A stretch of DNA of 64,000 nt from Vulcanimicrobiota bacterium. GTDB lineage: Bacteria > Vulcanimicrobiota > Xenobia > Xenobiales > JADMJV01. The DNA lies in assembly GCA_050250895.1 (NCBI GenBank), contig JBFWNU010000009.1, forward strand, positions 1 through 64,000, in the 5' to 3' direction. Shown in pieces: positions 1-64,000 of the stretch. The notes beneath the pieces are model-generated. The model was not told the DNA's origin. It saw nothing but the letters and a program-made list of their open reading frames with translations, and did no database searches. The position numbers and the translations under genes were made by a program. Positions within the stretch are counted from its first letter, which is position 1. Every line of letters starts with the position of its first letter.

Positions 1-1051
1 GGATCGGGGTATCCTGGAGGCCCGCCGGGTCAACCCCATTCACCGGATTACCGCCAACATACCCATACAGGTTCAAACCACCCGCAAAGCTGATCGGATC
101 TCTGGAGAGAAACCGCCCCAGCCTGGCATCGTAATGACGCCTACGCATATAGAGCAGGTTGGTGAGTGCCGAATCATCGTGAACGCCCAGTCCACCAACG
201 AAGGTCTTCGGACTAGAGCCCGAACCCGTCTTGCTCTGCTCACCAAACTCGAGATACTCGTAGGCAGCAACTTCGTCACCGCTGGCGTCGACCACGATCC
301 GTACCGAAGTCAAGCCGTCGGTCAGCAGGTAGAAGAAGTCGCCACCGCTCTCGAAACCTCTCAACTGGTCAGCCTTGATGTAGTTGAACTCCACCGGTGA
401 GCCCACGGCCGGCGTCTCCACTTCGTTGAGCGTCGGCAACCCCGAGTAGAAGCTCTCGGTGGTGGTCTCGTCGTCGAGGATCTTGGCCTTGCGAATGCCG
501 CCGGCATCATAGGTGTGCAGCACCTTCGTGTCGGCAGGGTCAAAGGCCACCCGAATCAGGTTGTCCTGGTCGTCCCAGCGATAGGCGATGGTGTCGCTGG
601 TGGCCGCGTCGGTGCGCAGGGTCATGTTACCGTCGTCGTCATGGGTGAACGTCTCCTGGTCGGAGAAGTCGCCCGGGGTGCGCGATTGGAAGGTCGAGGT
701 CACCTGGACCTTGGTGATCTGGTCGGCCGCGTCATACAGATAACGGTAGGTCTTGGAGTTGACGTGGTCGTCCATGAACGTGCGGTTGTCGGACTCGTCA
801 TACTCATAGACGCGCTGGGTCAAGAGACTGCCGGCGCCGATCTTCTTCTTGACCGTGGTCAGCCGGTTGAGCCAGTCATAGTCGTATTCCCAGCGCACCG
901 GGTCGGCGGTGCCGGAGGTCGAGATCATGGCGGTGCGGTTGCCCGCGTCATCATACTCATACTCGAGTTCGAGCACGTTGTCGAAGCCGCTCATGCCGTC
1001 GTCTTTGACATAGCGCAGGTTGGTCAGCTGCCCGTTGGCGTTCCAGCCGGC

Positions 1052-1183
1052 CCCCGTCGACCCAGCGGCGCCGACGCGCAGCGTCGGAAGGGATGATGGG
1101 AACGACGCCTTCCGTCCAGTTTCGCGTCGTGGCCATGCGTTCTCATCATTCCGTAGAGCCGCGACCGGGTCGACGGTCATAAG
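1052..1183. repeat. Imperfect hairpin insertion 1 (~132 bp, in frame) inside the RHS gene
   Basis: Arms are CCGTCGACCC (1054-1063) / GGGTCGACGG (1167-1176) and GGATGATGGGAACG / CGTTCTCATCATTCC. It translates as non-RHS sequence between ...MTPN and GWNANGQL. Confidence 0.65.
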
Positions 1184-1455
1184 GTTGGGAGTCATGGCAC
1201 CGTCGTCGAACCTGGCCTCGATGCCCGTCGAACTGGGATAGACGATCTTCTCGAGGCGGCCGCCGGCATCGTAAGTATAAGTAAACACCCGGTCGGACTG
1301 GCTGGGGCGCTTCACGGTTACCTCGTAGAGACGCTGATCGTTGTAGTAGCTATACTCCGTCACGTTACCCTGAATGTCGGTCACAGACGTGAGGTTGCCC
1401 TCGTCATCGTAGTCGTAAGAGATATTCTCCCCGTTGGGGAAGATCACCTGGGTCG

Positions 1456-1618
1456 AGCGGGCCCCGGCAGGCCCTCATCGCATTTTGGATGGCGATCCAT
1501 CCCCTGTCGAGGCGTCGCGCCTCGCTCGCGTATGCCAGATACTGACTCGCTCGGACGCTCCTTTCGACAGGGGCGCCTCGCCCCCCAAAATTGCGCGCGG
1601 GCCCGGCCGGGGCCCGCT
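1456..1618. repeat. Imperfect hairpin insertion 2 (163 bp, MITE-like) inside the RHS gene
   Basis: Perfect 13-bp terminal IR AGCGGGCCCCGGC / GCCGGGGCCCGCT and inner arms CCCCTGTCGA / TCGACAGGGG. Removing it joins YDELDR to STQVIFPNGE in frame. Confidence 0.75.
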
Positions 1619-2075
1619 AGCGGTCCAATTCATCATACAGGAAATGCCGCTCCTCCACCAGGGGATCATCTTCCTGATATTTCGAGCTTCCCCAGCGGGC
1701 CTGAGGGTCGTCCAGGCTCGAGGGTACGGACTCCTGGTAGACGATGTCGTTGGCCTTCTCCTGGCGCACTTTGACCAGGCGCCCGAGCTCATCGTACTCG
1801 TAGAGGGGGCTCATGCGGCACATGACGTCAAACGAGTAGGTTCGTTCCACTCCTCGAGCGGTCAGCTCGGAGAATTCGACGCAGAACGGCTCGTAGGTCA
1901 TCTCGGTGTCGCGGTTGAGGGGGTCGGTGGTCAGAGTGTGGCGATTGAGGTCGTCATACTCGTAGGTCGTGCTATGGGTGGCCATGCCGACAAAGCGATC
2001 GAGCTGCAACAGGTTCGAGAACCCGTCGTAGTCAAAGCCCACCCGCTGGTCGAAGTTGTTCTGCGAAACTTCGCT

Positions 2076-2259
2076 TCAACCCGGATGACGTGCAGCCGGG
2101 CCGCCGGATTGCGGCGATGGCGCCCCAAATGCAAGGAGCGGCCGCCGCGAGGAGCGGATAGTATCAAGGGTCATACTTGAGCACCGCAGCGGTAGCCGCG
2201 ACGCCGCAGTTGGGTGGGACAGCGCCGCAAGACAAGGTTCGGTCGTGCGTCAGCCGGGT
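2076..2259. repeat. Imperfect hairpin insertion 3 (184 bp, MITE-like) inside the RHS gene
   Basis: Terminal arms AACCCGGATGACG / CGTCAGCCGGGTT (12/13), inner arms TTGCGGCG / CGCCGCAA and TCAAG / CTTGA. Removing it joins GRLTGIR to SEVSQNNFDQRVGFDYD in frame. Confidence 0.75.
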
Positions 2260-3048
2260 TCTAATGCCGGTCAGGCGGCCGATGTCGCTGTATTCGTACT
2301 TGGTCCGCCGGCGGTAGACCGATGAGCTATTGGCCGGGGCGGAGATTTCGCTGAGCCGATTGTCTTCGTACGTCATGTCGACGTAATTGTTGAGCGCATC
2401 GGTGATCTTGGTCGGTCGATTGTCGTCATCGAACTCATACTCCCACTCATTGCTGAGGGGGTCGGTCACCTTGATGACGTTATCGAAGAAGTCGTAGTGG
2501 AAGGTATAGGTGCGCGACGGCGCGTTGTTGGGGCCCGCTGGGAGTGATGATCTCCTTGAGGTTGCCGTCGTGCGAGGCCCCGGAGCTCGAGTAGTAGGTA
2601 AAGGTGGTCGTGTTGTTGTTGCGGTCGGTAATGCTGGTGACCTGGCCATCAGCGCCAACGGTGAAGACGGTGTCGTTGCCTTTGGCGTCGGTGATGGTGA
2701 TCAGGTTGCCGTTGCTATCGTATTCGAAGTAGGTCGGATCGTAGGTCGTCTCATAGGTTCGCTGATAGCCGGCAACACCGGGGTCGTCAACAGTCACCGT
2801 GGGTCGATGAATCTCCGCGATGAGATTGCGATGATTGGGATTCATGGGATTGTCGAAGTGGTTTTTTTCCGATTGATGTAGCCCTCTGGAGAGCCATTCT
2901 GCGGAGTTCGGAACGGGACATTGTACTTCTCTTTCGCCAGTCAACCATCCATCGACAATCTCCGATTCCTTTCGGCCGGTATCTTTCCGTCTCTCTGTGG
3001 GTAGGAAGGCTTATTCACAACGGCTACGAACTTCCGTAGTCGGAGGAT

Positions 3049-4638
3049 ATGATGCGCTTCACACTCAGGTTCCTGGTACTTCTCCTTCTAGCGGTGAACT
3101 TTTCCTGCGGAGGAGGCGGAGGTTCAAGCCCGCCCGCGACCAACGAAGGCCAGAGTGCCACCGGCGGGGGCGGCCCGGTCGGAACGCTACCGGCCTCGGT
3201 CCGCCTCAACCTCCGAGTTCCCGGCACCATACCCGGCGCCCAACAGGTCGCCAACCAGCCGGTGCCGTTCTGGCTGGCTCTGTTGGCCAGCCCAGCCTAC
3301 GCCCAGACCACTTTCTTCACCATTCCGGGGGCGCGGGTGGACGCACTGGGCCGCACTTTCGCCATTGCCGATGCCAGCGGGGCGGCGCTATTTCGCAGCC
3401 TTCCCCCGGGACCCTATCGGTTCGTGGTGACCTCGCCGTCACCGGGCGTGGTATTGCAAACCTTGCTCAGCGCCGGCCCCGGAGCGGTGCTTGAGGCCCA
3501 GGTCGACGAGTGGACGACGATGGCGACCCTGACCGCTATCACCGGGGCTCGCAACCTCGGCACCAGCCCGGATGGATGTGACCTCCGGGCTTTGGCCTCT
3601 CTTTATGAGGCCAACAGCAACAACGACTTCAGCACGGTTCGCGCCCAGGTGCTGGCGGCTCTGGCCTCCGGCCAGGACTGGCTCGACCAGGACTTCTATC
3701 CTCTCTCAGGGGTGCTCCAAAACGACTTGCAGGCCGCCAACAGCTCGGTGACCTACCGCCTGACTCAGTCGCCCGTCCCCGGCGGGACCACGATTGGGGG
3801 ACCGCTCTACCTGATCGTCACCTTCAACCAGGCAGTGGACCCCGCGACCCTGCCGCCCCAGGTTAACGGATGGAGCCTGGAAACGCCGGTGGGCACGATC
3901 AACTCCTCGAACCTCGCCCAGTTCGGGTCGGCGGGATATACCAGTCAACTACTCACGATGGATGGACGGGCATTTCCGCCCAATACGCTCTTCTTCCGTT
4001 TGCCCAACGTCCAACTGGCTCAGGGAGTGACGCACCATTTCGGTCTTTCGCTGCCGAGCCTGCCCACCTCGGCGGCTGGCCCCACCGTGCTCAGTTCGAC
4101 CCCCGCAGGCAGCTTCGTCTCGTGGGACTTTTCCACCAACCCGGGTGGAGGGAGCGCGGTCGAATCCAACGTCGGTGGGCAAATCACCATTACGGCTTCT
4201 AGCTGCGCCGGTAGCACCAACGCCAACCTCGGCCCACTGGGCGCACCCGTGCTGCTATTGGGCGACCTGGCTCCCGACCTGCTCGGACTGGAATACTACA
4301 CTCGCCCCCAACCGGCCACCATCCCGTTCCAGGAGCGCGTGGTCTTCTTGAGGGTTCGCGACGCTGATTCCATCCAACTGGGCGATGTTTTCATGGTGAG
4401 CCCTAATCCCGACCAGCAACCAGGTTTCTCCCTCGGCTACGAAGAGCGCGACTATACAGACCCGAACAGCGGTCCGACCAGTTCACGCCGGTGGTCGGCC
4501 AACTCGGGAACCCTCACGGTCATCGGTTTGTCAGGCGCAACCATCCGCCTCGAGGGGCAAGTCCAGATGGCTGCCTCGTCAGGAGGAGCCTCCGGAACGT
4601 TCTGCCTGGACGGAGACTTCCAGATCGTCTTTCCCTGA
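3049..4638 (+). CDS. Putative lipoprotein with beta-rich/Ig-like domains
   Basis: GGAGG RBS; signal peptide ending LAVNFSC followed by a GGGGGSS linker; VTFNQAVDPAT motif typical of Ig-like (Big_5/SbsA-type) domains. Confidence 0.7.
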   Translation: MMRFTLRFLVLLLLAVNFSCGGGGGSSPPATNEGQSATGGGGPVGTLPASVRLNLRVPGTIPGAQQVANQPVPFWLALLASPAYAQTTFFTIPGARVDALGRTFAIADASGAALFRSLPPGPYRFVVTSPSPGVVLQTLLSAGPGAVLEAQVDEWTTMATLTAITGARNLGTSPDGCDLRALASLYEANSNNDFSTVRAQVLAALASGQDWLDQDFYPLSGVLQNDLQAANSSVTYRLTQSPVPGGTTIGGPLYLIVTFNQAVDPATLPPQVNGWSLETPVGTINSSNLAQFGSAGYTSQLLTMDGRAFPPNTLFFRLPNVQLAQGVTHHFGLSLPSLPTSAAGPTVLSSTPAGSFVSWDFSTNPGGGSAVESNVGGQITITASSCAGSTNANLGPLGAPVLLLGDLAPDLLGLEYYTRPQPATIPFQERVVFLRVRDADSIQLGDVFMVSPNPDQQPGFSLGYEERDYTDPNSGPTSSRRWSANSGTLTVIGLSGATIRLEGQVQMAASSGGASGTFCLDGDFQIVFP

Positions 4639-4712
4639 GTGTGGGCTCGGCGGCGAGTTCTCGGTGAGAAAAACCCGCCCAGGCCGCGGGCCAAGCCAAC
4701 CTCCAGAAAATG

Positions 4713-4739
4713 AAAAAAGCCCCCTGGCGGGGGCTTTTT
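4713..4739. terminator. Bidirectional rho-independent terminator
   Basis: AAAAAAGCCCCC-TGGC-GGGGGCTTTTT between convergent genes. Confidence 0.85.
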
Positions 4740-4751
4740 CCGAGAGAGGGC

Positions 4752-6230
4752 CTAGCTGAGCGGGACGCGCTTGAGTTCGTTGGCGTCGCGGTCGAGGTAG
4801 GCGTGATAGTGGCTTCCGTCGGGGCGGAAGAAGTCGGCGAGGGTGGCCTTGTGGCCTTCCTCGGGGATGAAGATGTCGCCATTGGCAGCCAGACGGGCAA
4901 CCTCTTTCTCGAGGGCCTTCTGCTTGATGGCGTCGTCGTCGGCGGCGAAGATGCCGCGTTCGTTGTGGGCTTTGACGGTCACGCCCGAAAGGTCGCCGAA
5001 CTTGTCGCCGAGCTGGAAGCTCATCTCGCGCAGCTCGCCGCGCTCGACGCTGGCGGTGATGCCGTGCTCGAGGTTGAGGCCACGAGGCAGGATCTGACGG
5101 CCGGTGAAGACCTTGGTGATCATCTCCTGGCGCTCGCCGCCGTTGACCTTGCGGTCGCCTTCGAGCATCGACTCGGCCATGCCGCGGAAGGTCACGAAGC
5201 TGCCTTCGGTCGAGTTGTCCATCTGACCGACCAGTAGACGCCAGCCCTCCTGGGCGGCTTTCTGCAGGGCTTCTTTCGGCTCGGCGCCTTTAGCCCGATA
5301 GTCGTCAGAGATGGAGTCCATCAGCTCGTAGAACGCACCGGTCCAGACGCGGGCGAACGAGTGGGACTCGCGGGCCAGGCGGTTGTCGGGAGCTTCTTCG
5401 GGAAGGGTGTCCGGGTCGACGTATTTGAAGTTGTTGCGGTTGTCGCGCACGGCCGAGCGGCCGATCGACTTGCCCATCTCCTCGCCCAGTTCGGCCAGGA
5501 TGTTCGGGTTGGAGAGGTCGCCACCGGTCTGCTCGACCACCTTGTCGAGGACCTGGTCGTTCTCCATCGATACCAGCATGCTGACCATGTCGCCGAAGGC
5601 TTCGTGGAAAGCGCCGGCTTCGAAGGCCATCGAGGTGAAGTAGTTGGGACGAAGGGCGTCGAGGATAGCGTGGCCGGCCTCGTGCGAGACGACCTCACCC
5701 GAGTTGCCGGTCGAGGTGTTCTTGCCAGCGGCGTTGGGATAGTCGAAGAAGAACAGGTTGCCCTGCTCGGGGCCACCTTCTTCAAAAGCGAAACGGGTGT
5801 AGAAAGCGTTCGGCATCGGCTGGGGCAGTTTGGCGCCGGCGTTGGGCGCGATCCCCAGCTGGTCTTCGTTGAAGGCCCACTTGATGCTCTTGCCGGTGTA
5901 CTGCTGCATCTTCTCGTCGAAGATCTGCACCGTCTTGGCGGCGGCCGCGAAGGAGTTGGCGGCGGTGTAGTCGAGGCTGCCTTCGTTGAAAACGAACTGG
6001 CCGTCTGCGTTAGCGTTGAGCTTGAGGCTGGCATCAGGCTCGAGACCGGTGGGGCGGCCGAAGATATCGGTCACCAGGAAGAAATTGCGCAGTTGCACTT
6101 TATCGGTAGCCGGAGCGCCGCCCAGCCGCACGGTATCGATCTCGGTGGTCTGAGGTTTGGCCACCTGAGCGTCCTGCGGATTATAACTGAAAACGGCTTT
6201 CTTGGCTGATGGATTTGACTGGATATGCAT
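4752..6230 (-). CDS. Zinc metallopeptidase, M4/M36 (thermolysin/fungalysin)-like
   Basis: NAFY, VSHEAGH and downstream FHEAFGD gluzincin motifs; no Sec signal peptide. Confidence 0.85.
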   Translation of the reverse strand: MHIQSNPSAKKAVFSYNPQDAQVAKPQTTEIDTVRLGGAPATDKVQLRNFFLVTDIFGRPTGLEPDASLKLNANADGQFVFNEGSLDYTAANSFAAAAKTVQIFDEKMQQYTGKSIKWAFNEDQLGIAPNAGAKLPQPMPNAFYTRFAFEEGGPEQGNLFFFDYPNAAGKNTSTGNSGEVVSHEAGHAILDALRPNYFTSMAFEAGAFHEAFGDMVSMLVSMENDQVLDKVVEQTGGDLSNPNILAELGEEMGKSIGRSAVRDNRNNFKYVDPDTLPEEAPDNRLARESHSFARVWTGAFYELMDSISDDYRAKGAEPKEALQKAAQEGWRLLVGQMDNSTEGSFVTFRGMAESMLEGDRKVNGGERQEMITKVFTGRQILPRGLNLEHGITASVERGELREMSFQLGDKFGDLSGVTVKAHNERGIFAADDDAIKQKALEKEVARLAANGDIFIPEEGHKATLADFFRPDGSHYHAYLDRDANELKRVPLS

Positions 6231-6264
6231 CGTTCTTGTTCCTCTCGTCGTGTAGGCCTCGACG

Positions 6265-6308
6265 AGAATATGCCGGCCTCACGGGCGCGTAGGATAAAAT
6301 CATGTTAA
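6265..6308 (-). promoter_or_regulatory. Direct-repeat box promoter (class N22)
   Basis: Minus strand reads TTAAC-ATGATT-TTATC-N22-TATTCT. Confidence 0.5.
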
Positions 6309-6373
6309 CAAGTTAAGATTCGCGGCAAATCGGTGGGGCAGGAAACCGCCGGGCCGTTTCGGAACCACCCGAG

Positions 6374-6934
6374 ATGAACCGGGAAGAAGGCTGGCGCCTA
6401 CTCTGCGAATACACCCAGAGCGAATCGTTGCGCAAGCACGCCCAGGCCGTCGAGGCCTGCATGCGCTTTTATGCCGAGCGCGGCGGCCACGATATCGAGC
6501 AGTGGGGCCTGACCGGCCTGCTGCATGATTTCGATTATGAGCGCTGGCCCGAACCGCCCGACCATACCCGCGAGGGGGCCGCGATTTTGCGCCAACGAGG
6601 GCTCGACGAAGAGGTGGTGGGGGCGATTTTGTCCCACGCTAGCTGGAATCAAGACGAGTATCCCCTCGATCGACCTTTGCGCAAGACGCTTTTTGCGGTG
6701 GACGAACTGTCTGGCTTTATCACCGCCTGTGCCCTGGTGCGCCCTGACCGCCTCGAGGGGCTGACTCCCAAGAGCGTCAAGAAGAAGATGAAGGCGGCCG
6801 CCTTCGCCGCCGCTGTGAGCCGCGACGACATTCGCCAGGGGGCCGAGCTGTTGGGACTCGAGCTCGATAGCCACATCGCCAACTGCATCGCGGCCATGCA
6901 AGGCGCCAAAGAACGCCTGGAGCTGACGGTTTGA
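6374..6934 (+). CDS. HD/HDIG-domain metal-dependent phosphohydrolase
   Basis: LRKH...GLLHDFDYE...H...AILSH...AVDELSGFI motifs. Confidence 0.9.
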   Translation: MNREEGWRLLCEYTQSESLRKHAQAVEACMRFYAERGGHDIEQWGLTGLLHDFDYERWPEPPDHTREGAAILRQRGLDEEVVGAILSHASWNQDEYPLDRPLRKTLFAVDELSGFITACALVRPDRLEGLTPKSVKKKMKAAAFAAAVSRDDIRQGAELLGLELDSHIANCIAAMQGAKERLELTV

Positions 6935-9237
6935 AGCGCGTTCTGGATCATCGCTTTCAGCTGATGGAGCTGTTGGGAGAGGGCCGCATCGGGCGTGTCT
7001 ATCGCGCCCGCGACCTGCTCGAGAGCCGCGACGTGGCCCTCAAGATGCCCCACGACTGGCACACTCGCAATCCCGAGTTTCGGGCGCGGTTTCGGCGCGA
7101 GTTGTTGACCGGCATGCGCTTGCGCCACGCCGGCATCGTGCGCAGCCTCGAGACGGGCGAGCACGACGGCACCCCTTTTCTGGTCAGCGAGCTGATCGAG
7201 GGAACTCCGATCCTGCAGTGGTTTTACGGCACCAATCGCGACTACGAGGCCCTGGCCGAGGTGCTCGAGCAGTTGCTCGACGCGCTGGAGTATGCTCATA
7301 GTCGCCGGGTCGTCCACCAAGAGCTCAAGCCCGCCAATATCCTGGTCGATAAAGACGGAGCCCCCAAAATGCTCGATTTCGGCCTGGCCGGCCGGTTAGA
7401 GGACCAGCTGCGCATCGGCCCCCATCCCGAGAGTGGACTGGCCTATCTCAGCCCCGAGCAGGCCATGGGCGAGCGCGGCGACCAGCGTTCTGACCTGTAT
7501 GCCCTGGGGGCTGTGCTGTTTCACCTGCTGGCCGAGCGCCCTTTGATGCGGGCTGAAGAACCGGCCGACTTTCTACTCAGTCACCTCAACGAGACGCCGC
7601 CTCCGCTTTCGGCCCTGCGCGGCGACGTGCCGGTCTGGCTCGAGCGACTGGTGGCCCGGCTGCTGTTGCGCCGGCCCGAGCAAAGACCTCAGTCGGCCAA
7701 CGAGGTACTGCACTGGGTGCGCCGCCGGCGCCAGGCCGACAACACGGCCCAGCAGCGCCAGGCTCCCATTTTAGGACGGGCCGCCGAACGCGAGAAATTG
7801 CAGGAGGCTTTGAATGGTCTTGAGGAGGGCCGCGGCCAGATGGTGCGGATCAGCGGTGCGGCCGGCAGCGGCAAAACGCTGCTGGTCGATGATCTGCTGC
7901 AGCGGGCCAACGAGCGCGACTTCCTGACGGTGCGCATCGAGTCCACAGCCGATTCGGTGATGCACCTGGGCTCGATCGCCGCCCACTTCGAAGACCCCGA
8001 CCTGCCGCTCTTCGAGCGCATTCTCGAGAGCGCCATGGCCATGCCGCTGGTGCTGGTCTTGGAGGGGATTCACCGGGCCCACGACTCGGTGGCCGAATTG
8101 CTGGGCGAGTTGATGGCCCTGGTCGAAGACGCGCCGTTGCTGGTGGTGGTGACCGACCGGCCCGACGAGCTCGAAAACGAGACTTTGAAGGCCCAGCTCG
8201 AGGCCTTTGAAGAGCGCATCAAGCTCGATGGCCTCGACTGGGAGGCCTGTGCCCAGCTGATCGAAGAGCGCACCTGGTCGCCGCCCCCCCGAGCCGCCAC
8301 TGCCTGGTTCATGAAGGTCACCAAGGGCAATCCCCTGTTTGTAAAGCTGCTGGCCGAGCATCTCGAGGGCACCCATCTTCAGCAGACGGTGCCGGGAGAA
8401 TCGCAATGGACCACTCCCGCCAAAGGCTCGTATCCAGACACCCTCGAGGGCCTGTTGGGCCGCAAGCTCGAGCGCCAGGGCCCCGACGCCAGGGCCGTGC
8501 TGGGCCTGGGCGCCTGCCTCGGGGAGCGCTTTAGCTTCAACGCCCTCAAAGCGGTGACTTACCACGAAGAGCACGAGCTCGAGAGCCTGCTCGAGCAGGT
8601 CGTGCGCGAGGGATTGCTCAAGGAAGAGTGGTCCAGTGGTCTGGTGCGCTATTCGTTCAACAATTCGCTGCTGTGGAATCTGGCCTGCGAAAGCATCCAT
8701 GAGCGCCGGCGCCGCCGTCTGCATCTGCTGGCCGCCCGCTTCTATGAAAAGTCGGGTATCTGGCCGGCCTCGATCCTGGCCTATCACTACCGCCAGGCGG
8801 ACCGCTGGGAGAAGTCGCTGCGCTATACCGCCGAGGCCCTCGAAGACGCCCTCGAAAACAAAGACCGGGGCGAGGCCACCTATCACTACACCCGGTTGCT
8901 CGAAGGGCTGCGGACGCTTCCCACTCGCTGGCCCGGACCGGACCTCGAGCGATTCAAGCGCAACCAGCTGCCCCGGGCCAATCGGCTCGACACCCTGGTG
9001 AGCTGGACTCTGCTGGTCACCGGCGAGATCGACATGGCGGCCGAGCGGGTGATCCACGAGAAAGATATCGAGCAAGCCTTGATGAAGGCCGAACTATATC
9101 TCTGGGGCAAGCTGGGTGTGCTCGAGGCCGAGAAAGCCCTCGAGGCCGTGCGGCCGCAGCTTTCCAAAGAGGCCGACCAGCGTCGCTTTGAAGAGGCTCG
9201 CCAGGCTCTGCTGGCCAAAGACGGCCGCCAGGTTTAA
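6931..9237 (+). CDS. Ser/Thr kinase-like domain fused to an AAA/STAND-type ATPase (probable pseudokinase)
   Basis: GEGRIG, VALK, HQELKPAN (HRD changed to HQE), DFG, YLSPEQ; Walker A GAAGSGKT; GNPLF motif. Confidence 0.85.
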   Translation: MKRVLDHRFQLMELLGEGRIGRVYRARDLLESRDVALKMPHDWHTRNPEFRARFRRELLTGMRLRHAGIVRSLETGEHDGTPFLVSELIEGTPILQWFYGTNRDYEALAEVLEQLLDALEYAHSRRVVHQELKPANILVDKDGAPKMLDFGLAGRLEDQLRIGPHPESGLAYLSPEQAMGERGDQRSDLYALGAVLFHLLAERPLMRAEEPADFLLSHLNETPPPLSALRGDVPVWLERLVARLLLRRPEQRPQSANEVLHWVRRRRQADNTAQQRQAPILGRAAEREKLQEALNGLEEGRGQMVRISGAAGSGKTLLVDDLLQRANERDFLTVRIESTADSVMHLGSIAAHFEDPDLPLFERILESAMAMPLVLVLEGIHRAHDSVAELLGELMALVEDAPLLVVVTDRPDELENETLKAQLEAFEERIKLDGLDWEACAQLIEERTWSPPPRAATAWFMKVTKGNPLFVKLLAEHLEGTHLQQTVPGESQWTTPAKGSYPDTLEGLLGRKLERQGPDARAVLGLGACLGERFSFNALKAVTYHEEHELESLLEQVVREGLLKEEWSSGLVRYSFNNSLLWNLACESIHERRRRRLHLLAARFYEKSGIWPASILAYHYRQADRWEKSLRYTAEALEDALENKDRGEATYHYTRLLEGLRTLPTRWPGPDLERFKRNQLPRANRLDTLVSWTLLVTGEIDMAAERVIHEKDIEQALMKAELYLWGKLGVLEAEKALEAVRPQLSKEADQRRFEEARQALLAKDGRQV

Positions 9238-9294
9238 CCCGCCCTGTAGGGAACCTCAGGGGCGATCACCAAGTTACACCGCCTAGAGGTTTCG

Positions 9295-11271
9295 ATGAAC
9301 ACGCGCTCGCTTTTGATTTTCTTCTTGCTATTATTGGCCCCCGCCTGGGCCGAGACGGTCCGGTCGGACCACACCGAGGCGGAACTGGTGGCGGAAACCG
9401 TTGCTATCAGCCCCGGCCAGCCCTTCACCGTGGCCCTGCGGCTGAAGATGGACGAACACTGGCACACCTACTGGAAGAACCCCGGTGACTCGGGGTTAGC
9501 CACGGCCATCGAGTGGGACCTCCCGCCTGGCTATGAGGCGGGCCCCATCCAGTGGCCGCGCCCCGAGCGCATCGAGGTCGAGGGTCTGGTCAGCTACGCC
9601 TATGACGGCGAGATCTATCTGTTGACCGAGATCACGCCGCCGGCCGAGGCTTCGGGCCAGGCCACCCTCAAGGCCAAAGCGACCTGGCTCGAGTGTGACA
9701 CCACCTGCATTCCGGGCCAGGCCAGCCTGAGCCTGACCCTGCCGGTGGGCGAGGCGGCTCCGGGCCCGGCCGCCGAGGCCATCGAGGCCACCCGGGCCAA
9801 CCTGCCGGCCGCCCCCCCGGCCAGCTTGAAGGCAGGCTGGGCCGGCAACAAGGTGGCTCTCACGGTGGGCCAGGCCAAAGAGGCGTTCTTTTTCCCTGAC
9901 GAGGCCATGATCATCGCCACCGCCGAGCCGCAAATGCTGGTCGAAGGCCGGCTGATGCTGGTGCCCGAGCCGCTGGCCAAGACCAAACCCGAGCGCCTGG
10001 TGGGAACGCTGGCCGTCGACGACCAGACTTATGCGGTCGACCTTCCCATCGGGGCCAGCGCGGCCGCCCCGCCGGCGGGCGGAAGCCTACCCAAGATGTT
10101 GTTGCTGGCCTTCGTGGGGGGGCTCATCCTCAACCTGATGCCGTGCGTTTTGCCGGTGCTCTCGCTCAAAGTGCTGGGCTTCGTCGAGCAGGCCAACGAA
10201 GAGGGAGGCAAGCCCTTCTTGCATGGACTGGTGTTTAGTCTGGGCGTGCTGCTGTCGTTTCTGGTCATCGCCGGTGCCTTACTGGGATTGCGGGCGGCCG
10301 GGCAAGAGGTGGGCTGGGGCTTTCAGCTCCAGAACCCCATTTTCGTCAGCCTGCTGGCCTTGCTGTTCGTGGCCATCGCCCTCAATCTGTTCGGCGTGTT
10401 CGAGGTGGGTGAAGGCCTGACCACCCTGGGTGACCTGGCCGAGGGCAAGAAGGGCTACAGTAGCTCCTTCACCAGCGGCATCCTGGCCACGCTGGTGGCC
10501 ACTCCGTGCACGGCTCCCTTCATGGGCAGCGCGGTGGGGTTTACCCTGGACAAATCGCCCCTGGTCGCCCTGTCGGTCTTTCTGGCCGTGGGCCTGGGCA
10601 TGGCCAGTCCCTACCTGGTGCTGACCAGTTCGCCGCGGTTGCTTCGCTTCGTGCCTCGGCCCGGGGCCTGGATGGAGACCTTCAAGCAGTTTCTCGCCTT
10701 TCCCATGCTGTTCACCGCCGTCTGGCTGGGCTCGGTGGTGGCCTCGCAAGAGGGCACTGACGGCCTGCTGGCCCTGCTGGTCTCGATGCTGCTGGTGGGC
10801 ATGGCGGCCTGGTGCTTCGGCCGCTGGGGTCAGACCAACCGGGGTCTGGGCATCGGAGGAGCGCTCGCGCTGGTGGCTCTAAGCCTGAGCCTGGTCTTTG
10901 GCCTGGGCGAAAAAGAGGGCGGCATCGCCTGGCAGCCCTACGACCCCCAGCTGGTGTCCCAGCTGCATGCCGACGGCAAGCCGGTGTTCATCGATTTCAC
11001 TGCCGACTGGTGCTTGAGCTGCAAAGCCAACGAGAAGGTAGCCCTGTCGGGCTCGAAGGTCAAGCAACGCTTTGAAGAGCTGGGTATCACCACCATGAAG
11101 GCGGATTGGACCAGCCGCGACGAGACCATCACCCAGGCGCTGGCGAGTTTTGGTCGAAATGGTGTCCCGTTGTATGTTCTATACCCCGGGGGCGGAGCGG
11201 ATCCGATGATCCTGCCCGAGGTTCTGCTGCCGACCACCGTGCTCGAGGCGCTCGACAAAGTTGAAGGTTGA
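9295..11271 (+). CDS. dsbD: Thiol:disulfide interchange protein, DsbD family
   Basis: Signal peptide; WHTYWKNPGDSG N-terminal domain with CDTTC; TM domain with NLMPCVLP and ATPCTAP; thioredoxin motif ADWCLSC. Confidence 0.9.
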   Translation: MNTRSLLIFFLLLLAPAWAETVRSDHTEAELVAETVAISPGQPFTVALRLKMDEHWHTYWKNPGDSGLATAIEWDLPPGYEAGPIQWPRPERIEVEGLVSYAYDGEIYLLTEITPPAEASGQATLKAKATWLECDTTCIPGQASLSLTLPVGEAAPGPAAEAIEATRANLPAAPPASLKAGWAGNKVALTVGQAKEAFFFPDEAMIIATAEPQMLVEGRLMLVPEPLAKTKPERLVGTLAVDDQTYAVDLPIGASAAAPPAGGSLPKMLLLAFVGGLILNLMPCVLPVLSLKVLGFVEQANEEGGKPFLHGLVFSLGVLLSFLVIAGALLGLRAAGQEVGWGFQLQNPIFVSLLALLFVAIALNLFGVFEVGEGLTTLGDLAEGKKGYSSSFTSGILATLVATPCTAPFMGSAVGFTLDKSPLVALSVFLAVGLGMASPYLVLTSSPRLLRFVPRPGAWMETFKQFLAFPMLFTAVWLGSVVASQEGTDGLLALLVSMLLVGMAAWCFGRWGQTNRGLGIGGALALVALSLSLVFGLGEKEGGIAWQPYDPQLVSQLHADGKPVFIDFTADWCLSCKANEKVALSGSKVKQRFEELGITTMKADWTSRDETITQALASFGRNGVPLYVLYPGGGADPMILPEVLLPTTVLEALDKVEG

Positions 11272-12877
11272 AGCAACCACCCAGTCTCGACTGGAAGAAG
11301 AGATCGCTGTGCTACGCGACCACCGCCAGAAATGGCTCGAGGTGGGCACGTCGCGCCGGGTTCTCTATGTCGAGACGTGTCGGCAGGCGCTCCGCCGCCT
11401 CTCTTCGCGCTGGGCGAACACGGCCGCCCTGGCCAAGGGGCTGGCCGAAGATTCACCGCTGGTGGGCGAAGAGTGGATGCTGGGTCCTCTCATCGTGGCC
11501 CGAGGCTTGCGCCTGCTCGAACGCGCCCTGCTGGCTCGGGGTCGACCCTTTCCGGTCTACATCCACCGCCGCATCGACGGCACCGATATTGTGAGGGTCT
11601 TCCCCGACGGCTTGCTCGAAACCGCTCTCTGGCTGGGTATGAGCGCCGACGTGTGGGTGCGCGGCAAGACTACCCAGGGCCGAGAGTACCAAGCAAGCTT
11701 CGAGGTGGAGCCCCGGGTCAGCCTGGTCCTGGGAGCGGGCAACGTGTCCTCCATCGCGGCCACCGACATGCTGCACAAGTTGTTCGTCGAGAACCAGGTG
11801 GTGCTGCTCAAGATGAACCCCGTCAACGAATATCTCGGGCCCATCCTGGAAGAGGTCTTCTATCCCCTCATCCGCGATGGCTTCTTGCGCATCGTCTATG
11901 GAGGCGCCGACATCGGCCAGGCGGCCTGCGCCCATCCGGACATCGACACCATCCACATCACCGGCTCCGAGCACACTTTCGCAGCCATCCACTCGGCCGT
12001 GGACAAGCCCGTCACCGCCGAGTTGGGCTGTGTTTCACCGGTGCTGGTCGTGCCCGGCCCGTGGAGCGCCCGCGAGGTCAAGTTCCAGGCCACCCACCTG
12101 GCTGGCATCATGGCCATGAACGCGGGTTGCAACTGCGTGGCCCCCCAGGTGATCGTGATGGCCCGGGGCTGGAGCCAGCGCGAAGCCTTCCTCGGCGCTT
12201 TGCGCAAGGCCATCTCCGAACTGCCTCAGCGCGAGGCCTATTACCCCGGCGCAACCCAGCGCCGCGAGAAATTTCTGGCCACCTATCCGCAGGCCGTGAG
12301 CGAGTATGCGCCCTGGACCTTCATCCCCGACGTCGACCCCGACGCGCAACCGATGGTCCTCAAAGAAGAGGCCTTCTGCGGTCTATTGGCCGAGGTCTCG
12401 CTCAAAACCGAGAGTCCTGACGACTTTCTCGATCAGGCTGTCGACTTCGTCAACCAGAAGGTGTGGGGCAATCTGTCGGCCACGATGCTCATCCACACCC
12501 AGACCGAGCGTGCCTTCGAGCGCGTCTTCCATCGGGCCCTGGCCAACCTGCGCTACGGCACCATCGGCGTCAATCTATGGCCCGGCGTGGGTTTCGGCCT
12601 GATGGGACCGCCCTGGGGCGCCTATCCCGATAACACCGTCGAGGATATTCAATCGGGCCTGGGGCATGTCCACAACCTCTACTTCCTTGACCATCCTGAA
12701 AAGACCGTCCTCAGAGGGCCGTTCACCACCCCCTATGTGCCCCCGTGGTTCCCCAACAACCCGAAGCTGGTCAAGACAGCGCAGGCCCTGACGCATTTCG
12801 AACTCGAACCGAGCCTGGCCAATCTGTTCAGGGTCCATCGCGCCATCCTCAGGCAGACCCTGGCGAGGAAGCAGTAA
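11261..12877 (+). CDS. Aldehyde dehydrogenase family protein
   Basis: LGAGN, HITGS, AELGCVSP, NAGCNC and EEAFC motifs. Confidence 0.85.
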   Translation: MKVEATTQSRLEEEIAVLRDHRQKWLEVGTSRRVLYVETCRQALRRLSSRWANTAALAKGLAEDSPLVGEEWMLGPLIVARGLRLLERALLARGRPFPVYIHRRIDGTDIVRVFPDGLLETALWLGMSADVWVRGKTTQGREYQASFEVEPRVSLVLGAGNVSSIAATDMLHKLFVENQVVLLKMNPVNEYLGPILEEVFYPLIRDGFLRIVYGGADIGQAACAHPDIDTIHITGSEHTFAAIHSAVDKPVTAELGCVSPVLVVPGPWSAREVKFQATHLAGIMAMNAGCNCVAPQVIVMARGWSQREAFLGALRKAISELPQREAYYPGATQRREKFLATYPQAVSEYAPWTFIPDVDPDAQPMVLKEEAFCGLLAEVSLKTESPDDFLDQAVDFVNQKVWGNLSATMLIHTQTERAFERVFHRALANLRYGTIGVNLWPGVGFGLMGPPWGAYPDNTVEDIQSGLGHVHNLYFLDHPEKTVLRGPFTTPYVPPWFPNNPKLVKTAQALTHFELEPSLANLFRVHRAILRQTLARKQ

Positions 12878-13654
12878 TTGGCCTTTCCCATCGGCGGACC
12901 GACTCCGCCGGGTCGGCGGCCTCCCCAGCCGCTGACGGGCCAGCCTCCTCAGCCCGAAGTCGAGAAAGCCCTCACCGACCGCTTCGAGCGAACCGGCTGG
13001 ATGTATTCCCCCTCCGGGGGCCCGCCCGGCAAACTGCCTTCCGAGAGGGATCTGCTCAAGCGTCGTCGCCCCCCGCCGCCAAGCCAACCAAAGGCTACCA
13101 AGCCTCCCGAGATTCTCAAGAAGAAGGCCAACGACAAGGTGCACGCCCTGTCGCTGCAATGCAGTGGCAAAGAGTGTCCCGACGACGACGACTACCTGGA
13201 GGGGCGAGCCCCGCCCCGGCCGGCCCAGGCCTTCGACCCGGACGTGCGGACCGAGGTGCGCAAACTACTGGCCAGCTTCTCGCCCTATGTGCTCGACTTC
13301 TGCCGCCAGGCCGGCGTCACCATCCGGGTCGGACCCTTCGATGAGACGACCTATAACCAGGCCGAGAAGCGGATCGAGGTGCCCGAAGGCGGCTTTCGCG
13401 TCGATCAGGTGTTAGAGGCCATGGCTCGCTCGTTCGACCACGCCCTGGGCGGCGAGGACTTCGCCAGTCGGTTTGCTCTGGCCGTCACCAGCGCGCGCAC
13501 CGACTCCGAGGGCACCAACATGGACTTCTTCGCCCGCGCCTGTGTGGGCTACTATCGTGACCCCGAAGGCCTGCGGCGCGAGCACCCCGGAATGTTCGCC
13601 TATCTACAGCACCTCGAAGCGCGTTTTGCCGGGGCCCACCCAGATCTTCTCTGA
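12878..13654 (+). CDS. Hypothetical protein: Pro-rich N-terminus plus a degenerate anthrax-LF/PPEP-like zincin domain
   Basis: The C-terminus aligns by eye with 60810-61844, but HEIGH is replaced by EAMAR and EYLAE by DFFAR. Confidence 0.65.
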   Translation: MAFPIGGPTPPGRRPPQPLTGQPPQPEVEKALTDRFERTGWMYSPSGGPPGKLPSERDLLKRRRPPPPSQPKATKPPEILKKKANDKVHALSLQCSGKECPDDDDYLEGRAPPRPAQAFDPDVRTEVRKLLASFSPYVLDFCRQAGVTIRVGPFDETTYNQAEKRIEVPEGGFRVDQVLEAMARSFDHALGGEDFASRFALAVTSARTDSEGTNMDFFARACVGYYRDPEGLRREHPGMFAYLQHLEARFAGAHPDLL

Positions 13655-13697
13655 GTGCAACCTTGACCGGGCCCTCCCTTTGCGGGAAGGTAGGAGT

Positions 13698-16178
13698 ATG
13701 GATGGTATCCGCTCCAGTCAGCTTCTCTCACGCCCCCCCGAACGGGTCGACCGAGCCCAACAGGCCATCGACTCCCAGCGCCTGCAGCTCCAAGGCTTAT
13801 CGCCCCCCCAACTGGCTCAGCTCCAAGGCTTCACGGCCGGAGCGCTCGGCGATATCGGGAAGCTGAAGAACGGCCTCGATCTCCCCCCGTTACCGCCTCC
13901 TCTTCCTCCCCCACCCCCGCATGACGAGGCCTGGCTGCGCCAGCAGCTGGGTTGCAATCCTCAGGCCCTGGAAGCGTTCGAGGCGCTCAGCGACGAGCAG
14001 AAACAAGCTCTGCTGCGACTGACCGACCAGACCGCCCAGCCCGGCCAAAACGCACTGCACCCCAATCTGGCCCGGCTTCTGGCCGAAGGTAAACTGACCC
14101 AGACCGATAGCCAGGGCAAGAGCCTGCTCGACAATCTCTCGGCCCTGACCAGCCAGCCCCGAGCCGAAGGTCTCGATGGGCGGGCCGTATTGCAAGAGAC
14201 TCTGACCGCTCTCGGACCCTCGCTCAACATGGGCACTCCCAGCGAGCAACTGGCCAACCGCAACCCGGCCGAATACGCCCGCCTGGTGGCCGGCCTGACC
14301 TCGCCCGAGGGCAAGGTCACGCTGGCCGGTGGCCAGACCCTGCAGCGACCCGACCAGCTGCCCCCAGCCAACCCGTTTTTCTCGCGCTCGGGCCAGATCC
14401 TCGAGGCCAGCCTGCGGTCGGCCGCCACGGCCGCCCGCCCTGACGAGCAGCAGCGGGCCCAGCGCATCGAAGACAGCTTGCGCTCCAACCCCGAGGTCTG
14501 GCAGAAGTACCAATCGCTGCCGCCCGAACAACGACGCCAATTCGCAGCTCTGCTCGATTCGGACTATTACCAGGATCAGGTGACCCAGGCCGGGCAGCTC
14601 GGAGTCGACCCGCCTTCGGCCAACCCGGCCCTGATCAGCCTGCTGATGAGCGACAAGCTGACCAGCACCGACAGCCGCGGCAACAGTCTGCTCGACAACC
14701 TGACGGCCTTACGCAGCCAGCAGCCGGGCCAGGGCTTCGACTCAGAGTTGCTCTTCCAGGAAGTGGTGAATCGGCTCGCCTTTCCCATTCGCGGTGGTAT
14801 CTTCGGAGGCAAGATCGAAACTGGCCCCCTCGACCGGCTGGCCCAGGAACAACCTTCCGAGTTCGTCCGCCTGGCAGCCGGCCTGGGCGGCTCCGAAGGC
14901 AAGGTCGAATTGGCCAACGGCGACACGGTCGAGGTGGGCCCGAACAACCCGTTGGGAGGCTTCGGCGGCGCGAGCAGCGGGCTCTTTCGCATCCAGCAAA
15001 GCCTCGAGAACCATGGCCTCAACGCGCCACCCAGCCAGGCTCAACTCGACGGACTGCGCCAGGCTATCGAGGCCGATCCCAAGAGCGCCGAGGCGTTCGC
15101 CAAACTCTCGCCCGAGCAGCAAGAGAAGTTCTTGCGGCTGGCGGCCCGCACTCCGGCCTCGCGCCAGGACAATCTGACTTCAGCCCTGGGCCTGCCGGCC
15201 CACCGGCCGGCCACGCTACCGCCCGACTTGATGGCTCTGCTCAAAGACGGCAAGATGAGCCCGGAGTTGCTCGAGAACCTCGGCGCCATCGGCTCGGATG
15301 CGGCCCTGGGCGACACCCTGCGGGTACTGGCCCACCCCGATCAGCCGGGTGACGGTTGGCAATCGAGCGAAATCCTCCGGCTGGCCCGCGAGAACCCGGC
15401 CGAATACGCTCGCCTCGTTTCCCAACTGCCCGCCGACGATCCCCGGCCCCCGGCCGAACAGCTGCGAAGGGCCAAGCTGCAGAGCGCCCTGGAGCGCTCT
15501 GAAACGATCTCGATCACCAACTCGGCGGGCGAGTCGGTCGAGGTGCGGCTCAGCGAAACCGGCAGCCAGAACGATAAGCGGGTCTTCCAGATCCAGATGG
15601 GACGCCACTCGCTGACAGTCAAGATACCCGAAGGCCAGGACCCCATCGAGGTGTTGGGCCGGCTGGTCGACTACTGGAGCCAGATCCCCGAGCACCTGCG
15701 CGGCCAGGCCCAGACGGTCATCATCGAGAACGGCCGCAATCCGGCCGACGCCAGCTGGGCCGAGACTTACGGCATTCCTGGCTTCACTTCGGCGGCTACG
15801 GCCGGCGGCGGCACCATTACCTTCTGGAACGGCGTGGGTAACCTCACCGAGCAGACCTTCAACCACGAGATGGGACACCTCATCGGGGAGCGGCGCACCC
15901 CGGCCGAGCGCCAGCTAGAACAGCAATTCGGGCCCTGGGGTCGTTGGCCCCGCGGCTGGGAACAGGCTGCCCAGGCTGATGGCAACCACGTCAGCGAATA
16001 CGCGACCCACGCCACCGCAGAGGACTTCGCCGAATCGTGGGCGCACTATCTCGAAGCGCGAGAGCAAGGCCGCGAGGCCCTGCGCGAGTTCAGGCTGCGC
16101 TATCCCCATCGGGCCGCCTATCTCGACGCCATCTACGAGAACCGGCCCTTACCAGAACCGGCGAGGAAACAGCCATGA
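13698..16178 (+). CDS. Repeat-containing protein with a C-terminal zincin metallopeptidase domain (826 aa)
   Basis: AGGAG before ATG 13698; three internal repeats (GKLTxTDSxGxSLLDNL...EYARLVAGL); FNHEMGH...EDFAES. Confidence 0.8.
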   Translation: MDGIRSSQLLSRPPERVDRAQQAIDSQRLQLQGLSPPQLAQLQGFTAGALGDIGKLKNGLDLPPLPPPLPPPPPHDEAWLRQQLGCNPQALEAFEALSDEQKQALLRLTDQTAQPGQNALHPNLARLLAEGKLTQTDSQGKSLLDNLSALTSQPRAEGLDGRAVLQETLTALGPSLNMGTPSEQLANRNPAEYARLVAGLTSPEGKVTLAGGQTLQRPDQLPPANPFFSRSGQILEASLRSAATAARPDEQQRAQRIEDSLRSNPEVWQKYQSLPPEQRRQFAALLDSDYYQDQVTQAGQLGVDPPSANPALISLLMSDKLTSTDSRGNSLLDNLTALRSQQPGQGFDSELLFQEVVNRLAFPIRGGIFGGKIETGPLDRLAQEQPSEFVRLAAGLGGSEGKVELANGDTVEVGPNNPLGGFGGASSGLFRIQQSLENHGLNAPPSQAQLDGLRQAIEADPKSAEAFAKLSPEQQEKFLRLAARTPASRQDNLTSALGLPAHRPATLPPDLMALLKDGKMSPELLENLGAIGSDAALGDTLRVLAHPDQPGDGWQSSEILRLARENPAEYARLVSQLPADDPRPPAEQLRRAKLQSALERSETISITNSAGESVEVRLSETGSQNDKRVFQIQMGRHSLTVKIPEGQDPIEVLGRLVDYWSQIPEHLRGQAQTVIIENGRNPADASWAETYGIPGFTSAATAGGGTITFWNGVGNLTEQTFNHEMGHLIGERRTPAERQLEQQFGPWGRWPRGWEQAAQADGNHVSEYATHATAEDFAESWAHYLEAREQGREALREFRLRYPHRAAYLDAIYENRPLPEPARKQP

Positions 16179-16456
16179 AAATGATCGAATTTATCGACGG
16201 CAACACCAACGAAGTAGTCGCCCGGCGCCCCTTCGACGAAGTGCCTGCGGCCAACCGCGAGGTTTATCTACGGGATGGAATCCAGGTGCAAGACAAGGCC
16301 GAAAGCGACGAGGTCGTGCCCATCGCTCGGGTGGTTAAACTGGCCCTCGACGCGGCCGGCAACCCGGCTCCCATCAACGAGGCCGTCAAGGTCCTCATTC
16401 AGGAGTACGACGAAGCCGGCGTCATGCGCCGCGAGACCCTCATGCTCCGCAGCTAG
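16175..16456 (+). CDS. Small hypothetical protein (93 aa), translationally coupled to the upstream peptidase
   Basis: ATGA overlap with the upstream stop; GAGG RBS. Confidence 0.75.
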   Translation: MKMIEFIDGNTNEVVARRPFDEVPAANREVYLRDGIQVQDKAESDEVVPIARVVKLALDAAGNPAPINEAVKVLIQEYDEAGVMRRETLMLRS

Positions 16457-16911
16457 CGTTTAGCAGCGATGTTGCCGGCGAACTTAAAGCCCGAGCTGGC
16501 GGCCTCTTCGCTGGCATCGACCAGGTAGCCCTCCACCGACAGACCGCCCTGGTTCTTGACCAGACCCAGCAAATCGGCGGTGGTCTTGGTGTCGGTGGCC
16601 GTCAGGTGGGCGAAGACGATCTCGTCGGGAGCCTCGCGGCTGGTGTAGGCCAGCGACATCTCCGTGTCGGTGGCTTCGAAGTAGATGACGGTGTCGCCGG
16701 TGTCGACCTTACCAGGCTCACCCATGGCCTGGTCCATCCCTTCCACTTCATCCAGCGCCGTCGGCAAGGTCATCAGCGCTACGGTGGTGGCGACGCTATC
16801 GGCCTCTTCGGGCGTGGCCGCCTCGGGGCTGGTGCCCTCGATGGCGCGCTGGTCTTGGAAACCGCGAGCGGGCGTCTGGGCCCACTTTGGAAGATTTGAA
16901 ATGACGTTCAT
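16453..16911 (-). CDS. Hypothetical acidic protein (152 aa)
   Basis: GGAG RBS before ATG 16911; shares an LDxxxGxD...G motif with 25427-25945. Confidence 0.75.
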   Translation of the reverse strand: MNVISNLPKWAQTPARGFQDQRAIEGTSPEAATPEEADSVATTVALMTLPTALDEVEGMDQAMGEPGKVDTGDTVIYFEATDTEMSLAYTSREAPDEIVFAHLTATDTKTTADLLGLVKNQGGLSVEGYLVDASEEAASSGFKFAGNIAAKR

Positions 16912-16936
16912 AGTTGCTCCCCTCCCTGATGAAGGG

Positions 16937-16980
16937 AGCCTATCGCCCGCGCCTGCCCTCAATTGTTGCCTGGATGTGAA
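16937..16980 (-). promoter_or_regulatory. Direct-repeat box promoter (class N22)
   Basis: Minus strand reads TTCAC-ATCCAG-GCAAC-N22-TAGGCT. Confidence 0.55.
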
Positions 16981-17022
16981 TGGCCGGACTTTTAACGCAG
17001 CCTTGACGATCGCCATTTTCGC

Positions 17023-17054
17023 TTAACGCTCTTGTGACGCCGGGGCGGTAAAGT
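17023..17054 (+). promoter_or_regulatory. Direct-repeat box promoter (class N10) for the sRNA candidate
   Basis: TTAAC-GCTCTT-GTGAC-N10-TAAAGT; a second box pair TTAAC-N6-TTGAC lies at 16992-17007. Confidence 0.5.
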
Positions 17055-17060
17055 TTCCTC

Positions 17061-17113
17061 AGTGAGATGAGCAATGGTTGGACCTAACGCCCCGGCGAAA
17101 GCCGGGGCTTTTT
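17061..17113 (+). ncRNA. Candidate ~55-nt small RNA
   Basis: Plus-strand promoter and a plus-oriented terminator lie between two minus-strand genes, with no plus-strand CDS other than a 6-codon MSNGWT ORF. Confidence 0.45.
17089..17113 (+). terminator. Rho-independent terminator
   Basis: GCCCCGGC-GAAA-GCCGGGGC-TTTTT. Confidence 0.85.
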
Positions 17114-17152
17114 CTTTGTCCGAGCCTTTCTGCGACCAGGCCGGAAAGGCTG

Positions 17153-18349
17153 TCAGACTGTTCGGGCCCGCTCGATCACGGCGTCGATGAAGACCAGATC
17201 TGCGCGCGCGACGCTGGTGGCGATGGGCTCGATCTGTTCCTCCGGGGGTTGATAGCTGCGTCCCACTTCCAGGGTGAAATTCAATACGCCGTTGGCATAG
17301 AGCACGTCGTCCGAACTGCCGGAGTTAGGATAGAGGGCAGAACTCTGCATCACCTTGAACGGTGTGGTTCCATCCGAGGCCAGAGCCTGGTTCATTCGCT
17401 CTCCCAGGGCGTGCAAGGCCTCGGCATGCGGAGCCGCGTCGGTCGTATGGCTCCAGGGATAGAGGATCATCTCGCCATAGCCGTGATGGTCGAGAACACC
17501 CTGCACGTTACCTCGGCCGAGCTCCAGGCCCAGCAAGGCCTGGACCTCGGGCTCAGAATTACCCGAAGGTCCGCGATAGTGGGGGGAGTGTGGATCGTCC
17601 GAGGTATGGTTCACGTCGTCCGCGGTCGAACAGGGCGTGTCGTGCGGCGGGCGATACATTGCCTGGTCGGCCGTGCGAGGCGATAGGTAGTTGCGATTGA
17701 GATCGGTCCCGATCGCGTCGGTGGGCTGGCGGCAGGCGGTGGTGCCCACCGGCCGTCGGTTCTTCTTCCACATGTTGTCTTCGTTGCGACTAAATTCATA
17801 CCCGTCGGGATTGACCACGGGCACCACCCAGATCTCGGCCTGTTCGACCCGCGCTCGCATGGCCGGGTCGTGGGCGTAGCCTTCGAGCAATTGCTGAGCC
17901 ACCTTCAGCGGCGGTTGAAGCGACATCCATTCGCGGGCGTGATGAACCCCCGTGAGCACCACCCCGGGGCGAGCGGAGGTGTCTTTATGGCTGGCGCCCT
18001 CACTGATCTTGAGGGCCCAGATGTCACGACCCTCGGCGCTCTGGCCCAGGCTGACCCGTTGAGCCAGAGCTGGGTAGGCGCGCTCGAGGTCGGCCAGCCG
18101 CTGGCCCACCTCTTGACCGGAAGGATAGCTTTCGGCCACCGGGTTGGGCGATTTGCGCAAGTGGAAGCCGAACTCGTCCACGAGCCGCCTGGCATCGTGG
18201 CGGCGCTCGTCGTTTGCCCCCAGATGGCCAAGAATCTCGCCCTCGTCGAGCAGTCCGTCACCATCGCTGTCGAGCTGGGCGGCCTCGGTCGCCCGCTGCG
18301 GATGCACAGGGCTTATCCGGCCGCCACTGGTCGTCGAAATTGCATTCAC
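17153..18349 (-). CDS. M14 zinc carboxypeptidase (carboxypeptidase T-like) with an N-terminal EF-hand-like loop
   Basis: HHAREW, VNPDG, KKNRR, DLNRN, DHHGYG and catalytic LEV motifs; DSDGDGLLDEGE loop; no Sec signal. Confidence 0.92.
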   Translation of the reverse strand: MNAISTTSGGRISPVHPQRATEAAQLDSDGDGLLDEGEILGHLGANDERRHDARRLVDEFGFHLRKSPNPVAESYPSGQEVGQRLADLERAYPALAQRVSLGQSAEGRDIWALKISEGASHKDTSARPGVVLTGVHHAREWMSLQPPLKVAQQLLEGYAHDPAMRARVEQAEIWVVPVVNPDGYEFSRNEDNMWKKNRRPVGTTACRQPTDAIGTDLNRNYLSPRTADQAMYRPPHDTPCSTADDVNHTSDDPHSPHYRGPSGNSEPEVQALLGLELGRGNVQGVLDHHGYGEMILYPWSHTTDAAPHAEALHALGERMNQALASDGTTPFKVMQSSALYPNSGSSDDVLYANGVLNFTLEVGRSYQPPEEQIEPIATSVARADLVFIDAVIERARTV

Positions 18350-18355
18350 GCCGGC

Positions 18356-18399
18356 ATCCTACTGTCAGAGCCGAGACGAAAGTGTTGCCTGCTTGTGAA
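18356..18399 (-). promoter_or_regulatory. Direct-repeat box promoter (class N22), leaderless start
   Basis: Minus strand reads TTCAC-AAGCAG-GCAAC-N22-TAGGAT-N6-GTG. Confidence 0.55.
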
Positions 18400-18459
18400 G
18401 CTTGGGCCGTCAGGTCCACCCGGTGTCCTTCCGTTTCAGGCCCATCCCGGCCACCTCCA

Positions 18460-18491
18460 TTCACACTTCTTTCAGGGTTCTCCAATAGACT
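18460..18491 (+). promoter_or_regulatory. Direct-repeat box promoter (class N10)
   Basis: TTCAC-ACTTCT-TTCAG-N10-TAGACT. Confidence 0.5.
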
Positions 18492-18508
18492 ACACCCAGG
18501 AGAATGTG

Positions 18509-19372
18509 ATGCAACTGTCAGGTCCGATACCCGCTCTTCGAGAGCGAGCCACCAAACTCTACGATGAAATCAGCCTGCGCGCCCACACGAGTCGTGTGGC
18601 CCAGCCTGAAGCCTTTCAGGCCGCTTTCGACAGCCTGGAGCTAGGCCAGTGTGACGACCCCGCCACCAAAGCCCTCTTCGTCGCGATGAAGCCTCTCCAG
18701 AGCTGGGCCGGCAACGACGCTGGTCGCCTCGAGACCGTCTATTCCACCGCTCTAAGGGTGGCCGGCCAGGCCATCGGGGGACTGCCCGGGGCCGCCCTCG
18801 GCGGCTGTAAAGACGAAACTCTGCTGGCCTCTTTGACCGGTCTCGGTAGCGAGGCGGGCGGGGCCGCCCAACCGTTCCTCGAAAACTTAGTGCCTGAGAG
18901 CTGGACCGAAGGCCAGGGCACCGACGCCCAATGGCGCGTGGGCCAGTCGCTCAACATGGTGCGTGAGGGACGAGCCGACAACGTTCGTTTCGTCAACTCC
19001 ACCTGGCTGGCTCACAAGAGCGGCGAAAAACTCAGCGCCGCCGAGGTCGACATCGCAGTGGGCGAAATCGCGACCTTCGGCAGAGAAAAGACCTCACAGG
19101 GCTGGAGACCAACGGCCAGCGGCCTTCGTCACCTGGAAGGCGAGCGGATCACGTTCTTGAGCGCCCACGAGGGCCGGCTCGTGCCTCACGAAGGCACCGT
19201 CGAGAATGTCCACGGCGCGCTCTTCGGACTGGCCGGAACAGACGAGCAGTTCAACGCCAACTACTGCCACTCGATGCTGCAGGCCGATTCGCCTCGCCTG
19301 CGCTATTTCGAAGGCCTCGACCCCCAGCAACGTCTGCTGATCGACATGGGCTTCGCTCACCCTAACTATTAG
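18509..19372 (+). CDS. Hypothetical protein (287 aa)
   Basis: AGGAG RBS before ATG 18509; coding-like composition. Confidence 0.7.
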   Translation: MQLSGPIPALRERATKLYDEISLRAHTSRVAQPEAFQAAFDSLELGQCDDPATKALFVAMKPLQSWAGNDAGRLETVYSTALRVAGQAIGGLPGAALGGCKDETLLASLTGLGSEAGGAAQPFLENLVPESWTEGQGTDAQWRVGQSLNMVREGRADNVRFVNSTWLAHKSGEKLSAAEVDIAVGEIATFGREKTSQGWRPTASGLRHLEGERITFLSAHEGRLVPHEGTVENVHGALFGLAGTDEQFNANYCHSMLQADSPRLRYFEGLDPQQRLLIDMGFAHPNY

Positions 19373-20001
19373 ATCCCTAGACTCGGCCCGCGCGCGGCCG
19401 CGGCCAGGATGACGGCCACCAGGCTGACCAGGCTCACGAGCCAGCCTCGCTCCTGGGGCAGGACCAGCGCGTAAAGAGCGCCCAACACCATGCCGGCTGC
19501 GTGGGCGGTCAGATCGACCCGAGGGTCGGGAAATAGCGACAGCGCCAGGGCGCTGCCAAGGACTACCGCGGTCTTCTTGCGCAGCTCGGGTTCATAGTCG
19601 CCCCAGCCGCGCAGCAGTAGCACCAACGAAGCGGCGGTCAGACCCAGCACCGCTCCCGAAGCGCCGACGGCGGGGCGTTGCCAGGCCAATTCGGAAGCGG
19701 CCAGATTGGCGGCAAAGCCGGTGAAGACAAACAGGTAAAGGGTCTGAAAGCGTCCCGCCAGGGGCTCGAGCAAACCCGCCACCACGGCCAGAAAGACCGT
19801 ATTCACCAGAAAGTGCAGCCAGCCGTAATGCAAGAACATGGAGGCCAACAGCCGCCAGTTCTCTTCGGGAAAGCCCAGCATGTCGCGACGGGCCCCCAGC
19901 TTGATCAAGACCGAAGGGGTGGCCCCACCCATGGCCAGCGTGACCACGAACATCACCACCAGGCTGCCCACCAGCAACAGAGTGACCGGGCGTTCTTTCA
20001 C
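19369..20001 (-). CDS. Rhomboid family intramembrane serine protease
   Basis: WRLLASMFLHYGWLHFLVN, VGASG catalytic Ser, AHAAG catalytic His; GTGA overlap with the upstream gene. Confidence 0.9.
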   Translation of the reverse strand: MKERPVTLLLVGSLVVMFVVTLAMGGATPSVLIKLGARRDMLGFPEENWRLLASMFLHYGWLHFLVNTVFLAVVAGLLEPLAGRFQTLYLFVFTGFAANLAASELAWQRPAVGASGAVLGLTAASLVLLLRGWGDYEPELRKKTAVVLGSALALSLFPDPRVDLTAHAAGMVLGALYALVLPQERGWLVSLVSLVAVILAAAARGPSLGI

Positions 20002-20225
20002 TCGGGGCGGGGGTGGGCTTCCCAATAGGGGCAATCGAACGGCTCGTCCTGGCCCACGCCAGCGGCGGGTTCGGGGTCCATCAGATAATCGTCGCGGCTG
20101 GTCCAGCCCAACACTTTGCAGCGAAACTTGACATACTCGGTGTCGGCAATCTGCTCGAACTCGCGCCCGTGCTCGAGCACCTCGAGGTTCTTGCACAGGG
20201 CGCAAATCTTGAAGGGGTCGGCCAT
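19998..20225 (-). CDS. Small Cys-rich (putative metal-binding) protein, 75 aa
   Basis: CALC...C...CPYW pattern; stop codon overlaps the rhomboid start. Confidence 0.7.
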   Translation of the reverse strand: MADPFKICALCKNLEVLEHGREFEQIADTEYVKFRCKVLGWTSRDDYLMDPEPAAGVGQDEPFDCPYWEAHPRPE

Positions 20226-20264
20226 ACTGTGGTTTTCGCCCCGGGGGGCGGCTATCCCGTCAAG

Positions 20265-20308
20265 TTCACATTTTTGTCAAGTCCGGGGTGCTCGGACTGA
20301 CCTAGATT
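20265..20308 (+). promoter_or_regulatory. Direct-repeat box promoter (class N22)
   Basis: TTCAC-ATTTTT-GTCAA-N22-TAGATT. Confidence 0.55.
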
Positions 20309-20324
20309 GGGAGCGGAGGTTCCG

Positions 20325-22121
20325 ATGAACACGCTATCCGCCATTCGCCCTTTCACGGCCCCGCTGCCGGCTCGGGCGGCCGCCCCCCAGGCCGGGCTGG
20401 CCAACGATCCCCACGAGGTGGTCGAGCTCACCCAGAGCCTGGTGCGTGTCGATTCGAGCCCTACGAACCTCATTGCGGGCGAAAACCGAGTGGCCGATCT
20501 GGTCAGTCAGTATGCCCAGCAAGCCGGACTGCAGGTGGAGCGTTTCGAGACGGTGCGAGGCCGTCCCATGGTCATCGTGACTCTGGCCGGCACCAAACCC
20601 GACCTTCCCGCGGTGGGCTTCGTGCATCACTCCGATGTGGTCGGTGTCGAAGGCGAGTGGAAGCTGGGCCAGCCCTTCTCGGGCGATATCACCACCGACC
20701 GCCACGGGCGTGAGGTGCTGGTGGGTCGCGGCAGCCTCGACACCAAAGGTCCGGCCGCCCAGGTGCTGATAGCCATGAAGCGCCTCAAAGAAGCGGGTCG
20801 GGCTCCTGAGCGCACCATGCAGCTTTACCTCTTCCCCGACGAAGAAACGGGTGGCCGTGAGGGCGCCTGGTACCTGGCCAAGAATCGTCCCGAGCTGTTC
20901 GAGAAGGTCGGCTACTGGGTAGTCGAGGGGGCCGGCATCATGTCCAAAGAGGTGCTGGCCGGCGTTGGCAACGTCACCAGGGATGCGCCCTTTCTGGCGG
21001 TGGCCCAGAAATACTCGGTTCCCGTGCAGATGGTGCTCAAGCAGCCGTCGGATCCCGAGCAGGCGATCGACAAGACCCTGGCCGCCCTCAAGCGCCTCGA
21101 CAAGTATGTCGAAGATCGCGACTTCACGTTTCTGGGCGACAACGAAGAGACGGGGCGTTCCTTCGACCGGCTGGGCAACTACATCGGCGGCTTCAAGGGT
21201 TGGCTGCTCAAGAACTTCTGGTGGACCGACTTCGTCGAAAACCGCCTGGGGCCCGAGCTCTCGGCCACCAACCGCACCGATCTGGCCCGCACCGACTTCT
21301 ATCTCAGCTCCAATCCCGGAGGCAACCTGTCGGGCCCCAACGTCAAGCCGTCCTCAGCCACGGCCGTGGTCGAGCTCGAACTACCCGTGGAAGACCGCGC
21401 TCGGGCCATCGAGCTGATGACCAAAGCCGCGGGCGAGAAATTTCAGGTCGAGGCGCTCGAAGAGCTCGACAACGGTAAGCCCGAGCTGGCCGTGCGGGTC
21501 ACCCTGCCGCAAGAGAACTATGACGGCAGCAATCACGGCTCGATCCCCGACCGCGAACACGACTCGATCGATGTCACCAATCAGGCTCTCGAGCGCATGC
21601 GCAAGAAGCTGTGGTGGCATGGCTGGTCCGACAAGATGGAAGTGGTCGACTATTTCACCAGCAAGTCGGTCCATCCGGCCGAGCCCCCCAGCCACCAGCC
21701 GGTGGCCACTCACGTCACCCTCGACCTGCGATTGGCCGTCGATGACGACCGCGAGACTGTGCTCAACGACCTGCGTCAGGCCATGGGCGAGGACTTCGAA
21801 CTGCGTCTGATCGGCGGACCCGAAGAACTCGACGCCCACGTGCGCCGGCTATCTTCGCAAAGCGAACTGTTCGGCGCGGCGGAAGAGGCCATTCACGAGA
21901 CCTACGGAGCCGACACGCCGATCCTTTTCGGCAACACCACCGCCTCGAACGATGTGCGCTATTTGATGAACGCCAACCCCGACAGCCAGGCCCTGACCTT
22001 CGTGCCGGTGCTGTTCACCGAGAACGGCGCCCACGGTCCCGACGAGGCCGTGACGGTCGAATCGCTCTCGAGCGGCGTCGACTGGATGGTGCGCTTCATG
22101 GAGAAGATCGGTCGCGAGTAA
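20325..22121 (+). CDS. M20 family metallopeptidase/amidohydrolase
   Basis: HSDVV, GRGSLDTKG, DEETGG and AHGPDE motifs; GGAGG RBS. Confidence 0.9.
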   Translation: MNTLSAIRPFTAPLPARAAAPQAGLANDPHEVVELTQSLVRVDSSPTNLIAGENRVADLVSQYAQQAGLQVERFETVRGRPMVIVTLAGTKPDLPAVGFVHHSDVVGVEGEWKLGQPFSGDITTDRHGREVLVGRGSLDTKGPAAQVLIAMKRLKEAGRAPERTMQLYLFPDEETGGREGAWYLAKNRPELFEKVGYWVVEGAGIMSKEVLAGVGNVTRDAPFLAVAQKYSVPVQMVLKQPSDPEQAIDKTLAALKRLDKYVEDRDFTFLGDNEETGRSFDRLGNYIGGFKGWLLKNFWWTDFVENRLGPELSATNRTDLARTDFYLSSNPGGNLSGPNVKPSSATAVVELELPVEDRARAIELMTKAAGEKFQVEALEELDNGKPELAVRVTLPQENYDGSNHGSIPDREHDSIDVTNQALERMRKKLWWHGWSDKMEVVDYFTSKSVHPAEPPSHQPVATHVTLDLRLAVDDDRETVLNDLRQAMGEDFELRLIGGPEELDAHVRRLSSQSELFGAAEEAIHETYGADTPILFGNTTASNDVRYLMNANPDSQALTFVPVLFTENGAHGPDEAVTVESLSSGVDWMVRFMEKIGRE

Positions 22122-22122
22122 C

Positions 22123-23742
22123 TCAAGAGCCGCTTTCCACCCGGCAGCCAGGGTTGGTCAGAGGAGGCGCTTGCCGGGCCAACTCGAGCACTTTCTGAAG
22201 GTCCTGCCAGAGGTGGTCCGTCAGTTCTTCAACCTGATCCCGACTCTGCTTGCCGCCCGTCTCCTGGACCTGGGCTAAAATATCGTCGCGCAGCTGCTGG
22301 CGCGTGTGTTTGGTGGGGTTCTGGCTCATCCAGATGACGCGCTGGATGACCGTCTCGAGATGCCGCTCCCCCAGATCGTTACCCAGTTCATTTCGTTTGG
22401 CCAGGGCCCGTCCGGCCAGCAGACTCAGCACTTGAAGCGAGCGGCCAGAGCGGTCGAGCACCGGCTGATAATCGACGACCTGGCCGGCTGGCGGAGCCTC
22501 GGCTTTCTCGTCGAGGCAATAACCCCGGATAGGCGTGCGAATCGTGCCCGCGGGCGGGACGACCAGTTTGCGCACCTCTCCAAGCATGACGGCCTGGACC
22601 GCTGAGCCGGCGGGGGGCTGCAGGACCAATCCCGGAATGAGTTCGATCGTGGCTTCTTTCTGAGTCTTGTTGATCAGCTCGAGTTCCAGGACCTCACCGG
22701 TGTTCTGACCGCGGCCACGCCAGACGAACTCGCAATCCTCCGGAGCACAACCGTTGGGCGGCTCGACCACTTCGGTCTGGAAGTCGGGCCCTTTACCTCG
22801 CTTCTTGGCCTCTTCGAACTCGGTGCGAGAGACCTTCCGCGGCGGGCCGTCCTGGTTCTGTTCGTCGCCCCCAGACGGTGGGACTGGCCCGGGTGTACCC
22901 GGGGTTGTTACCGGTGACGGGACTGGGGCTGGAGCCGGCGGAGTGGGGGGCGGAGGCAGGGCGTCCTTTTCGGTCTTGGCCTCTTTCTGCATGCGGTCTA
23001 GAGCGTCGAGATACATCTGGTAGGTGACGGGGGTGTCGTCCTCGAGCACGATGGCCAGCGGAAATTTTCCGTCGGTCTCGTTGTTCAACGACCTGATGTC
23101 GGTGATGTAGTCTTTCTTGAGTCCGATGAGCGTCTCGAGTTGGCAGTAGTAGTAGCGGGCGATATCCGTCTCGCCAATCTCGGCGAAGCCCCGGGCAGCC
23201 TTGAATCGACAGTTGATCCAGTGGTCCATCTCGATGACGGTGGCCGAATAGGCATCGATCTCGGCTCCGTTCTGAAAGGAGAAAAAGAACGTATAAAAAC
23301 TCTTGTACCACGGGTCGTCGGGGCCGGGTAGGGCGGGACCTTCGGCCACGTAGCTGCCGAATCGATAGACTCTGGACTGGGCATCGACATGGCGAGATTC
23401 ATGCACCAGCGACCGGGCCAGCGAAGCGATCTCCTCGAGATGGGTCGAATTCTTGAAGTCTAGCTCGTGACGGAAGAACCAATTGTCGATGTAAACCTCG
23501 TTGTCGTATCCGGCGCGACTGGTCCCGGCGTCGGTCCAATTCAGCTCGCCGCTGGCGTACTTCGACTTGATCGTGGCCGTATAGACCGATCCACATTCCT
23601 CGAGAAAAGCGATGGCGGCCTCGACCGCTCGGGCTTCTTTGGTCTTCGTCCCATACGGGGTGATCTCGCCCGTTTTTTCCTCGGCCCAGACCACCGATCC
23701 CAACAGCAGCAAGAGGGCTGCCTGCCACAAGTACTTCCCCAT
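22123..23742 (-). CDS. Secreted two-domain protein with an HExxH motif and a Pro-rich linker
   Basis: Sec signal (VWA-EE); LVHESRH...EIDAY; PPPPTPPAPAP linker. Confidence 0.7.
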   Translation of the reverse strand: MGKYLWQAALLLLLGSVVWAEEKTGEITPYGTKTKEARAVEAAIAFLEECGSVYTATIKSKYASGELNWTDAGTSRAGYDNEVYIDNWFFRHELDFKNSTHLEEIASLARSLVHESRHVDAQSRVYRFGSYVAEGPALPGPDDPWYKSFYTFFFSFQNGAEIDAYSATVIEMDHWINCRFKAARGFAEIGETDIARYYYCQLETLIGLKKDYITDIRSLNNETDGKFPLAIVLEDDTPVTYQMYLDALDRMQKEAKTEKDALPPPPTPPAPAPVPSPVTTPGTPGPVPPSGGDEQNQDGPPRKVSRTEFEEAKKRGKGPDFQTEVVEPPNGCAPEDCEFVWRGRGQNTGEVLELELINKTQKEATIELIPGLVLQPPAGSAVQAVMLGEVRKLVVPPAGTIRTPIRGYCLDEKAEAPPAGQVVDYQPVLDRSGRSLQVLSLLAGRALAKRNELGNDLGERHLETVIQRVIWMSQNPTKHTRQQLRDDILAQVQETGGKQSRDQVEELTDHLWQDLQKVLELARQAPPLTNPGCRVESGS

Positions 23743-23899
23743 TCACACCTCCGACCGGCCGGTCACGATCGCAAGGTGAAACGCCCCCTACGACCAAGCT
23801 GGCCTCGTCCCGAAGGCGTAGTTCCCCGGTGTCCGAAACTAGTCCTTTAGTCAAGACTCCCAACAAAGGATCAGCCCTCCGCGAACAGAAACCTGTTGC

Positions 23900-24247
23900 A
23901 TGAGATGGAGGCTCGTCCTGTTGCTGGGGCTGTTGGCCACATCTGCCTGGGGGGACTCGACCGGGGTGAGCGCGGAAGCGGCCCTGGTGCACCTGCTGGC
24001 GGATTATGACCTGGTGGTGCTGACCCCACGCGAGGACGGCTCGTTCGAGTTGCTCGAGTGCCTACGGGGCTCGAAAACACCGGGCCCGCTCGAAGTTCGC
24101 TGGGAAGGTGGTTTGTCCAAATCGGGCCCGCTACTTTGCCTGGCGCGCCAGCAAGAGGGCGAGTATCTCGTCCACCGTGCCCTCCGACTTCCCTTTGACG
24201 ACCAGTTGCGAGACACCGCGCGCGGCTGGCTGGGCATCCCGCCCTGA
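23900..24247 (+). CDS. Secreted hypothetical protein
   Basis: Signal peptide MRWRLVLLLGLLATSAWG. Confidence 0.6.
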   Translation: MRWRLVLLLGLLATSAWGDSTGVSAEAALVHLLADYDLVVLTPREDGSFELLECLRGSKTPGPLEVRWEGGLSKSGPLLCLARQQEGEYLVHRALRLPFDDQLRDTARGWLGIPP

Positions 24248-24304
24248 ATGATCTCGAGATGGCTGGACAGTCATCGGGCCGAGATCGACCACCTTTGGTG
24301 AGCC

Positions 24305-24532
24305 CTATTCCTTCTTGGCCTCGGGTTCTGCCGATGTTTCGGCGGGAGCAACCTGGCTCGGCTTGCGGGTCAAGTCGATGCCGACCCACAGGTTGGCGTC
24401 GGGCCTCTCGGGCTCGTCGCGGGTGAACTCGTGTTGTTCGGGGATATACGGCGGGATGATGCAGGGCGATTGAGCCAAAGCCGGCGCCGCCAGCGAGCAA
24501 GCAAACAAGAGAGCCAGAAGAGAACGTCGCAT
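24305..24532 (-). CDS. Small secreted hypothetical protein (75 aa)
   Basis: Signal peptide MRRSLLALLFACSLAAPALA. Confidence 0.6.
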   Translation of the reverse strand: MRRSLLALLFACSLAAPALAQSPCIIPPYIPEQHEFTRDEPERPDANLWVGIDLTRKPSQVAPAETSAEPEAKKE

Positions 24533-24616
24533 GGTGTGATGTTCGGCACCTCGCCGCAATTCCCCTCGACCAGGGTAAGCAGGCGCTCGGCTCGGCCAGG
24601 AGGAAGCTCGGGCGCT

Positions 24617-25033
24617 ATGGATACCAAGCAACTGCAAATGTTCAACCAGAAGATCATCGAAGAATTTCGAGCCAATGACGGGGCTGTCGGTGGCGACTTC
24701 GCCGGGGCCCCCATGCTGCTGCTCACGACCACCGGAGCCAGAAGCGGTGAGCCGCGGCTCTGCCCCCTGGTGTATGGGCTCGACGGCGACCAGATGTATG
24801 TCATCGCCTCCAAGGCCGGAGCCCCCACCCACCCCCACTGGTACCTCAACCTCAAGGCCAACCCCGAGGTCACCGTCGAGGTGGGCAACGACAAGTTCAG
24901 CGCCCGCGCCGTCGAGGTGAGCGAGCCCGAGCGCACTCGCCTGTTCCACCAGATGGCCGAGGCCATGCCGGTTTTCAAGACCTACGAGGCCAAGGCCGGT
25001 CGCGTGATTCCGGTGGTGAAGTTCGAACGTTAA
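24617..25033 (+). CDS. Nitroreductase-family deazaflavin (F420)-dependent oxidoreductase (Ddn-like)
   Basis: LLLTTTGARSG, IASKAGAPTHPHWYLNLKANP and RVIPVV motifs. Confidence 0.92.
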   Translation: MDTKQLQMFNQKIIEEFRANDGAVGGDFAGAPMLLLTTTGARSGEPRLCPLVYGLDGDQMYVIASKAGAPTHPHWYLNLKANPEVTVEVGNDKFSARAVEVSEPERTRLFHQMAEAMPVFKTYEAKAGRVIPVVKFER

Positions 25034-25049
25034 CCTGGTCGGGTTCGAG

Positions 25050-25081
25050 GTCAGCTCCAGGTCAGCTGCAACTCTTAGACT
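25050..25081 (+). promoter_or_regulatory. Direct-repeat box promoter (class N10), leaderless start
   Basis: GTCAG-CTCCAG-GTCAG-N10-TAGACT-N6-ATG. Confidence 0.5.
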
Positions 25082-25087
25082 GACAAC

Positions 25088-25438
25088 ATGAGCAATCCTA
25101 TCGGCCCCAACCTGAACGTGCCCAAGCTGACCCTCAGCCCGCGAGCGGCCACCGCTGCGGCCTCGGCCGAAGGCCCCACCGAGACCTTCACTCCCTCGGT
25201 GCCTCCCCCGGTGCTCACTCCCCAGCAAGTGCGCGAACTGACTCAGCAAGTGCTGCCGCAGTCCCCGGAAAAACCGGCCCAGGGCAAGTCGCCAAACCTG
25301 ATGGCGAACCTGCCCGAGCCGGTCAAGATGGCCCTCAAAGGCATTCCTATCCCGGGCACCGACATCACTCTCAAGCCGCGTTTCGACAACGGCATGGGCA
25401 AAGGGCCCAGTGGTCTCGACTTGAAGCTACGCTTTTAA
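25088..25438 (+). CDS. Hypothetical Pro-rich protein (116 aa)
   Basis: ORF with a promoter directly upstream; coding-like codon usage. Confidence 0.7.
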   Translation: MSNPIGPNLNVPKLTLSPRAATAAASAEGPTETFTPSVPPPVLTPQQVRELTQQVLPQSPEKPAQGKSPNLMANLPEPVKMALKGIPIPGTDITLKPRFDNGMGKGPSGLDLKLRF

Positions 25439-25945
25439 GGCGATGTCGCCGCTGAGCGCCGGCGGCGCCAGCGAAGCCTGCTCGTCCGAGACCAGGCGCC
25501 AGCCCTGACGCTCCGAGAACGAGTTCGAGGGCGTCTCGCGATCGAAGTGAAACAGTTCGGCATAGATGCTGGCCCCCTGGTCGTTGGGCGAATAGACTAC
25601 CTGCAACGAGTCGATGCCGTTGTCGCGATATTCGACGTGGCGGGTCAGCACGATGTCGCCGTTTTTATAGACCGAGTCGAGCTTGCCGGCGTGGGAATTG
25701 CCCGAGTAGTTGGCCGACAGAGTGCCGGCCCCCTGGAACTTCTCGATGAGAAGCTGCCCGCGACCGGGCATCAGGTCCTCGCCCAGACGGTCGTCGAGAT
25801 TAGGCATCCACTCGTCGATCATCCAGCCGTGGCTGGCCAGACCCTTGACGGGCTCTTCGATTTCTTGAGCTTGAGCGGACGGACCGAGATTGCCGCGAGA
25901 TTCGACCCGCTGCACGATTTCGTTGACTAGACTTAGACCTACCAT
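25427..25945 (-). CDS. Hypothetical protein (172 aa)
   Basis: GC3-biased ORF; LDDRLGEDLMPGRG motif similar to 16453-16911. Confidence 0.7.
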   Translation of the reverse strand: MVGLSLVNEIVQRVESRGNLGPSAQAQEIEEPVKGLASHGWMIDEWMPNLDDRLGEDLMPGRGQLLIEKFQGAGTLSANYSGNSHAGKLDSVYKNGDIVLTRHVEYRDNGIDSLQVVYSPNDQGASIYAELFHFDRETPSNSFSERQGWRLVSDEQASLAPPALSGDIALKA

Positions 25946-26102
25946 AAGGCCCCCCTGTTGGAAATTGGCGAGTCTCAGTCTCGCAGTCGAGAATTGCCCC
26001 GACTTTGCCGGCCTGTTAACAGCGGCCCAGAGTTAACGACCTGGCAATGGTCTGTTCAAGCCGAGCGAGGATTATGGGGCGGCGGAGAGTCTGGAGGTCA
26101 TC

Positions 26103-27929
26103 ATGAAAGTTCTGAGCGCACCCCGCGAGTGGTCCGTGCCTATTGGGCGCTGGGCCGAGGCAAGCCCCACCACCGGACCCGATGGAGACGTCTATGTTAG
26201 CGGCGTTCACCATCGCGTCATCCGCCTGTCCGGCGAGGACGGACACAAGCTTTGGGAGACCGACATCGGCAACGATCTCTACATGCCGATGCAGGTCACC
26301 GAGAACGGCACCGTGCTGGTCCATTCGCGCGGGGTCGAAGGCAGCGAGCCGGGCAACGGCTTGCCTGAAGTCATCCCGCTAGACGAGACCATCGCCCTCG
26401 ACGGCGAGGGCCACGAGAAATGGAGAGTTCGCAACGGCGACGGCCTCGGCTCTCGCCTTTTCGGCTCGCGCTTGATCGGGGTCGACCCCGAGGGCAAGGT
26501 CGAGGCCCGCAATGCCGACACCGGCGAGATTTTATGGCAATGGAGCCAACCCGTCGAGAGCTATGACTTCTGGCTGGAAGAGGGAGCCGGAGGCCATCTT
26601 TACCGCACTCAGAGCCTGGGCGGCGGAGCCGAAGAGCTGCACTGCATCGATCCCGCCACCGGTGAGGAACGCTGGAGCCTCGTGGGCGGCAACCTGCGCT
26701 ACGGCGTGAGCCATCACCAGGATGGCACTTTGACGGCCATCGCCACCAAATGGGGCGAGGGCGCCAGCACGCTAGCTCGCACCATCCACCACCTCGACGC
26801 CAACACCGGCGAACAGCTGTGGAAGATTGACGCCACCGAGGCTAAGGTCTTTCGAGCCAACTTCAACGACGGGGTGCTGGTGGCCGAGATTCGTGAGGAT
26901 TGGGATAGCCTGCACGGCGAAGCCGTCGTCTACAATCCCAGCGACGGCAGTGTGGCCTGGTCGGTGACCGTGCCGCACCTGGTCTCGGCCCGCTCTACCC
27001 CTGCCGGCCAGGTTTTGTTGCAGACCGTCAAGACCGGCGAGGATGGGCCCTATGGCAATAGCATCAGCTGCCACGACCCGGCCACCGGCGCCAAGCTGTG
27101 GAACTTCGCCCCCACTATCGATGAAGTCTCGGGGGTCGAGTTCGTGGGCGACCACATGCTGGTCCGCGGCTACCGTAATGTGCCCGACAGCGAGAAGAAA
27201 AACGCCGTGTTGCTGGCGGTCAACCCCGCTACCGGCGAGCAGGCCTGGGAATTCGAGGCAGGCCGGCCCATCTCGAAGATCATCGAGGGGGACGGAGTCC
27301 TCTTTCTGACGGTGGGCCAATGCCGGGTGGTCGCCATCGACCCGGCCACTGGCCAGGCCCGCTACGAGCACCACGCCCCGACCCATCTGCAGACGATGGA
27401 GACGGCCGTGGACGGAGGGGTGCTCACGGTCGACCTGGACGGCCAGGTGACCAAACTGGCGCCCGACTCTTTACTCGGCACGCCCGGCTATACTCCGGCC
27501 CCGGGCACACCCCCACGAGGCGGAGTCGTCTCGCGGATGCTGAGCGGTTTCAACCTGACCGAGAAGGCCAGCAAGGACATCCTGGGCCAATCGCGTACCA
27601 TCATGTCGGCCGACTTTGACTACAACGGCACTTACGAAGCCTGGGACTATGTGCTGGCCCGCGACAACGACGGCGATGGCCAGCTCAGCGACGCCGACCT
27701 GGCCGAGCTACCCACGCCCGAGTACCTGCGCAGTCTCGACCACGATGGCGACGGCCTGGTCAAAGACGACGAAATACAGCAAGCTCGCCTGTTCCTCTGG
27801 CGTGACTCTGACGAGAACGGCGCGGTTTCGGCCGACGACTTCATCTTTTCGGCTCTTGAGTACGGCGACGCTCTGGTCGACCTCGAGCGGATGAAGCTGA
27901 GTCAGCGCTACGCCTCGGCCTGCGAGTAG
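26103..27929 (+). CDS. PQQ-like beta-propeller repeat protein with C-terminal EF-hand-like Ca-binding loops
   Basis: Repeated DxxTGxxxW blades; DNDGDG, DHDGDG and DSDENG loops; GGAGG RBS; no Sec signal. Confidence 0.85.
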   Translation: MKVLSAPREWSVPIGRWAEASPTTGPDGDVYVSGVHHRVIRLSGEDGHKLWETDIGNDLYMPMQVTENGTVLVHSRGVEGSEPGNGLPEVIPLDETIALDGEGHEKWRVRNGDGLGSRLFGSRLIGVDPEGKVEARNADTGEILWQWSQPVESYDFWLEEGAGGHLYRTQSLGGGAEELHCIDPATGEERWSLVGGNLRYGVSHHQDGTLTAIATKWGEGASTLARTIHHLDANTGEQLWKIDATEAKVFRANFNDGVLVAEIREDWDSLHGEAVVYNPSDGSVAWSVTVPHLVSARSTPAGQVLLQTVKTGEDGPYGNSISCHDPATGAKLWNFAPTIDEVSGVEFVGDHMLVRGYRNVPDSEKKNAVLLAVNPATGEQAWEFEAGRPISKIIEGDGVLFLTVGQCRVVAIDPATGQARYEHHAPTHLQTMETAVDGGVLTVDLDGQVTKLAPDSLLGTPGYTPAPGTPPRGGVVSRMLSGFNLTEKASKDILGQSRTIMSADFDYNGTYEAWDYVLARDNDGDGQLSDADLAELPTPEYLRSLDHDGDGLVKDDEIQQARLFLWRDSDENGAVSADDFIFSALEYGDALVDLERMKLSQRYASACE

Positions 27930-30900
27930 CCGGGCTCGGCCACCACTACCAGGTTGCGGCCGCCGGTCTTGGCCTGGTAGAGGGCCGCGTCGGCCCGGGC
28001 GAGGATCGAGGCGAACGAAGTGTCCGCCGGCGTCAATTCGGCGATGCCGATGCTGATGGTGAAGCGAACCTTCTCGTCTCGAGCCTCGAGCTCGAGGGCC
28101 GCTACCGCCTGGCGCAGGCGCTCGGCCATGATGGCCGCGCCCTGAGCGTCGGTCGAAGGCATGGCGATAGCGAACTCCTCACCGCCCATGCGCCCGAAGA
28201 CCTCGCTAACTCGCAGCTGCGAGGCCACCACCCGTGCCAGAGCCCTGAGCACCTGGTCACCCACGTCGTGGCCGTAGCTGTCGTTGATCGTCTTGAAGTA
28301 GTCGGCGTCGAGCATGACAGCGGTCAAGGGTGAGGGATAGCGGCGCGAGCGTTGGAACTCTTGCTCGGCCAATTCGAGAAAACGGCGACGGTTGGCGGCT
28401 CCCGTCAAGCTGTCGGTGGTGGCCAGCACCCGCAATTCTTCTTGCACGCGGGTGCGCTCTTCGATCTCTTGACTAAGTTCGCGAGTGCGCTCGGCTACCC
28501 GTTGCTCGAGGGTATTGTAGAGCTGGGCGTTACGAATCGAGATGGCGGCCTGCGCGGCCAATAATCGTAGCAGGTCGAGCTGCTGGTCGGTGAAGGCCCC
28601 GGTGGTCAGATCGTTCTCGAGGTAGAGAACGGCACTGAGTTCGTTCTGCTGCTTGACCGGCAGGCAGAGGATCGAGCCGGTCGAGCGCGATTGGATATAG
28701 TCGTCCTGGCAAAACGTGCTGTCCTGGCTGGCGTGGTGCAAAATGACTGCCTCGCGCGTTCGGCGGACGTAGTGGATGACCGACTGGGGGCACTCGGCGT
28801 AATCGGCGGCCGGCAATTCGAGCGAGCGCAGTTGGATTTCGGTATCGACCCAACCCTCGCAGACCACCTGCAGACCGCCTTCGCTCTCGAGCAAGAGTAG
28901 GCCCCGCTGGGCGCCGGCCGTTTCCAACACCAGCCGCACCAGCGACTGCACCAGCTCGGCCAACACGATCTGACTCGAGATGGCGTGGGAAGCTCGGATG
29001 GCCGCCGCCAGGTCAAGCTCGTGGCCAAACGAGACGGTGGCCGTGGTGCCGCGGCGCCGGGCCGACATAAAGTGACGAAAGCCGGCCAGAGGCTCGGCGA
29101 ACTCCTTCTCGAGCGCCTCGGTCTTGGCCGCGGCTCCCCAACGGCCATAGAGGAAAATCGCTTGCAACAGGTAGCCCCGAGCCGGGGCCAGGTTGCCCAG
29201 GCTGTAGAGAAAGCGCCCCGCGAGTTCGTTGGCCAGGGCCTCGTCCTGAATAAACTGATGGTCGCGGGCCTGGGCGATGGCCGCCTCATACAGCTCCTGG
29301 GCTTCGCCGCGCCGGCCCTGCAGGCGGGCGCACTCGGCCTCGAGCAAAGAGACACGGTGAACGAAGTTGGCCGGGCAGCCTTGGGCCAACCCAGCCAAAA
29401 ACTGTAGATTGGGAGCCACCCGCGCCAGGCTGCTCTCGACCTCGTCCGGTCGGTCCAGGCGCAGAATGGTCAGGGCGCGGTACTGGTGCCAGGCCACCAC
29501 CTGGTAGGTTGCCTGCACCCCATCGGCATACTCGGCGTAGTGCTCGGCCCGTTCCAGCGCCTCTTCGAGGGCGCCGAAGTGGTAGCGGCTAATCAGGCCG
29601 GCCACGGCCACGCAGAAGACGGCTCCTCGGGCTTGATGCTGCAACATCCTGGCCAGGTGAGCTTCTTCGTCGTAGTGGTCGCCAGCCAGCCGAGCCGGAT
29701 TCGGCGAAGGCATCATCAGGTTGCGCACCAGCTGGGCCATCGGATAGGTGCAGGCCAGGGCCGGCCCCATCTTGTGATGCTCCATGACGGCCGTGTGGTG
29801 CTCGATGGTGGCGGCCAGTTCGAGCAGGTCGATGCCGGCCCAAAAGCTGTTGGCGATCTCGTTGTGCAAGCCCCAGCCGGCGTATTCCAGGTCACCGCAG
29901 TCGAGACTGAGACGATAGACCAGGCGATGGTTGTCGATGGCCCGACGCAAAGGCTCGAGATAGCCATTGACCACGCCATCGATGACGTGCAAGTTCTTGC
30001 ACTGATGGGAAGGGACATCCCAACGACGGCCTAGCCCGGCCGCCACCCCGGCCAGCTGGCGGGCGGCCTCGAGCTGATTCACCGAGACCAGCACCAGGGC
30101 CAACACCGAGAAGGCATAGACCCCGTCGGGGGAGAGCCCGTGGCGCAACGAGATCGAGACCATGTTGCAGCAGAGCATCGGCAGCAGCAGCGGGACGGCC
30201 AGATAGGCAGCGGCCATCACACCGTTCTGGATGCGCACCGCCGCCACCGCCTCGGCGTGCTCGGCGGCGGGCAGGGCCTCGAGGTCGTGCCCGCCGATCA
30301 TTCCCAGGGTCAGGGCCACCGCCGTCTGCACATCCTCGAAAGACGGGTTGGGGTCCATGCCAAAGCCTAACAGCTCGAGCACCTCGAGGGCCTGATAGAC
30401 CGCCTCGGGCAAGCGCTGCTGGGCGATGAGCGCCTGAATGCGAATCTCTTGACCTTCGACCCGGTCGAGCAGTTTGCCAGCCCGGCGAGCCACCACCTCC
30501 AGGCGCGCCTCCATCAGGTCGTAATAACCCCCCAGATAAGCCGCGCGGGCACCCTCCAGGTGGACGGCCAGAGCCAGTTCGTAGCGGCCTTCCCAGTCCT
30601 CTTCGGGCAAATGTTCGAAGGCCCGCAGATAATGCTGGTGGGCCGGTTCGAAAGCGGCCGAACGCAAGGCCCGCCGGCCGGCCTCGAGATTGAGTTCGGC
30701 CAGCTGGCGCCGTTCGTCGAGACCCACGAGCAAGGCGGCAGCCCGGTTCATGTGCTCGACCAGGGTGAACAGGGCGGTGGGGTCCTGGGAAGCCTCGGCC
30801 TGCAGCAAGCGAGCTACGCGCAGATGGATGTGGTTGGCCTGAGCAGGCTCGAGCATAGCATAGGCTGCTTGCTGCACCCGGTCGTGGGCGAAACGATAGC

Positions 30901-32950
30901 CGAAGTTCGTGCCCGCCCCCTCCAGCATTTCGGCATACCAGAAGTCTTCTTCGGTGGGCAAGATGAGGTTGGCCCGCAGGGGTTGCCGCAACAACTCGAG
31001 GGTCTGGCGACGAGTCAAGCCTTGCAGATGGGCCAACCTGGCCAGATCGAAGCTGTTGCCCACGCACGCTGCTAGCTGCAGTGCCTGCCGGCTTTCCTCG
31101 GGCAACCGGGCCAGTTGGGCGGCCATGAAGTCGACCACGTTAGCGGTGAAATCCTGACTCTGGATCTGGTCGAGATCCCAGCACCAGCACTGCTGGGCGG
31201 GCTCGTAGCCGAGCAACCCCCGCTCGTAAAGGCTCTCGAGAAATCGAGTCAAGAAGAAGGCGTTGCCCCGAGTCTTGTGCTGGCAGATCAGAGCCAGGCG
31301 CAGGTATCCCGGGGATTCACCCACGGTGTCGCCAACCAGTTGCAGAATGTCTTTCTCTTCGAGGGGACCCAGGGTGAGGGTCTCGATCCTGGCTCCCTGG
31401 CTCTCCATCTGCTTGAGGGCCGTCGCCAACGGGTGCGAGGGGGTGACTTCGTTGTGCCGATAGGCCCCCACCATCAACAGGTGTCGCGCCTCGGGCTCGC
31501 AGGCCAACTGACCGAGCAGCTCGAGGCTGGGCAGATCGGCCCATTGCAGGTCGTCGAGAAACAAGACCAGGGGATGCTCGGCCGTGCCGATGGCCCGCAC
31601 AAAACTTGCCATCACCATCTGGAAGCGATTGCGGGCCTCGGTCGGTCCCAGGGCTTCGATGGCCGGTTGAGGACCGAGCACATGCTCGAGTTCGGGCAAT
31701 ACCTCGATGAGGACCTGGGCCTGCTTACCCAGAGCTGTCTGGATCGACCGACGCCAGCCATCGATCTGGTCTTCGGGCTCGGTCAGGATTTGGCGGATGA
31801 AGCTGCGGAAGGCCTGAATCAGGGAATCGTGGGGTATCCCCCGGTTGAGCTGGTCGAACTTTCCTTCCACGTAGATCCCGCGGCGGCGGGTCAGGGGTCG
31901 ATGCACCTCGTGGACTAGCGAGGTCTTGCCCACCCCCGCCTGGCCTGCCACGAGCAACACATTGGCATGGCCCTGGGCGGCGCGTTCGAAGGCCGCCAGC
32001 AAGAGTTCGGTCTGAGATTCGCGACCGTAGAGCTTCTGAGGAATGCGCAACTCGGTCCCGTGGTCGCGCAGGCGCAAGGCGAAGGTCTCACGACCTCGCC
32101 CGGCTTCTAGAGCCTTGAGGCAGGTTTCGAGGTCGTGTTTCAGACCGGCGGCGCTGGCGTAGCGGTCCTCGGCGCGCTTGGACAAGAGCACCATCACCAG
32201 CTCGCCCAGACTGGGAGGAATCTCCTCCACCAATTCGTCGGGAGGCACCGGATTGCGAGCCAAATGACTGTGAACCAGCTCGAGGGGGTCGTCAGACTCG
32301 AACGGCCGGCGGCGGGTCAACAACTCATAGAGGGTCACTCCTAGCGAGTACAGATCGCTGCGACTATCGACATCGCGATTCATGCGTCCCGTCTGCTCCG
32401 GCGACATATAGGCCGGAGTGCCCGAAAAGCCGGAGGTGACCCCGACCGGGCTGCGTCCCAACACCTGAGAGATGCCAAAGTCGATGATCTTGACCTGCTC
32501 GCTGCGAGAGTTCCAGACCAGGTTGGCGGGGTTGATATCGCGATGCACGATGCTCAGCCGGTGCAGGTGGTCGAGCCCCTCGGCCACCTGGATGCCGATG
32601 CGCAGAATCTCGGGGATTTCAAACCGACACTGGCGCAGATGGTGAGCCAGCGACGAGGCGCCGAAATCCTCCAGCACCAGGCTGGCGGTTCCATCCTCGA
32701 CGCGCATCTCGTAGGCTTCGATGACGTTTGGCCCGGCGGCCCCGCGAGTGATCTCGAATTCACGCGCGAATCGCGCCAGCGAGGCCGGCCCGGGATAGAG
32801 CTCGCGAAGCTGTTTGACGACCACCTTCCGCCCCGCTTCGTCGATGGCCCGATACACGCGTGAGGCCCGCCCCTCGAAGATGCACTCCATCACAACAAGG
32901 CCAACTTCGCCCGCCACTCGGAACCGCCTGCCCTGGTGAACCGGCAACAA
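27908..32950 (-). CDS. Ser/Thr kinase-AAA ATPase-GAF-GGDEF diguanylate cyclase fusion (start uncertain, possibly ATG 32890)
   Basis: HRDINPAN/DFG/YMSPEQTGR kinase; GQAGVGKT and LDDLQW ATPase; GAF (YLEND); DADYFKTINDSYGHDVGD...RMGGEEF. Confidence 0.93.
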   Translation of the reverse strand: MLPVHQGRRFRVAGEVGLVVMECIFEGRASRVYRAIDEAGRKVVVKQLRELYPGPASLARFAREFEITRGAAGPNVIEAYEMRVEDGTASLVLEDFGASSLAHHLRQCRFEIPEILRIGIQVAEGLDHLHRLSIVHRDINPANLVWNSRSEQVKIIDFGISQVLGRSPVGVTSGFSGTPAYMSPEQTGRMNRDVDSRSDLYSLGVTLYELLTRRRPFESDDPLELVHSHLARNPVPPDELVEEIPPSLGELVMVLLSKRAEDRYASAAGLKHDLETCLKALEAGRGRETFALRLRDHGTELRIPQKLYGRESQTELLLAAFERAAQGHANVLLVAGQAGVGKTSLVHEVHRPLTRRRGIYVEGKFDQLNRGIPHDSLIQAFRSFIRQILTEPEDQIDGWRRSIQTALGKQAQVLIEVLPELEHVLGPQPAIEALGPTEARNRFQMVMASFVRAIGTAEHPLVLFLDDLQWADLPSLELLGQLACEPEARHLLMVGAYRHNEVTPSHPLATALKQMESQGARIETLTLGPLEEKDILQLVGDTVGESPGYLRLALICQHKTRGNAFFLTRFLESLYERGLLGYEPAQQCWCWDLDQIQSQDFTANVVDFMAAQLARLPEESRQALQLAACVGNSFDLARLAHLQGLTRRQTLELLRQPLRANLILPTEEDFWYAEMLEGAGTNFGYRFAHDRVQQAAYAMLEPAQANHIHLRVARLLQAEASQDPTALFTLVEHMNRAAALLVGLDERRQLAELNLEAGRRALRSAAFEPAHQHYLRAFEHLPEEDWEGRYELALAVHLEGARAAYLGGYYDLMEARLEVVARRAGKLLDRVEGQEIRIQALIAQQRLPEAVYQALEVLELLGFGMDPNPSFEDVQTAVALTLGMIGGHDLEALPAAEHAEAVAAVRIQNGVMAAAYLAVPLLLPMLCCNMVSISLRHGLSPDGVYAFSVLALVLVSVNQLEAARQLAGVAAGLGRRWDVPSHQCKNLHVIDGVVNGYLEPLRRAIDNHRLVYRLSLDCGDLEYAGWGLHNEIANSFWAGIDLLELAATIEHHTAVMEHHKMGPALACTYPMAQLVRNLMMPSPNPARLAGDHYDEEAHLARMLQHQARGAVFCVAVAGLISRYHFGALEEALERAEHYAEYADGVQATYQVVAWHQYRALTILRLDRPDEVESSLARVAPNLQFLAGLAQGCPANFVHRVSLLEAECARLQGRRGEAQELYEAAIAQARDHQFIQDEALANELAGRFLYSLGNLAPARGYLLQAIFLYGRWGAAAKTEALEKEFAEPLAGFRHFMSARRRGTTATVSFGHELDLAAAIRASHAISSQIVLAELVQSLVRLVLETAGAQRGLLLLESEGGLQVVCEGWVDTEIQLRSLELPAADYAECPQSVIHYVRRTREAVILHHASQDSTFCQDDYIQSRSTGSILCLPVKQQNELSAVLYLENDLTTGAFTDQQLDLLRLLAAQAAISIRNAQLYNTLEQRVAERTRELSQEIEERTRVQEELRVLATTDSLTGAANRRRFLELAEQEFQRSRRYPSPLTAVMLDADYFKTINDSYGHDVGDQVLRALARVVASQLRVSEVFGRMGGEEFAIAMPSTDAQGAAIMAERLRQAVAALELEARDEKVRFTISIGIAELTPADTSFASILARADAALYQAKTGGRNLVVVAEPGYSQAEA

Positions 32951-33024
32951 ACCTTTAACAACCCGGAAACATCGTTCAAAAACTGGCGAACGCTCTCGCA
33001 GCCTGCCTGACCTATGCTGAAGAG

Positions 33025-33465
33025 GTGAAGGTCTATGCTTCTGCTTTAATGTCCCAGGCCGAGCCCGAACTGGTGGCCCGCGCCCTGAAAGTGATCGCGA
33101 GGGCCAGCGAAATCGAACTGGCTTTACGCCGGGTCAAAGGGATCTCTGACGATGCTCAGGTCTCGCACGATAGCCCGGTGGTGGCCGTCAATTGGGACGG
33201 CTATTATCCCGAACCCCGCACCGGCTGGTTGGGCAGACTGCGCAACCTTTGCCGCCAATGCTTTCTAGGAGTGGGAGTCTGGACCGCAGCTTTGACCGCC
33301 GATGGCAGCCTGGATGTGCAACGGAGCGGATTCTACCACGAAGAACCGGTAGAGCAGCTCGAGCGGCGTTCGATGGGCTGTGGCCACTACTATTTCTATC
33401 AACAGGGTGACGGCCTGCCTATTACTTTCAGCCGGGCCCACGACGGCCGCTTGTTCTTCCATTAA
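33025..33465 (+). CDS. Hypothetical protein
   Basis: TATGCT-N6-GTG leaderless-type start; fills the intergenic space. Confidence 0.55.
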   Translation: MKVYASALMSQAEPELVARALKVIARASEIELALRRVKGISDDAQVSHDSPVVAVNWDGYYPEPRTGWLGRLRNLCRQCFLGVGVWTAALTADGSLDVQRSGFYHEEPVEQLERRSMGCGHYYFYQQGDGLPITFSRAHDGRLFFH

Positions 33466-33503
33466 CCGAAGGCGTCGCCGGTCCATGGCTTGAAGCACAC
33501 CTG

Positions 33504-34151
33504 ATGCGTAAAGCCCTGATCGTGGTCGCGGCGCTCATCTTGGTGGTTTCGTCGGCCGCGGTGTTCATTGTATCCAAACAAAACCAGCTGGCTATTTCTC
33601 CGGCCGAGGTCGAGGCCGCCGCCGCGGCCATGCTGCCGGGCACGAAGCCAGTCGACGCTCTGCGCCCGGTGGCCAAGTTCGAAACCGAGGACATTCAGGT
33701 GGCCATCTTTGCCCCGGGTTTGCCGCAAGTTCGTCCCGTCGCCCTGGCCGAAGGCGAATTGCGCGTCGTGCTGGCCCGGCCCGCCGGCGACGAAAAACCC
33801 ATACCCGAGGTGGTCCGAGCTCGGCTCGACGAGCTGCAAGAGAAGAAGGCAGAAGAGATGGAGGTGGAAAGCTCACGCCCCATTTTGCTGAAGTTTGGGG
33901 GCCATCCCTATCCGGCCAGGAGCGACCTTCTGGTGCTCAAGTCCAACGGCAAACGACTCCGCGAAGACATGACCGTGGTCAAAGCCAACCAACGGCCCGT
34001 GGTGGTGCTCATCACCGGCCCGGCCGACTCCTTTGATGAGCGCCTGCGAGATCGCTTTTTGTCCAACTGCCGGGCCGACGCCATCGTGGCCGAGCCAACT
34101 CCCCCGCCGCTCCCTCCCCTGCCCGGTCCGGGTCGTCGCCCCCGAGGTTAA
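33504..34151 (+). CDS. Membrane-anchored hypothetical protein
   Basis: N-terminal hydrophobic helix; Pro-rich C-terminus. Confidence 0.7.
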   Translation: MRKALIVVAALILVVSSAAVFIVSKQNQLAISPAEVEAAAAAMLPGTKPVDALRPVAKFETEDIQVAIFAPGLPQVRPVALAEGELRVVLARPAGDEKPIPEVVRARLDELQEKKAEEMEVESSRPILLKFGGHPYPARSDLLVLKSNGKRLREDMTVVKANQRPVVVLITGPADSFDERLRDRFLSNCRADAIVAEPTPPPLPPLPGPGRRPRG

Positions 34152-34178
34152 CCGGCACCTGCGGTCGAACCAGCGGGA

Positions 34179-34736
34179 ATGTTACGCAAGCTCGCCCTAT
34201 TGGTTTTGCTCTTGAGTGTGGTGGCCCAGGCCCAGACGCCGGAGCAGAAACTCGAGACGCTCTACAAGTATCATTTGAGTTCGCACGGCGAGCCCGACAC
34301 CGTGGCCAAGCACGAACGCTTCTTCACGCCGGGCTTTTTGGGTGTGCTCGACCGCCAGTTCGAGTTGCAGCGCCAGTTGCCCGGCGCCGGCTCGAATTTT
34401 CTCACCGTCGGCAATGGCGGCTGGGGCGACTATGAAGTCCACCCCGGGGCGCGCCGAGGCAAGGACTACGTGGTGCCGATGGTGCTCTATTGCGGCCTGC
34501 GCAGCGACCAGGTGCGGACCGACCCCAAAGTGCGGGCGGAATGGCCCGTTCATAAGGTCGAAATCCTGTTCACCGACATCGGTGCCGGCTGGCAAATCTA
34601 CGACCTGCGCTTCCTACCCCGCCCGGCCAGCAAGAACGGCTACGCCTTTGAAGGTTACAGCGCGCGCGAGATGCTCAAGCGTGAAAATGCTTCCATCGCC
34701 AAGCACCTCGAGAAGTACCCCGAGTTACGTCGCTGA
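34179..34736 (+). CDS. Secreted hypothetical protein (possibly DUF3828/NTF2-like)
   Basis: Signal peptide ending AQA; C-terminal WQIYDL motif. Confidence 0.65.
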   Translation: MLRKLALLVLLLSVVAQAQTPEQKLETLYKYHLSSHGEPDTVAKHERFFTPGFLGVLDRQFELQRQLPGAGSNFLTVGNGGWGDYEVHPGARRGKDYVVPMVLYCGLRSDQVRTDPKVRAEWPVHKVEILFTDIGAGWQIYDLRFLPRPASKNGYAFEGYSAREMLKRENASIAKHLEKYPELRR

Positions 34737-34762
34737 TTAGGGCCTCCAGGAGTTGATCAGGG

Positions 34763-35005
34763 TCAGGCCACACCCCTCGACCGCATCGGGGCACGAGGCG
34801 GGATGTCCAGGTCAACGCCGCCCAGCGGTTCAAAGCGCGCCCGAATGGTCGCCAGCAAGTCGGCCGTGGGAGTCTCGTTACAGGTCAACACGAGACGAAG
34901 AATTCGGCGGGCTTCTTCCTCCATCGAACAGTTGTGGCGGGCAGCTCGAAGGCGGAGCAGGCGCTTGAGACTCGGATCGAGATTGCGGATGGTGATACTG
35001 GCCAT
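34763..35005 (-). CDS. FitA/StbC-like ribbon-helix-helix antitoxin (orphan)
   Basis: MASITIRNLD..LK..LRLRAARHNCSMEEEARRIL and IRARFEPLGGVDL, the classic family signature. Confidence 0.9.
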   Translation of the reverse strand: MASITIRNLDPSLKRLLRLRAARHNCSMEEEARRILRLVLTCNETPTADLLATIRARFEPLGGVDLDIPPRAPMRSRGVA

Positions 35006-35011
35006 AATTTA

Positions 35012-35038
35012 TGCACTCACTGTAATCAATGCAATCAC
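35012..35038. promoter_or_regulatory. Putative RHH autoregulatory operator (three 9-bp direct repeats)
   Basis: TGCACTCAC TGTAATCAA TGCAATCAC immediately upstream of the antitoxin start. Confidence 0.6.
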
Positions 35039-35139
35039 CTGGAGCAAGTGGGCGGATCCTGGGAAATGCATGGCGAAGCTCGCCCCCAACACACCGCGCC
35101 CACCCTTTTCGGGTCAGGGGCGCAGTTAGGGGGAACCTT

Positions 35140-35877
35140 ATGACCACGACCTGCCGACGCCTGGCCTGGCTGTTTCTCGCCCTCGGGGTGGTCACCGGGT
35201 GGGCTGGCGCCGAGTCATCAGACTATAGCGAGGCCATCCGCAAGGGCGACCTGAAAGCCCTCAAGAAATACGTCGAGATGGACCCTGACGGCGTCAACGG
35301 TCACCGTTGGGGAGCGCCTCTGCTGGTGCAGGCAGCCGACGCCGGCCAGGCCAAATCGGTGGCCTTTTTGCTCGAGCAAGGCGCCGATGTCAACGCTAAG
35401 AACTCGGACGGGTTTACGGCCCTGCACCGGGCCGCCGAGCGCGACCATCCCGAGGTGATGAAGTTGTTGCTCAAACACAAGGCGGATGTCGAGGCACGCT
35501 CGGGTCGAGAAGAGACGCCGCTGCATCAATGTCGCTCGGCCCAGGCAGTGAACCTCCTGGTCAAAGCCGGAGCCGACCTCGACGCCCTGGCCCGTGGCCA
35601 GAGAACGCCTCTGATCTGGGCGGCCCAGAACGGTCGCAGCGAAGCCGCTATCGCCATGGTGGCGGCCGGGGCCAAACTCGATGTGCAGGACCAATACCAA
35701 TGCACCGCGCTGCATCGAGCCATCTGGTCCAAGGACAAGCCTCTGGTCGAGGCCCTGCTCAAAAAGCGAGCCAAGACCGGCCTGCGCAACAAAGAAGGAC
35801 TCACGGCCATGGGATACGCCAAGAAGGCGGGCGACCAAGAAATTATTGCCTTGCTCAAGAAATACAAGGCCCACTAG
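35140..35877 (+). CDS. Secreted ankyrin-repeat protein
   Basis: Signal peptide; repeated GxTALHxAA...LLxxGADVN. Confidence 0.92.
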   Translation: MTTTCRRLAWLFLALGVVTGWAGAESSDYSEAIRKGDLKALKKYVEMDPDGVNGHRWGAPLLVQAADAGQAKSVAFLLEQGADVNAKNSDGFTALHRAAERDHPEVMKLLLKHKADVEARSGREETPLHQCRSAQAVNLLVKAGADLDALARGQRTPLIWAAQNGRSEAAIAMVAAGAKLDVQDQYQCTALHRAIWSKDKPLVEALLKKRAKTGLRNKEGLTAMGYAKKAGDQEIIALLKKYKAH

Positions 35878-35893
35878 AGGACGAGGAGATTCT

Positions 35894-36355
35894 ATACGAC
35901 TGACCCGGCTGGCTTTACTGTTGACCCTCTTGCTGTTGGCCCTGGCGCCGGCCCAGGCCGAAGAGCCACCCACGGCCGAGAAGATCACGGAGATCCGCGA
36001 TCGATTCCGCGGCTTTCCCTGTCAAGACGTGACCAAGGAGATGCTCAGCAAGGCCAAGCACAAAAACTATGCCGATGCCTTCGCGCTCTTGACCGACAAG
36101 ACCCAAAAGAAGATCAACTTCAGCCGATTCTGCTCGCGGATGGAGCGGTTCGAATACCCGGAAGGCTCGTATTCGGTCAATCCCCACAAGGTCGATGACG
36201 AAACCTTTCGGGTGGAGTGCTATCTCATGACCAGCGTCAGCGGCAAGAAGAAGACAGTGGGAAGCAAAGAGCCGGTCTACGAGATGATCATGAAGAAGGT
36301 GGACGAGTGCTGGCTGGTCGACAAAGTGATCAGCAAGAAGGTCAAGATCCCCTGA
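35894..36355 (+). CDS. Secreted hypothetical protein with an apparent ATA start
   Basis: GAGGAG-N5-ATA CGA CTG...; signal peptide RLTRLALLLTLLLLALAPAQA. Confidence 0.6.
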   Translation: MRLTRLALLLTLLLLALAPAQAEEPPTAEKITEIRDRFRGFPCQDVTKEMLSKAKHKNYADAFALLTDKTQKKINFSRFCSRMERFEYPEGSYSVNPHKVDDETFRVECYLMTSVSGKKKTVGSKEPVYEMIMKKVDECWLVDKVISKKVKIP

Positions 36356-36385
36356 GCTAGCGGACTCGCACGCTCGCTCGCCGAA

Positions 36386-38290
36386 GTGCAGCCCATGGCC
36401 GAAATACACTTGACCACCTGCAATCGCGACTGTCCCGATGCCTGCACCCTCGAGGTGACGGTGGAAGACGGTCAGGCGGTTCGTCTGCGAGGCGCTGCCC
36501 AGGACCCGGTCACGCGCGGCTTTTTGTGCGAGCGCACCAGTCGCTTTCTCGAGCGGCAGTATGATCCCGAGCGCATCACCACTCCCCTGCTTCGCCGTGA
36601 CGGTCACCTCGAGCCGATCGGCTGGGACGAAGCCCTCGATATTGCGGCCGAGAAGCTGGCCCACTTTCGCGACGCGCATGGCAACGATTCCATCCTCAAC
36701 TACCGCTCGGGCGGCTCGCTGGGCCTGCTCAAGCACCTGACCGATTTTTTCTTCGAGTTGTTCGGGCCGGTTTGCATCAAGCACGGCGACATCTGCTCGG
36801 GCGCCGGCGAGGCGGCCCAGGAGGCCGACTTCGGCCTGTCGGACAGCTCGGACATCTTCGACCTGCACAACAGCAAGCTGATCGTGGTGTGGGGCAAGAA
36901 CATCCACACCTCCAACACCCACCTGATGCCGGTCATCCTCGAGGCCAAACGACGAGGGGCCAAGCTCATCGGCATCGATCTGGTCAAAACCCGCATCGCC
37001 AGCCAGTGTGACCTTTTTCTGACTCCCCGACCCGGCTCGGACTATGCGCTGGCCATGGGGGCCGTGCGCTGGCTCTTCGAGCACCATCGTCTCGACCCCC
37101 AGGCGGCCAGTTATTGCGACAACCTCGAGACTTTTCGCGAGCTGGCCTTCGCCCGCGAACTCTCGGAGTGGGCTCACGCTTGCGACTTGAGCGCCGCCCA
37201 ACTCAAGGAATTCAGCCGTCTTTATGCCGATAACGCTCCGGCGGCCATTCTCATCGGCTGGGGCCTGGGCCGGCGCCGTAACGGCTCGCGCACCGTGCGG
37301 GCTATCGACGGCCTGGCCGCCATTAGCGGCAACATGGGAGTGGCCGGCGGCGGGGCCTCGTTCTACTTCCAGCGCAAAGCCTGTTTCGACACCAGCTTCG
37401 TCCGGGGTCGAGCCATCGCCCCGCGCAGCTTCAGCGAGGCCCGGCTGGGCCCCGAACTGCTGGCCGCCGACCCGCCGGTGCGGATGGCCTGGATCTCGGC
37501 CGGTAACCCGGTCAGCATGCTGCCCGATAGCGCCAGCGTCAAGCAGGCCCTGGAGGCCATGGAGTTCGTGGTGGTGGTCGAGACCCACCCTACCGACACC
37601 ACCGACTGCGCCGACCTGGTGCTGCCCACCCTGACCCTGCTCGAAGACGACGACCTGCTGGGCGCCTACGGCAACCACTATGTGCGCGAATCGCGTCCGG
37701 CCGTGCCCCCGGCCGGCCAGGCGCGGCACGAGCTCTGGATCCTGCAGCAATTGGCCGAACGACTGGGTTTTGGCCAGGAATTGGCCGGCACCCCGCGGGA
37801 TTGGAAGCGAAAGATCCTCAAGCCCGAGGTGCGGCTCGAAGACCTGGCCGAGGGGCCGGTCAAAAGCCCCTTTGCCCCCGAGGTGGTCTTCGCCGGACGC
37901 AAGTTCGCCACCGCCAACGGCAAGGTGCAACTACTGGCCGAGGCCGCCCTCGATCCGCCGCGGCCTGACCACGACTATCCCTTGACCTTGTTAGCCGTCT
38001 CGACCCCCAAAGCCCAGAGTTCGCAGTGGTCGGTGACCGCTCCCCGGCGCCCCGAGGTGCGGGTGCATCCCAGCCGCGGTGCGGCCGGCCCGGCCCGCCT
38101 CGAGAGCGCGCACGGAGGCTTTGAAGTCGAGGTGGTGCCGGATGAAGCCGTGCGTCCCGACGTGGTCTATATGGCCAAGGGGGGCATGTTGCGCCACGGC
38201 TGGTGCGCTAACGCTCTGGTAGAAGCTGTCGAGACAGACGACGGAGGCGGCGCCGCCTATTACGACCAACCGGTCAGATTGGTCACCTGA
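36386..38290 (+). CDS. Molybdopterin-dependent oxidoreductase, catalytic subunit
   Basis: CNRDCPDAC...GFLC 4Fe-4S motif; WDEALD, WGKN, GNP and ADLVLP motifs; start may be ATG 36395. Confidence 0.92.
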   Translation: MQPMAEIHLTTCNRDCPDACTLEVTVEDGQAVRLRGAAQDPVTRGFLCERTSRFLERQYDPERITTPLLRRDGHLEPIGWDEALDIAAEKLAHFRDAHGNDSILNYRSGGSLGLLKHLTDFFFELFGPVCIKHGDICSGAGEAAQEADFGLSDSSDIFDLHNSKLIVVWGKNIHTSNTHLMPVILEAKRRGAKLIGIDLVKTRIASQCDLFLTPRPGSDYALAMGAVRWLFEHHRLDPQAASYCDNLETFRELAFARELSEWAHACDLSAAQLKEFSRLYADNAPAAILIGWGLGRRRNGSRTVRAIDGLAAISGNMGVAGGGASFYFQRKACFDTSFVRGRAIAPRSFSEARLGPELLAADPPVRMAWISAGNPVSMLPDSASVKQALEAMEFVVVVETHPTDTTDCADLVLPTLTLLEDDDLLGAYGNHYVRESRPAVPPAGQARHELWILQQLAERLGFGQELAGTPRDWKRKILKPEVRLEDLAEGPVKSPFAPEVVFAGRKFATANGKVQLLAEAALDPPRPDHDYPLTLLAVSTPKAQSSQWSVTAPRRPEVRVHPSRGAAGPARLESAHGGFEVEVVPDEAVRPDVVYMAKGGMLRHGWCANALVEAVETDDGGGAAYYDQPVRLVT

Positions 38291-38335
38291 CCGGGATCAG
38301 TGCCAGGCTGAGCGGGGCTTGCTACAGTATGCCTG

Positions 38336-38875
38336 ATGAGAAAACTGCTCCCGGTCCTATTGCTGACTTTGCTCACCGGCGTGGTTGCGGCTCAGACGCG
38401 CCACTACGACCAGGTCAGGCACTTTTCCATCGAGTTGCCAGCCGGCTGGAGCCCCAGCACCATGCAGAACGCCGACTTCGCCATGAGCGATGGCAAATTG
38501 AGTCTTGGCGTATATACCCTCAACGATGCGGACCTGGCCAGCGCCGTGAGTCGCCTGGCCGAGACCTACAAGAAGCTGGGAGCCAAAGAAACGCTCAAGC
38601 AGGCCATCACCATCAACGAAGTGCCCGGCAACATCTCGGTCTGGGAAGGGGGCGGAGAGGCCCTCCTGTCGACCGTGCTGGTCAGCGGACAGGAGAAATT
38701 CTTGCTGTTGGGGACCTTTCCCAGCGGCTCGAGCAAGACCGACGCCGAGCGCATGGTGGTCATCTGCAAGTCGTTTCGCGTGGAAAGAGGGGCGGCACCC
38801 GTCGCGGCACCGCCCCCCAGTCAGCCGGCCACTCCCCCGCCGATCAGCCAACCGCCGGAAGAAGACCAGTTCTAG
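38336..38875 (+). CDS. Secreted hypothetical protein (PsbP/DcrB-like fold possible)
   Basis: Signal peptide; FSIELPAGW motif; SFRV near the C-terminus. Confidence 0.7.
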   Translation: MRKLLPVLLLTLLTGVVAAQTRHYDQVRHFSIELPAGWSPSTMQNADFAMSDGKLSLGVYTLNDADLASAVSRLAETYKKLGAKETLKQAITINEVPGNISVWEGGGEALLSTVLVSGQEKFLLLGTFPSGSSKTDAERMVVICKSFRVERGAAPVAAPPPSQPATPPPISQPPEEDQF

Positions 38876-41800
38876 CGAGCCACGTGATAGTCGGTGATGT
38901 AGAGGTGGGTGGTGTGGCGCCGGATCATATTCTCGACCATGCCTCGGTCCAGCCCTAGCAGCCCGATATCGGACAGGGTGTGGACGCGGCCAGGCTCGAC
39001 CAGCTGATCGCCGGCTAGCATGGCACCGGCGGTGCGGTGGTTGCCGTCCATCAGCAGATACTTGAAGCTCTCGCCGCCATTGATGGGAATCTCGAGCACC
39101 TCTTGCCCGTCCTTGAAGCCGTTGATGGCTTGCTTGGTTTTGCCCCAATTGACCACCGGGCCGGGAGCTCCCTGAGCGAAGACCATGTCGTCGATCTTCT
39201 TGGTGATGCCGCCACCGGTCGGCACCTCGCGTCGACCGGCGTAGCGGTCCACCGATTCCAGCATCTGGTCGACCAGCTGCTGGTGCTCGTCCCAGCTCTG
39301 CTGCTTGCCCACGAAGGGCGGAGGACGCTTGCCGGTGAGCCGCTCTTTGATGGTGGTCGGGCCGTTGACGAAGCCGTCCACGGTCTGGTTGGGATTGACC
39401 GCTTTCGACAACTTCATGTCCTGGGTCCCGGCCAGAATCGGGTCGAACAGCTCGCGGGCGGCTTCGCCGCTGCCGACTTGCTCGGCCACCTGAGTGAGCT
39501 GGCCGACCCGCTCGCTGAGCTGCTCTTTGAGGAACGGATCGGTCTTGAGCTGGTCTTTGAGCTGAGCGGCTTCGCGCGTGAGCATCGTCTGCATGTCGTC
39601 GCGCATGCTCTGGCGTGTGGCCTGATCGGCTCCGGCGTAAGCCTGGCCGAGTTCTTTGCGAAGATTCTCGTCTTTGAGCAGCTTCGATTGAGGATCGTTG
39701 AAGTCGAAGCGCTGGTTGGCCGGGCCATCGTCGACGTCGCGACCCAGCCGCGCGGGCCGGCCCTGTTCGACCGGACGAGGACCGTCCACGGTGTGCACGA
39801 CGCGCCCAGGCCCGCCGCCGGGAGGGGTCGGGTCGTAGTAGAACGAGGTGTTATCGAGGTTGCCCATATCGAGCCCTTTGCGAGGCAGCTCGCTGACGGG
39901 AAGCTCGGTGTGGCCGTAGGGGGGCTCGCTCTGGGTGAGGTGAACGGTATCTCCGTCGACCACGCCGCTGTCGTATTTCTGCACTCGCCCCACCAGGTCT
40001 TGAAGCTCATCGGCCGAGTAACGCTGGCCACCCAGGGTGACCTCGTGCAGGTCGCTCTGGCGGATGTCGCCCACAGCGGCCGAATGCTCTTGCTGTTTGA
40101 CCCAGGCGTCGCGCTCGGCCCCGGTCTTGGGCATCTTCTCCTGGGGCAGATAACGGCCCGGCATCCCCTGGGTGTCGAGCACGGCGAAGTTCTGGTCGTC
40201 GTTGAGGAAGCGCGGGTGAGTCTCGGTAGTGGGAGTGTATTTCGAGCTGCGGGCTTTGGCACTGCCATCGGCGAAAACGGTGGCTTCCAGGGCGTCCGGC
40301 GATCCGTCGGGGCCGCGGGCGGGGATGCCGTTGCCATCAAGGATGTTGGCGATGTCGTTGCCGTTGAGGGCGCGGTAGGCGATGCCCGCTTCGCGCGACA
40401 AGCGCACGGCTTCCTCTTTGCTGCCGGCCTTGAGGGCCTTCTCGATCTTGGCCTGGCGCTTGGGCGGAACGTCGCGTCCGAGCACAGCGCTGTCGTTGGC
40501 CGGGCCGGTCGGAGGCACCGCGTCGGCGGCGGCCGCCTCTTGGGCCTGGCGAGCGCGGATCTGGCCATCTTCGAGCCGGCTGAGGGCGGCGACATCCTGC
40601 GGCTGGCCGGTCTTGGGCTTGGGCTGCGACTTGAGGCGGTCGAAATAGTTGGCCACGAAATCGTGTCCGCCGGCTTCGGCCCGGTGCTCGGCCAGGCTGC
40701 TCTCGTAGGCTTGCCGGGCCTCGGCGATCTGCTCGGGGGAGGCGCCCTGCTCGCGCAACTGGCGCAGCTTGCCATAGGCCGCGTCGGCCTGGGACAGGGC
40801 GGCCGAGGCAGCCGCGTCGCCGCCGGCGGCCTGTTGGGCCAACACGGCGTGGTCGAGTTCGTGTCCGAACTCGTGGGCCGACACGCGACCGTTGCTATCC
40901 ACCGGCAGTTGAATCTGGGAGCGGCCGTTCTCGGTGATGGTCTGGGCCACATTGCCGGTGCCGATGTCGACGCCGTCGAGCATGTTGGGGTCAAGACCCC
41001 GCGACTGCAGATAGGCTGCCGCCTCGGAGCGCAGGTTGTCAGAGTCGAGGCGCAATTTGGAGGTCTCGGGGCTAAAGCCGCCCGCCGGAGCTTCACCACC
41101 GTGGGGCACCGGAGCATCCACCTTCGGGGCACGTAGGCGACTGGCCGCATCACCAGCGGTGCCAAAAGCCGGACCGAGAACGCCACCCACGGCCGCTCCC
41201 ATCTTGGCCTTCTCATGCGCTTCTCCCAGCGAGTTGCCGTCGATGACCGCCCCGGCGAAGGTGCTGCCGTAGCCGTCGGCGGCACCCTCGACAGCGTTGA
41301 GGCCGCGAGCGGCCAACCAGGTGCCGGCCCCGGCCGAGCGACCGGCCAGCAGAGTCTTCTCGGCCAAAGCAGCGGCCCGGCTCGTGCCCAGGGCCGACAT
41401 GGCGTTGACTCCGCCTTTGAAGAAATCGGTGGCGATGTTGCCCTGATACTGGCCACTGCCGGTGCCGGCTTCGAGAGCCTTCACTCCCACCTTGGTCAGC
41501 CCGCCGGCCAGCGGGGCGGCCACCAGCGAGGCTCCGCCGGTAACCGGAGCCAGCGCCAGGCCAGCCGATACCGAGGCCACATCCGAGATCCCCTCGACCC
41601 AGTTCTCTTGCGAGGTCTTATACTCGCCGATGCGCTGCTCGATGCCACCCAGTTCGCCGCGCAGCTTGCCCAGGCGCTTTTCATACTCCTGGCGGAATTC
41701 GGCGTCGGTGCCCTGGAAATTGGCCATATCCATGATGGCCTGGCGCGATTGGATGGCGCCGCCGATCTGGTTGCCGATGGCCCGGCTACCCAGGTTGGAG

Positions 41801-44800
41801 TCGATGACCCAGCCCCCGGGGCGTCCCAGTTCGTTCTTGACGCCGTCGGCGAAGTCGCCCACGATGCCCTGGTCGTCGACCACCTGGCGAAACTCCCGGT
41901 CGAGAGCGGCCGTCTGCTGGCCCACCCGGCCCAGGTCATAGGCCCGCGACAGCTTGCTCTTCATAGCGTCGTAGGCACCCGAATCGAGCTGGTTCTGCTC
42001 GCGCATCTGCTCGAGGGTAGACAGGCCGCGGGCCGCGTCGGTGGGGCTGATGGCCCGCATGTCGCGGTCCTGCAGGTCTTGCATGAAAGCCCCGTTGTTG
42101 ACTCCGTAGAACGGGCTGTCTTCCCACCAGCCATTCTGCTGATAGGCGGCTTCGCGCTGGGCGGTGGCTTCGGCCGTCTTCTGCTCGAAGGACTTGTCCA
42201 TCATCCGGTCCCCAGGAGCGGAGTAATTGTCCATCAGGTCAGTGTAAGAAATCTGGGCGCTGCCGGGCACCACGTCTCGGCGCAGAGCAGCTTCGACCTC
42301 TTCGACCTTGCCGGCTTTGAGGTCTTGCTCGAGCTGTTCGAGGCGCTGGTCGGACTTCTGCTGCCACTCGCCCAGCCGGCCCGCGTCTTCGGGTCGTTGC
42401 TGCGAACCCGTCTGCATCAGACGACCGGTTTCGTAGCGAGCCATCTGGATGCGCTCGCTGGCCACGGTGCCCATGACGCCCCGGCGCTCGTCGACCGACA
42501 TCGAGTCCCAGGCCTGACCGGCGGCCTGCTGCAGCTGCTGGTCACCGACCCGGGCCCATTCCCGATCGAGTTCGTCGCGATCGATGTTGGCGGCCGACTG
42601 CAACTCTTTGCGCTGGGCCTCGCGCACGCCATCCTCGCGCATACCCGCGAGCTGCTCGCGACTCAGGCGCTGGACCTCAGCCTGGTAGGCGTTCCACTGG
42701 CGATTCTGGGCGTTGTCCTGGGCGCTGGCCCGGGGGCCGGTGCGGGCTCCGCCGGTGGGCGGGTCGACCCCGTACTGCTGCCGGAAGGTCTCGCGGGCCT
42801 GGCTCTGCAGATCAGCCTGAGCCTGCTGCTGAGCCGCGAAGTAGTGCGGCATGTTCTCTTTCATCAGGCGCTCATACTCGGCCTGGACCTGGCGGCCTCG
42901 GCCCTGGGAGCCCTGCCCGCCCGACGGATACTTGGCTTCAGCCTGCTTCTTGAGCTTGGCGGCGGCCGCATCATAGCCGCCGTTCTGGGTGACGTAGTCC
43001 CGCTCGCTGGCAAACTGCCGATCGATCTGGGCCGACTGGCGTTGAGTGTAGCGCTCGGCGAAAGTGCTAGCGTCGACCGTGGCCGGAGTGTTGGCATTGC
43101 CGGCCTGATAGTCGGGATTGGGATACTGACCGTTGGCTTCGAGCGTGCGGGTGGCGAACTGCCGCTGCAAACCTTCGGGCTGGGTGCCGATGTGGGTCTG
43201 ATAGTTCTCGGTGGCCGAATTCTGGCGCACCATCCCGTTCATCTGCGGGCTGTAGCCGGGCGGGAAGACGGTGTTCTGGTCGTAGATGTCGCCCTGGGTG
43301 TTGTAGGCCTGCAGGTTGGCCTGGCTAAAATCGGCCCCGCGGGCATCGCCATAGACCGCCGGCTTGTCCCGCCGATTCTCGAACGGGTTGCCAAACTGCG
43401 AAGGCTGCCCTTGCCCGGGCGGCAATCCCAGGTGCTGGCGCAGCTCGGGGCTCATCTGGATGTCTCCCGGGGCGATGCCCCGACTTCTCAGGTCCTGATA
43501 GCCCTTCAGCTCTTTCTGCAGGGCCGGGGACGGCGGCTGGTTGCCGCCCGGGGCCGACACGGCTTGACCGGGACGCACCAGCTGAATCTCGCCGTTGCCC
43601 GCGAAGCTGAAGGGCAGCTGCTGGGTGGAGGGACGGTTCATGCTCTGGTCCACCGGGGCGCTGTCGAAGGCCTGTCCCACGCTGAGCTGCCCCGCCTGGC
43701 GCGACAGCTTCTTGCCACGGTCGACGATGGCTGCATCCATGGCTTCCATCTGCTGGCGCACCGAAGCCAGGTCTTGGGACTGGGAGCGGCGGTCTAGCCC
43801 TTGAGCCTCGTAGGCCTGATTGAGTTCACGCTGGCGCGCCTCGAGCGAACTGAGCTGACCCGAGAAGTTCGGGAACATCTGCGCGTCCTGGCCGGCCTGA
43901 TTGGCCCGCATCAAGACCTTGGCATCGTCGGCATTCTTGACCTGATCCATCTCGCGTCCGAAGACCTGGGTGGTGGGCCGCCCGTCGCGCAGGTCCTGGC
44001 GGGCCTGCAGCGTGATCTCAGAAGCCAGAGCCCCGTAGCGCTCGCGCTCCTGAGCACTATAATCCAGGGCTGACGGAGGCGGGCTGAACGGACTGACCGG
44101 CCGCCCGCCGTTCATGCGGCTCTCGAGTTCGCTGAAGTTGTTGCCCACGGTCATACCCTCGAGTTGGGCGAACTGGCCCAGCGAGGCGTTGAGTTGCTGG
44201 CTGTCGCGCTGAATGCCAAGCCGCTGGGCCATCAACGGTGTCTGGGCCTCGGCCAACAGAGCTCGCATCTCTTGCTGGTTCTGGTCGAACTTGGCCCGCT
44301 CGGCCGAGTTGGTGGGCGGCACCTGAGCGTCGAGTTCTTTCTGGAAATCGGCCGCCTGCTGAGCCGTGATGGGCCCATTCATACCAGCCGTCTCGACCCG
44401 GTAACCCAGGCTGCCGTGGGCATACTCGGACCCGTTGGCGCTCAGCAACTGCACCTGCCCGTCGGCCCAGCCGCGGATGGCCTGGCTCTGCTCCTCGGCC
44501 GAAGGCCGATCCTGGGTCGGATTCTGCTGGCCGTTGCCGTTGGGCTGGCCCGGCTGGGCGACCGGGTTTTGCTGACCGTTGCTATTGACCGGGTTGGCCT
44601 GACCGTTGCCGTTGGCTTGACCGTTGGCGGGCGGGTTTGCCTGGCCGTTGGCGGGGGGATTGGCCTGTCCGTTGGCTGGCGGGTTGGCCTGGCCGTCGGC
44701 TGGCGGGTTGGCCTGGCCGTTGGCGGGGGGATTGGCCTGTCCGTTGGCCGGCGGGTTGGCCTGGCCGTTGGCGGGGGGATTGGCCTGGCCGTTGGCGGGG

Positions 44801-45480
44801 GGATTGGCCTGTCCGTTGGCCGGCGGGTTGGCCTGGCCATTGGCCGGCGGGTTTGCCTGGCCGTCGGCGGGGGGGTTTGTCTGGCCGTTGGCTGGCGGGT
44901 TGGCCTGGCCATTGGCCGGCGGGTTGGCCTGGCCGTTGGCGGGGGGGTTGGCCTGGCCGTTGGCGGGGGGGTTGGCCTGGCCATCGGCTGGCGGGTTGGG
45001 CTGGCCATTGGCTGGCGGGTTGGCCTGGCCATTGGCCGGCGGGTTGGCCTGACCGTTGCCGTTGGCTTGACCGTTGGCGGGGGGATTGGCCTGACCGTTG
45101 CCGTTGGCTTGGCCCGGCTGGGCGGCGGGGTTTTGCTGACCGTTGCCGTTGGCCGCAGCTCCCCAACCACTGATGGCGCGACTCTGCTCGCGAGCCGATG
45201 GGCGGTTGGGGTCGCGGGGTTTGGCCTGGGGATTGGCTTTGGCTTTTTGACCCTGACCTGAAGCTTGAGGCTTGGTCTGCGGGCCCGACGACGACTGGTC
45301 GGCCTTCTTGGCCGGGGCGGCTTGCTTTGATTGCTGGCCGGTGGCCGGCTGATCGGCCTTCTTGGCCGCCGGGGCCTTCTTGGATTGCACTGCCGGACGA
45401 CGCTTTTGCGTCCTGGCTGCCCCTCCCGATTTGCGTGTCACCGGCCGCCTTGTCGGCGTTGTCTTACGTCTTACCCGCAT
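38872..45480 (-). CDS. Giant 2202-aa polymorphic-toxin-like protein
   Basis: Basic low-complexity N-terminus; ANPPANGQ repeats; helical core; Gly/Ala hydrophobic segment; HEFGH motif; ART-like region; C-terminal LLMDGNHR (ParB/Srx-like). Confidence 0.8.
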   Translation of the reverse strand: MRVRRKTTPTRRPVTRKSGGAARTQKRRPAVQSKKAPAAKKADQPATGQQSKQAAPAKKADQSSSGPQTKPQASGQGQKAKANPQAKPRDPNRPSAREQSRAISGWGAAANGNGQQNPAAQPGQANGNGQANPPANGQANGNGQANPPANGQANPPANGQPNPPADGQANPPANGQANPPANGQANPPANGQANPPANGQTNPPADGQANPPANGQANPPANGQANPPANGQANPPANGQANPPANGQANPPANGQANPPADGQANPPANGQANPPANGQANPPANGQANGNGQANPVNSNGQQNPVAQPGQPNGNGQQNPTQDRPSAEEQSQAIRGWADGQVQLLSANGSEYAHGSLGYRVETAGMNGPITAQQAADFQKELDAQVPPTNSAERAKFDQNQQEMRALLAEAQTPLMAQRLGIQRDSQQLNASLGQFAQLEGMTVGNNFSELESRMNGGRPVSPFSPPPSALDYSAQERERYGALASEITLQARQDLRDGRPTTQVFGREMDQVKNADDAKVLMRANQAGQDAQMFPNFSGQLSSLEARQRELNQAYEAQGLDRRSQSQDLASVRQQMEAMDAAIVDRGKKLSRQAGQLSVGQAFDSAPVDQSMNRPSTQQLPFSFAGNGEIQLVRPGQAVSAPGGNQPPSPALQKELKGYQDLRSRGIAPGDIQMSPELRQHLGLPPGQGQPSQFGNPFENRRDKPAVYGDARGADFSQANLQAYNTQGDIYDQNTVFPPGYSPQMNGMVRQNSATENYQTHIGTQPEGLQRQFATRTLEANGQYPNPDYQAGNANTPATVDASTFAERYTQRQSAQIDRQFASERDYVTQNGGYDAAAAKLKKQAEAKYPSGGQGSQGRGRQVQAEYERLMKENMPHYFAAQQQAQADLQSQARETFRQQYGVDPPTGGARTGPRASAQDNAQNRQWNAYQAEVQRLSREQLAGMREDGVREAQRKELQSAANIDRDELDREWARVGDQQLQQAAGQAWDSMSVDERRGVMGTVASERIQMARYETGRLMQTGSQQRPEDAGRLGEWQQKSDQRLEQLEQDLKAGKVEEVEAALRRDVVPGSAQISYTDLMDNYSAPGDRMMDKSFEQKTAEATAQREAAYQQNGWWEDSPFYGVNNGAFMQDLQDRDMRAISPTDAARGLSTLEQMREQNQLDSGAYDAMKSKLSRAYDLGRVGQQTAALDREFRQVVDDQGIVGDFADGVKNELGRPGGWVIDSNLGSRAIGNQIGGAIQSRQAIMDMANFQGTDAEFRQEYEKRLGKLRGELGGIEQRIGEYKTSQENWVEGISDVASVSAGLALAPVTGGASLVAAPLAGGLTKVGVKALEAGTGSGQYQGNIATDFFKGGVNAMSALGTSRAAALAEKTLLAGRSAGAGTWLAARGLNAVEGAADGYGSTFAGAVIDGNSLGEAHEKAKMGAAVGGVLGPAFGTAGDAASRLRAPKVDAPVPHGGEAPAGGFSPETSKLRLDSDNLRSEAAAYLQSRGLDPNMLDGVDIGTGNVAQTITENGRSQIQLPVDSNGRVSAHEFGHELDHAVLAQQAAGGDAAASAALSQADAAYGKLRQLREQGASPEQIAEARQAYESSLAEHRAEAGGHDFVANYFDRLKSQPKPKTGQPQDVAALSRLEDGQIRARQAQEAAAADAVPPTGPANDSAVLGRDVPPKRQAKIEKALKAGSKEEAVRLSREAGIAYRALNGNDIANILDGNGIPARGPDGSPDALEATVFADGSAKARSSKYTPTTETHPRFLNDDQNFAVLDTQGMPGRYLPQEKMPKTGAERDAWVKQQEHSAAVGDIRQSDLHEVTLGGQRYSADELQDLVGRVQKYDSGVVDGDTVHLTQSEPPYGHTELPVSELPRKGLDMGNLDNTSFYYDPTPPGGGPGRVVHTVDGPRPVEQGRPARLGRDVDDGPANQRFDFNDPQSKLLKDENLRKELGQAYAGADQATRQSMRDDMQTMLTREAAQLKDQLKTDPFLKEQLSERVGQLTQVAEQVGSGEAARELFDPILAGTQDMKLSKAVNPNQTVDGFVNGPTTIKERLTGKRPPPFVGKQQSWDEHQQLVDQMLESVDRYAGRREVPTGGGITKKIDDMVFAQGAPGPVVNWGKTKQAINGFKDGQEVLEIPINGGESFKYLLMDGNHRTAGAMLAGDQLVEPGRVHTLSDIGLLGLDRGMVENMIRRHTTHLYITDYHVAR
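44617..45090 (-). repeat. 24-bp coding tandem repeat (ANPPANGQ x18 plus one extra unit)
   Basis: Units in phase at 44617-45048, then an ANGNGQ spacer and a further unit at 45067-45090. Confidence 0.95.
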
Positions 45481-45495
45481 TGAACCCTCGCCAGC

Positions 45496-45539
45496 ATCTT
45501 AGCGTGTCGGGTCAACGACTATTCGTCAAAAAATGTTAA
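45496..45539 (-). promoter_or_regulatory. Direct-repeat box promoter (class N22)
   Basis: Minus strand reads TTAAC-ATTTTT-TGACG-N22-TAAGAT; a further GAAAC-N6-GCAAC pair lies upstream. Confidence 0.5.
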
Positions 45540-45620
45540 AACTCGATGAACATTGTTGCCGTAATGTTTCGGGGACTGTTCCAAGCGCTCGTCGGGCTGG
45601 AAGCCGGACGCCGGGGTGCG

Positions 45621-45636
45621 ACTTCCACCTGGAAGT
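45621..45636. repeat. Dispersed copy of the HNH-associated palindrome
   Basis: ACTTCCACCTGGAAGT, one mismatch from ACTTCCAGCTGGAAGT; intergenic. Confidence 0.6.
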
Positions 45637-45675
45637 GATTCGCCGCATTCTCGGTGCTGCCGAATCGCCGGGAAC

Positions 45676-46566
45676 TCAGGCCTGGGTGCGAAAAAGCCTG
45701 GCCGTGCGGTCCCAGCCCGCGGTGAGCACGAGCTCTCCGCACACCGCCAGGTCATAGACGGGCTCCTTGGCGTGGGGCATCGATTCATAGACGACTGCCC
45801 CGCTCTGCCACTGCCAGATGCGAAGACGACCATCGTGCGAGCCGGTGATGAGCAAGTCGTTGGAGACGAAGGCAAGCCCGCGAACCCAGTCGGTGTGGCC
45901 TTCGAGCCAGCCGGCGGGCGAGCCGTCGAGGTTCCACCACAGGCCCACCGCGCCGTTCGAAAACCCGGCCGCCAGCACCAACCCGTCGGGTGAGTAGGCG
46001 ACCGAGACTGGCCAGCGGTCCTGGTGGTCGACCAGCAGCAACTGGCGCGCATCCCAGGGGTCCCAGACCCTTAGAGTGCCGTCACGACAGCCGGTGGCCA
46101 GGCGCTCGGCCCGGGGGTGAAAGGCTACCGCGTTGACCCAGTTGCCCAGGCAGAACTTCTGCAGAGTGGACCACTGGCGGGTGAGGATGCGTCGGTGCAC
46201 GTCCATCGGTCGGGCCGGCACCACCCACAGGGCTCCGTCGTGAGAAGCCAGGGCCAGCAGTGAGCCGTCGTGAGAGAAGGCCACTCCCTCCACCGAGTTG
46301 CCAAAGGGCTCGAGGGTGGCCAACTCGCTTCCGGAGTAGACCTCGTAGACCAGGCCGCGGCGGTTAGAGCCCACCGCCAGCCGGCTCGAGTCCGGGGCAA
46401 AGGCCAGCGAGTAGCCGTCGACCTGGTGGCGGCGGCCGTCACGTCCGCCGGTCTCCCAGAGGAAAACCTCTTCGAAGGTGCTCGAGGCGGCCAGTTTGCC
46501 GTCGGGCGAGAGGGCCACGGCCGAGACGTTCTCGGCATGTTGCTTAGTCAGCAGCTGAGAGAGCAT
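45676..46566 (-). CDS. WD40-repeat protein
   Basis: VAFSxDG..LA, GHTDWVRGLAF, DGTLRVWD and TAGWDRTARLF repeats. Confidence 0.92.
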   Translation of the reverse strand: MLSQLLTKQHAENVSAVALSPDGKLAASSTFEEVFLWETGGRDGRRHQVDGYSLAFAPDSSRLAVGSNRRGLVYEVYSGSELATLEPFGNSVEGVAFSHDGSLLALASHDGALWVVPARPMDVHRRILTRQWSTLQKFCLGNWVNAVAFHPRAERLATGCRDGTLRVWDPWDARQLLLVDHQDRWPVSVAYSPDGLVLAAGFSNGAVGLWWNLDGSPAGWLEGHTDWVRGLAFVSNDLLITGSHDGRLRIWQWQSGAVVYESMPHAKEPVYDLAVCGELVLTAGWDRTARLFRTQA

Positions 46567-47869
46567 TCTTTCGTTGCATCCACATGAAGTAAGGCAATCC
46601 GGCTGCGATCAGTCCCAGACCTACGGTCGATTCGAAAGGACGCTCCCAGAAGTTCAGCCCGAGAATCCACAGCAGACTGGCCAGAAAAATGGCGGGGGTG
46701 GCCGGATAACCCCAGCACTGGTAGGGTCGCTCGCGCTCGGGCTGGCGCGCCCGGAGCACGTAGATGGCTAGCGCGGTCAGGGCCGAGAAGACCATGATCC
46801 CGAAGATGACATAATTGGTCAGCAGGTCGAACAGACTCTCCTTACCTCTCAGATACTCGCCGGCCACCACCAGCACGGTGCTCCACACCGAATAGGCGAT
46901 GATGGCCCGGTGAGGCGTGGCGTAACGCTCGTGGACGGTAGCGAAAGCCCGGGGAGCCAGGCCGTCGCGGGCCATGGCGAAGAAGATACGCGGGCCGCAC
47001 AACAACCCCGCGTTGAGGGTGCCGAGCACCGAGATCAGCAAGAAGAGGTTGAGCAGTCGGCCCCCGATGGGGCCGGCCAGACGACTGACCATATCGGCAG
47101 CCGGAGTGGGCGAGGCGGCCAGCTCTGCCATCGGCATACTGGCGTGAATGCCCAGATTGATAGCCATGTACAAAACCATGGTCAGGCCCACCCCGAACAC
47201 CAGTGCCCGCGGCACCTGGCGTTGGGGTTCCTGCATCTCCTCGGCCACAGTAGTCACGTTGTACCAGCCGTCGTAGGCCCACAGCACGGCCAGGAAGGCA
47301 GCTGCCCAGGCGGGGGTCGGGGGAATCGAACGACTGGCGAGAAAGCTCTCCGAGCCGAGATAGAGCAGTGGCAGTCCGGTGACCAGCACCAGGCCCGAGA
47401 CCTTGAAAAAGAGGGCGATGTCCTGTAGGCGGCCCGAGCCTTCGACTCCCACCACGTTCCAACCAGCCAGCAGGGCAATGATCACGATGGCCACCGCTGG
47501 CAAGGTGGCTCCCTGACAGCCCAGCAGGGTGGCCGCCGCCACAGCCAGAGCGCCGGTCGAGGCCGAGCGAGCGAAGAAGAAGTCGGTCCACCCGGCCAAA
47601 AAGGCCGGGCATCGCCCCCAGGCTTCGCGCAGATAGACATAAGCCCCGCCCGACTCGGGAATCATCGCCGCCAGCTCGGCATAGACCAGCCCCCCGAGCA
47701 GCGAGATGATGCCGCCGGCCAGCCACACCAACAAAATCAGATCGAGCCGTCCCAGGCTCTTGGCCATGACGTTCTGCTTGAAGAAAATGCCCGAGCCGAC
47801 CATCGTGCCCACCACGATGGCCACCCCCTGGCGCAGGCCCAGGGCCCGGCGCAGCCCCGACTCAGACAT
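46544..47869 (-). CDS. APC-family amino acid permease
   Basis: VGTMVGSGIF, YAELAAMIPESGG.Y.YL and WAYDGW motifs; about 12 TM segments. Confidence 0.93.
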   Translation of the reverse strand: MSESGLRRALGLRQGVAIVVGTMVGSGIFFKQNVMAKSLGRLDLILLVWLAGGIISLLGGLVYAELAAMIPESGGAYVYLREAWGRCPAFLAGWTDFFFARSASTGALAVAAATLLGCQGATLPAVAIVIIALLAGWNVVGVEGSGRLQDIALFFKVSGLVLVTGLPLLYLGSESFLASRSIPPTPAWAAAFLAVLWAYDGWYNVTTVAEEMQEPQRQVPRALVFGVGLTMVLYMAINLGIHASMPMAELAASPTPAADMVSRLAGPIGGRLLNLFLLISVLGTLNAGLLCGPRIFFAMARDGLAPRAFATVHERYATPHRAIIAYSVWSTVLVVAGEYLRGKESLFDLLTNYVIFGIMVFSALTALAIYVLRARQPERERPYQCWGYPATPAIFLASLLWILGLNFWERPFESTVGLGLIAAGLPYFMWMQRKNALSAAD

Positions 47870-49542
47870 TACAGCTTCTTGGCGATCTTGGTCCAGGAAT
47901 CGCGCAGCGGCACGATGCGATTAAAGACCAGTTTGTCGGCGTTGCTATCGGGATCCACCACGAAGTAGCCCTGACGCTCGAACTGGTAGCGGTTGCCCGG
48001 GCTGGTGCCGGTCAGGGCCGGTTCGACCCTGGCCTCGGGCCTTACGACCAGCGAGTCCTCGGCGATCAGATCGAGCCAGTTGTCGGCGCTGTCGGGGCGC
48101 GCGTCGGTAAACAGGCAGGAGTAGAGCCTGACTTCGGCGGGCAGGCTGTGACTGGCCGAAACCCAATGGATAGTGCCTTTGACCTTCCGACCATCGGGCG
48201 AAGAACCGCCGCGGGTCTCGGGGTCGTAGGTGCAGCGCAGCTCGACGATCTCGCCCTGCTCGTCTTTGATCACCTCGTTGCAGGTGATGTAGTAGGCTCG
48301 CCGCAGGCGCACCTCGCGTCCGGGAGCCAGCCGGAAGAACTTCTTGGGCGGGTCTTCCATGAAGTCTTCGCGCTCGATGTAGATCTCGCGGGTGAAAGGC
48401 ACCTCGCGCGAGCCCATGGCCGGGGGATCGTCGGGATAATAAGGAGCCTCGAACTGCTCGACCTGCCCCTCGGGATAGTTGGTAATCACGACCTTGAGCG
48501 GGTCAAGCACGCCCATCACCCGTTCGGTGGTCGTGTTGAGGTGATTGCGCACGCTGTCTTCCAGCAGGGCCAGCTCGATCCACTGGGTCTTTTTGGTGAT
48601 GCCGACCCGGTCCACAAAGTCGCGGATCGCCTCGGGTGTGTAGCCGCGCCGGCGCATGCCCCGCAGGGTCGGCATACGCGGGTCGTCCCAGCCAGCCACC
48701 CGCTTTTCTCGCACCAGCTGGATCAGCTTTCGCTTGCTCATCACCGTGTAGTTGAGGTTGAGCCGACTGAACTCGATCTGCTGCGGACGGCAGGCCGTGC
48801 CGACCTTCTCGAGCACCCACTCGTAGAGGGGCCGATTGTTCTCGAACTCGAGACTGCACAGCGAGTGGGTGATGCCCTCGATGGCGTCCGACAGGCAGTG
48901 GGTGTAGTCATACATCGGATAGATGCACCACTTGTCGCCACTGCGGTGATGGTGGGCCTTGCGAATGCGATACAAAGTCGGGTCGCGCATGACCACGTTG
49001 GGAGAGGCCATGTCGATCTTGGCGCGCAAGACCCGGGCCCCGTCTTCGAACTCGCCCGCCCGCATGCGCTCGAACAGCTCGAGATTCTCTTCGAGGCTGC
49101 GATTGCGATAGGGGCTTTCCCGGCCCGGTTCGGTGAGGGTCCCTCGATACTCGCGGATCTGGTCGGCGGTCAGGTCGTCGACATAGGCGTGACCGGAACG
49201 GATCAGGCCGACCGCATACTCATAGAGCTGATCGAAATAGTCCGAGGCGTGGTATTCGTGGTCGCCCCAATCCCAGCCCAGCCAGCGGATGTCCTCGGCG
49301 ATGGCCTCGACATACTCGGTGTCTTCCTTGAGCGGGTTGGTATCGTCAAAGCGAAGATGACAACGACCGGCGTAGTCTCGGGCGATGCCGAAATTGAGAC
49401 AGATGGCCTTGGCGTGGCCGATATGCAGATAGCCGTTGGGCTCGGGAGGAAAGCGAGTGACCACCTGGCGGTGTTTACCCGAGGCCAGGTCGGCATCGAT
49501 AATCTGGCGGATGAAGTTGGTGGAGGTTTCGACGGTAGACAT
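47869..49542 (-). CDS. glnS: Glutamine--tRNA ligase
   Basis: [35 protein letters not shown] and FERQGYF motifs; ATG at 49542. Confidence 0.97.
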
Positions 49543-49606
49543 TGGAAGGCCGTTCGGCGCCGCCAACCCCTTTCCTCGACCCCCGGCCGATGGTATCATC
49601 CCCACA

Positions 49607-49909
49607 ATGAGCCAGCGCCCCTGTCCCACCTGCGGCCAGCTTCTGCCCGACGCCGCCACCCGTTGCGAGTGCGGCGCTCGCCTGGGGGGAGTATCGCCCA
49701 CGGTGAGCCTGTTTCTGCTGGGCTTTTTGCCCATGGTGATCGGCCTCTACGTCTTGCGCTACGGCAACTGGCGTCACTACGATCCGCCCTATTACCTGGC
49801 CGTCCTGGCCGTGGGCGTCGGATTTATCATCAGCGTCTACCTGATGGTCCAGGCCGGCGGCAAGCGCAAGCCCCCTCCGGCCGAGGGGGATCACCGCTCG
49901 GGTCCGTAA
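49607..49909 (+). CDS. Small membrane protein with an N-terminal zinc ribbon
   Basis: CPTC...CECG followed by two TM helices; TATCAT-N7-ATG. Confidence 0.75.
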
Positions 49910-50038
49910 AGGAAAGGGCCCCGCTCTTCACAGCGCGGAACCTCGATATGGCCACAGGGCAGGCCTCGGTATTGCGGATAGTCCGCCTGACACCCGGCGG
50001 CGGAGTGGCCGCTCCTACAATACAGCGTATAGCACCCA

Positions 50039-51220
50039 TCAGCCTGAGCGTGACCTGGTCCGCCGACGCTGCGCCTTATCCCGGGCGGCCTTCCACTCGG
50101 GTCGATTTGCAAAGTCTTTCTCGTGCGCGTTGGCGTGGCAACCCGGACACAACAACTCCAAATCTTCCAGTCGATGCTGCCGAGTTTCGGACCAGGCCCG
50201 AACGTGATGCACTACCAGATTGCCCTCAGAGCACGAACATCGCTCACAGCGGCCAAAAGCGCGAGCATAGACCGCTCGCACCAACCCCACCGGCAGCCCG
50301 GGCCGACCCTTAGACCGACTCGGCAGTAGCGGCAACTGTTCGGCCTGAGTACTTCCAGCTGGAAGTACAGCCTGGGGACAGGCCACCACGATGCCGGTTT
50401 GCTTCATCGCCTCGTCAACCGCCTCGGGCTCGGCCGGCAAGAGTCCGCGATCGGTATCATAGAAGCCTTCGCCGGTCACACCGTTCACGTGAACGATGAC
50501 CTGATGACGCACTTTGCTGCGGTTGTCGGCCGAGGCCAGCAGGGCCCTGCTCATCTCGGCCACGGCCGTCTCCTGGCTGACGCGCTTGCCCCGGCGGGCC
50601 TCGACCAGTCTCTTGGCCTGCTCATAGATAGCATACTCCTCGGGGGGCAGCAGCAGAATAACCTTTCGTAACTTCGGCGCCTCCGGAACGGCAGGCGGCG
50701 CGGGTTGAACTGGCCTCGCGGGTTGCTCGGTGAAGGTCAACTCGGGCTGACTCTGGCGAGCCTCGAGCGAAGCTTGCAAAGCCTGGCCACGCTTGTGTTG
50801 GGTGGGAGTCAGAGCCACGGCGCGCTCGACTGCCTGGGCCTTGTTCTTCAGCGCAAACTCGAGCATCTCGGCCTCGTTGTCGGGGGTGGTGATCCGCTTG
50901 AGAGCGCGGGCTTTGCTCCAGCAGAGCCTCCCGTCGCGAAAGGCTTCCGAGACGAGGGGCAGTTGCTCGAAAACCCTGGCCAAACTGAGGAGTTCGCCGG
51001 CCTTCTGGGGATGCAGGTTGAGGTGATGGATAGCGTAGCCAACGGTGCTACCACAGCCCATCTGCCGATACAGTCCGCTGCGCTCGGTAGCCAAGAGGTG
51101 GGCGGCCAGCTCCCATTCGCAGCCAAAGGAGCGCTTGCTCGCCTGGCGGTTTCTCTGGTGGAGCTCCTGGTGAGAAAGCTGTTGCAGGGAGTGGGAAAAT
51201 CCTGACAGAGTTGTAGACAT
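50039..51220 (-). CDS. HNH endonuclease with a DUF222-like helical N-terminal region (393 aa)
   Basis: RAFGRCERC..NLVVHHVRAW...LELLCPGCHANAH; N-terminal LPLVSEAFRDGRLCWSKAR motif typical of DUF222/13E12-type proteins; GGAGG RBS before ATG 51220. Confidence 0.88.
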   Translation of the reverse strand: MSTTLSGFSHSLQQLSHQELHQRNRQASKRSFGCEWELAAHLLATERSGLYRQMGCGSTVGYAIHHLNLHPQKAGELLSLARVFEQLPLVSEAFRDGRLCWSKARALKRITTPDNEAEMLEFALKNKAQAVERAVALTPTQHKRGQALQASLEARQSQPELTFTEQPARPVQPAPPAVPEAPKLRKVILLLPPEEYAIYEQAKRLVEARRGKRVSQETAVAEMSRALLASADNRSKVRHQVIVHVNGVTGEGFYDTDRGLLPAEPEAVDEAMKQTGIVVACPQAVLPAGSTQAEQLPLLPSRSKGRPGLPVGLVRAVYARAFGRCERCSCSEGNLVVHHVRAWSETRQHRLEDLELLCPGCHANAHEKDFANRPEWKAARDKAQRRRTRSRSG

Positions 51221-51504
51221 CAGCAGCCCTCCGAGGCGAAGAAGAATCAAGCAATGATCCTATTTTACTCAAGATTAGCCGCCGAATCAACGCAACGAAA
51301 CGGCTTGGTTGTGGGGTTTAAATGGCGCCTCACCGGTGGCCGCGAGAACGGTTTCCAGTGAAAAAATGACGGCGCCAACCAGTTTCTTGTGCGGATGACT
51401 GACAGGCGCCCTTCAGGGCTCAGGGCGCCAAGTTTGGATAGCACGATCTCCAGGGCAACTCCCCAGTTCACAAATATTAGGATATCACAACATTTGATCT
51501 GGCG

Positions 51505-52690
51505 GTGGTTACTTCCAGCTGGAACTCCGCGGCGGGTCCGCGGCCAACAATCCGGGGGGTTTCGGAGAACGAGTCTACTTCCAGCTGGAAGACCGCGGCC
51601 CCGCGGCGGGTCCTGAAGTTCGCCGCCCGGGCGACCGGCGAGCGGGTCCGCGACCAACAATCCGGGGGATATGGGAGAGCGAGTGTACTTCCAGCTGGAA
51701 GACCGCCGCCCCAAGCCCGAGCCGGGTTCGGCGAATCGCGCAAACCCAGGGCTCGCCGCCCGAGCCCGCCCCCCCAGAGGCTCGCCGCCCGGGCCACCGG
51801 CCGCCAACACCCCGGCGTGGTATCGGAGTGCGAGTGCAATTCCAGCTGGAAGTCGCGGGCCCAGCGGCGGGTTCTCAAGTTCGCCGCCCGGGACCACCGC
51901 GAGCGGGTCCGCGGCCACAAGCCCGGGCCGGTTTCGGCGAGCGCGCAAACCCAGGGCTCGCCGCCCGAACCCGTCCCCGCCCCCCGGCGAGCGAGTCCGT
52001 GGTCCGGCTGGAATCCTTCGCCTGGCCGAGCCAGGGTTGAACAATCGCGCCGACTCTCGGGGCCGCCGCCCGGGCCACCGGCCGCCAACACCCCGGCGTG
52101 GTATCGGAGTGCGAGTGCAATTCCAGCTGGAAGTCGCGGGCCCAGCGGCGGGTTCTCAAGTTCGCCGCCCGGGCCACCGGCGAGCGGGTCCGCGATCAAC
52201 CCCGCGGGGTATCGGAGAGCGAGTGTACGTCCCGCTGGAAGACCGCCGCCGCAAGCCCGAGCCGGGTTCGGAGAGCGCGCAAATTCCCAGGGCTCGCCGC
52301 CCGGGCCATCGGCGAGCGGAGCCGCGGCCAACAACCCCGCGGGCTATCGGAGTGCGAGTCTACTTCCAGCTGGAAGACCGGTGGGTTCTCAAAGTTCGCC
52401 GCCGGGACCACCGCGAGCGGGTCCGCGGCCACAAGCCTGGGCCGGGTTCGGCGAGCGCGCAAACCCAGGGCTCGCCGCCCGAACCCGTCCCCCAGAGTTC
52501 GCCCCCCGGGGAGCGAGTCCGTGGTCCGGCTGGAATCCTCCGCCTGGCCGAGCCAGGGTTGAACAATCGCGCCGACTCTCGGGGCCGCCGCCCGTGCGGA
52601 GGCTGAGGAGCGGGAGTCTACTTCCAGCTGGAAGATCGCCGCTCGGGTCATCGGCGAGCGGAGCCGTGGCCAACAACCCCGCAGGCGGCT
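51505..52690. repeat. Modular GC-rich repeat array with TTCCAGCTGGAA palindromic cores
   Basis: Exact cores at 51513, 51579, 51689, 51840, 52121, 52364 and 52622; degenerate cores at 52002, 52229 and 52524; most are preceded by GAG(A/T)GCGAGT; spacing 66-162 bp, filled with shared sub-modules. Confidence 0.92.
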
Positions 52691-52696
52691 AGGCGC

Positions 52697-53050
52697 CTAG
52701 GCGGCTAACCCGCGAGCGCCGAGCCAGTGGACCAGGCCGCTCTGGCCGGGGTTGAAAGAGATGCCCACTACGTGGGCGGGGCTGCCGCCGACTGGCTGCT
52801 GCCAGACGGGCCAGCCGCGCATCGGCACTTCGGTGTCATCGAGGTGAAGGACCAGCTCCAGTTCGCGCTCTGCTTCCAGACGATGCTCGCTGACGAGCCT
52901 GAGCCCGGTGGCCGAAATGTTGACACCGAAGCCTTGCACTTGACGGTCGTCCAACTTGATAGCGACAGGAAAGTTGTAGGCGAGACGAGTGGCGATTCGG
53001 CGATTTTCACAGCCGGGCAGCGCCTTTTGTTTGCGCTTTTTCTTTTTCAC
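52697..53050 (-). CDS. PilZ-domain protein (c-di-GMP receptor)
   Basis: ENRRIATR (RxxxR) and NISATG motifs; GGAGG before GTG 53050. Confidence 0.88.
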   Translation of the reverse strand: MKKKKRKQKALPGCENRRIATRLAYNFPVAIKLDDRQVQGFGVNISATGLRLVSEHRLEAERELELVLHLDDTEVPMRGWPVWQQPVGGSPAHVVGISFNPGQSGLVHWLGARGLAA

Positions 53051-53240
53051 GAAACCTCCAGTTTTGCGGGTAATCTGTTGGGCGCTAAACAACCACCCAA
53101 TCTTCCCCATTCACCGCTTTGCGGCTTATGAGAAAAATGATACACCAATTAGTTTCCTATAATCAATGTTTGGGGCAAAATTTAACAACCCCGCACAGAG
53201 CAAAGGCTCAGACGCTCTCCGAAGCGAACCGAGGGGGCCT

Positions 53241-53636
53241 ATGGACGATCCTTTGCAGTCCCCCAACCTGCTGGCCATGGCTGAAGCTCTCGAAGCTTGG
53301 GAGAACGGCGAGATCAGTGACCACGACTATGTGGGCATCCTGGCCGAGGTGCGCGAGTCGGTGCGCCCGGTGGTCGAGCAGCTTCGAGTTGCCTGCGCCG
53401 ACCTGCCCGAGGACATGCCGGCCGACATGGTCGAGGCGCTACTCGAGTGCCTGCGCCTCAATCGGGCCTATCTCCAAGCCTTCGACGAGATGATCGACGA
53501 GCCTCACCTGGGGCTCGACTCAGCCCGGGCGGCGGTGCTCGAGTTGGCCCAGCTCGAGCAAGAGACTCGCGAGAAGCTCAAGCAAAAGCCCAAAGTTTCG
53601 CTGGGAGACCTGCTCGACTCGTTTCGGACTCGCTAA
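53241..53636 (+). CDS. Hypothetical helical acidic protein
   Basis: GAGGGG before ATG 53241; coding-like composition. Confidence 0.65.
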   Translation: MDDPLQSPNLLAMAEALEAWENGEISDHDYVGILAEVRESVRPVVEQLRVACADLPEDMPADMVEALLECLRLNRAYLQAFDEMIDEPHLGLDSARAAVLELAQLEQETREKLKQKPKVSLGDLLDSFRTR

Positions 53637-53687
53637 GGGGTCGTTTGCCCCACGCGCCAAGGGTCATCGAACTTCTAGAATCGAGGT

Positions 53688-54377
53688 ATGAAAAACTTCG
53701 TCCTCTCGATTCTCCGCTGGCTACTGTTCTCGATCGTCAAGCCCGACATCCGGGGCCTCGAAGAGATCCCCGCCCAGGGGCCCGTCATTTTGGCCGGCAA
53801 CCACCCCAACGTGCTCGACGGACTGGTGGTCGGACTGGCCAGTCCCCGGCCGGTGCGCTTTCTCGTGGCGGGCGAGCTTTTCAGAGTGCCAGGACTGGCC
53901 GCTTTTCTGGCCTGGTTGGGCTGTATTCCGGTGGATCGACGCCAGGGCCGGGGCAACGGCGACGCCCTGCGGGCCGCTATCGAAGCTCTCGAGCAGGGCC
54001 ACGTGCTGGCGCTCTTTCCCGAAGGTAAGACCAACGGCGGGCGAACCCTGCTCGAGTTCAAGCCGGGGGTAGCTCTGCTGGGCCTGCGCACCGGCGCACC
54101 GGTCATCCCGTTGGGTCTGGCGGGGACCGAAAAGGCTTATCCCGATGGGTCTTTCACCATCAAGCCTCAGGGCGTGGGGCTGGTCTTCGGCCGTCCTCGC
54201 CGTCTCGAGAACGAATCGGTCGAGCAGGCACTGCAGCAGGTCCGAGGCGACATCCTGGGTTGCAGTCATCAGGCCGAGGCCCTGACCGCGCCGGGCCGCT
54301 GCGAGTCGGTGCGGGCTCACCTGGCCGTGGCCGCCTCGTTGGTGCTGACCGTATCGACCCGGTGGGCTTTCCACTAA
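53688..54377 (+). CDS. plsC: 1-acyl-sn-glycerol-3-phosphate acyltransferase (PlsC family)
   Basis: NHPNVLD, PVDR and FPEG motifs. Confidence 0.9.
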   Translation: MKNFVLSILRWLLFSIVKPDIRGLEEIPAQGPVILAGNHPNVLDGLVVGLASPRPVRFLVAGELFRVPGLAAFLAWLGCIPVDRRQGRGNGDALRAAIEALEQGHVLALFPEGKTNGGRTLLEFKPGVALLGLRTGAPVIPLGLAGTEKAYPDGSFTIKPQGVGLVFGRPRRLENESVEQALQQVRGDILGCSHQAEALTAPGRCESVRAHLAVAASLVLTVSTRWAFH

Positions 54378-54383
54378 TTGGAG

Positions 54384-54415
54384 TTGACGATCCATTGACG
54401 GAGCTGTTGTAACCT
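54384..54415 (+). promoter_or_regulatory. Direct-repeat box promoter (class N10)
   Basis: TTGAC-GATCCA-TTGAC-N10-TAACCT. Confidence 0.5.
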
Positions 54416-54445
54416 CGTCTCAAGAGAACGAGAAAGGCAGATTCG

Positions 54446-55126
54446 ATGGGCGGCGAGCTAAAAACTTTTCAGCAAGAACATGGACTGGCGCTGTTGGGCC
54501 AATTGACGGCCGGAGTCGTGCACGACGCCCGCAACTTGCTCTGCAATATGGGACTGGTGGTCGACCGCCTGGCCATGCTCGTGCCCAAGCAAGACGAGAA
54601 GATCGACAAGAACCTGGCCCGGCTGCGCAACGGACTGGCCGACATGAACGTGATGTTCAGCAGCGTGCTCGACATCGCTCGTCCCGCCGAAGAGCAAGCA
54701 CTCGAACTCGACGAAATGGTCGACGAAGCGCTGCGAGTGGTTCGCCCCACCACGCGAGGATTTGGCGTTCGCCTGGCCTTTGAGTCTGAACCGGTTGCAG
54801 TGCGAGGCTGCGGAGCCAAGTTGCGTCAAGTGCTGTGCAACCTGGTTCTCAACGCCTGCCAGGCCTGCGGCGCCGGTGGTCAGGTCAAAGTATTGGTCGA
54901 GCGCGATGGCGACGTGGCAAGACTGGTGGTCGAAGACAACGGCCCGGGAGTGGTCCCCGCCCAGCGCGACGACATCTTTTCACCCTTCGTGACCAGCAAG
55001 AGCAACGGCTCGGGCCTGGGCCTGTGGAACTGCCGCCAGATTGTTGAAGAGATGGGCGGCCGCATCCAGGTGGGCGACAGCGCTTTAGGCGGGGCTCGCT
55101 TCGAAGTCGAACTGCCGGCTATTTAG
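54446..55126 (+). CDS. Sensor-less histidine kinase (HisKA plus HATPase only)
   Basis: H-box VHDARN, N-box NLVLNA, DNGPG, FSPFVTSK and GSGLGL motifs. Confidence 0.92.
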   Translation: MGGELKTFQQEHGLALLGQLTAGVVHDARNLLCNMGLVVDRLAMLVPKQDEKIDKNLARLRNGLADMNVMFSSVLDIARPAEEQALELDEMVDEALRVVRPTTRGFGVRLAFESEPVAVRGCGAKLRQVLCNLVLNACQACGAGGQVKVLVERDGDVARLVVEDNGPGVVPAQRDDIFSPFVTSKSNGSGLGLWNCRQIVEEMGGRIQVGDSALGGARFEVELPAI

Positions 55127-55763
55127 CGCCCTTCTTCTTGAGATAGGCTTTCACTTTCTCATCCTCGGCCATGGCCAGGGGGGTCTTGTCGCTAAACCCT
55201 TTGGCGTTGATGTCGCCGCCTTTGGCCACCAGTAGCTTGAGAATCGCGAGATCGCCTTTGTCGGCGGCTTTGTGAACCGGCGTGTTCTTCATGGCGTCAC
55301 GCGCTTTGAGGTCGGCGCCCTTGTCGAGCAGGATCTTGACGCACTCGACCTTGCCCCCGAAAATTGCCCCGTGGAGTGGAGTGCCGCCGATATTGCCCTT
55401 GCTGTTGACGTCGGCGCCTTTGGAGATCAGGTATTTGACGATCTCGGGATGACCCATGAAAGCGGCGCTATGCAGCGGGGTGTCGTCGCAAAAGCCGTGG
55501 GATTCGAGGTCAGAACCTTTACTGACCAGCCACTTGACCAGGTCGAACTTGCCCCAAAAGGCCGCGCGGTTGAGCAGGGTGCACTTGTCGCTGGTCCCTT
55601 CCTGGCCGCGCATTTTGATCAGCTTGGGATCTTTGCTCACGGCCGCCTTCACGACCTCGACATCGCCTTTCATGATGGCGTTGTCGAGCTCGTCGACCTG
55701 GTTGGCCAGAACCGGTGAGCCTAGAAGGACAATAAGAAAAAAGAGAACGGAAAACTTGGACAT
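55119..55763 (-). CDS. Secreted ankyrin-repeat protein
   Basis: Signal peptide MSKFSVLFFLIVLLGSPVLA; TPLHxAA...LISKGADVN repeats. Confidence 0.92.
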   Translation of the reverse strand: MSKFSVLFFLIVLLGSPVLANQVDELDNAIMKGDVEVVKAAVSKDPKLIKMRGQEGTSDKCTLLNRAAFWGKFDLVKWLVSKGSDLESHGFCDDTPLHSAAFMGHPEIVKYLISKGADVNSKGNIGGTPLHGAIFGGKVECVKILLDKGADLKARDAMKNTPVHKAADKGDLAILKLLVAKGGDINAKGFSDKTPLAMAEDEKVKAYLKKKGAK

Positions 55764-55815
55764 GCCAGGCCTTTCTGGAGAACCTACCGCCAGACCTTCC
55801 CTCTCTATAAGCCGC

Positions 55816-57342
55816 TCAGGAAGCGACGATCGAGGTGTTGCCCACCCAGAGCAGTTCATCGTCGACCTCGAGCGTGGGGGCGGCCGGCCCCAGTAGCGGG
55901 GTGACCTGACCCGACGCGACCCGACCCCCAGCCCTGGCCACGAACGCCTCGACCGCTGCCGAGGGGTTGGGATGAGCGGCCAGTTGGGTCAGATAGAGGC
56001 CAGCCAGACCGATCTGATCGGCCAGCACCGAGGCCCGGGCCAGCTTGAGCAGGTCCTCGGGCTCGACAGCAGGCGTGCCCAGCCAGTCGCGATAGAGTCC
56101 CGTGGCCAGATGGCGTTGGTCCTGGGGTAGGCTGGCCAGCAGCTCTTCCAGGCAGTGGCCGCGGGGCTCGTCGATGCGGGTCAAGGCCGTCGCCTCGCCG
56201 GCCAACTCGAGCGAGCCGCCCAGCTCATACAGGCGATCGAACCGCGGGTCGGGGGTGGCCTGAGGGGAAAGGCTGGCCAGCAATTGCGAAGCTCGCGATA
56301 GATCGCCGAGGTGGGGTTTGACCACTGCCAAGCGCCGAGCCAGATCGGGCAAGCTATGGCTGGCCAGCGCGATTTGGCGGGCGAGAGCGCTGGCTTCCTC
56401 GGCCGCCTTCGGGCTCTGCAATTCGCAGCGCCTGCGATAGATGCTGGCAAAGACCTCGATCTGGGGGGCCGGCGGCTTGTGGGGCACCAGGGCTCGGCTG
56501 GCCGCGCATTCTCGGGCCGGATCAGGCTTGAGATCGCCCAGAAACCGGCGATAGCTGGCGCTGAACTGGTCATAGTAGCCGCCCATGTCAGGTAGCTCGG
56601 CCAGGCGCTCACGATCGAGCCAGAGGACCGGTTGCTCCGGGCGAGCACAGGGCGTCTCGAAGCGGTCGCTCCAATAGCCGGCTTCAAGCCACTGCATCGA
56701 GGGTCCGGCCGGGTGGTTGCGATAGGGGAAATCGTCGATGCGATGGGGATTCCAGGGGGGAATCACGGCCAGGCCGGCCTGCTGGCGTCGGGCCAGGGTG
56801 GCGGCCCGCTCGGGATGAGTGAAGGGATAGGGGCGTCCGCTGCCCTCGAGAAAATCTTTGAGCAACAGGCTCTCGCCCCGCGACTGGGGGTCGTGGGTGT
56901 AGGGCTCGTCTTTCATTCCGCGAAAGACGTAGAGGTAATTGGCCAGGCCGCGCTCGAGCTGGCCGCCCGCTTTTAGCGAGGCGACGGCGGCCACTACCGG
57001 GTCGTCCTGACGGGTGAGGTAGTGGTGGACTCGAGCCGGGTCCTCCAGACTGGTCATGGTGCCGCTGTCGCCATTGGCCAGCTTGAGTCCAACCCGCTCA
57101 CCGTCGGCCAGCCACTGGTGGGCTTTCTCGGCGGTCAGTTCGACGGCCGCCACGCGAGGGTGACTCTGACCCCAGAACTGGCCGCCCTCGGCGGCGAAGC
57201 GAGCCAGCCAGCGGCCGGCCGAGGCGGTGGAGGGCGCCTCGCTAGCCGGGGCAACCGACAACGAAACCCGATCGAGGGCCTCACTGTTGGCTCGCCGCCC
57301 GGGCAGCCGCGTGGGGGTGACTCTGTGGACAGACTGGATCAC
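55816..57342 (-). CDS. Hypothetical protein (508 aa)
   Basis: Long ORF with a polar N-terminus MIQSVHRVTP..DRVSLS; no recognisable domain. Confidence 0.7.
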   Translation of the reverse strand: MIQSVHRVTPTRLPGRRANSEALDRVSLSVAPASEAPSTASAGRWLARFAAEGGQFWGQSHPRVAAVELTAEKAHQWLADGERVGLKLANGDSGTMTSLEDPARVHHYLTRQDDPVVAAVASLKAGGQLERGLANYLYVFRGMKDEPYTHDPQSRGESLLLKDFLEGSGRPYPFTHPERAATLARRQQAGLAVIPPWNPHRIDDFPYRNHPAGPSMQWLEAGYWSDRFETPCARPEQPVLWLDRERLAELPDMGGYYDQFSASYRRFLGDLKPDPARECAASRALVPHKPPAPQIEVFASIYRRRCELQSPKAAEEASALARQIALASHSLPDLARRLAVVKPHLGDLSRASQLLASLSPQATPDPRFDRLYELGGSLELAGEATALTRIDEPRGHCLEELLASLPQDQRHLATGLYRDWLGTPAVEPEDLLKLARASVLADQIGLAGLYLTQLAAHPNPSAAVEAFVARAGGRVASGQVTPLLGPAAPTLEVDDELLWVGNTSIVAS

Positions 57343-57349
57343 GTTATCC

Positions 57350-57381
57350 AGTCTGGGGCTAGAGCGTCAAGAAAGCGTCAA
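57350..57381 (-). promoter_or_regulatory. Direct-repeat box promoter (class N10), leaderless-type start
   Basis: Minus strand reads TTGAC-GCTTTC-TTGAC-N10-CAGACT-N7-GTG. Confidence 0.45.
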
Positions 57382-58377
57382 GCGCAAGCGGCAGGTCTCG
57401 AGAAAGTCGAGCACCTGGGGGTGGATGCGGTTGGGCGGATCGGGCTCGACCGGCTCGCCCATCCAGGCCTCGAGGGTGGCCACCACCGACTGGGCCAGAG
57501 CGGCCGTGTTATAGCCGCCTTCGAGCAGACCCACGAGCTTGCCCTGGGCGGGCACGGCCAGGCTGTCATGGAGGATGCGTTGGGCCAATTGGCGGAAGCC
57601 CTCGGTGGTCAGCCGCATGCCTCCCAGGGGGTCGCGCCCGTGGGCGTCGTAGCCGGCCGAAACCAGGATCAGGTCGGGTTGATAGGCGCGAATGGCCGGA
57701 CTGACCATGAGGTCATAGGCGTGCAGATACTCGGCGTCGGCACAGCCGGCCGGCAGGGGCAGATTGTAGTTGAGCCCCTCGCCGGGGCCGGCGCCCCGTT
57801 CTTCGATAGCCCCGGTGCCGGGATAGAACGGGCTTTGATGAAAGGAGAAGAAACAGGTGTCTGGGTCTTCATAGAGGCAGTCCTGGGTGCCGTTGCCATG
57901 GTGGACGTCCCAGTCGAAGATGAAGATGCGCGGGGCCAGGTCGCGACAGGCTCGCGCCACCAGCGCGATGTTGCTAAACAGGCAAAAGCCCATCGATTGG
58001 CGAGGAGTGGCGTGATGGCCGGGGGGGCGAAGACAGGCAAAGCCGCGGTCGAGTTCGCCTTTGGCCACGGCCCGGGCCAGGTCGATGGCCCCGCCCAGAC
58101 CTTCGCGGGCCACCTCGACCGATTGGGGCGACACCATCGTGTCGGGGTCGAGCCAGCCGCCGCCAGCGGCTGCCGTCTGCTCGGCCTTCTCCAGCACCGA
58201 GGGGTGATGCAGACTGAGGATCTCGTCGTCGGTGGCCCGGCGTAGCGGCCTCTGCTCGACCGCTAGAGCGGCCGACGCGAGGGCCTCGAGAAGGGCCTGA
58301 TTCCGTCGCGGACTCTCGACATGGTCGGCCGTGTCGTGTTCGCCAAAGCGAGCTGAAGCCAGCAGGCCAAACTTCAA
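57367..58377 (-). CDS. Histone deacetylase family (AcuC/AphA-like) deacetylase
   Basis: HVESPRR, RPPGHH, GFC, DWDVHHGNGTQ, SAGYD and LEGGY motifs; TTG start overlapping the upstream stop. Confidence 0.95.
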   Translation of the reverse strand: MKFGLLASARFGEHDTADHVESPRRNQALLEALASAALAVEQRPLRRATDDEILSLHHPSVLEKAEQTAAAGGGWLDPDTMVSPQSVEVAREGLGGAIDLARAVAKGELDRGFACLRPPGHHATPRQSMGFCLFSNIALVARACRDLAPRIFIFDWDVHHGNGTQDCLYEDPDTCFFSFHQSPFYPGTGAIEERGAGPGEGLNYNLPLPAGCADAEYLHAYDLMVSPAIRAYQPDLILVSAGYDAHGRDPLGGMRLTTEGFRQLAQRILHDSLAVPAQGKLVGLLEGGYNTAALAQSVVATLEAWMGEPVEPDPPNRIHPQVLDFLETCRLRLTLS

Positions 58378-58850
58378 GCCGCGCAACCTTTGACCTGAGC
58401 TGACCACAGGTCCAGCCCCGACCGAACCACTTCTTGCAGCTTCTCGAGTTCGCTGCTGGTGAACTCGGCCTCAGAAGCCACCACTCCCTCGAACCCACAA
58501 GCCCAGAACAGTTCTTCGTGCAGGTCGAGATACGAATCGTCATAGCCGATAAACTCGAGGTCGAGGGACCGGCAGGCGTCACCGAAGAGGTTCCAGGCTC
58601 GATAGAGCAGAGGACAGTCGAGGGGTTCGGGCTTTTCGCAAAACCGGGCCAGCGCGTCGAGGTCGAGGGGCTCGAGGTCATCACCCAGGGCCCAGCCCCG
58701 CGACCCGGCGAAGGTCTCGGCCTGCTCGCGGGCGGGAAAGGTTTTCAGTTGCTTCTTCCGGTCGACCACCACTCCGTCGAAATCGTTGGTGTAGTGAATG
58801 AGGAAGGCCTCGATGCTACCAACCACGACCGGCAACAAACGATAGTCCAT
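58374..58850 (-). CDS. Hypothetical protein
   Basis: GC3-biased ORF translationally coupled to the deacetylase. Confidence 0.7.
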   Translation of the reverse strand: MDYRLLPVVVGSIEAFLIHYTNDFDGVVVDRKKQLKTFPAREQAETFAGSRGWALGDDLEPLDLDALARFCEKPEPLDCPLLYRAWNLFGDACRSLDLEFIGYDDSYLDLHEELFWACGFEGVVASEAEFTSSELEKLQEVVRSGLDLWSAQVKGCAA

Positions 58851-58947
58851 GCCGGGCCATTCTCAAATCGAAGGCTCAACGCCTGCCTGGGAGCCTTGGA
58901 GGGGATCGAGAAAGGGTCTGAGAAACTCGCCAACCGAGGCGAGGTTC

Positions 58948-59373
58948 ATGACAACAATGCGTAACAATCGAATTCTACTCTGTCTGTTGGCGGTGCTCTG
59001 GCTGGCTCTGCCGGCCCTGGCTCAAGACAAGCAGCCGCAAAAAGTCAAGACCATGGTCGACTTCAAGAAAGAGCTGAACCTGAGCGACCAGCAGATCGCC
59101 AACATTACCAGCACTCTCAAGAACTTCCAAGAAAACGTGGTGGCTCAGAAGAAAGTCCTGGTAGCCCAGGAGACCGACCTGAGAAAGCTGCTGGCCGACC
59201 ACGCCAGTCTCGCCGACATCAAGAAGAAACTGCACGAGATCGAGGGCACCCGTTTCGAGTTGCGCTACCTCGATGTGGTCACCTCGCGCCAGGTCGAAGA
59301 CATTCTCTCAGCCGAGCAGCTGACCGCCTGGCGCCAGATCCAGACTAAGCTCAGAGCCGAAGCCAAGAAATAA
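58948..59373 (+). CDS. Periplasmic Spy/CpxP-like helical protein
   Basis: Signal peptide; ELNLSDQQ and ILSAEQ (LTxxQ-like) motifs. Confidence 0.8.
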   Translation: MTTMRNNRILLCLLAVLWLALPALAQDKQPQKVKTMVDFKKELNLSDQQIANITSTLKNFQENVVAQKKVLVAQETDLRKLLADHASLADIKKKLHEIEGTRFELRYLDVVTSRQVEDILSAEQLTAWRQIQTKLRAEAKK

Positions 59374-59377
59374 ACTC

Positions 59378-59815
59378 TCAGAAACCGGCCAGCCGCAGGC
59401 TCCAGACCAGGAGCACGCCGGTGATGGTATTGCCCGAGGCGAACACCAAAAAACGCCAGGGCTGCAGGCTCTTGACCAGGCAAAAGGTGTGCAGGCTGCG
59501 GCACAGGCAATAGCCGATCAAGAGCCAGCGAAAAGCCTCGAGGGGAACGCCCGACAGCAGCGCGCAGACGGCCGCCACCAGGAAGATCGGGATGTTCTCG
59601 ACATCGTTGCGCCAGGCCGCCGTGGCTCGGTAGTGCAGGTCTTCGTAGTGGGATCGCTCCTGGTCCTTGGGACCGCCGAAGAACGCCTGGTCCTCAGGGT
59701 AGACGAAGCCCACGCCCTTGGCCCTGGCATAGCCCTGCAAGACCGAATTGACCTGCATCTTGAGAAACAGGAAGGCGGCCGCCGCCGAAAGGATGCAAAC
59801 AGCTTCTGGATTCAT
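59378..59815 (-). CDS. MAPEG family membrane protein
   Basis: AWRNDVENIPIF and RSLHT motifs; four TM segments. Confidence 0.88.
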   Translation of the reverse strand: MNPEAVCILSAAAAFLFLKMQVNSVLQGYARAKGVGFVYPEDQAFFGGPKDQERSHYEDLHYRATAAWRNDVENIPIFLVAAVCALLSGVPLEAFRWLLIGYCLCRSLHTFCLVKSLQPWRFLVFASGNTITGVLLVWSLRLAGF

Positions 59816-59823
59816 CGCTAGCC

Positions 59824-60711
59824 TCAGATCTCGGTGTGAGTGAGGGCGTACTCAAACACTTCGTCCGGGCCGACTTCTCGCTCGAGCTCGAGAAAGCGGT
59901 TGAGTCCGTCCACATAGTCGCTGTCCTTCTTGGTCAGCATCGCCTTCACCTCGAGTCGGCGACCCTGTCCCTCGGCCACATGATAAGCGACCCATTCGGC
60001 AAAGCCTTCTTGCATGCGCCGGCTCACCCGGTCGTATTGGGGGTGGCTCTGGCTGTGCCACATGTGGGCATACTCGTGGGCCGCCACGGTCAGCAGTCGC
60101 TGGCGGGGTAGGCCCGAGAGCAAGAACACGGTGGCAGCTTCCACCTGCCGTTGCCGGGTGGGAATCCTGGTCAGCCCCAGAGGAGCGCGCCCATCCCTGG
60201 TCGGACCGCCGGCCAGTTTGATCATCTCGCGACCATCCACCAGCCTCACCTCGGCCGGGGGCAGCCGCACGTCCAGGCGTTGGCCGAACGTCTCTAGCAC
60301 CTCTTCCGAGGCCTGGCGAAAGATCCGGCTGGCCTCGCTCTGGTCATAGATCCCGGCCCGATGTTCCCGGCAGAAGTAGCGGCCGTCAGGCAGACTCTTG
60401 CCCTTGCGGTCCACCGGCAACCCGCATACGTCACAGTGGGGATAGAGGGCGTAGCAACTCTCGCAGACGGGCACCTCCTCGGGGCCGACCACTCGATAGT
60501 CTCCCGGGATCGGCCGGTGGCAGGCGAAGCAGTGGGGCAGGGCCTGCTCAAGATGGTCCTTACAGACCGCCGAGCCGTCGCGCAGGCGATAACCGTTGGT
60601 GACCGGCTCTCCGCAGACCTTACAGCGCGGGGCCGTCCCCGTTTGCGCTAGAGTCGGGGTCAGCAACCCCAGCACGACCAGCACCCAAAGCCAGCCCCTC
60701 GTGGCACCCAT
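59824..60711 (-). CDS. Secreted LIM-like zinc-finger plus DA1-like metallopeptidase
   Basis: Signal peptide; three CxxC...CxxH/C units; LSGLPR...AAHEYAHMW...EGFAE. Confidence 0.82.
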   Translation of the reverse strand: MGATRGWLWVLVVLGLLTPTLAQTGTAPRCKVCGEPVTNGYRLRDGSAVCKDHLEQALPHCFACHRPIPGDYRVVGPEEVPVCESCYALYPHCDVCGLPVDRKGKSLPDGRYFCREHRAGIYDQSEASRIFRQASEEVLETFGQRLDVRLPPAEVRLVDGREMIKLAGGPTRDGRAPLGLTRIPTRQRQVEAATVFLLSGLPRQRLLTVAAHEYAHMWHSQSHPQYDRVSRRMQEGFAEWVAYHVAEGQGRRLEVKAMLTKKDSDYVDGLNRFLELEREVGPDEVFEYALTHTEI

Positions 60712-60809
60712 GACTCCATGACTATACCACAGACGGCCGATTATGTTCCGGTGCGCAAAGTTTACAACCGGTCAGCCACGACCGGGGCGGGATCGGCAAG
60801 GGTGTGGGG

Positions 60810-61844
60810 GTGAATACGCTCCATCTACACCTGCCCACCCAGGGCACGACCCGCGGACGGGAACTGGCCCAGAGCCTGCTCATCGAGAGCGGCCTGGCGA
60901 CCGAGGCCAAAGCCCAGCTCATCGAGGATTTGGCCGCCGTGCCCGAACCGTGGCTGGAACGGCTGAGCCAGGCCGATGTGGATGTCGTGGTGTTGGCGAG
61001 CGAGCAGACCCTGGCCGACACGGGGATGCTGCTTAAATACGAGCCTGAAGAGCTAAGAGCAGGAGTGGAGAAGGCCCGCCCGCTGATCCGGCAGGCCATC
61101 GAGCAGGCCGCTCCCGACCTGGAGACGGCCGATCCCGGCTATGCAGCCTATCTGCGCCACTGGGCCGCCAGGGAGATGGCCGAGAATCTGTCCGGTTCGC
61201 TGGTGGGGGCCGGTCTGGGTTTCCTGGTGCGGCAGACCTCTGACCCCGTGAGCTGGCAGTTTCTGGCCGAGGAGGCTGGAGTCGAAGGTGAAGAGCGCGA
61301 CCGTTTCGAGCAACTCACCCGCGAACTCAATGGGGACCTGGTCAAATTCGAAGGCGACCAACTGCAGCCCGAGTGGGGAGTGGTGCTGGTCCCCTATCAC
61401 CTGCGCCAGGGCCAGAGAGTTTCACCGGTCAACAAAGCCAGCCTCGAGACCCAGAAGGGGTTCGAACTCTTCGCCAGCAAGGGCGCCCACATCTGGGAGA
61501 ATAAGCTGATCATGCTGCATGACTCGGTCGTCGCCGATCCTTCGTTGACGGCCGGCAATCACCGGGTGGCCCTCCATGAAATCGGCCACGCCATCGACCA
61601 TCTAGCCGAAGAACTCTACCCCGCTCATCGCCCAACGATGGACGCCCTCTATCAGGCCGACTTGAAAAACTCCAATTTTTTGACCTCCCGCGCGGCCGAC
61701 AATCCGGGCGAATACCTGGCCGAAGCGGTGGAGGCCTACCTGACTCAGCCGGGCCAGGGCTATAAAGCCGAGAACCACCACGACGCCCTCAAGCAACACA
61801 ACCCTGAGCTGTTCGCCTATGTCGACGAGCTTTTGCGCCGCTGA
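60810..61844 (+). CDS. Anthrax lethal factor/PPEP-like zincin metallopeptidase
   Basis: LAAVPEPWLERL, VALHEIGHAIDH, GEYLAEAVEAY and LKQHNPELFAYV motifs; no Sec signal. Confidence 0.8.
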   Translation: MNTLHLHLPTQGTTRGRELAQSLLIESGLATEAKAQLIEDLAAVPEPWLERLSQADVDVVVLASEQTLADTGMLLKYEPEELRAGVEKARPLIRQAIEQAAPDLETADPGYAAYLRHWAAREMAENLSGSLVGAGLGFLVRQTSDPVSWQFLAEEAGVEGEERDRFEQLTRELNGDLVKFEGDQLQPEWGVVLVPYHLRQGQRVSPVNKASLETQKGFELFASKGAHIWENKLIMLHDSVVADPSLTAGNHRVALHEIGHAIDHLAEELYPAHRPTMDALYQADLKNSNFLTSRAADNPGEYLAEAVEAYLTQPGQGYKAENHHDALKQHNPELFAYVDELLRR

Positions 61845-62896
61845 CCCCGATACCACAGGATGAAACCGGTCACCGGCAAGCTGGCTCCGATCAGGGCCAC
61901 CACCAACCACAGCAGCTGATGTAGCAGACCAAAAGCCATCCCCGTATGCAAGGCGAAGTTCCAGGTGCGCAGATAGCTATCCACCCCGGTTCGCTCGAGC
62001 GCGTTCTCTGAGGCCAGCACCTGCCCCGAGAACTGGTCCACATAGACGAAGCTGCGAGGCACCGGGCCGGGTTGCCCCGGGTGGCGCAGAGCCACCTGAA
62101 AGGTATCGGCCGGCTTGCGCGGCAGATTGACGGCCAGTACTTGAGCCTGGGGAAACACCGCCTGGGCCTGGGCGATGGCCTGGTCCAGACGAATCGGCTC
62201 GGACCCCGGTCCGCTCGCCGGTCTTGGGGCCGGCTGACGGCCGGCCAGCCGATAGAGCCAGTGCTCGAGGCGGTCCTCCAAGGGCGACATCAGCAGGCCG
62301 CTGCAGCCCAGGAACGTTACAAACAGCAGCCCATAGACTCCCAGCGTGCGGTGCAGGTCGTAGAGCAGGCGAGATCGGGTCTTGCGCGAGATGGTAATGG
62401 CTTGCTTCCAGTCCCGCCACTTGCGAGGCAAGGCCAGTAACAATCCGCTCCATTGACTGGTTAAAAACAGCAAAGCCCCCAGGGTCGTGATATAGCGCCC
62501 TGTCTCACCCAACAGGAGGCGACGATGAAAGTTGATCAGGCCCGAAACCAATTCAGACCCCTCCCCCACCGACCGCCCCGTGGCTGCGTCGACGTAGAGA
62601 TGGCGGCGGTTGGTCCCCTGTTGCAGGCGAACCTTGAAGTTCTGGCCGGGGTGCTCGGGCAGATAGAACCTGGTCGGCAGTTCACCCTCCCGCAGCTGGC
62701 TGCAGGCTCCGTCGAGGGCGAGCTGAGGAGTCACCGACACCTCGGCGCTGGCCCGGCGCAAGTCCCGGTCGAGCCACTCCTCGAGCTGCATGTGGAAGGC
62801 CAGCAGCACCCCCGAGGTGCAGACCAGCAGGATAATCAGCCCCCCCGCCAGGCCGAGCCAGCGATGGACGACCCTGCAATAGGCTTTGAACTTCAC
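61817..62896 (-). CDS. PepSY-associated TM helix domain protein
   Basis: HRWLGL, FHRRLL, LHRTLG, YVDQFSG and LHTG conserved His motifs. Confidence 0.9.
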   Translation of the reverse strand: MKFKAYCRVVHRWLGLAGGLIILLVCTSGVLLAFHMQLEEWLDRDLRRASAEVSVTPQLALDGACSQLREGELPTRFYLPEHPGQNFKVRLQQGTNRRHLYVDAATGRSVGEGSELVSGLINFHRRLLLGETGRYITTLGALLFLTSQWSGLLLALPRKWRDWKQAITISRKTRSRLLYDLHRTLGVYGLLFVTFLGCSGLLMSPLEDRLEHWLYRLAGRQPAPRPASGPGSEPIRLDQAIAQAQAVFPQAQVLAVNLPRKPADTFQVALRHPGQPGPVPRSFVYVDQFSGQVLASENALERTGVDSYLRTWNFALHTGMAFGLLHQLLWLVVALIGASLPVTGFILWYRGQRRKSSST

Positions 62897-62968
62897 GGCC
62901 CGGCCGTTCGGCGTCGGAACCTTGGCGCCTTCCAGGACTGGTCGCCGTTCGTTGCGAAAATTCCTCAA

Positions 62969-63808
62969 ATGAAGCGCCTGGCTGCCACATTGCTGCTCTG
63001 GCTGGTCCTGCTGGTGCCGGCTCTGGCCGAAGATTCGCCCTACGTGCGAGTGGTGCGCGACCCTCGCGGTAACGCCCGCAGCCTGCAGACCTCGATCACC
63101 AGCATGGTCGATCCGCAAGGCCGCCAGCTCGATCTGGTGGCCACCACCCACCTGGCCGAACGCGGCTACTACGAACGCCTAAACCGCCAGTTCCAGGCTT
63201 ACGACGCGGTGCTCTACGAACTGATCAGCGACACGCCTCAACAAGACCTCCCAGCTCACCTGTCCGAAACGGCCAGCGACCCTCTCTCGGCTACCCAGCA
63301 GGGCCTGGCCAATCTCTTAGGCTTGGACTTTCAACTCCGGCACATCGACTACACGGCCCCCAACTTCGTGCACGCCGACCTGACTTTCAGCGAATTTCAA
63401 CAGGCCATGGTGGCCGGCAACGAATCGGTGGCCACCATTCTGGCCCGGCTGATTAACTCCAGCGTCAACGAGGTGGAAGACCCAAAGGAACTCGAAGCCC
63501 TTTCGCAGATCAATCTCTTGAAAATCCTGACCGTCGGTCCCTCGGCCGCCGACCAGCGGCTGCTGCGTCAGGCTCTGGCTTCGACTTTCGCCCAGATGGA
63601 CCGCACCATCAGCGCATTGGGGGGCACGGCCCTGCTCGACGGCCGCAACCAGCGAGCCCTCGAGGTACTCGACCGGCGTCTCGAGGCGGGCGATCGCAAG
63701 CTGGCCCTGTTCTATGGCGCCGCTCACATGCCCGACCTCGAATCGCGCCTGCACCAGGCCGGCTGGAAAACCGGCCGACGCAGCTGGCTGACCGCCTGGA
63801 ACCTATAG
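62969..63808 (+). CDS. Secreted hypothetical protein (TraB/GumN-like possible)
   Basis: Signal peptide; VLYE, HADL, RN and YGAAHM motifs. Confidence 0.7.
   Translation: MKRLAATLLLWLVLLVPALAEDSPYVRVVRDPRGNARSLQTSITSMVDPQGRQLDLVATTHLAERGYYERLNRQFQAYDAVLYELISDTPQQDLPAHLSETASDPLSATQQGLANLLGLDFQLRHIDYTAPNFVHADLTFSEFQQAMVAGNESVATILARLINSSVNEVEDPKELEALSQINLLKILTVGPSAADQRLLRQALASTFAQMDRTISALGGTALLDGRNQRALEVLDRRLEAGDRKLALFYGAAHMPDLESRLHQAGWKTGRRSWLTAWNL

Positions 63809-64000: not shown

Follow-up and report, generated by a model that had tools for sequence, protein, structure and literature searches.

The palindromic repeats beside the HNH nuclease gene described here are probably the binding sites of the encoded protein, because its modelled N-terminal domain resembles the palindrome-binding domain of ParB and Noc; our confidence in this is moderate, because everything rests on a single locus. 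The gene (50039..51220, minus strand, 393 codons plus stop, an ORF matching Pfam DUF222 and HNH) lies in a 64-kb stretch of DNA of an uncultured soil-type bacterium, hereafter the window, next to a non-coding mosaic array (51513..52686, plus strand, 72-75% GC). A fuller reading is proposed tentatively, with a likelihood a little short of even: the locus would pair a lineage-specific DUF222-HNH nuclease gene with clustered sites that its protein recognises and that the HNH domain would nick or cut.

The palindrome TTCCAGCTGGAA occurred exactly eight times in the window, all inside 2.3 kb, with no exact copy elsewhere in the 64 kb. One copy was in the HNH gene (start 50353) and seven were in the array, at P0 (51513..51524), P1 (51579..51590), P2 (51689..51700), P3 (51840..51851), P5 (52121..52132), P7 (52364..52375) and P9 (52622..52633). 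Three further array copies were degenerate, P4 (52002..52013) and P8 (52524..52535) reading GTCCGGCTGGAA and P6 (52229..52240) reading GTCCCGCTGGAA. With one mismatch allowed, the window gave nine matches, the only addition being at 45623, against 0.18 expected from dinucleotide-preserving shuffles, and nine matches were reached in none of 100 shuffles. Perfect 12-bp palindromes of any kind were found at 36 positions, eight of which were TTCCAGCTGGAA, and the runner-up occurred twice. The leader GCGAGTNNANTTCCAGCTGGAAG, searched at up to three mismatches, accompanied seven array copies (P1, P2, P3, P5, P6, P7 and P9) and the gene copy, where 0.01 occurrences were expected. Across nine array units the majority-base fraction was 0.94 in the 12-bp core and 0.64-0.69 in the flanking blocks of 12-16 nt; the flanks are drifting around a preserved core. 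The only matches to array sequence elsewhere in the window were perfect stretches of 17-18 nt that fell on the in-gene palindrome, and the link between gene and array is therefore real. These counts bear out the first-pass annotation, which had described ten array copies, seven of them exact, most with a leader, spaced irregularly by 66-162 bp and beginning about 290 bp upstream of the HNH start. The successive start-to-start distances were 66, 110, 151, 162, 119, 108, 135, 160 and 98 bp. The probable ATG was set at 51220-51218 by the MSS.. starts of the homologues, which places the first array palindrome 293 bp upstream.

The gene has GGAGGG 6-7 nt ahead of this ATG and a sigma-70-like promoter candidate at 51262..51290 (minus strand), where a consensus scan found TTGATT and TAAAAT separated by 17 nt, a match of pattern only at 9 of 12 consensus positions. 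Residues are numbered here on the 394-residue translation of 50039-51223, one higher than counting from the ATG. The Pfam HNH family (PF01844) matched residues 326-368 (coding region 50120..50248, minus strand) at 29.2 bits against a cutoff of 21.4, corresponding to a beta-beta-alpha-metal nuclease domain. N-terminal to it, DUF222 (PF02720) matched residues 21-155 at 25.4 bits, barely above its cutoff of 24.4 and covering only positions 3-136 of the 306 in the profile. With both families above cutoff and the family multicopy, the earlier assignment to the repeat-type DUF222-HNH genes stands. Seven residues of the nuclease domain (C326, H339, H340, C359, C362, H363 and H367) were invariant in all 20 aligned family members, and the best profile matches of the domain included the HNH domains of IscB and McrA (E 1e-3). 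PHROGs matches were to HNH families only, the plasmid collection gave only HNH-domain matches on two Bradyrhizobium plasmids, and no relatives were found in phages. The neighbours of the locus were PilZ, a small zinc-ribbon-like ORF and GlnRS, and PADLOC assigned neither the gene nor the neighbouring genes to a defence family. No ParA-type ATPase was present among 44 further window ORFs scanned with Pfam, and no HUH/Y1 (IS200/IS605-like) transposase adjoined the repeats, the adjacent gene carrying DUF222 and HNH only.

The copy inside the gene is an extended palindrome, GTACTTCCAGCTGGAAGTAC (50349..50368), perfect over 20 bp as first annotated, which encodes V-L-P-A-G-S-T (residues 286-292) on the minus strand. 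It lies in a low-confidence linker (residues 276-307, pLDDT below 50) that was modelled as disordered. All eight codons from 285 to 292 end in A or T, compared with 28% in the whole gene, and runs of at least eight such codons appeared once in 14,676 control codons. Given the peptide LPAGS, encoded by CTTCCAGCTGGAAG, the probability of exactly these codons was 3.5e-6. This codon anomaly is a DNA-level constraint. Among 15 close paralogues, the majority residue of the LPAGS columns was found in 15, 14, 15, 15 and 13 sequences, compared with 9, 5, 8, 4 and 7 for the five preceding columns, and an insertion followed LPAGS in 3-4 of the 15. Judged at the protein level, the genetic code would permit an intact 12-mer in 14 of the 15. 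The conservation of this peptide island, which is indirect evidence for a conserved palindrome, suggests that the in-gene copy is old and has been kept. The linker that holds it was absent from three relatives of 45% identity (P0020, P0021 and P0024).

The N-terminal half of the protein was modelled as an all-helical domain beginning at residue 6 (residues ~1-157, coding region 50750..51220, minus strand). The domain-only AlphaFold2 model had a pLDDT of 88.7 and a pTM of 0.75, and its best 12 PDB matches in Foldseek were all DNA-binding regions of Noc, Spo0J or ParB, led by the Noc DNA-binding domain on its site (6y93_A; TMq 0.52, TMt 0.73, rmsd 3.0, probability 1.00, E 0.19). Below these twelve, the probability was at most 0.6 until more Noc and ParB chains appeared, and the PDB matches of the full-length model also belonged to the ParB/Noc family. 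The resemblance of the predicted fold is clear, but the Foldseek E-values are weak, the best being 0.19. By sequence no ParB was detected, as Pfam at a relaxed threshold returned DUF222 only and a PDB profile search returned HNH proteins only; the CTP-binding ParB/Srx domain was likewise not found, with no ParB-type Pfam family at E up to 10. In a viral structure library the best match of the domain had an E of 5.5e-4; many matches were unnamed, four were DUF3102 proteins and three were named ParB, Spo0J or partition proteins, which is compatible with a ParB-like model and adds no function to it. The ESM Atlas gave no usable match. Homodimer prediction scored 0.78, compared with 0.00 for the best of three controls; of proteins solved as one-chain pairs, 20 of 30 reached this level, as did 1 of 23 solved as single chains, counts that apply only approximately because a custom alignment was used. 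The runs agreed in at least 85% of contacts with a partner pLDDT of at least 61, and the predicted interface was symmetric, formed by residues 5-103 and 183-232. By its predicted ParB/Noc-like fold and symmetric dimer, the HNH protein is a plausible reader of the palindrome. According to PMC7383237, ParB and Noc domains bind 16-bp palindromic sites as two-fold dimers, parS being TGTTTCAC-GTGAAACA and NBS TATTTCCC-GGGAAATA.

In the mechanism that we infer, the N-terminal helix-turn-helix domain would pair into a two-fold symmetric dimer and recognise (C)TTCCAGCTGGAA(G), a palindrome of 12-14 bp, in double-stranded DNA. The ten sites, seven of them intact, along 1.2 kb directly upstream of the promoter would be the cognate site cluster, and one further site would be kept within the gene, in the stretch coding for the disordered linker. 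Tethered by this linker, the C-terminal HNH domain would most likely nick or cut at or beside the bound sites, with sister or paralogous copies serving as templates for repair of the breaks. Such cutting and repair would account for the duplicated blocks of the array, for the indel hotspot beside the palindrome in the gene and for a family that is multicopy and spreads like an element. Against this reading stand the weak Foldseek E-values and the absence of ParB from the sequence-profile matches. The letters of the half-site resemble parS and NBS only loosely. Eight intact targets next to and within the nuclease's own gene would put the host at risk unless the enzyme were weak, regulated or a nickase. 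Finally, a symmetric site explains neither the repeat of about 55 nt on one side of the palindrome nor the motif TCGCCGCCCGRR.

The array fills the space from the PilZ stop codon to the HNH promoter region, with palindromes spanning 51513-52633, and on the left the repeated DNA begins at P0. Several modules (repeat families D1-D7), all pointing the same way, form a mosaic that includes recently duplicated blocks of 131 nt and about 210 nt; Tandem Repeats Finder did not report the array. A recent duplication lies within 51783..52194 (plus strand), where 51783-51913 and 52064-52194 are 97% identical, and further pairs were 51865-51978/52379-52492 (91%) and 51978-52075/52500-52597 (97%); these duplications belong to families D2, D5 and D7. 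Each palindrome is also accompanied, on one side, by about 55 nt of repeated sequence. A second one-directional motif, TCGCCGCCCGRR, was present in 12 copies.

Alternatively, the array could be an intergenic mosaic repeat of this genome that is independent of the gene and comparable to REP/BIME, MIRU or satellite repeats; its reader, if it has one, would be another factor. The HNH gene would then have landed beside the array, and insertion or gene conversion would have given it one palindrome. Like BIMEs, the array combines several modules and has sub-repeats able to form hairpins; a second directional motif is present, the conserved one-sided leader would be unexpected for a symmetric protein site, and the linker with the in-gene copy is missing from P0020, P0021 and P0024. 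Against this, the remaining ~62 kb of the window contained no array module, conservation of the peptide island extends over 15 paralogues, and the predicted fold and symmetry of the protein fit a palindrome. When 185,579 species-representative genomes were scanned for the leader joined to the palindrome, GAGTNNANTTCCAGCTGGAAG, 14 loci in unrelated taxa gave a single match each; these were treated as noise because about 17 were expected by chance by our own estimate. An independent repeat is considered unlikely.

Binding without cutting, which we regard as unlikely, accounts for the same binding evidence, namely the fold, the dimer and the conserved core. The palindromes would serve as operators or as a sink through which the protein represses or titrates itself, possibly by looping or by a ParB-like nucleoprotein complex over the promoter that holds a potentially toxic nuclease low, and the array would have no role in mobility. 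The sites flank the promoter candidate, with one 293 bp before the ATG and one in the coding sequence, and the problem of self-cleavage disappears. However, ten sites over 1.2 kb far exceed the needs of autoregulation, the invariance of the nuclease residues in 20 of 20 members argues that catalysis is under selection, and neither the multicopy family nor the block duplications are explained.

Transcription of the array into guide or decoy RNAs for the HNH protein, in the style of CRISPR, OMEGA/IscB or TIGR-Tas, is very improbable. It was suggested by a repeat array adjoining a nuclease gene whose HNH domain matches IscB among its best hits (9k2z_A at E 1e-3 in the PDB profile search), but the likeness was confined to the HNH domain: Pfam and NCBIfam found no other IscB part, RuvC included, and guided_IscB in NCBIfam scored 28.7 bits against a cutoff of 175. 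All eight array segments, on both strands, folded no better than shuffles (z from -0.87 to +0.79), Rfam gave no family at E up to 1, HEARO included, and no terminator-like sites were found inside the array. The units are spaced by anything from 66 to 162 bp, the would-be spacers repeat each other, and the N-terminal domain is predicted to be of a double-stranded-DNA-binding kind. Of the nuclease-plus-repeat system put forward in the first-pass annotation, the tie between gene and array and a plausible palindrome reader have survived, while the structured guide or decoy RNA has not. That the array is a repetitive or decayed protein-coding gene can be set aside as extremely improbable, for although long ORFs are open in several frames (395 codons at 51505-52692, plus strand), its GC at the three codon positions (0.71, 0.70 and 0.76) carries no coding signal and never falls at the second position towards the 0.44-0.48 of the window's real genes (0.62-0.73 and 0.72-0.82 at the first and third), its units, whose spacings are not divisible by three, stand in different frames, and it has no Pfam matches and no homologues of the ORF of either strand. 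The homologue searches comprised exhaustive HMMER against 1.84 billion representatives for the plus-strand ORF and word-indexed searches for the plus-strand ORF (proteins of 217-692 aa) and the minus-strand ORF at 51477-52334 (proteins of 156-499 aa), with no match in any; blastn of the array against plasmids and phages also gave none.

Several known systems share features with the proposed pairing of nuclease and recognition sites. In the plasmid systems SopB-sopC and KorB-OB, several sites are clustered beside the gene of the binder. The modelled DNA-binding fold, a dimer on a spacer-less palindrome and a site cluster beside the gene would all liken the HNH locus to ParB-parS and Noc-NBS. 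It differs in that the protein lacks the ParB/Srx CTPase domain and has HNH in place of the ParB dimerisation domain, and in that the gene is chromosomal and multicopy, has no ParA-like neighbour among those scanned and is accompanied by sites of different letters. With REP13E12 of the Actinomycetota it shares the DUF222 plus HNH architecture and multiple copies within genomes, although the family is from a different phylum and its DUF222 match is marginal, ending at position 136 of the 306-position profile. No flanking palindrome array was mentioned for REP13E12 in the literature covered. In a 2026 preprint (PMC13061034), the REP13E12 (DUF222-HNH) loci of M. tuberculosis are among the most often gene-converted, with 87 events, and loci of this kind are without defined function. 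As in REP-RAYT systems, a nuclease-type gene adjoins a mosaic cluster of short palindromic repeats. RAYTs are HUH/Y1 enzymes that act on single-stranded hairpins, whereas the protein here is an HNH enzyme with a binding domain that appears to be of the double-stranded-DNA type, its palindrome is loop-free and without fold signal, and no dispersed copies were found in 64 kb. Modular free-standing homing endonucleases of the I-HmuI and I-TevI type likewise carry a nuclease on a flexible linker to a sequence-specific helical DNA-binding domain, as predicted here, and are multicopy and selfish-looking. Those enzymes are monomers on asymmetric sites and reside in introns or phage genomes; the HNH protein differs by its predicted dimer, its palindrome, the intact sites beside and inside its gene and the lack of phage relatives among those searched. 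IscB-omegaRNA, CRISPR-Cas9 and TIGR-Tas resemble the locus in HNH similarity and in the repeat array beside the gene. The locus differs from them in that RuvC, structured RNA and Rfam matches were not found and its repeats and spacers do not alternate regularly.

DUF222-HNH genes of the 13E12 type are common and occur in multiple copies, and the locus offers two concrete handles on their function. The first is the predicted ParB/Noc-like DNA-binding fold of the DUF222 N-terminal part, of which full-text literature searches found no mention; the second is the 12-20 bp palindrome as a candidate DNA ligand. Together they make the recognition target of these nucleases a question that straightforward assays of binding and cutting could answer. 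Should the nuclease indeed act on the sites beside and within its gene, a selfish gene would have a new route to its own conversion and to changes in copy number. A more general version, which we think quite unlikely, is that DUF222-HNH genes are protein-guided selfish nuclease modules whose ParB-fold domain reads a private palindrome in a flanking landing-pad array and in their own reading frame. Because the palindrome is in both places, every gene copy and every array would be a substrate for nuclease-triggered, paralogue-templated repair. If true, this would amount to a new nuclease-plus-repeat partnership, a double-stranded-DNA counterpart of REP/RAYT, and would give a mechanism for REP13E12-type loci being hotspots of gene conversion.

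The HNH family was named only from Vulcanimicrobiota MAGs and comprised 14 paralogue clusters at 75-89% identity, with one copy in the window; the multicopy call rests on the coincidence that five "longest contig" values were each common to 2-3 different clusters. A family-alignment pattern search of genome contigs gave 84 pattern matches, none confirmed as a relative. The one distant DUF222-HNH gene inspected on a Rhodococcus plasmid had neither an array nor a repeated palindrome, which counts against the main reading with a sample of one. No look-alikes of the array ORFs were found in protein sets that do contain paralogues, which is weak evidence against arrays at paralogous loci because such ORFs may go uncalled. 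Recombination among the paralogues was examined by part-wise identities and by Fisher tests comparing the middle region with the remainder of the protein; 2 of 105 pairs passed the Bonferroni threshold. Gene conversion is not claimed from these pairs, since the difference maps showed the changes clustering in linkers, and they are therefore read as rate variation.

The HNH gene, a DUF222-HNH nuclease gene of 393 codons on the minus strand (50039-51220), and the array of palindrome-bearing repeats upstream of it (51513-52686; 1.2 kb, 72-75% GC in a window of 63.9% GC) both lay in an interval bounded on the array side by a PilZ-domain gene (minus strand, 52697-53110) and on the other by a small zinc-ribbon-like ORF (plus strand, 49607-49909). 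The HNH gene had a promoter-like site of its own at 51262-51290, and its ATG was preceded by GGAGGG. The wider neighbourhood was ordinary chromosome, with genes for GlnRS, an amino-acid permease, kinases, and WD40 and ankyrin proteins; a scan of 44 further ORFs turned up no integrase, transposase or ParA. The first-pass annotation had described the 12-bp palindrome TTCCAGCTGGAA as repeated, and eight exact copies were indeed found in 64 kb, all between 50353 and 52633. Perfect 12-bp palindromes stood at 36 positions of the window; 8 of these were this word, and every other palindrome occurred at most twice. With up to one mismatch allowed, nine matches were observed against a shuffle expectation of 0.18, a number reached in 0 of 100 shuffles. 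The reported array of ten sites spaced 66-162 bp apart was recovered once three degenerate copies were included, and the 20-bp perfect palindrome said to lie within the coding sequence was present at 50349-50368. The nuclease-plus-palindrome locus is real, statistically solid and unusual. A 721-codon open frame without a Pfam match (48148-50313, plus strand) lay opposite the minus-strand GlnRS gene (47869-49734) and extended over the HNH 3' end; in a GC-rich genome such as this, it is most likely a shadow ORF.

The assignment of the gene to the DUF222-HNH kind stood, since the protein scored above the cutoff of Pfam HNH (29.2 bits; cutoff 21.4) and barely above that of DUF222 (25.4 bits; cutoff 24.4), with the DUF222 match confined to the first 136 positions of a 306-position profile. 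By these profile scores it formally belongs to this architecture, if marginally. The nearest proteins, aligned over at least 94% of the length with 75-89% identity, formed 14 clusters, and those with a name were all labelled "MAG: Vulcanimicrobiota bacterium". Five source-sequence size values were each common to two or three of these clusters, which points to several diverged copies within single genomes; the window itself held one copy, and two scans of a genome-contig collection returned no relatives. Remoter relatives, 37-48% identical, came from metagenome sources. The HNH-motif histidines and zinc-binding cysteines were invariant in 20 of 20 aligned members, so the nuclease is probably active. 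The one distant DUF222-HNH gene examined, on a Rhodococcus plasmid, had neither an array nor a repeated palindrome, so the Pfam family does not share the array as a general trait.

The full-length model of the HNH protein was confident in its domains only. When a domain-only model of residues 1-158 (pLDDT 88.7, pTM 0.75) was compared with the PDB, the 12 best matches were all Noc, Spo0J or ParB DNA-binding regions, led by 6y93_A, the Noc DNA-binding domain on its site (TMq 0.52, TMt 0.73, rmsd 3.0 Å, 111 columns, probability 1.00). In the full-length model, the N-terminus again matched the Noc/Spo0J/ParB family, and the HNH part matched McrA or Cap5. Among predicted viral structures, the best E-value was 5.5e-4, and the matches were mostly unnamed, with four DUF3102 and three named ParB, Spo0J or partition proteins. 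Because the E-values of the PDB matches were weak (best 0.19) and sequence profiles did not find ParB in the HNH protein, the modelled N-terminal domain is rated as resembling ParB/Noc at the level of the fold, not as a member. ParB and Noc domains are described in PMC7383237 as two-fold dimers on 16-bp spacer-less palindromes, with the consensus sites TGTTTCAC-GTGAAACA and TATTTCCC-GGGAAATA, respectively. The HNH protein passed the homodimer prediction with a score of 0.78 (best of three controls, 0.00), a mark that 20 of 30 proteins solved as one-chain pairs, and 1 of 23 solved as single chains, also attained; these counts apply only roughly, as an alignment of our own was used. At least 85% of the contacts agreed between runs, the partner pLDDT was at least 61, and the predicted interface was symmetric, involving residues 5-103 and 183-232. 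Prediction thus supports a dimeric HNH protein.

The array, for which all observations come from one locus, was a one-directional mosaic instead of a simple tandem repeat and was absent from the Tandem Repeats Finder output. Ahead of each palindrome stood a conserved leader of about 55 nt (in an alignment of the leaders), and after each palindrome three or four other modules were combined in differing ways. Over nine units, the majority fraction was 0.94 in the 12-bp core versus 0.64-0.69 in the flanks on both sides, and the repeated DNA had its left edge at the first palindrome. In recent block duplications, the copies were 97% identical over 131 nt and 91-97% identical over about 210 nt. A further short motif, TCGCCGCCCGRR, had 12 copies in the array, on the plus strand every time (51620-52647), and matched 17 times in the whole window with at most one mismatch, versus 6.1 expected. 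Elsewhere in the window, the array modules recurred only as 17-18 nt around the in-gene palindrome. Many TCGCCGCCCGRR copies were able to pair with a downstream CGGCGA into a short hairpin. Between the array and the candidate HNH promoter, a spacer of lower GC contained a GC-rich hairpin with an 8-bp stem (GGCGCCCT, 9 nt, AGGGCGCC; 51405-51433); a lone half-site, TTCCAG, was found at 51353-51358, and an 8-nt tandem repeat (AGGCGGCT, 3.1 copies, 52683-52707) overlapped the PilZ stop codon, where the array ends on the right.

On the coding strand, the in-gene palindrome read V-L-P-A-G-S-T (residues 286-292, counted on the 394-residue translation), and the surrounding segment 276-307 had a pLDDT below 50 in AlphaFold2. 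The five LPAGS columns were conserved in 13-15 of 15 close paralogues, and the five columns ahead of them kept the majority residue in just 4-9. Directly after LPAGS lay an indel hotspot, with a 9-residue insert in 3-4 of the 15. This insert (columns 314-322 of the family alignment, after residue 291) ended in an LPAGS-like peptide, e.g. ..LPAET, and it looks as if the palindrome region was tandemly duplicated inside the gene in these paralogues. By the genetic code, the intact 12-mer was compatible with the peptide in 14 of 15. The palindrome spanned eight consecutive A/T-ending codons (285-292), an ending found in 28% of codons gene-wide; a run of this length occurred once in 14,676 control codons, and the chance of LPAGS in exactly these codons was 3.5e-6 under the codon usage of the window. 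From a conserved peptide in a variable disordered linker, the rare codons and the identity with the array palindrome, we infer that selection on the DNA word best explains why the palindrome was kept. Were the array an unrelated intergenic mosaic repeat and the HNH gene a mere neighbour, the extra modules, the one-sided leader and TCGCCGCCCGRR would be accommodated, but neither the lack of copies elsewhere in the window nor the conserved LPAGS island would fit, and this explanation appears unlikely.

A predicted symmetric dimer, a private palindrome that is intact in the gene and in 7 of the 10 array units, and a conserved tethered nuclease point to a protein that binds these sites. In the reading we tentatively favour, which is slightly more apt to be wrong than right as a whole, a ParB/Noc-like N-terminal dimer would bind the TTCCAGCTGGAA sites, the array would be a cluster of cognate sites laid out like a plasmid centromere, and the HNH domain on its flexible tether would probably nick or cut near bound sites. 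Breaks would be repaired from sister or paralogous copies, which would explain the array block duplications, the in-gene indel hotspot and the multicopy family. A test of the paralogues for mosaicism gave no convincing result. According to PMC13061034, the related REP13E12-type loci of M. tuberculosis belong to those with the most frequent gene conversion and are still described as having no defined function. A reading in which the protein binds only to repress or titrate itself would draw on the same binding evidence and avoid the problem of self-cleavage, but ten sites would be extravagant and the conserved catalytic residues would be ignored; we consider it quite improbable. In its working, the locus would most resemble ParB, as a binder with a cluster of sites, but it lacks two defining ParB features, a CTPase domain and a ParA partner. 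Identity with REP/RAYT was rejected (wrong enzyme class, no hairpins, no dispersed copies seen), as was a CRISPR, OMEGA or TIGR-like identity. No description of the arrangement was found in literature on DUF222/HNH, 13E12, Eremiobacterota and ParB-like HNH, a search in which few subscription journals were included. The locus yields a new, testable hypothesis on what the DUF222 domain reads.

The suggestion that the array is transcribed into structured guide or decoy RNA did not hold up and is very doubtful: the array matched no Rfam family up to an E-value of 1, folding both strands of eight segments gave structures no more stable than shuffles (z -0.87 to +0.79), and no terminator-like sites were found within it. 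A coding repeat can practically be dismissed, as GC was almost equal at the three codon positions, the units lay in differing frames, the long open frames had no Pfam match, and the open frames had no homologue either among 1.84 billion representatives searched exhaustively or in two word-indexed searches; the array is non-coding.

Elsewhere in the window, a 24-nt unit (8 codons) was repeated in tandem about 20 times at 44515-45160, a region with strong GC and AT skew, within a 2202-codon ORF (38872-45480, minus strand) that matched no Pfam family. Two genes encoded large signalling proteins, a Ser/Thr kinase of 1680 residues with AAA_16, GAF and GGDEF (27908-32950, minus strand) and a kinase of 768 residues with AAA_16 (6931-9237, plus strand), and nearby were WD40, ankyrin (two genes) and LIM-domain proteins, a eukaryote-like domain set. 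Near the start of the window, a short ORF with an RHS-repeat match (E 6e-11; 2164-2658, minus strand) may be a piece of a larger gene of the RHS or toxin-cassette type.
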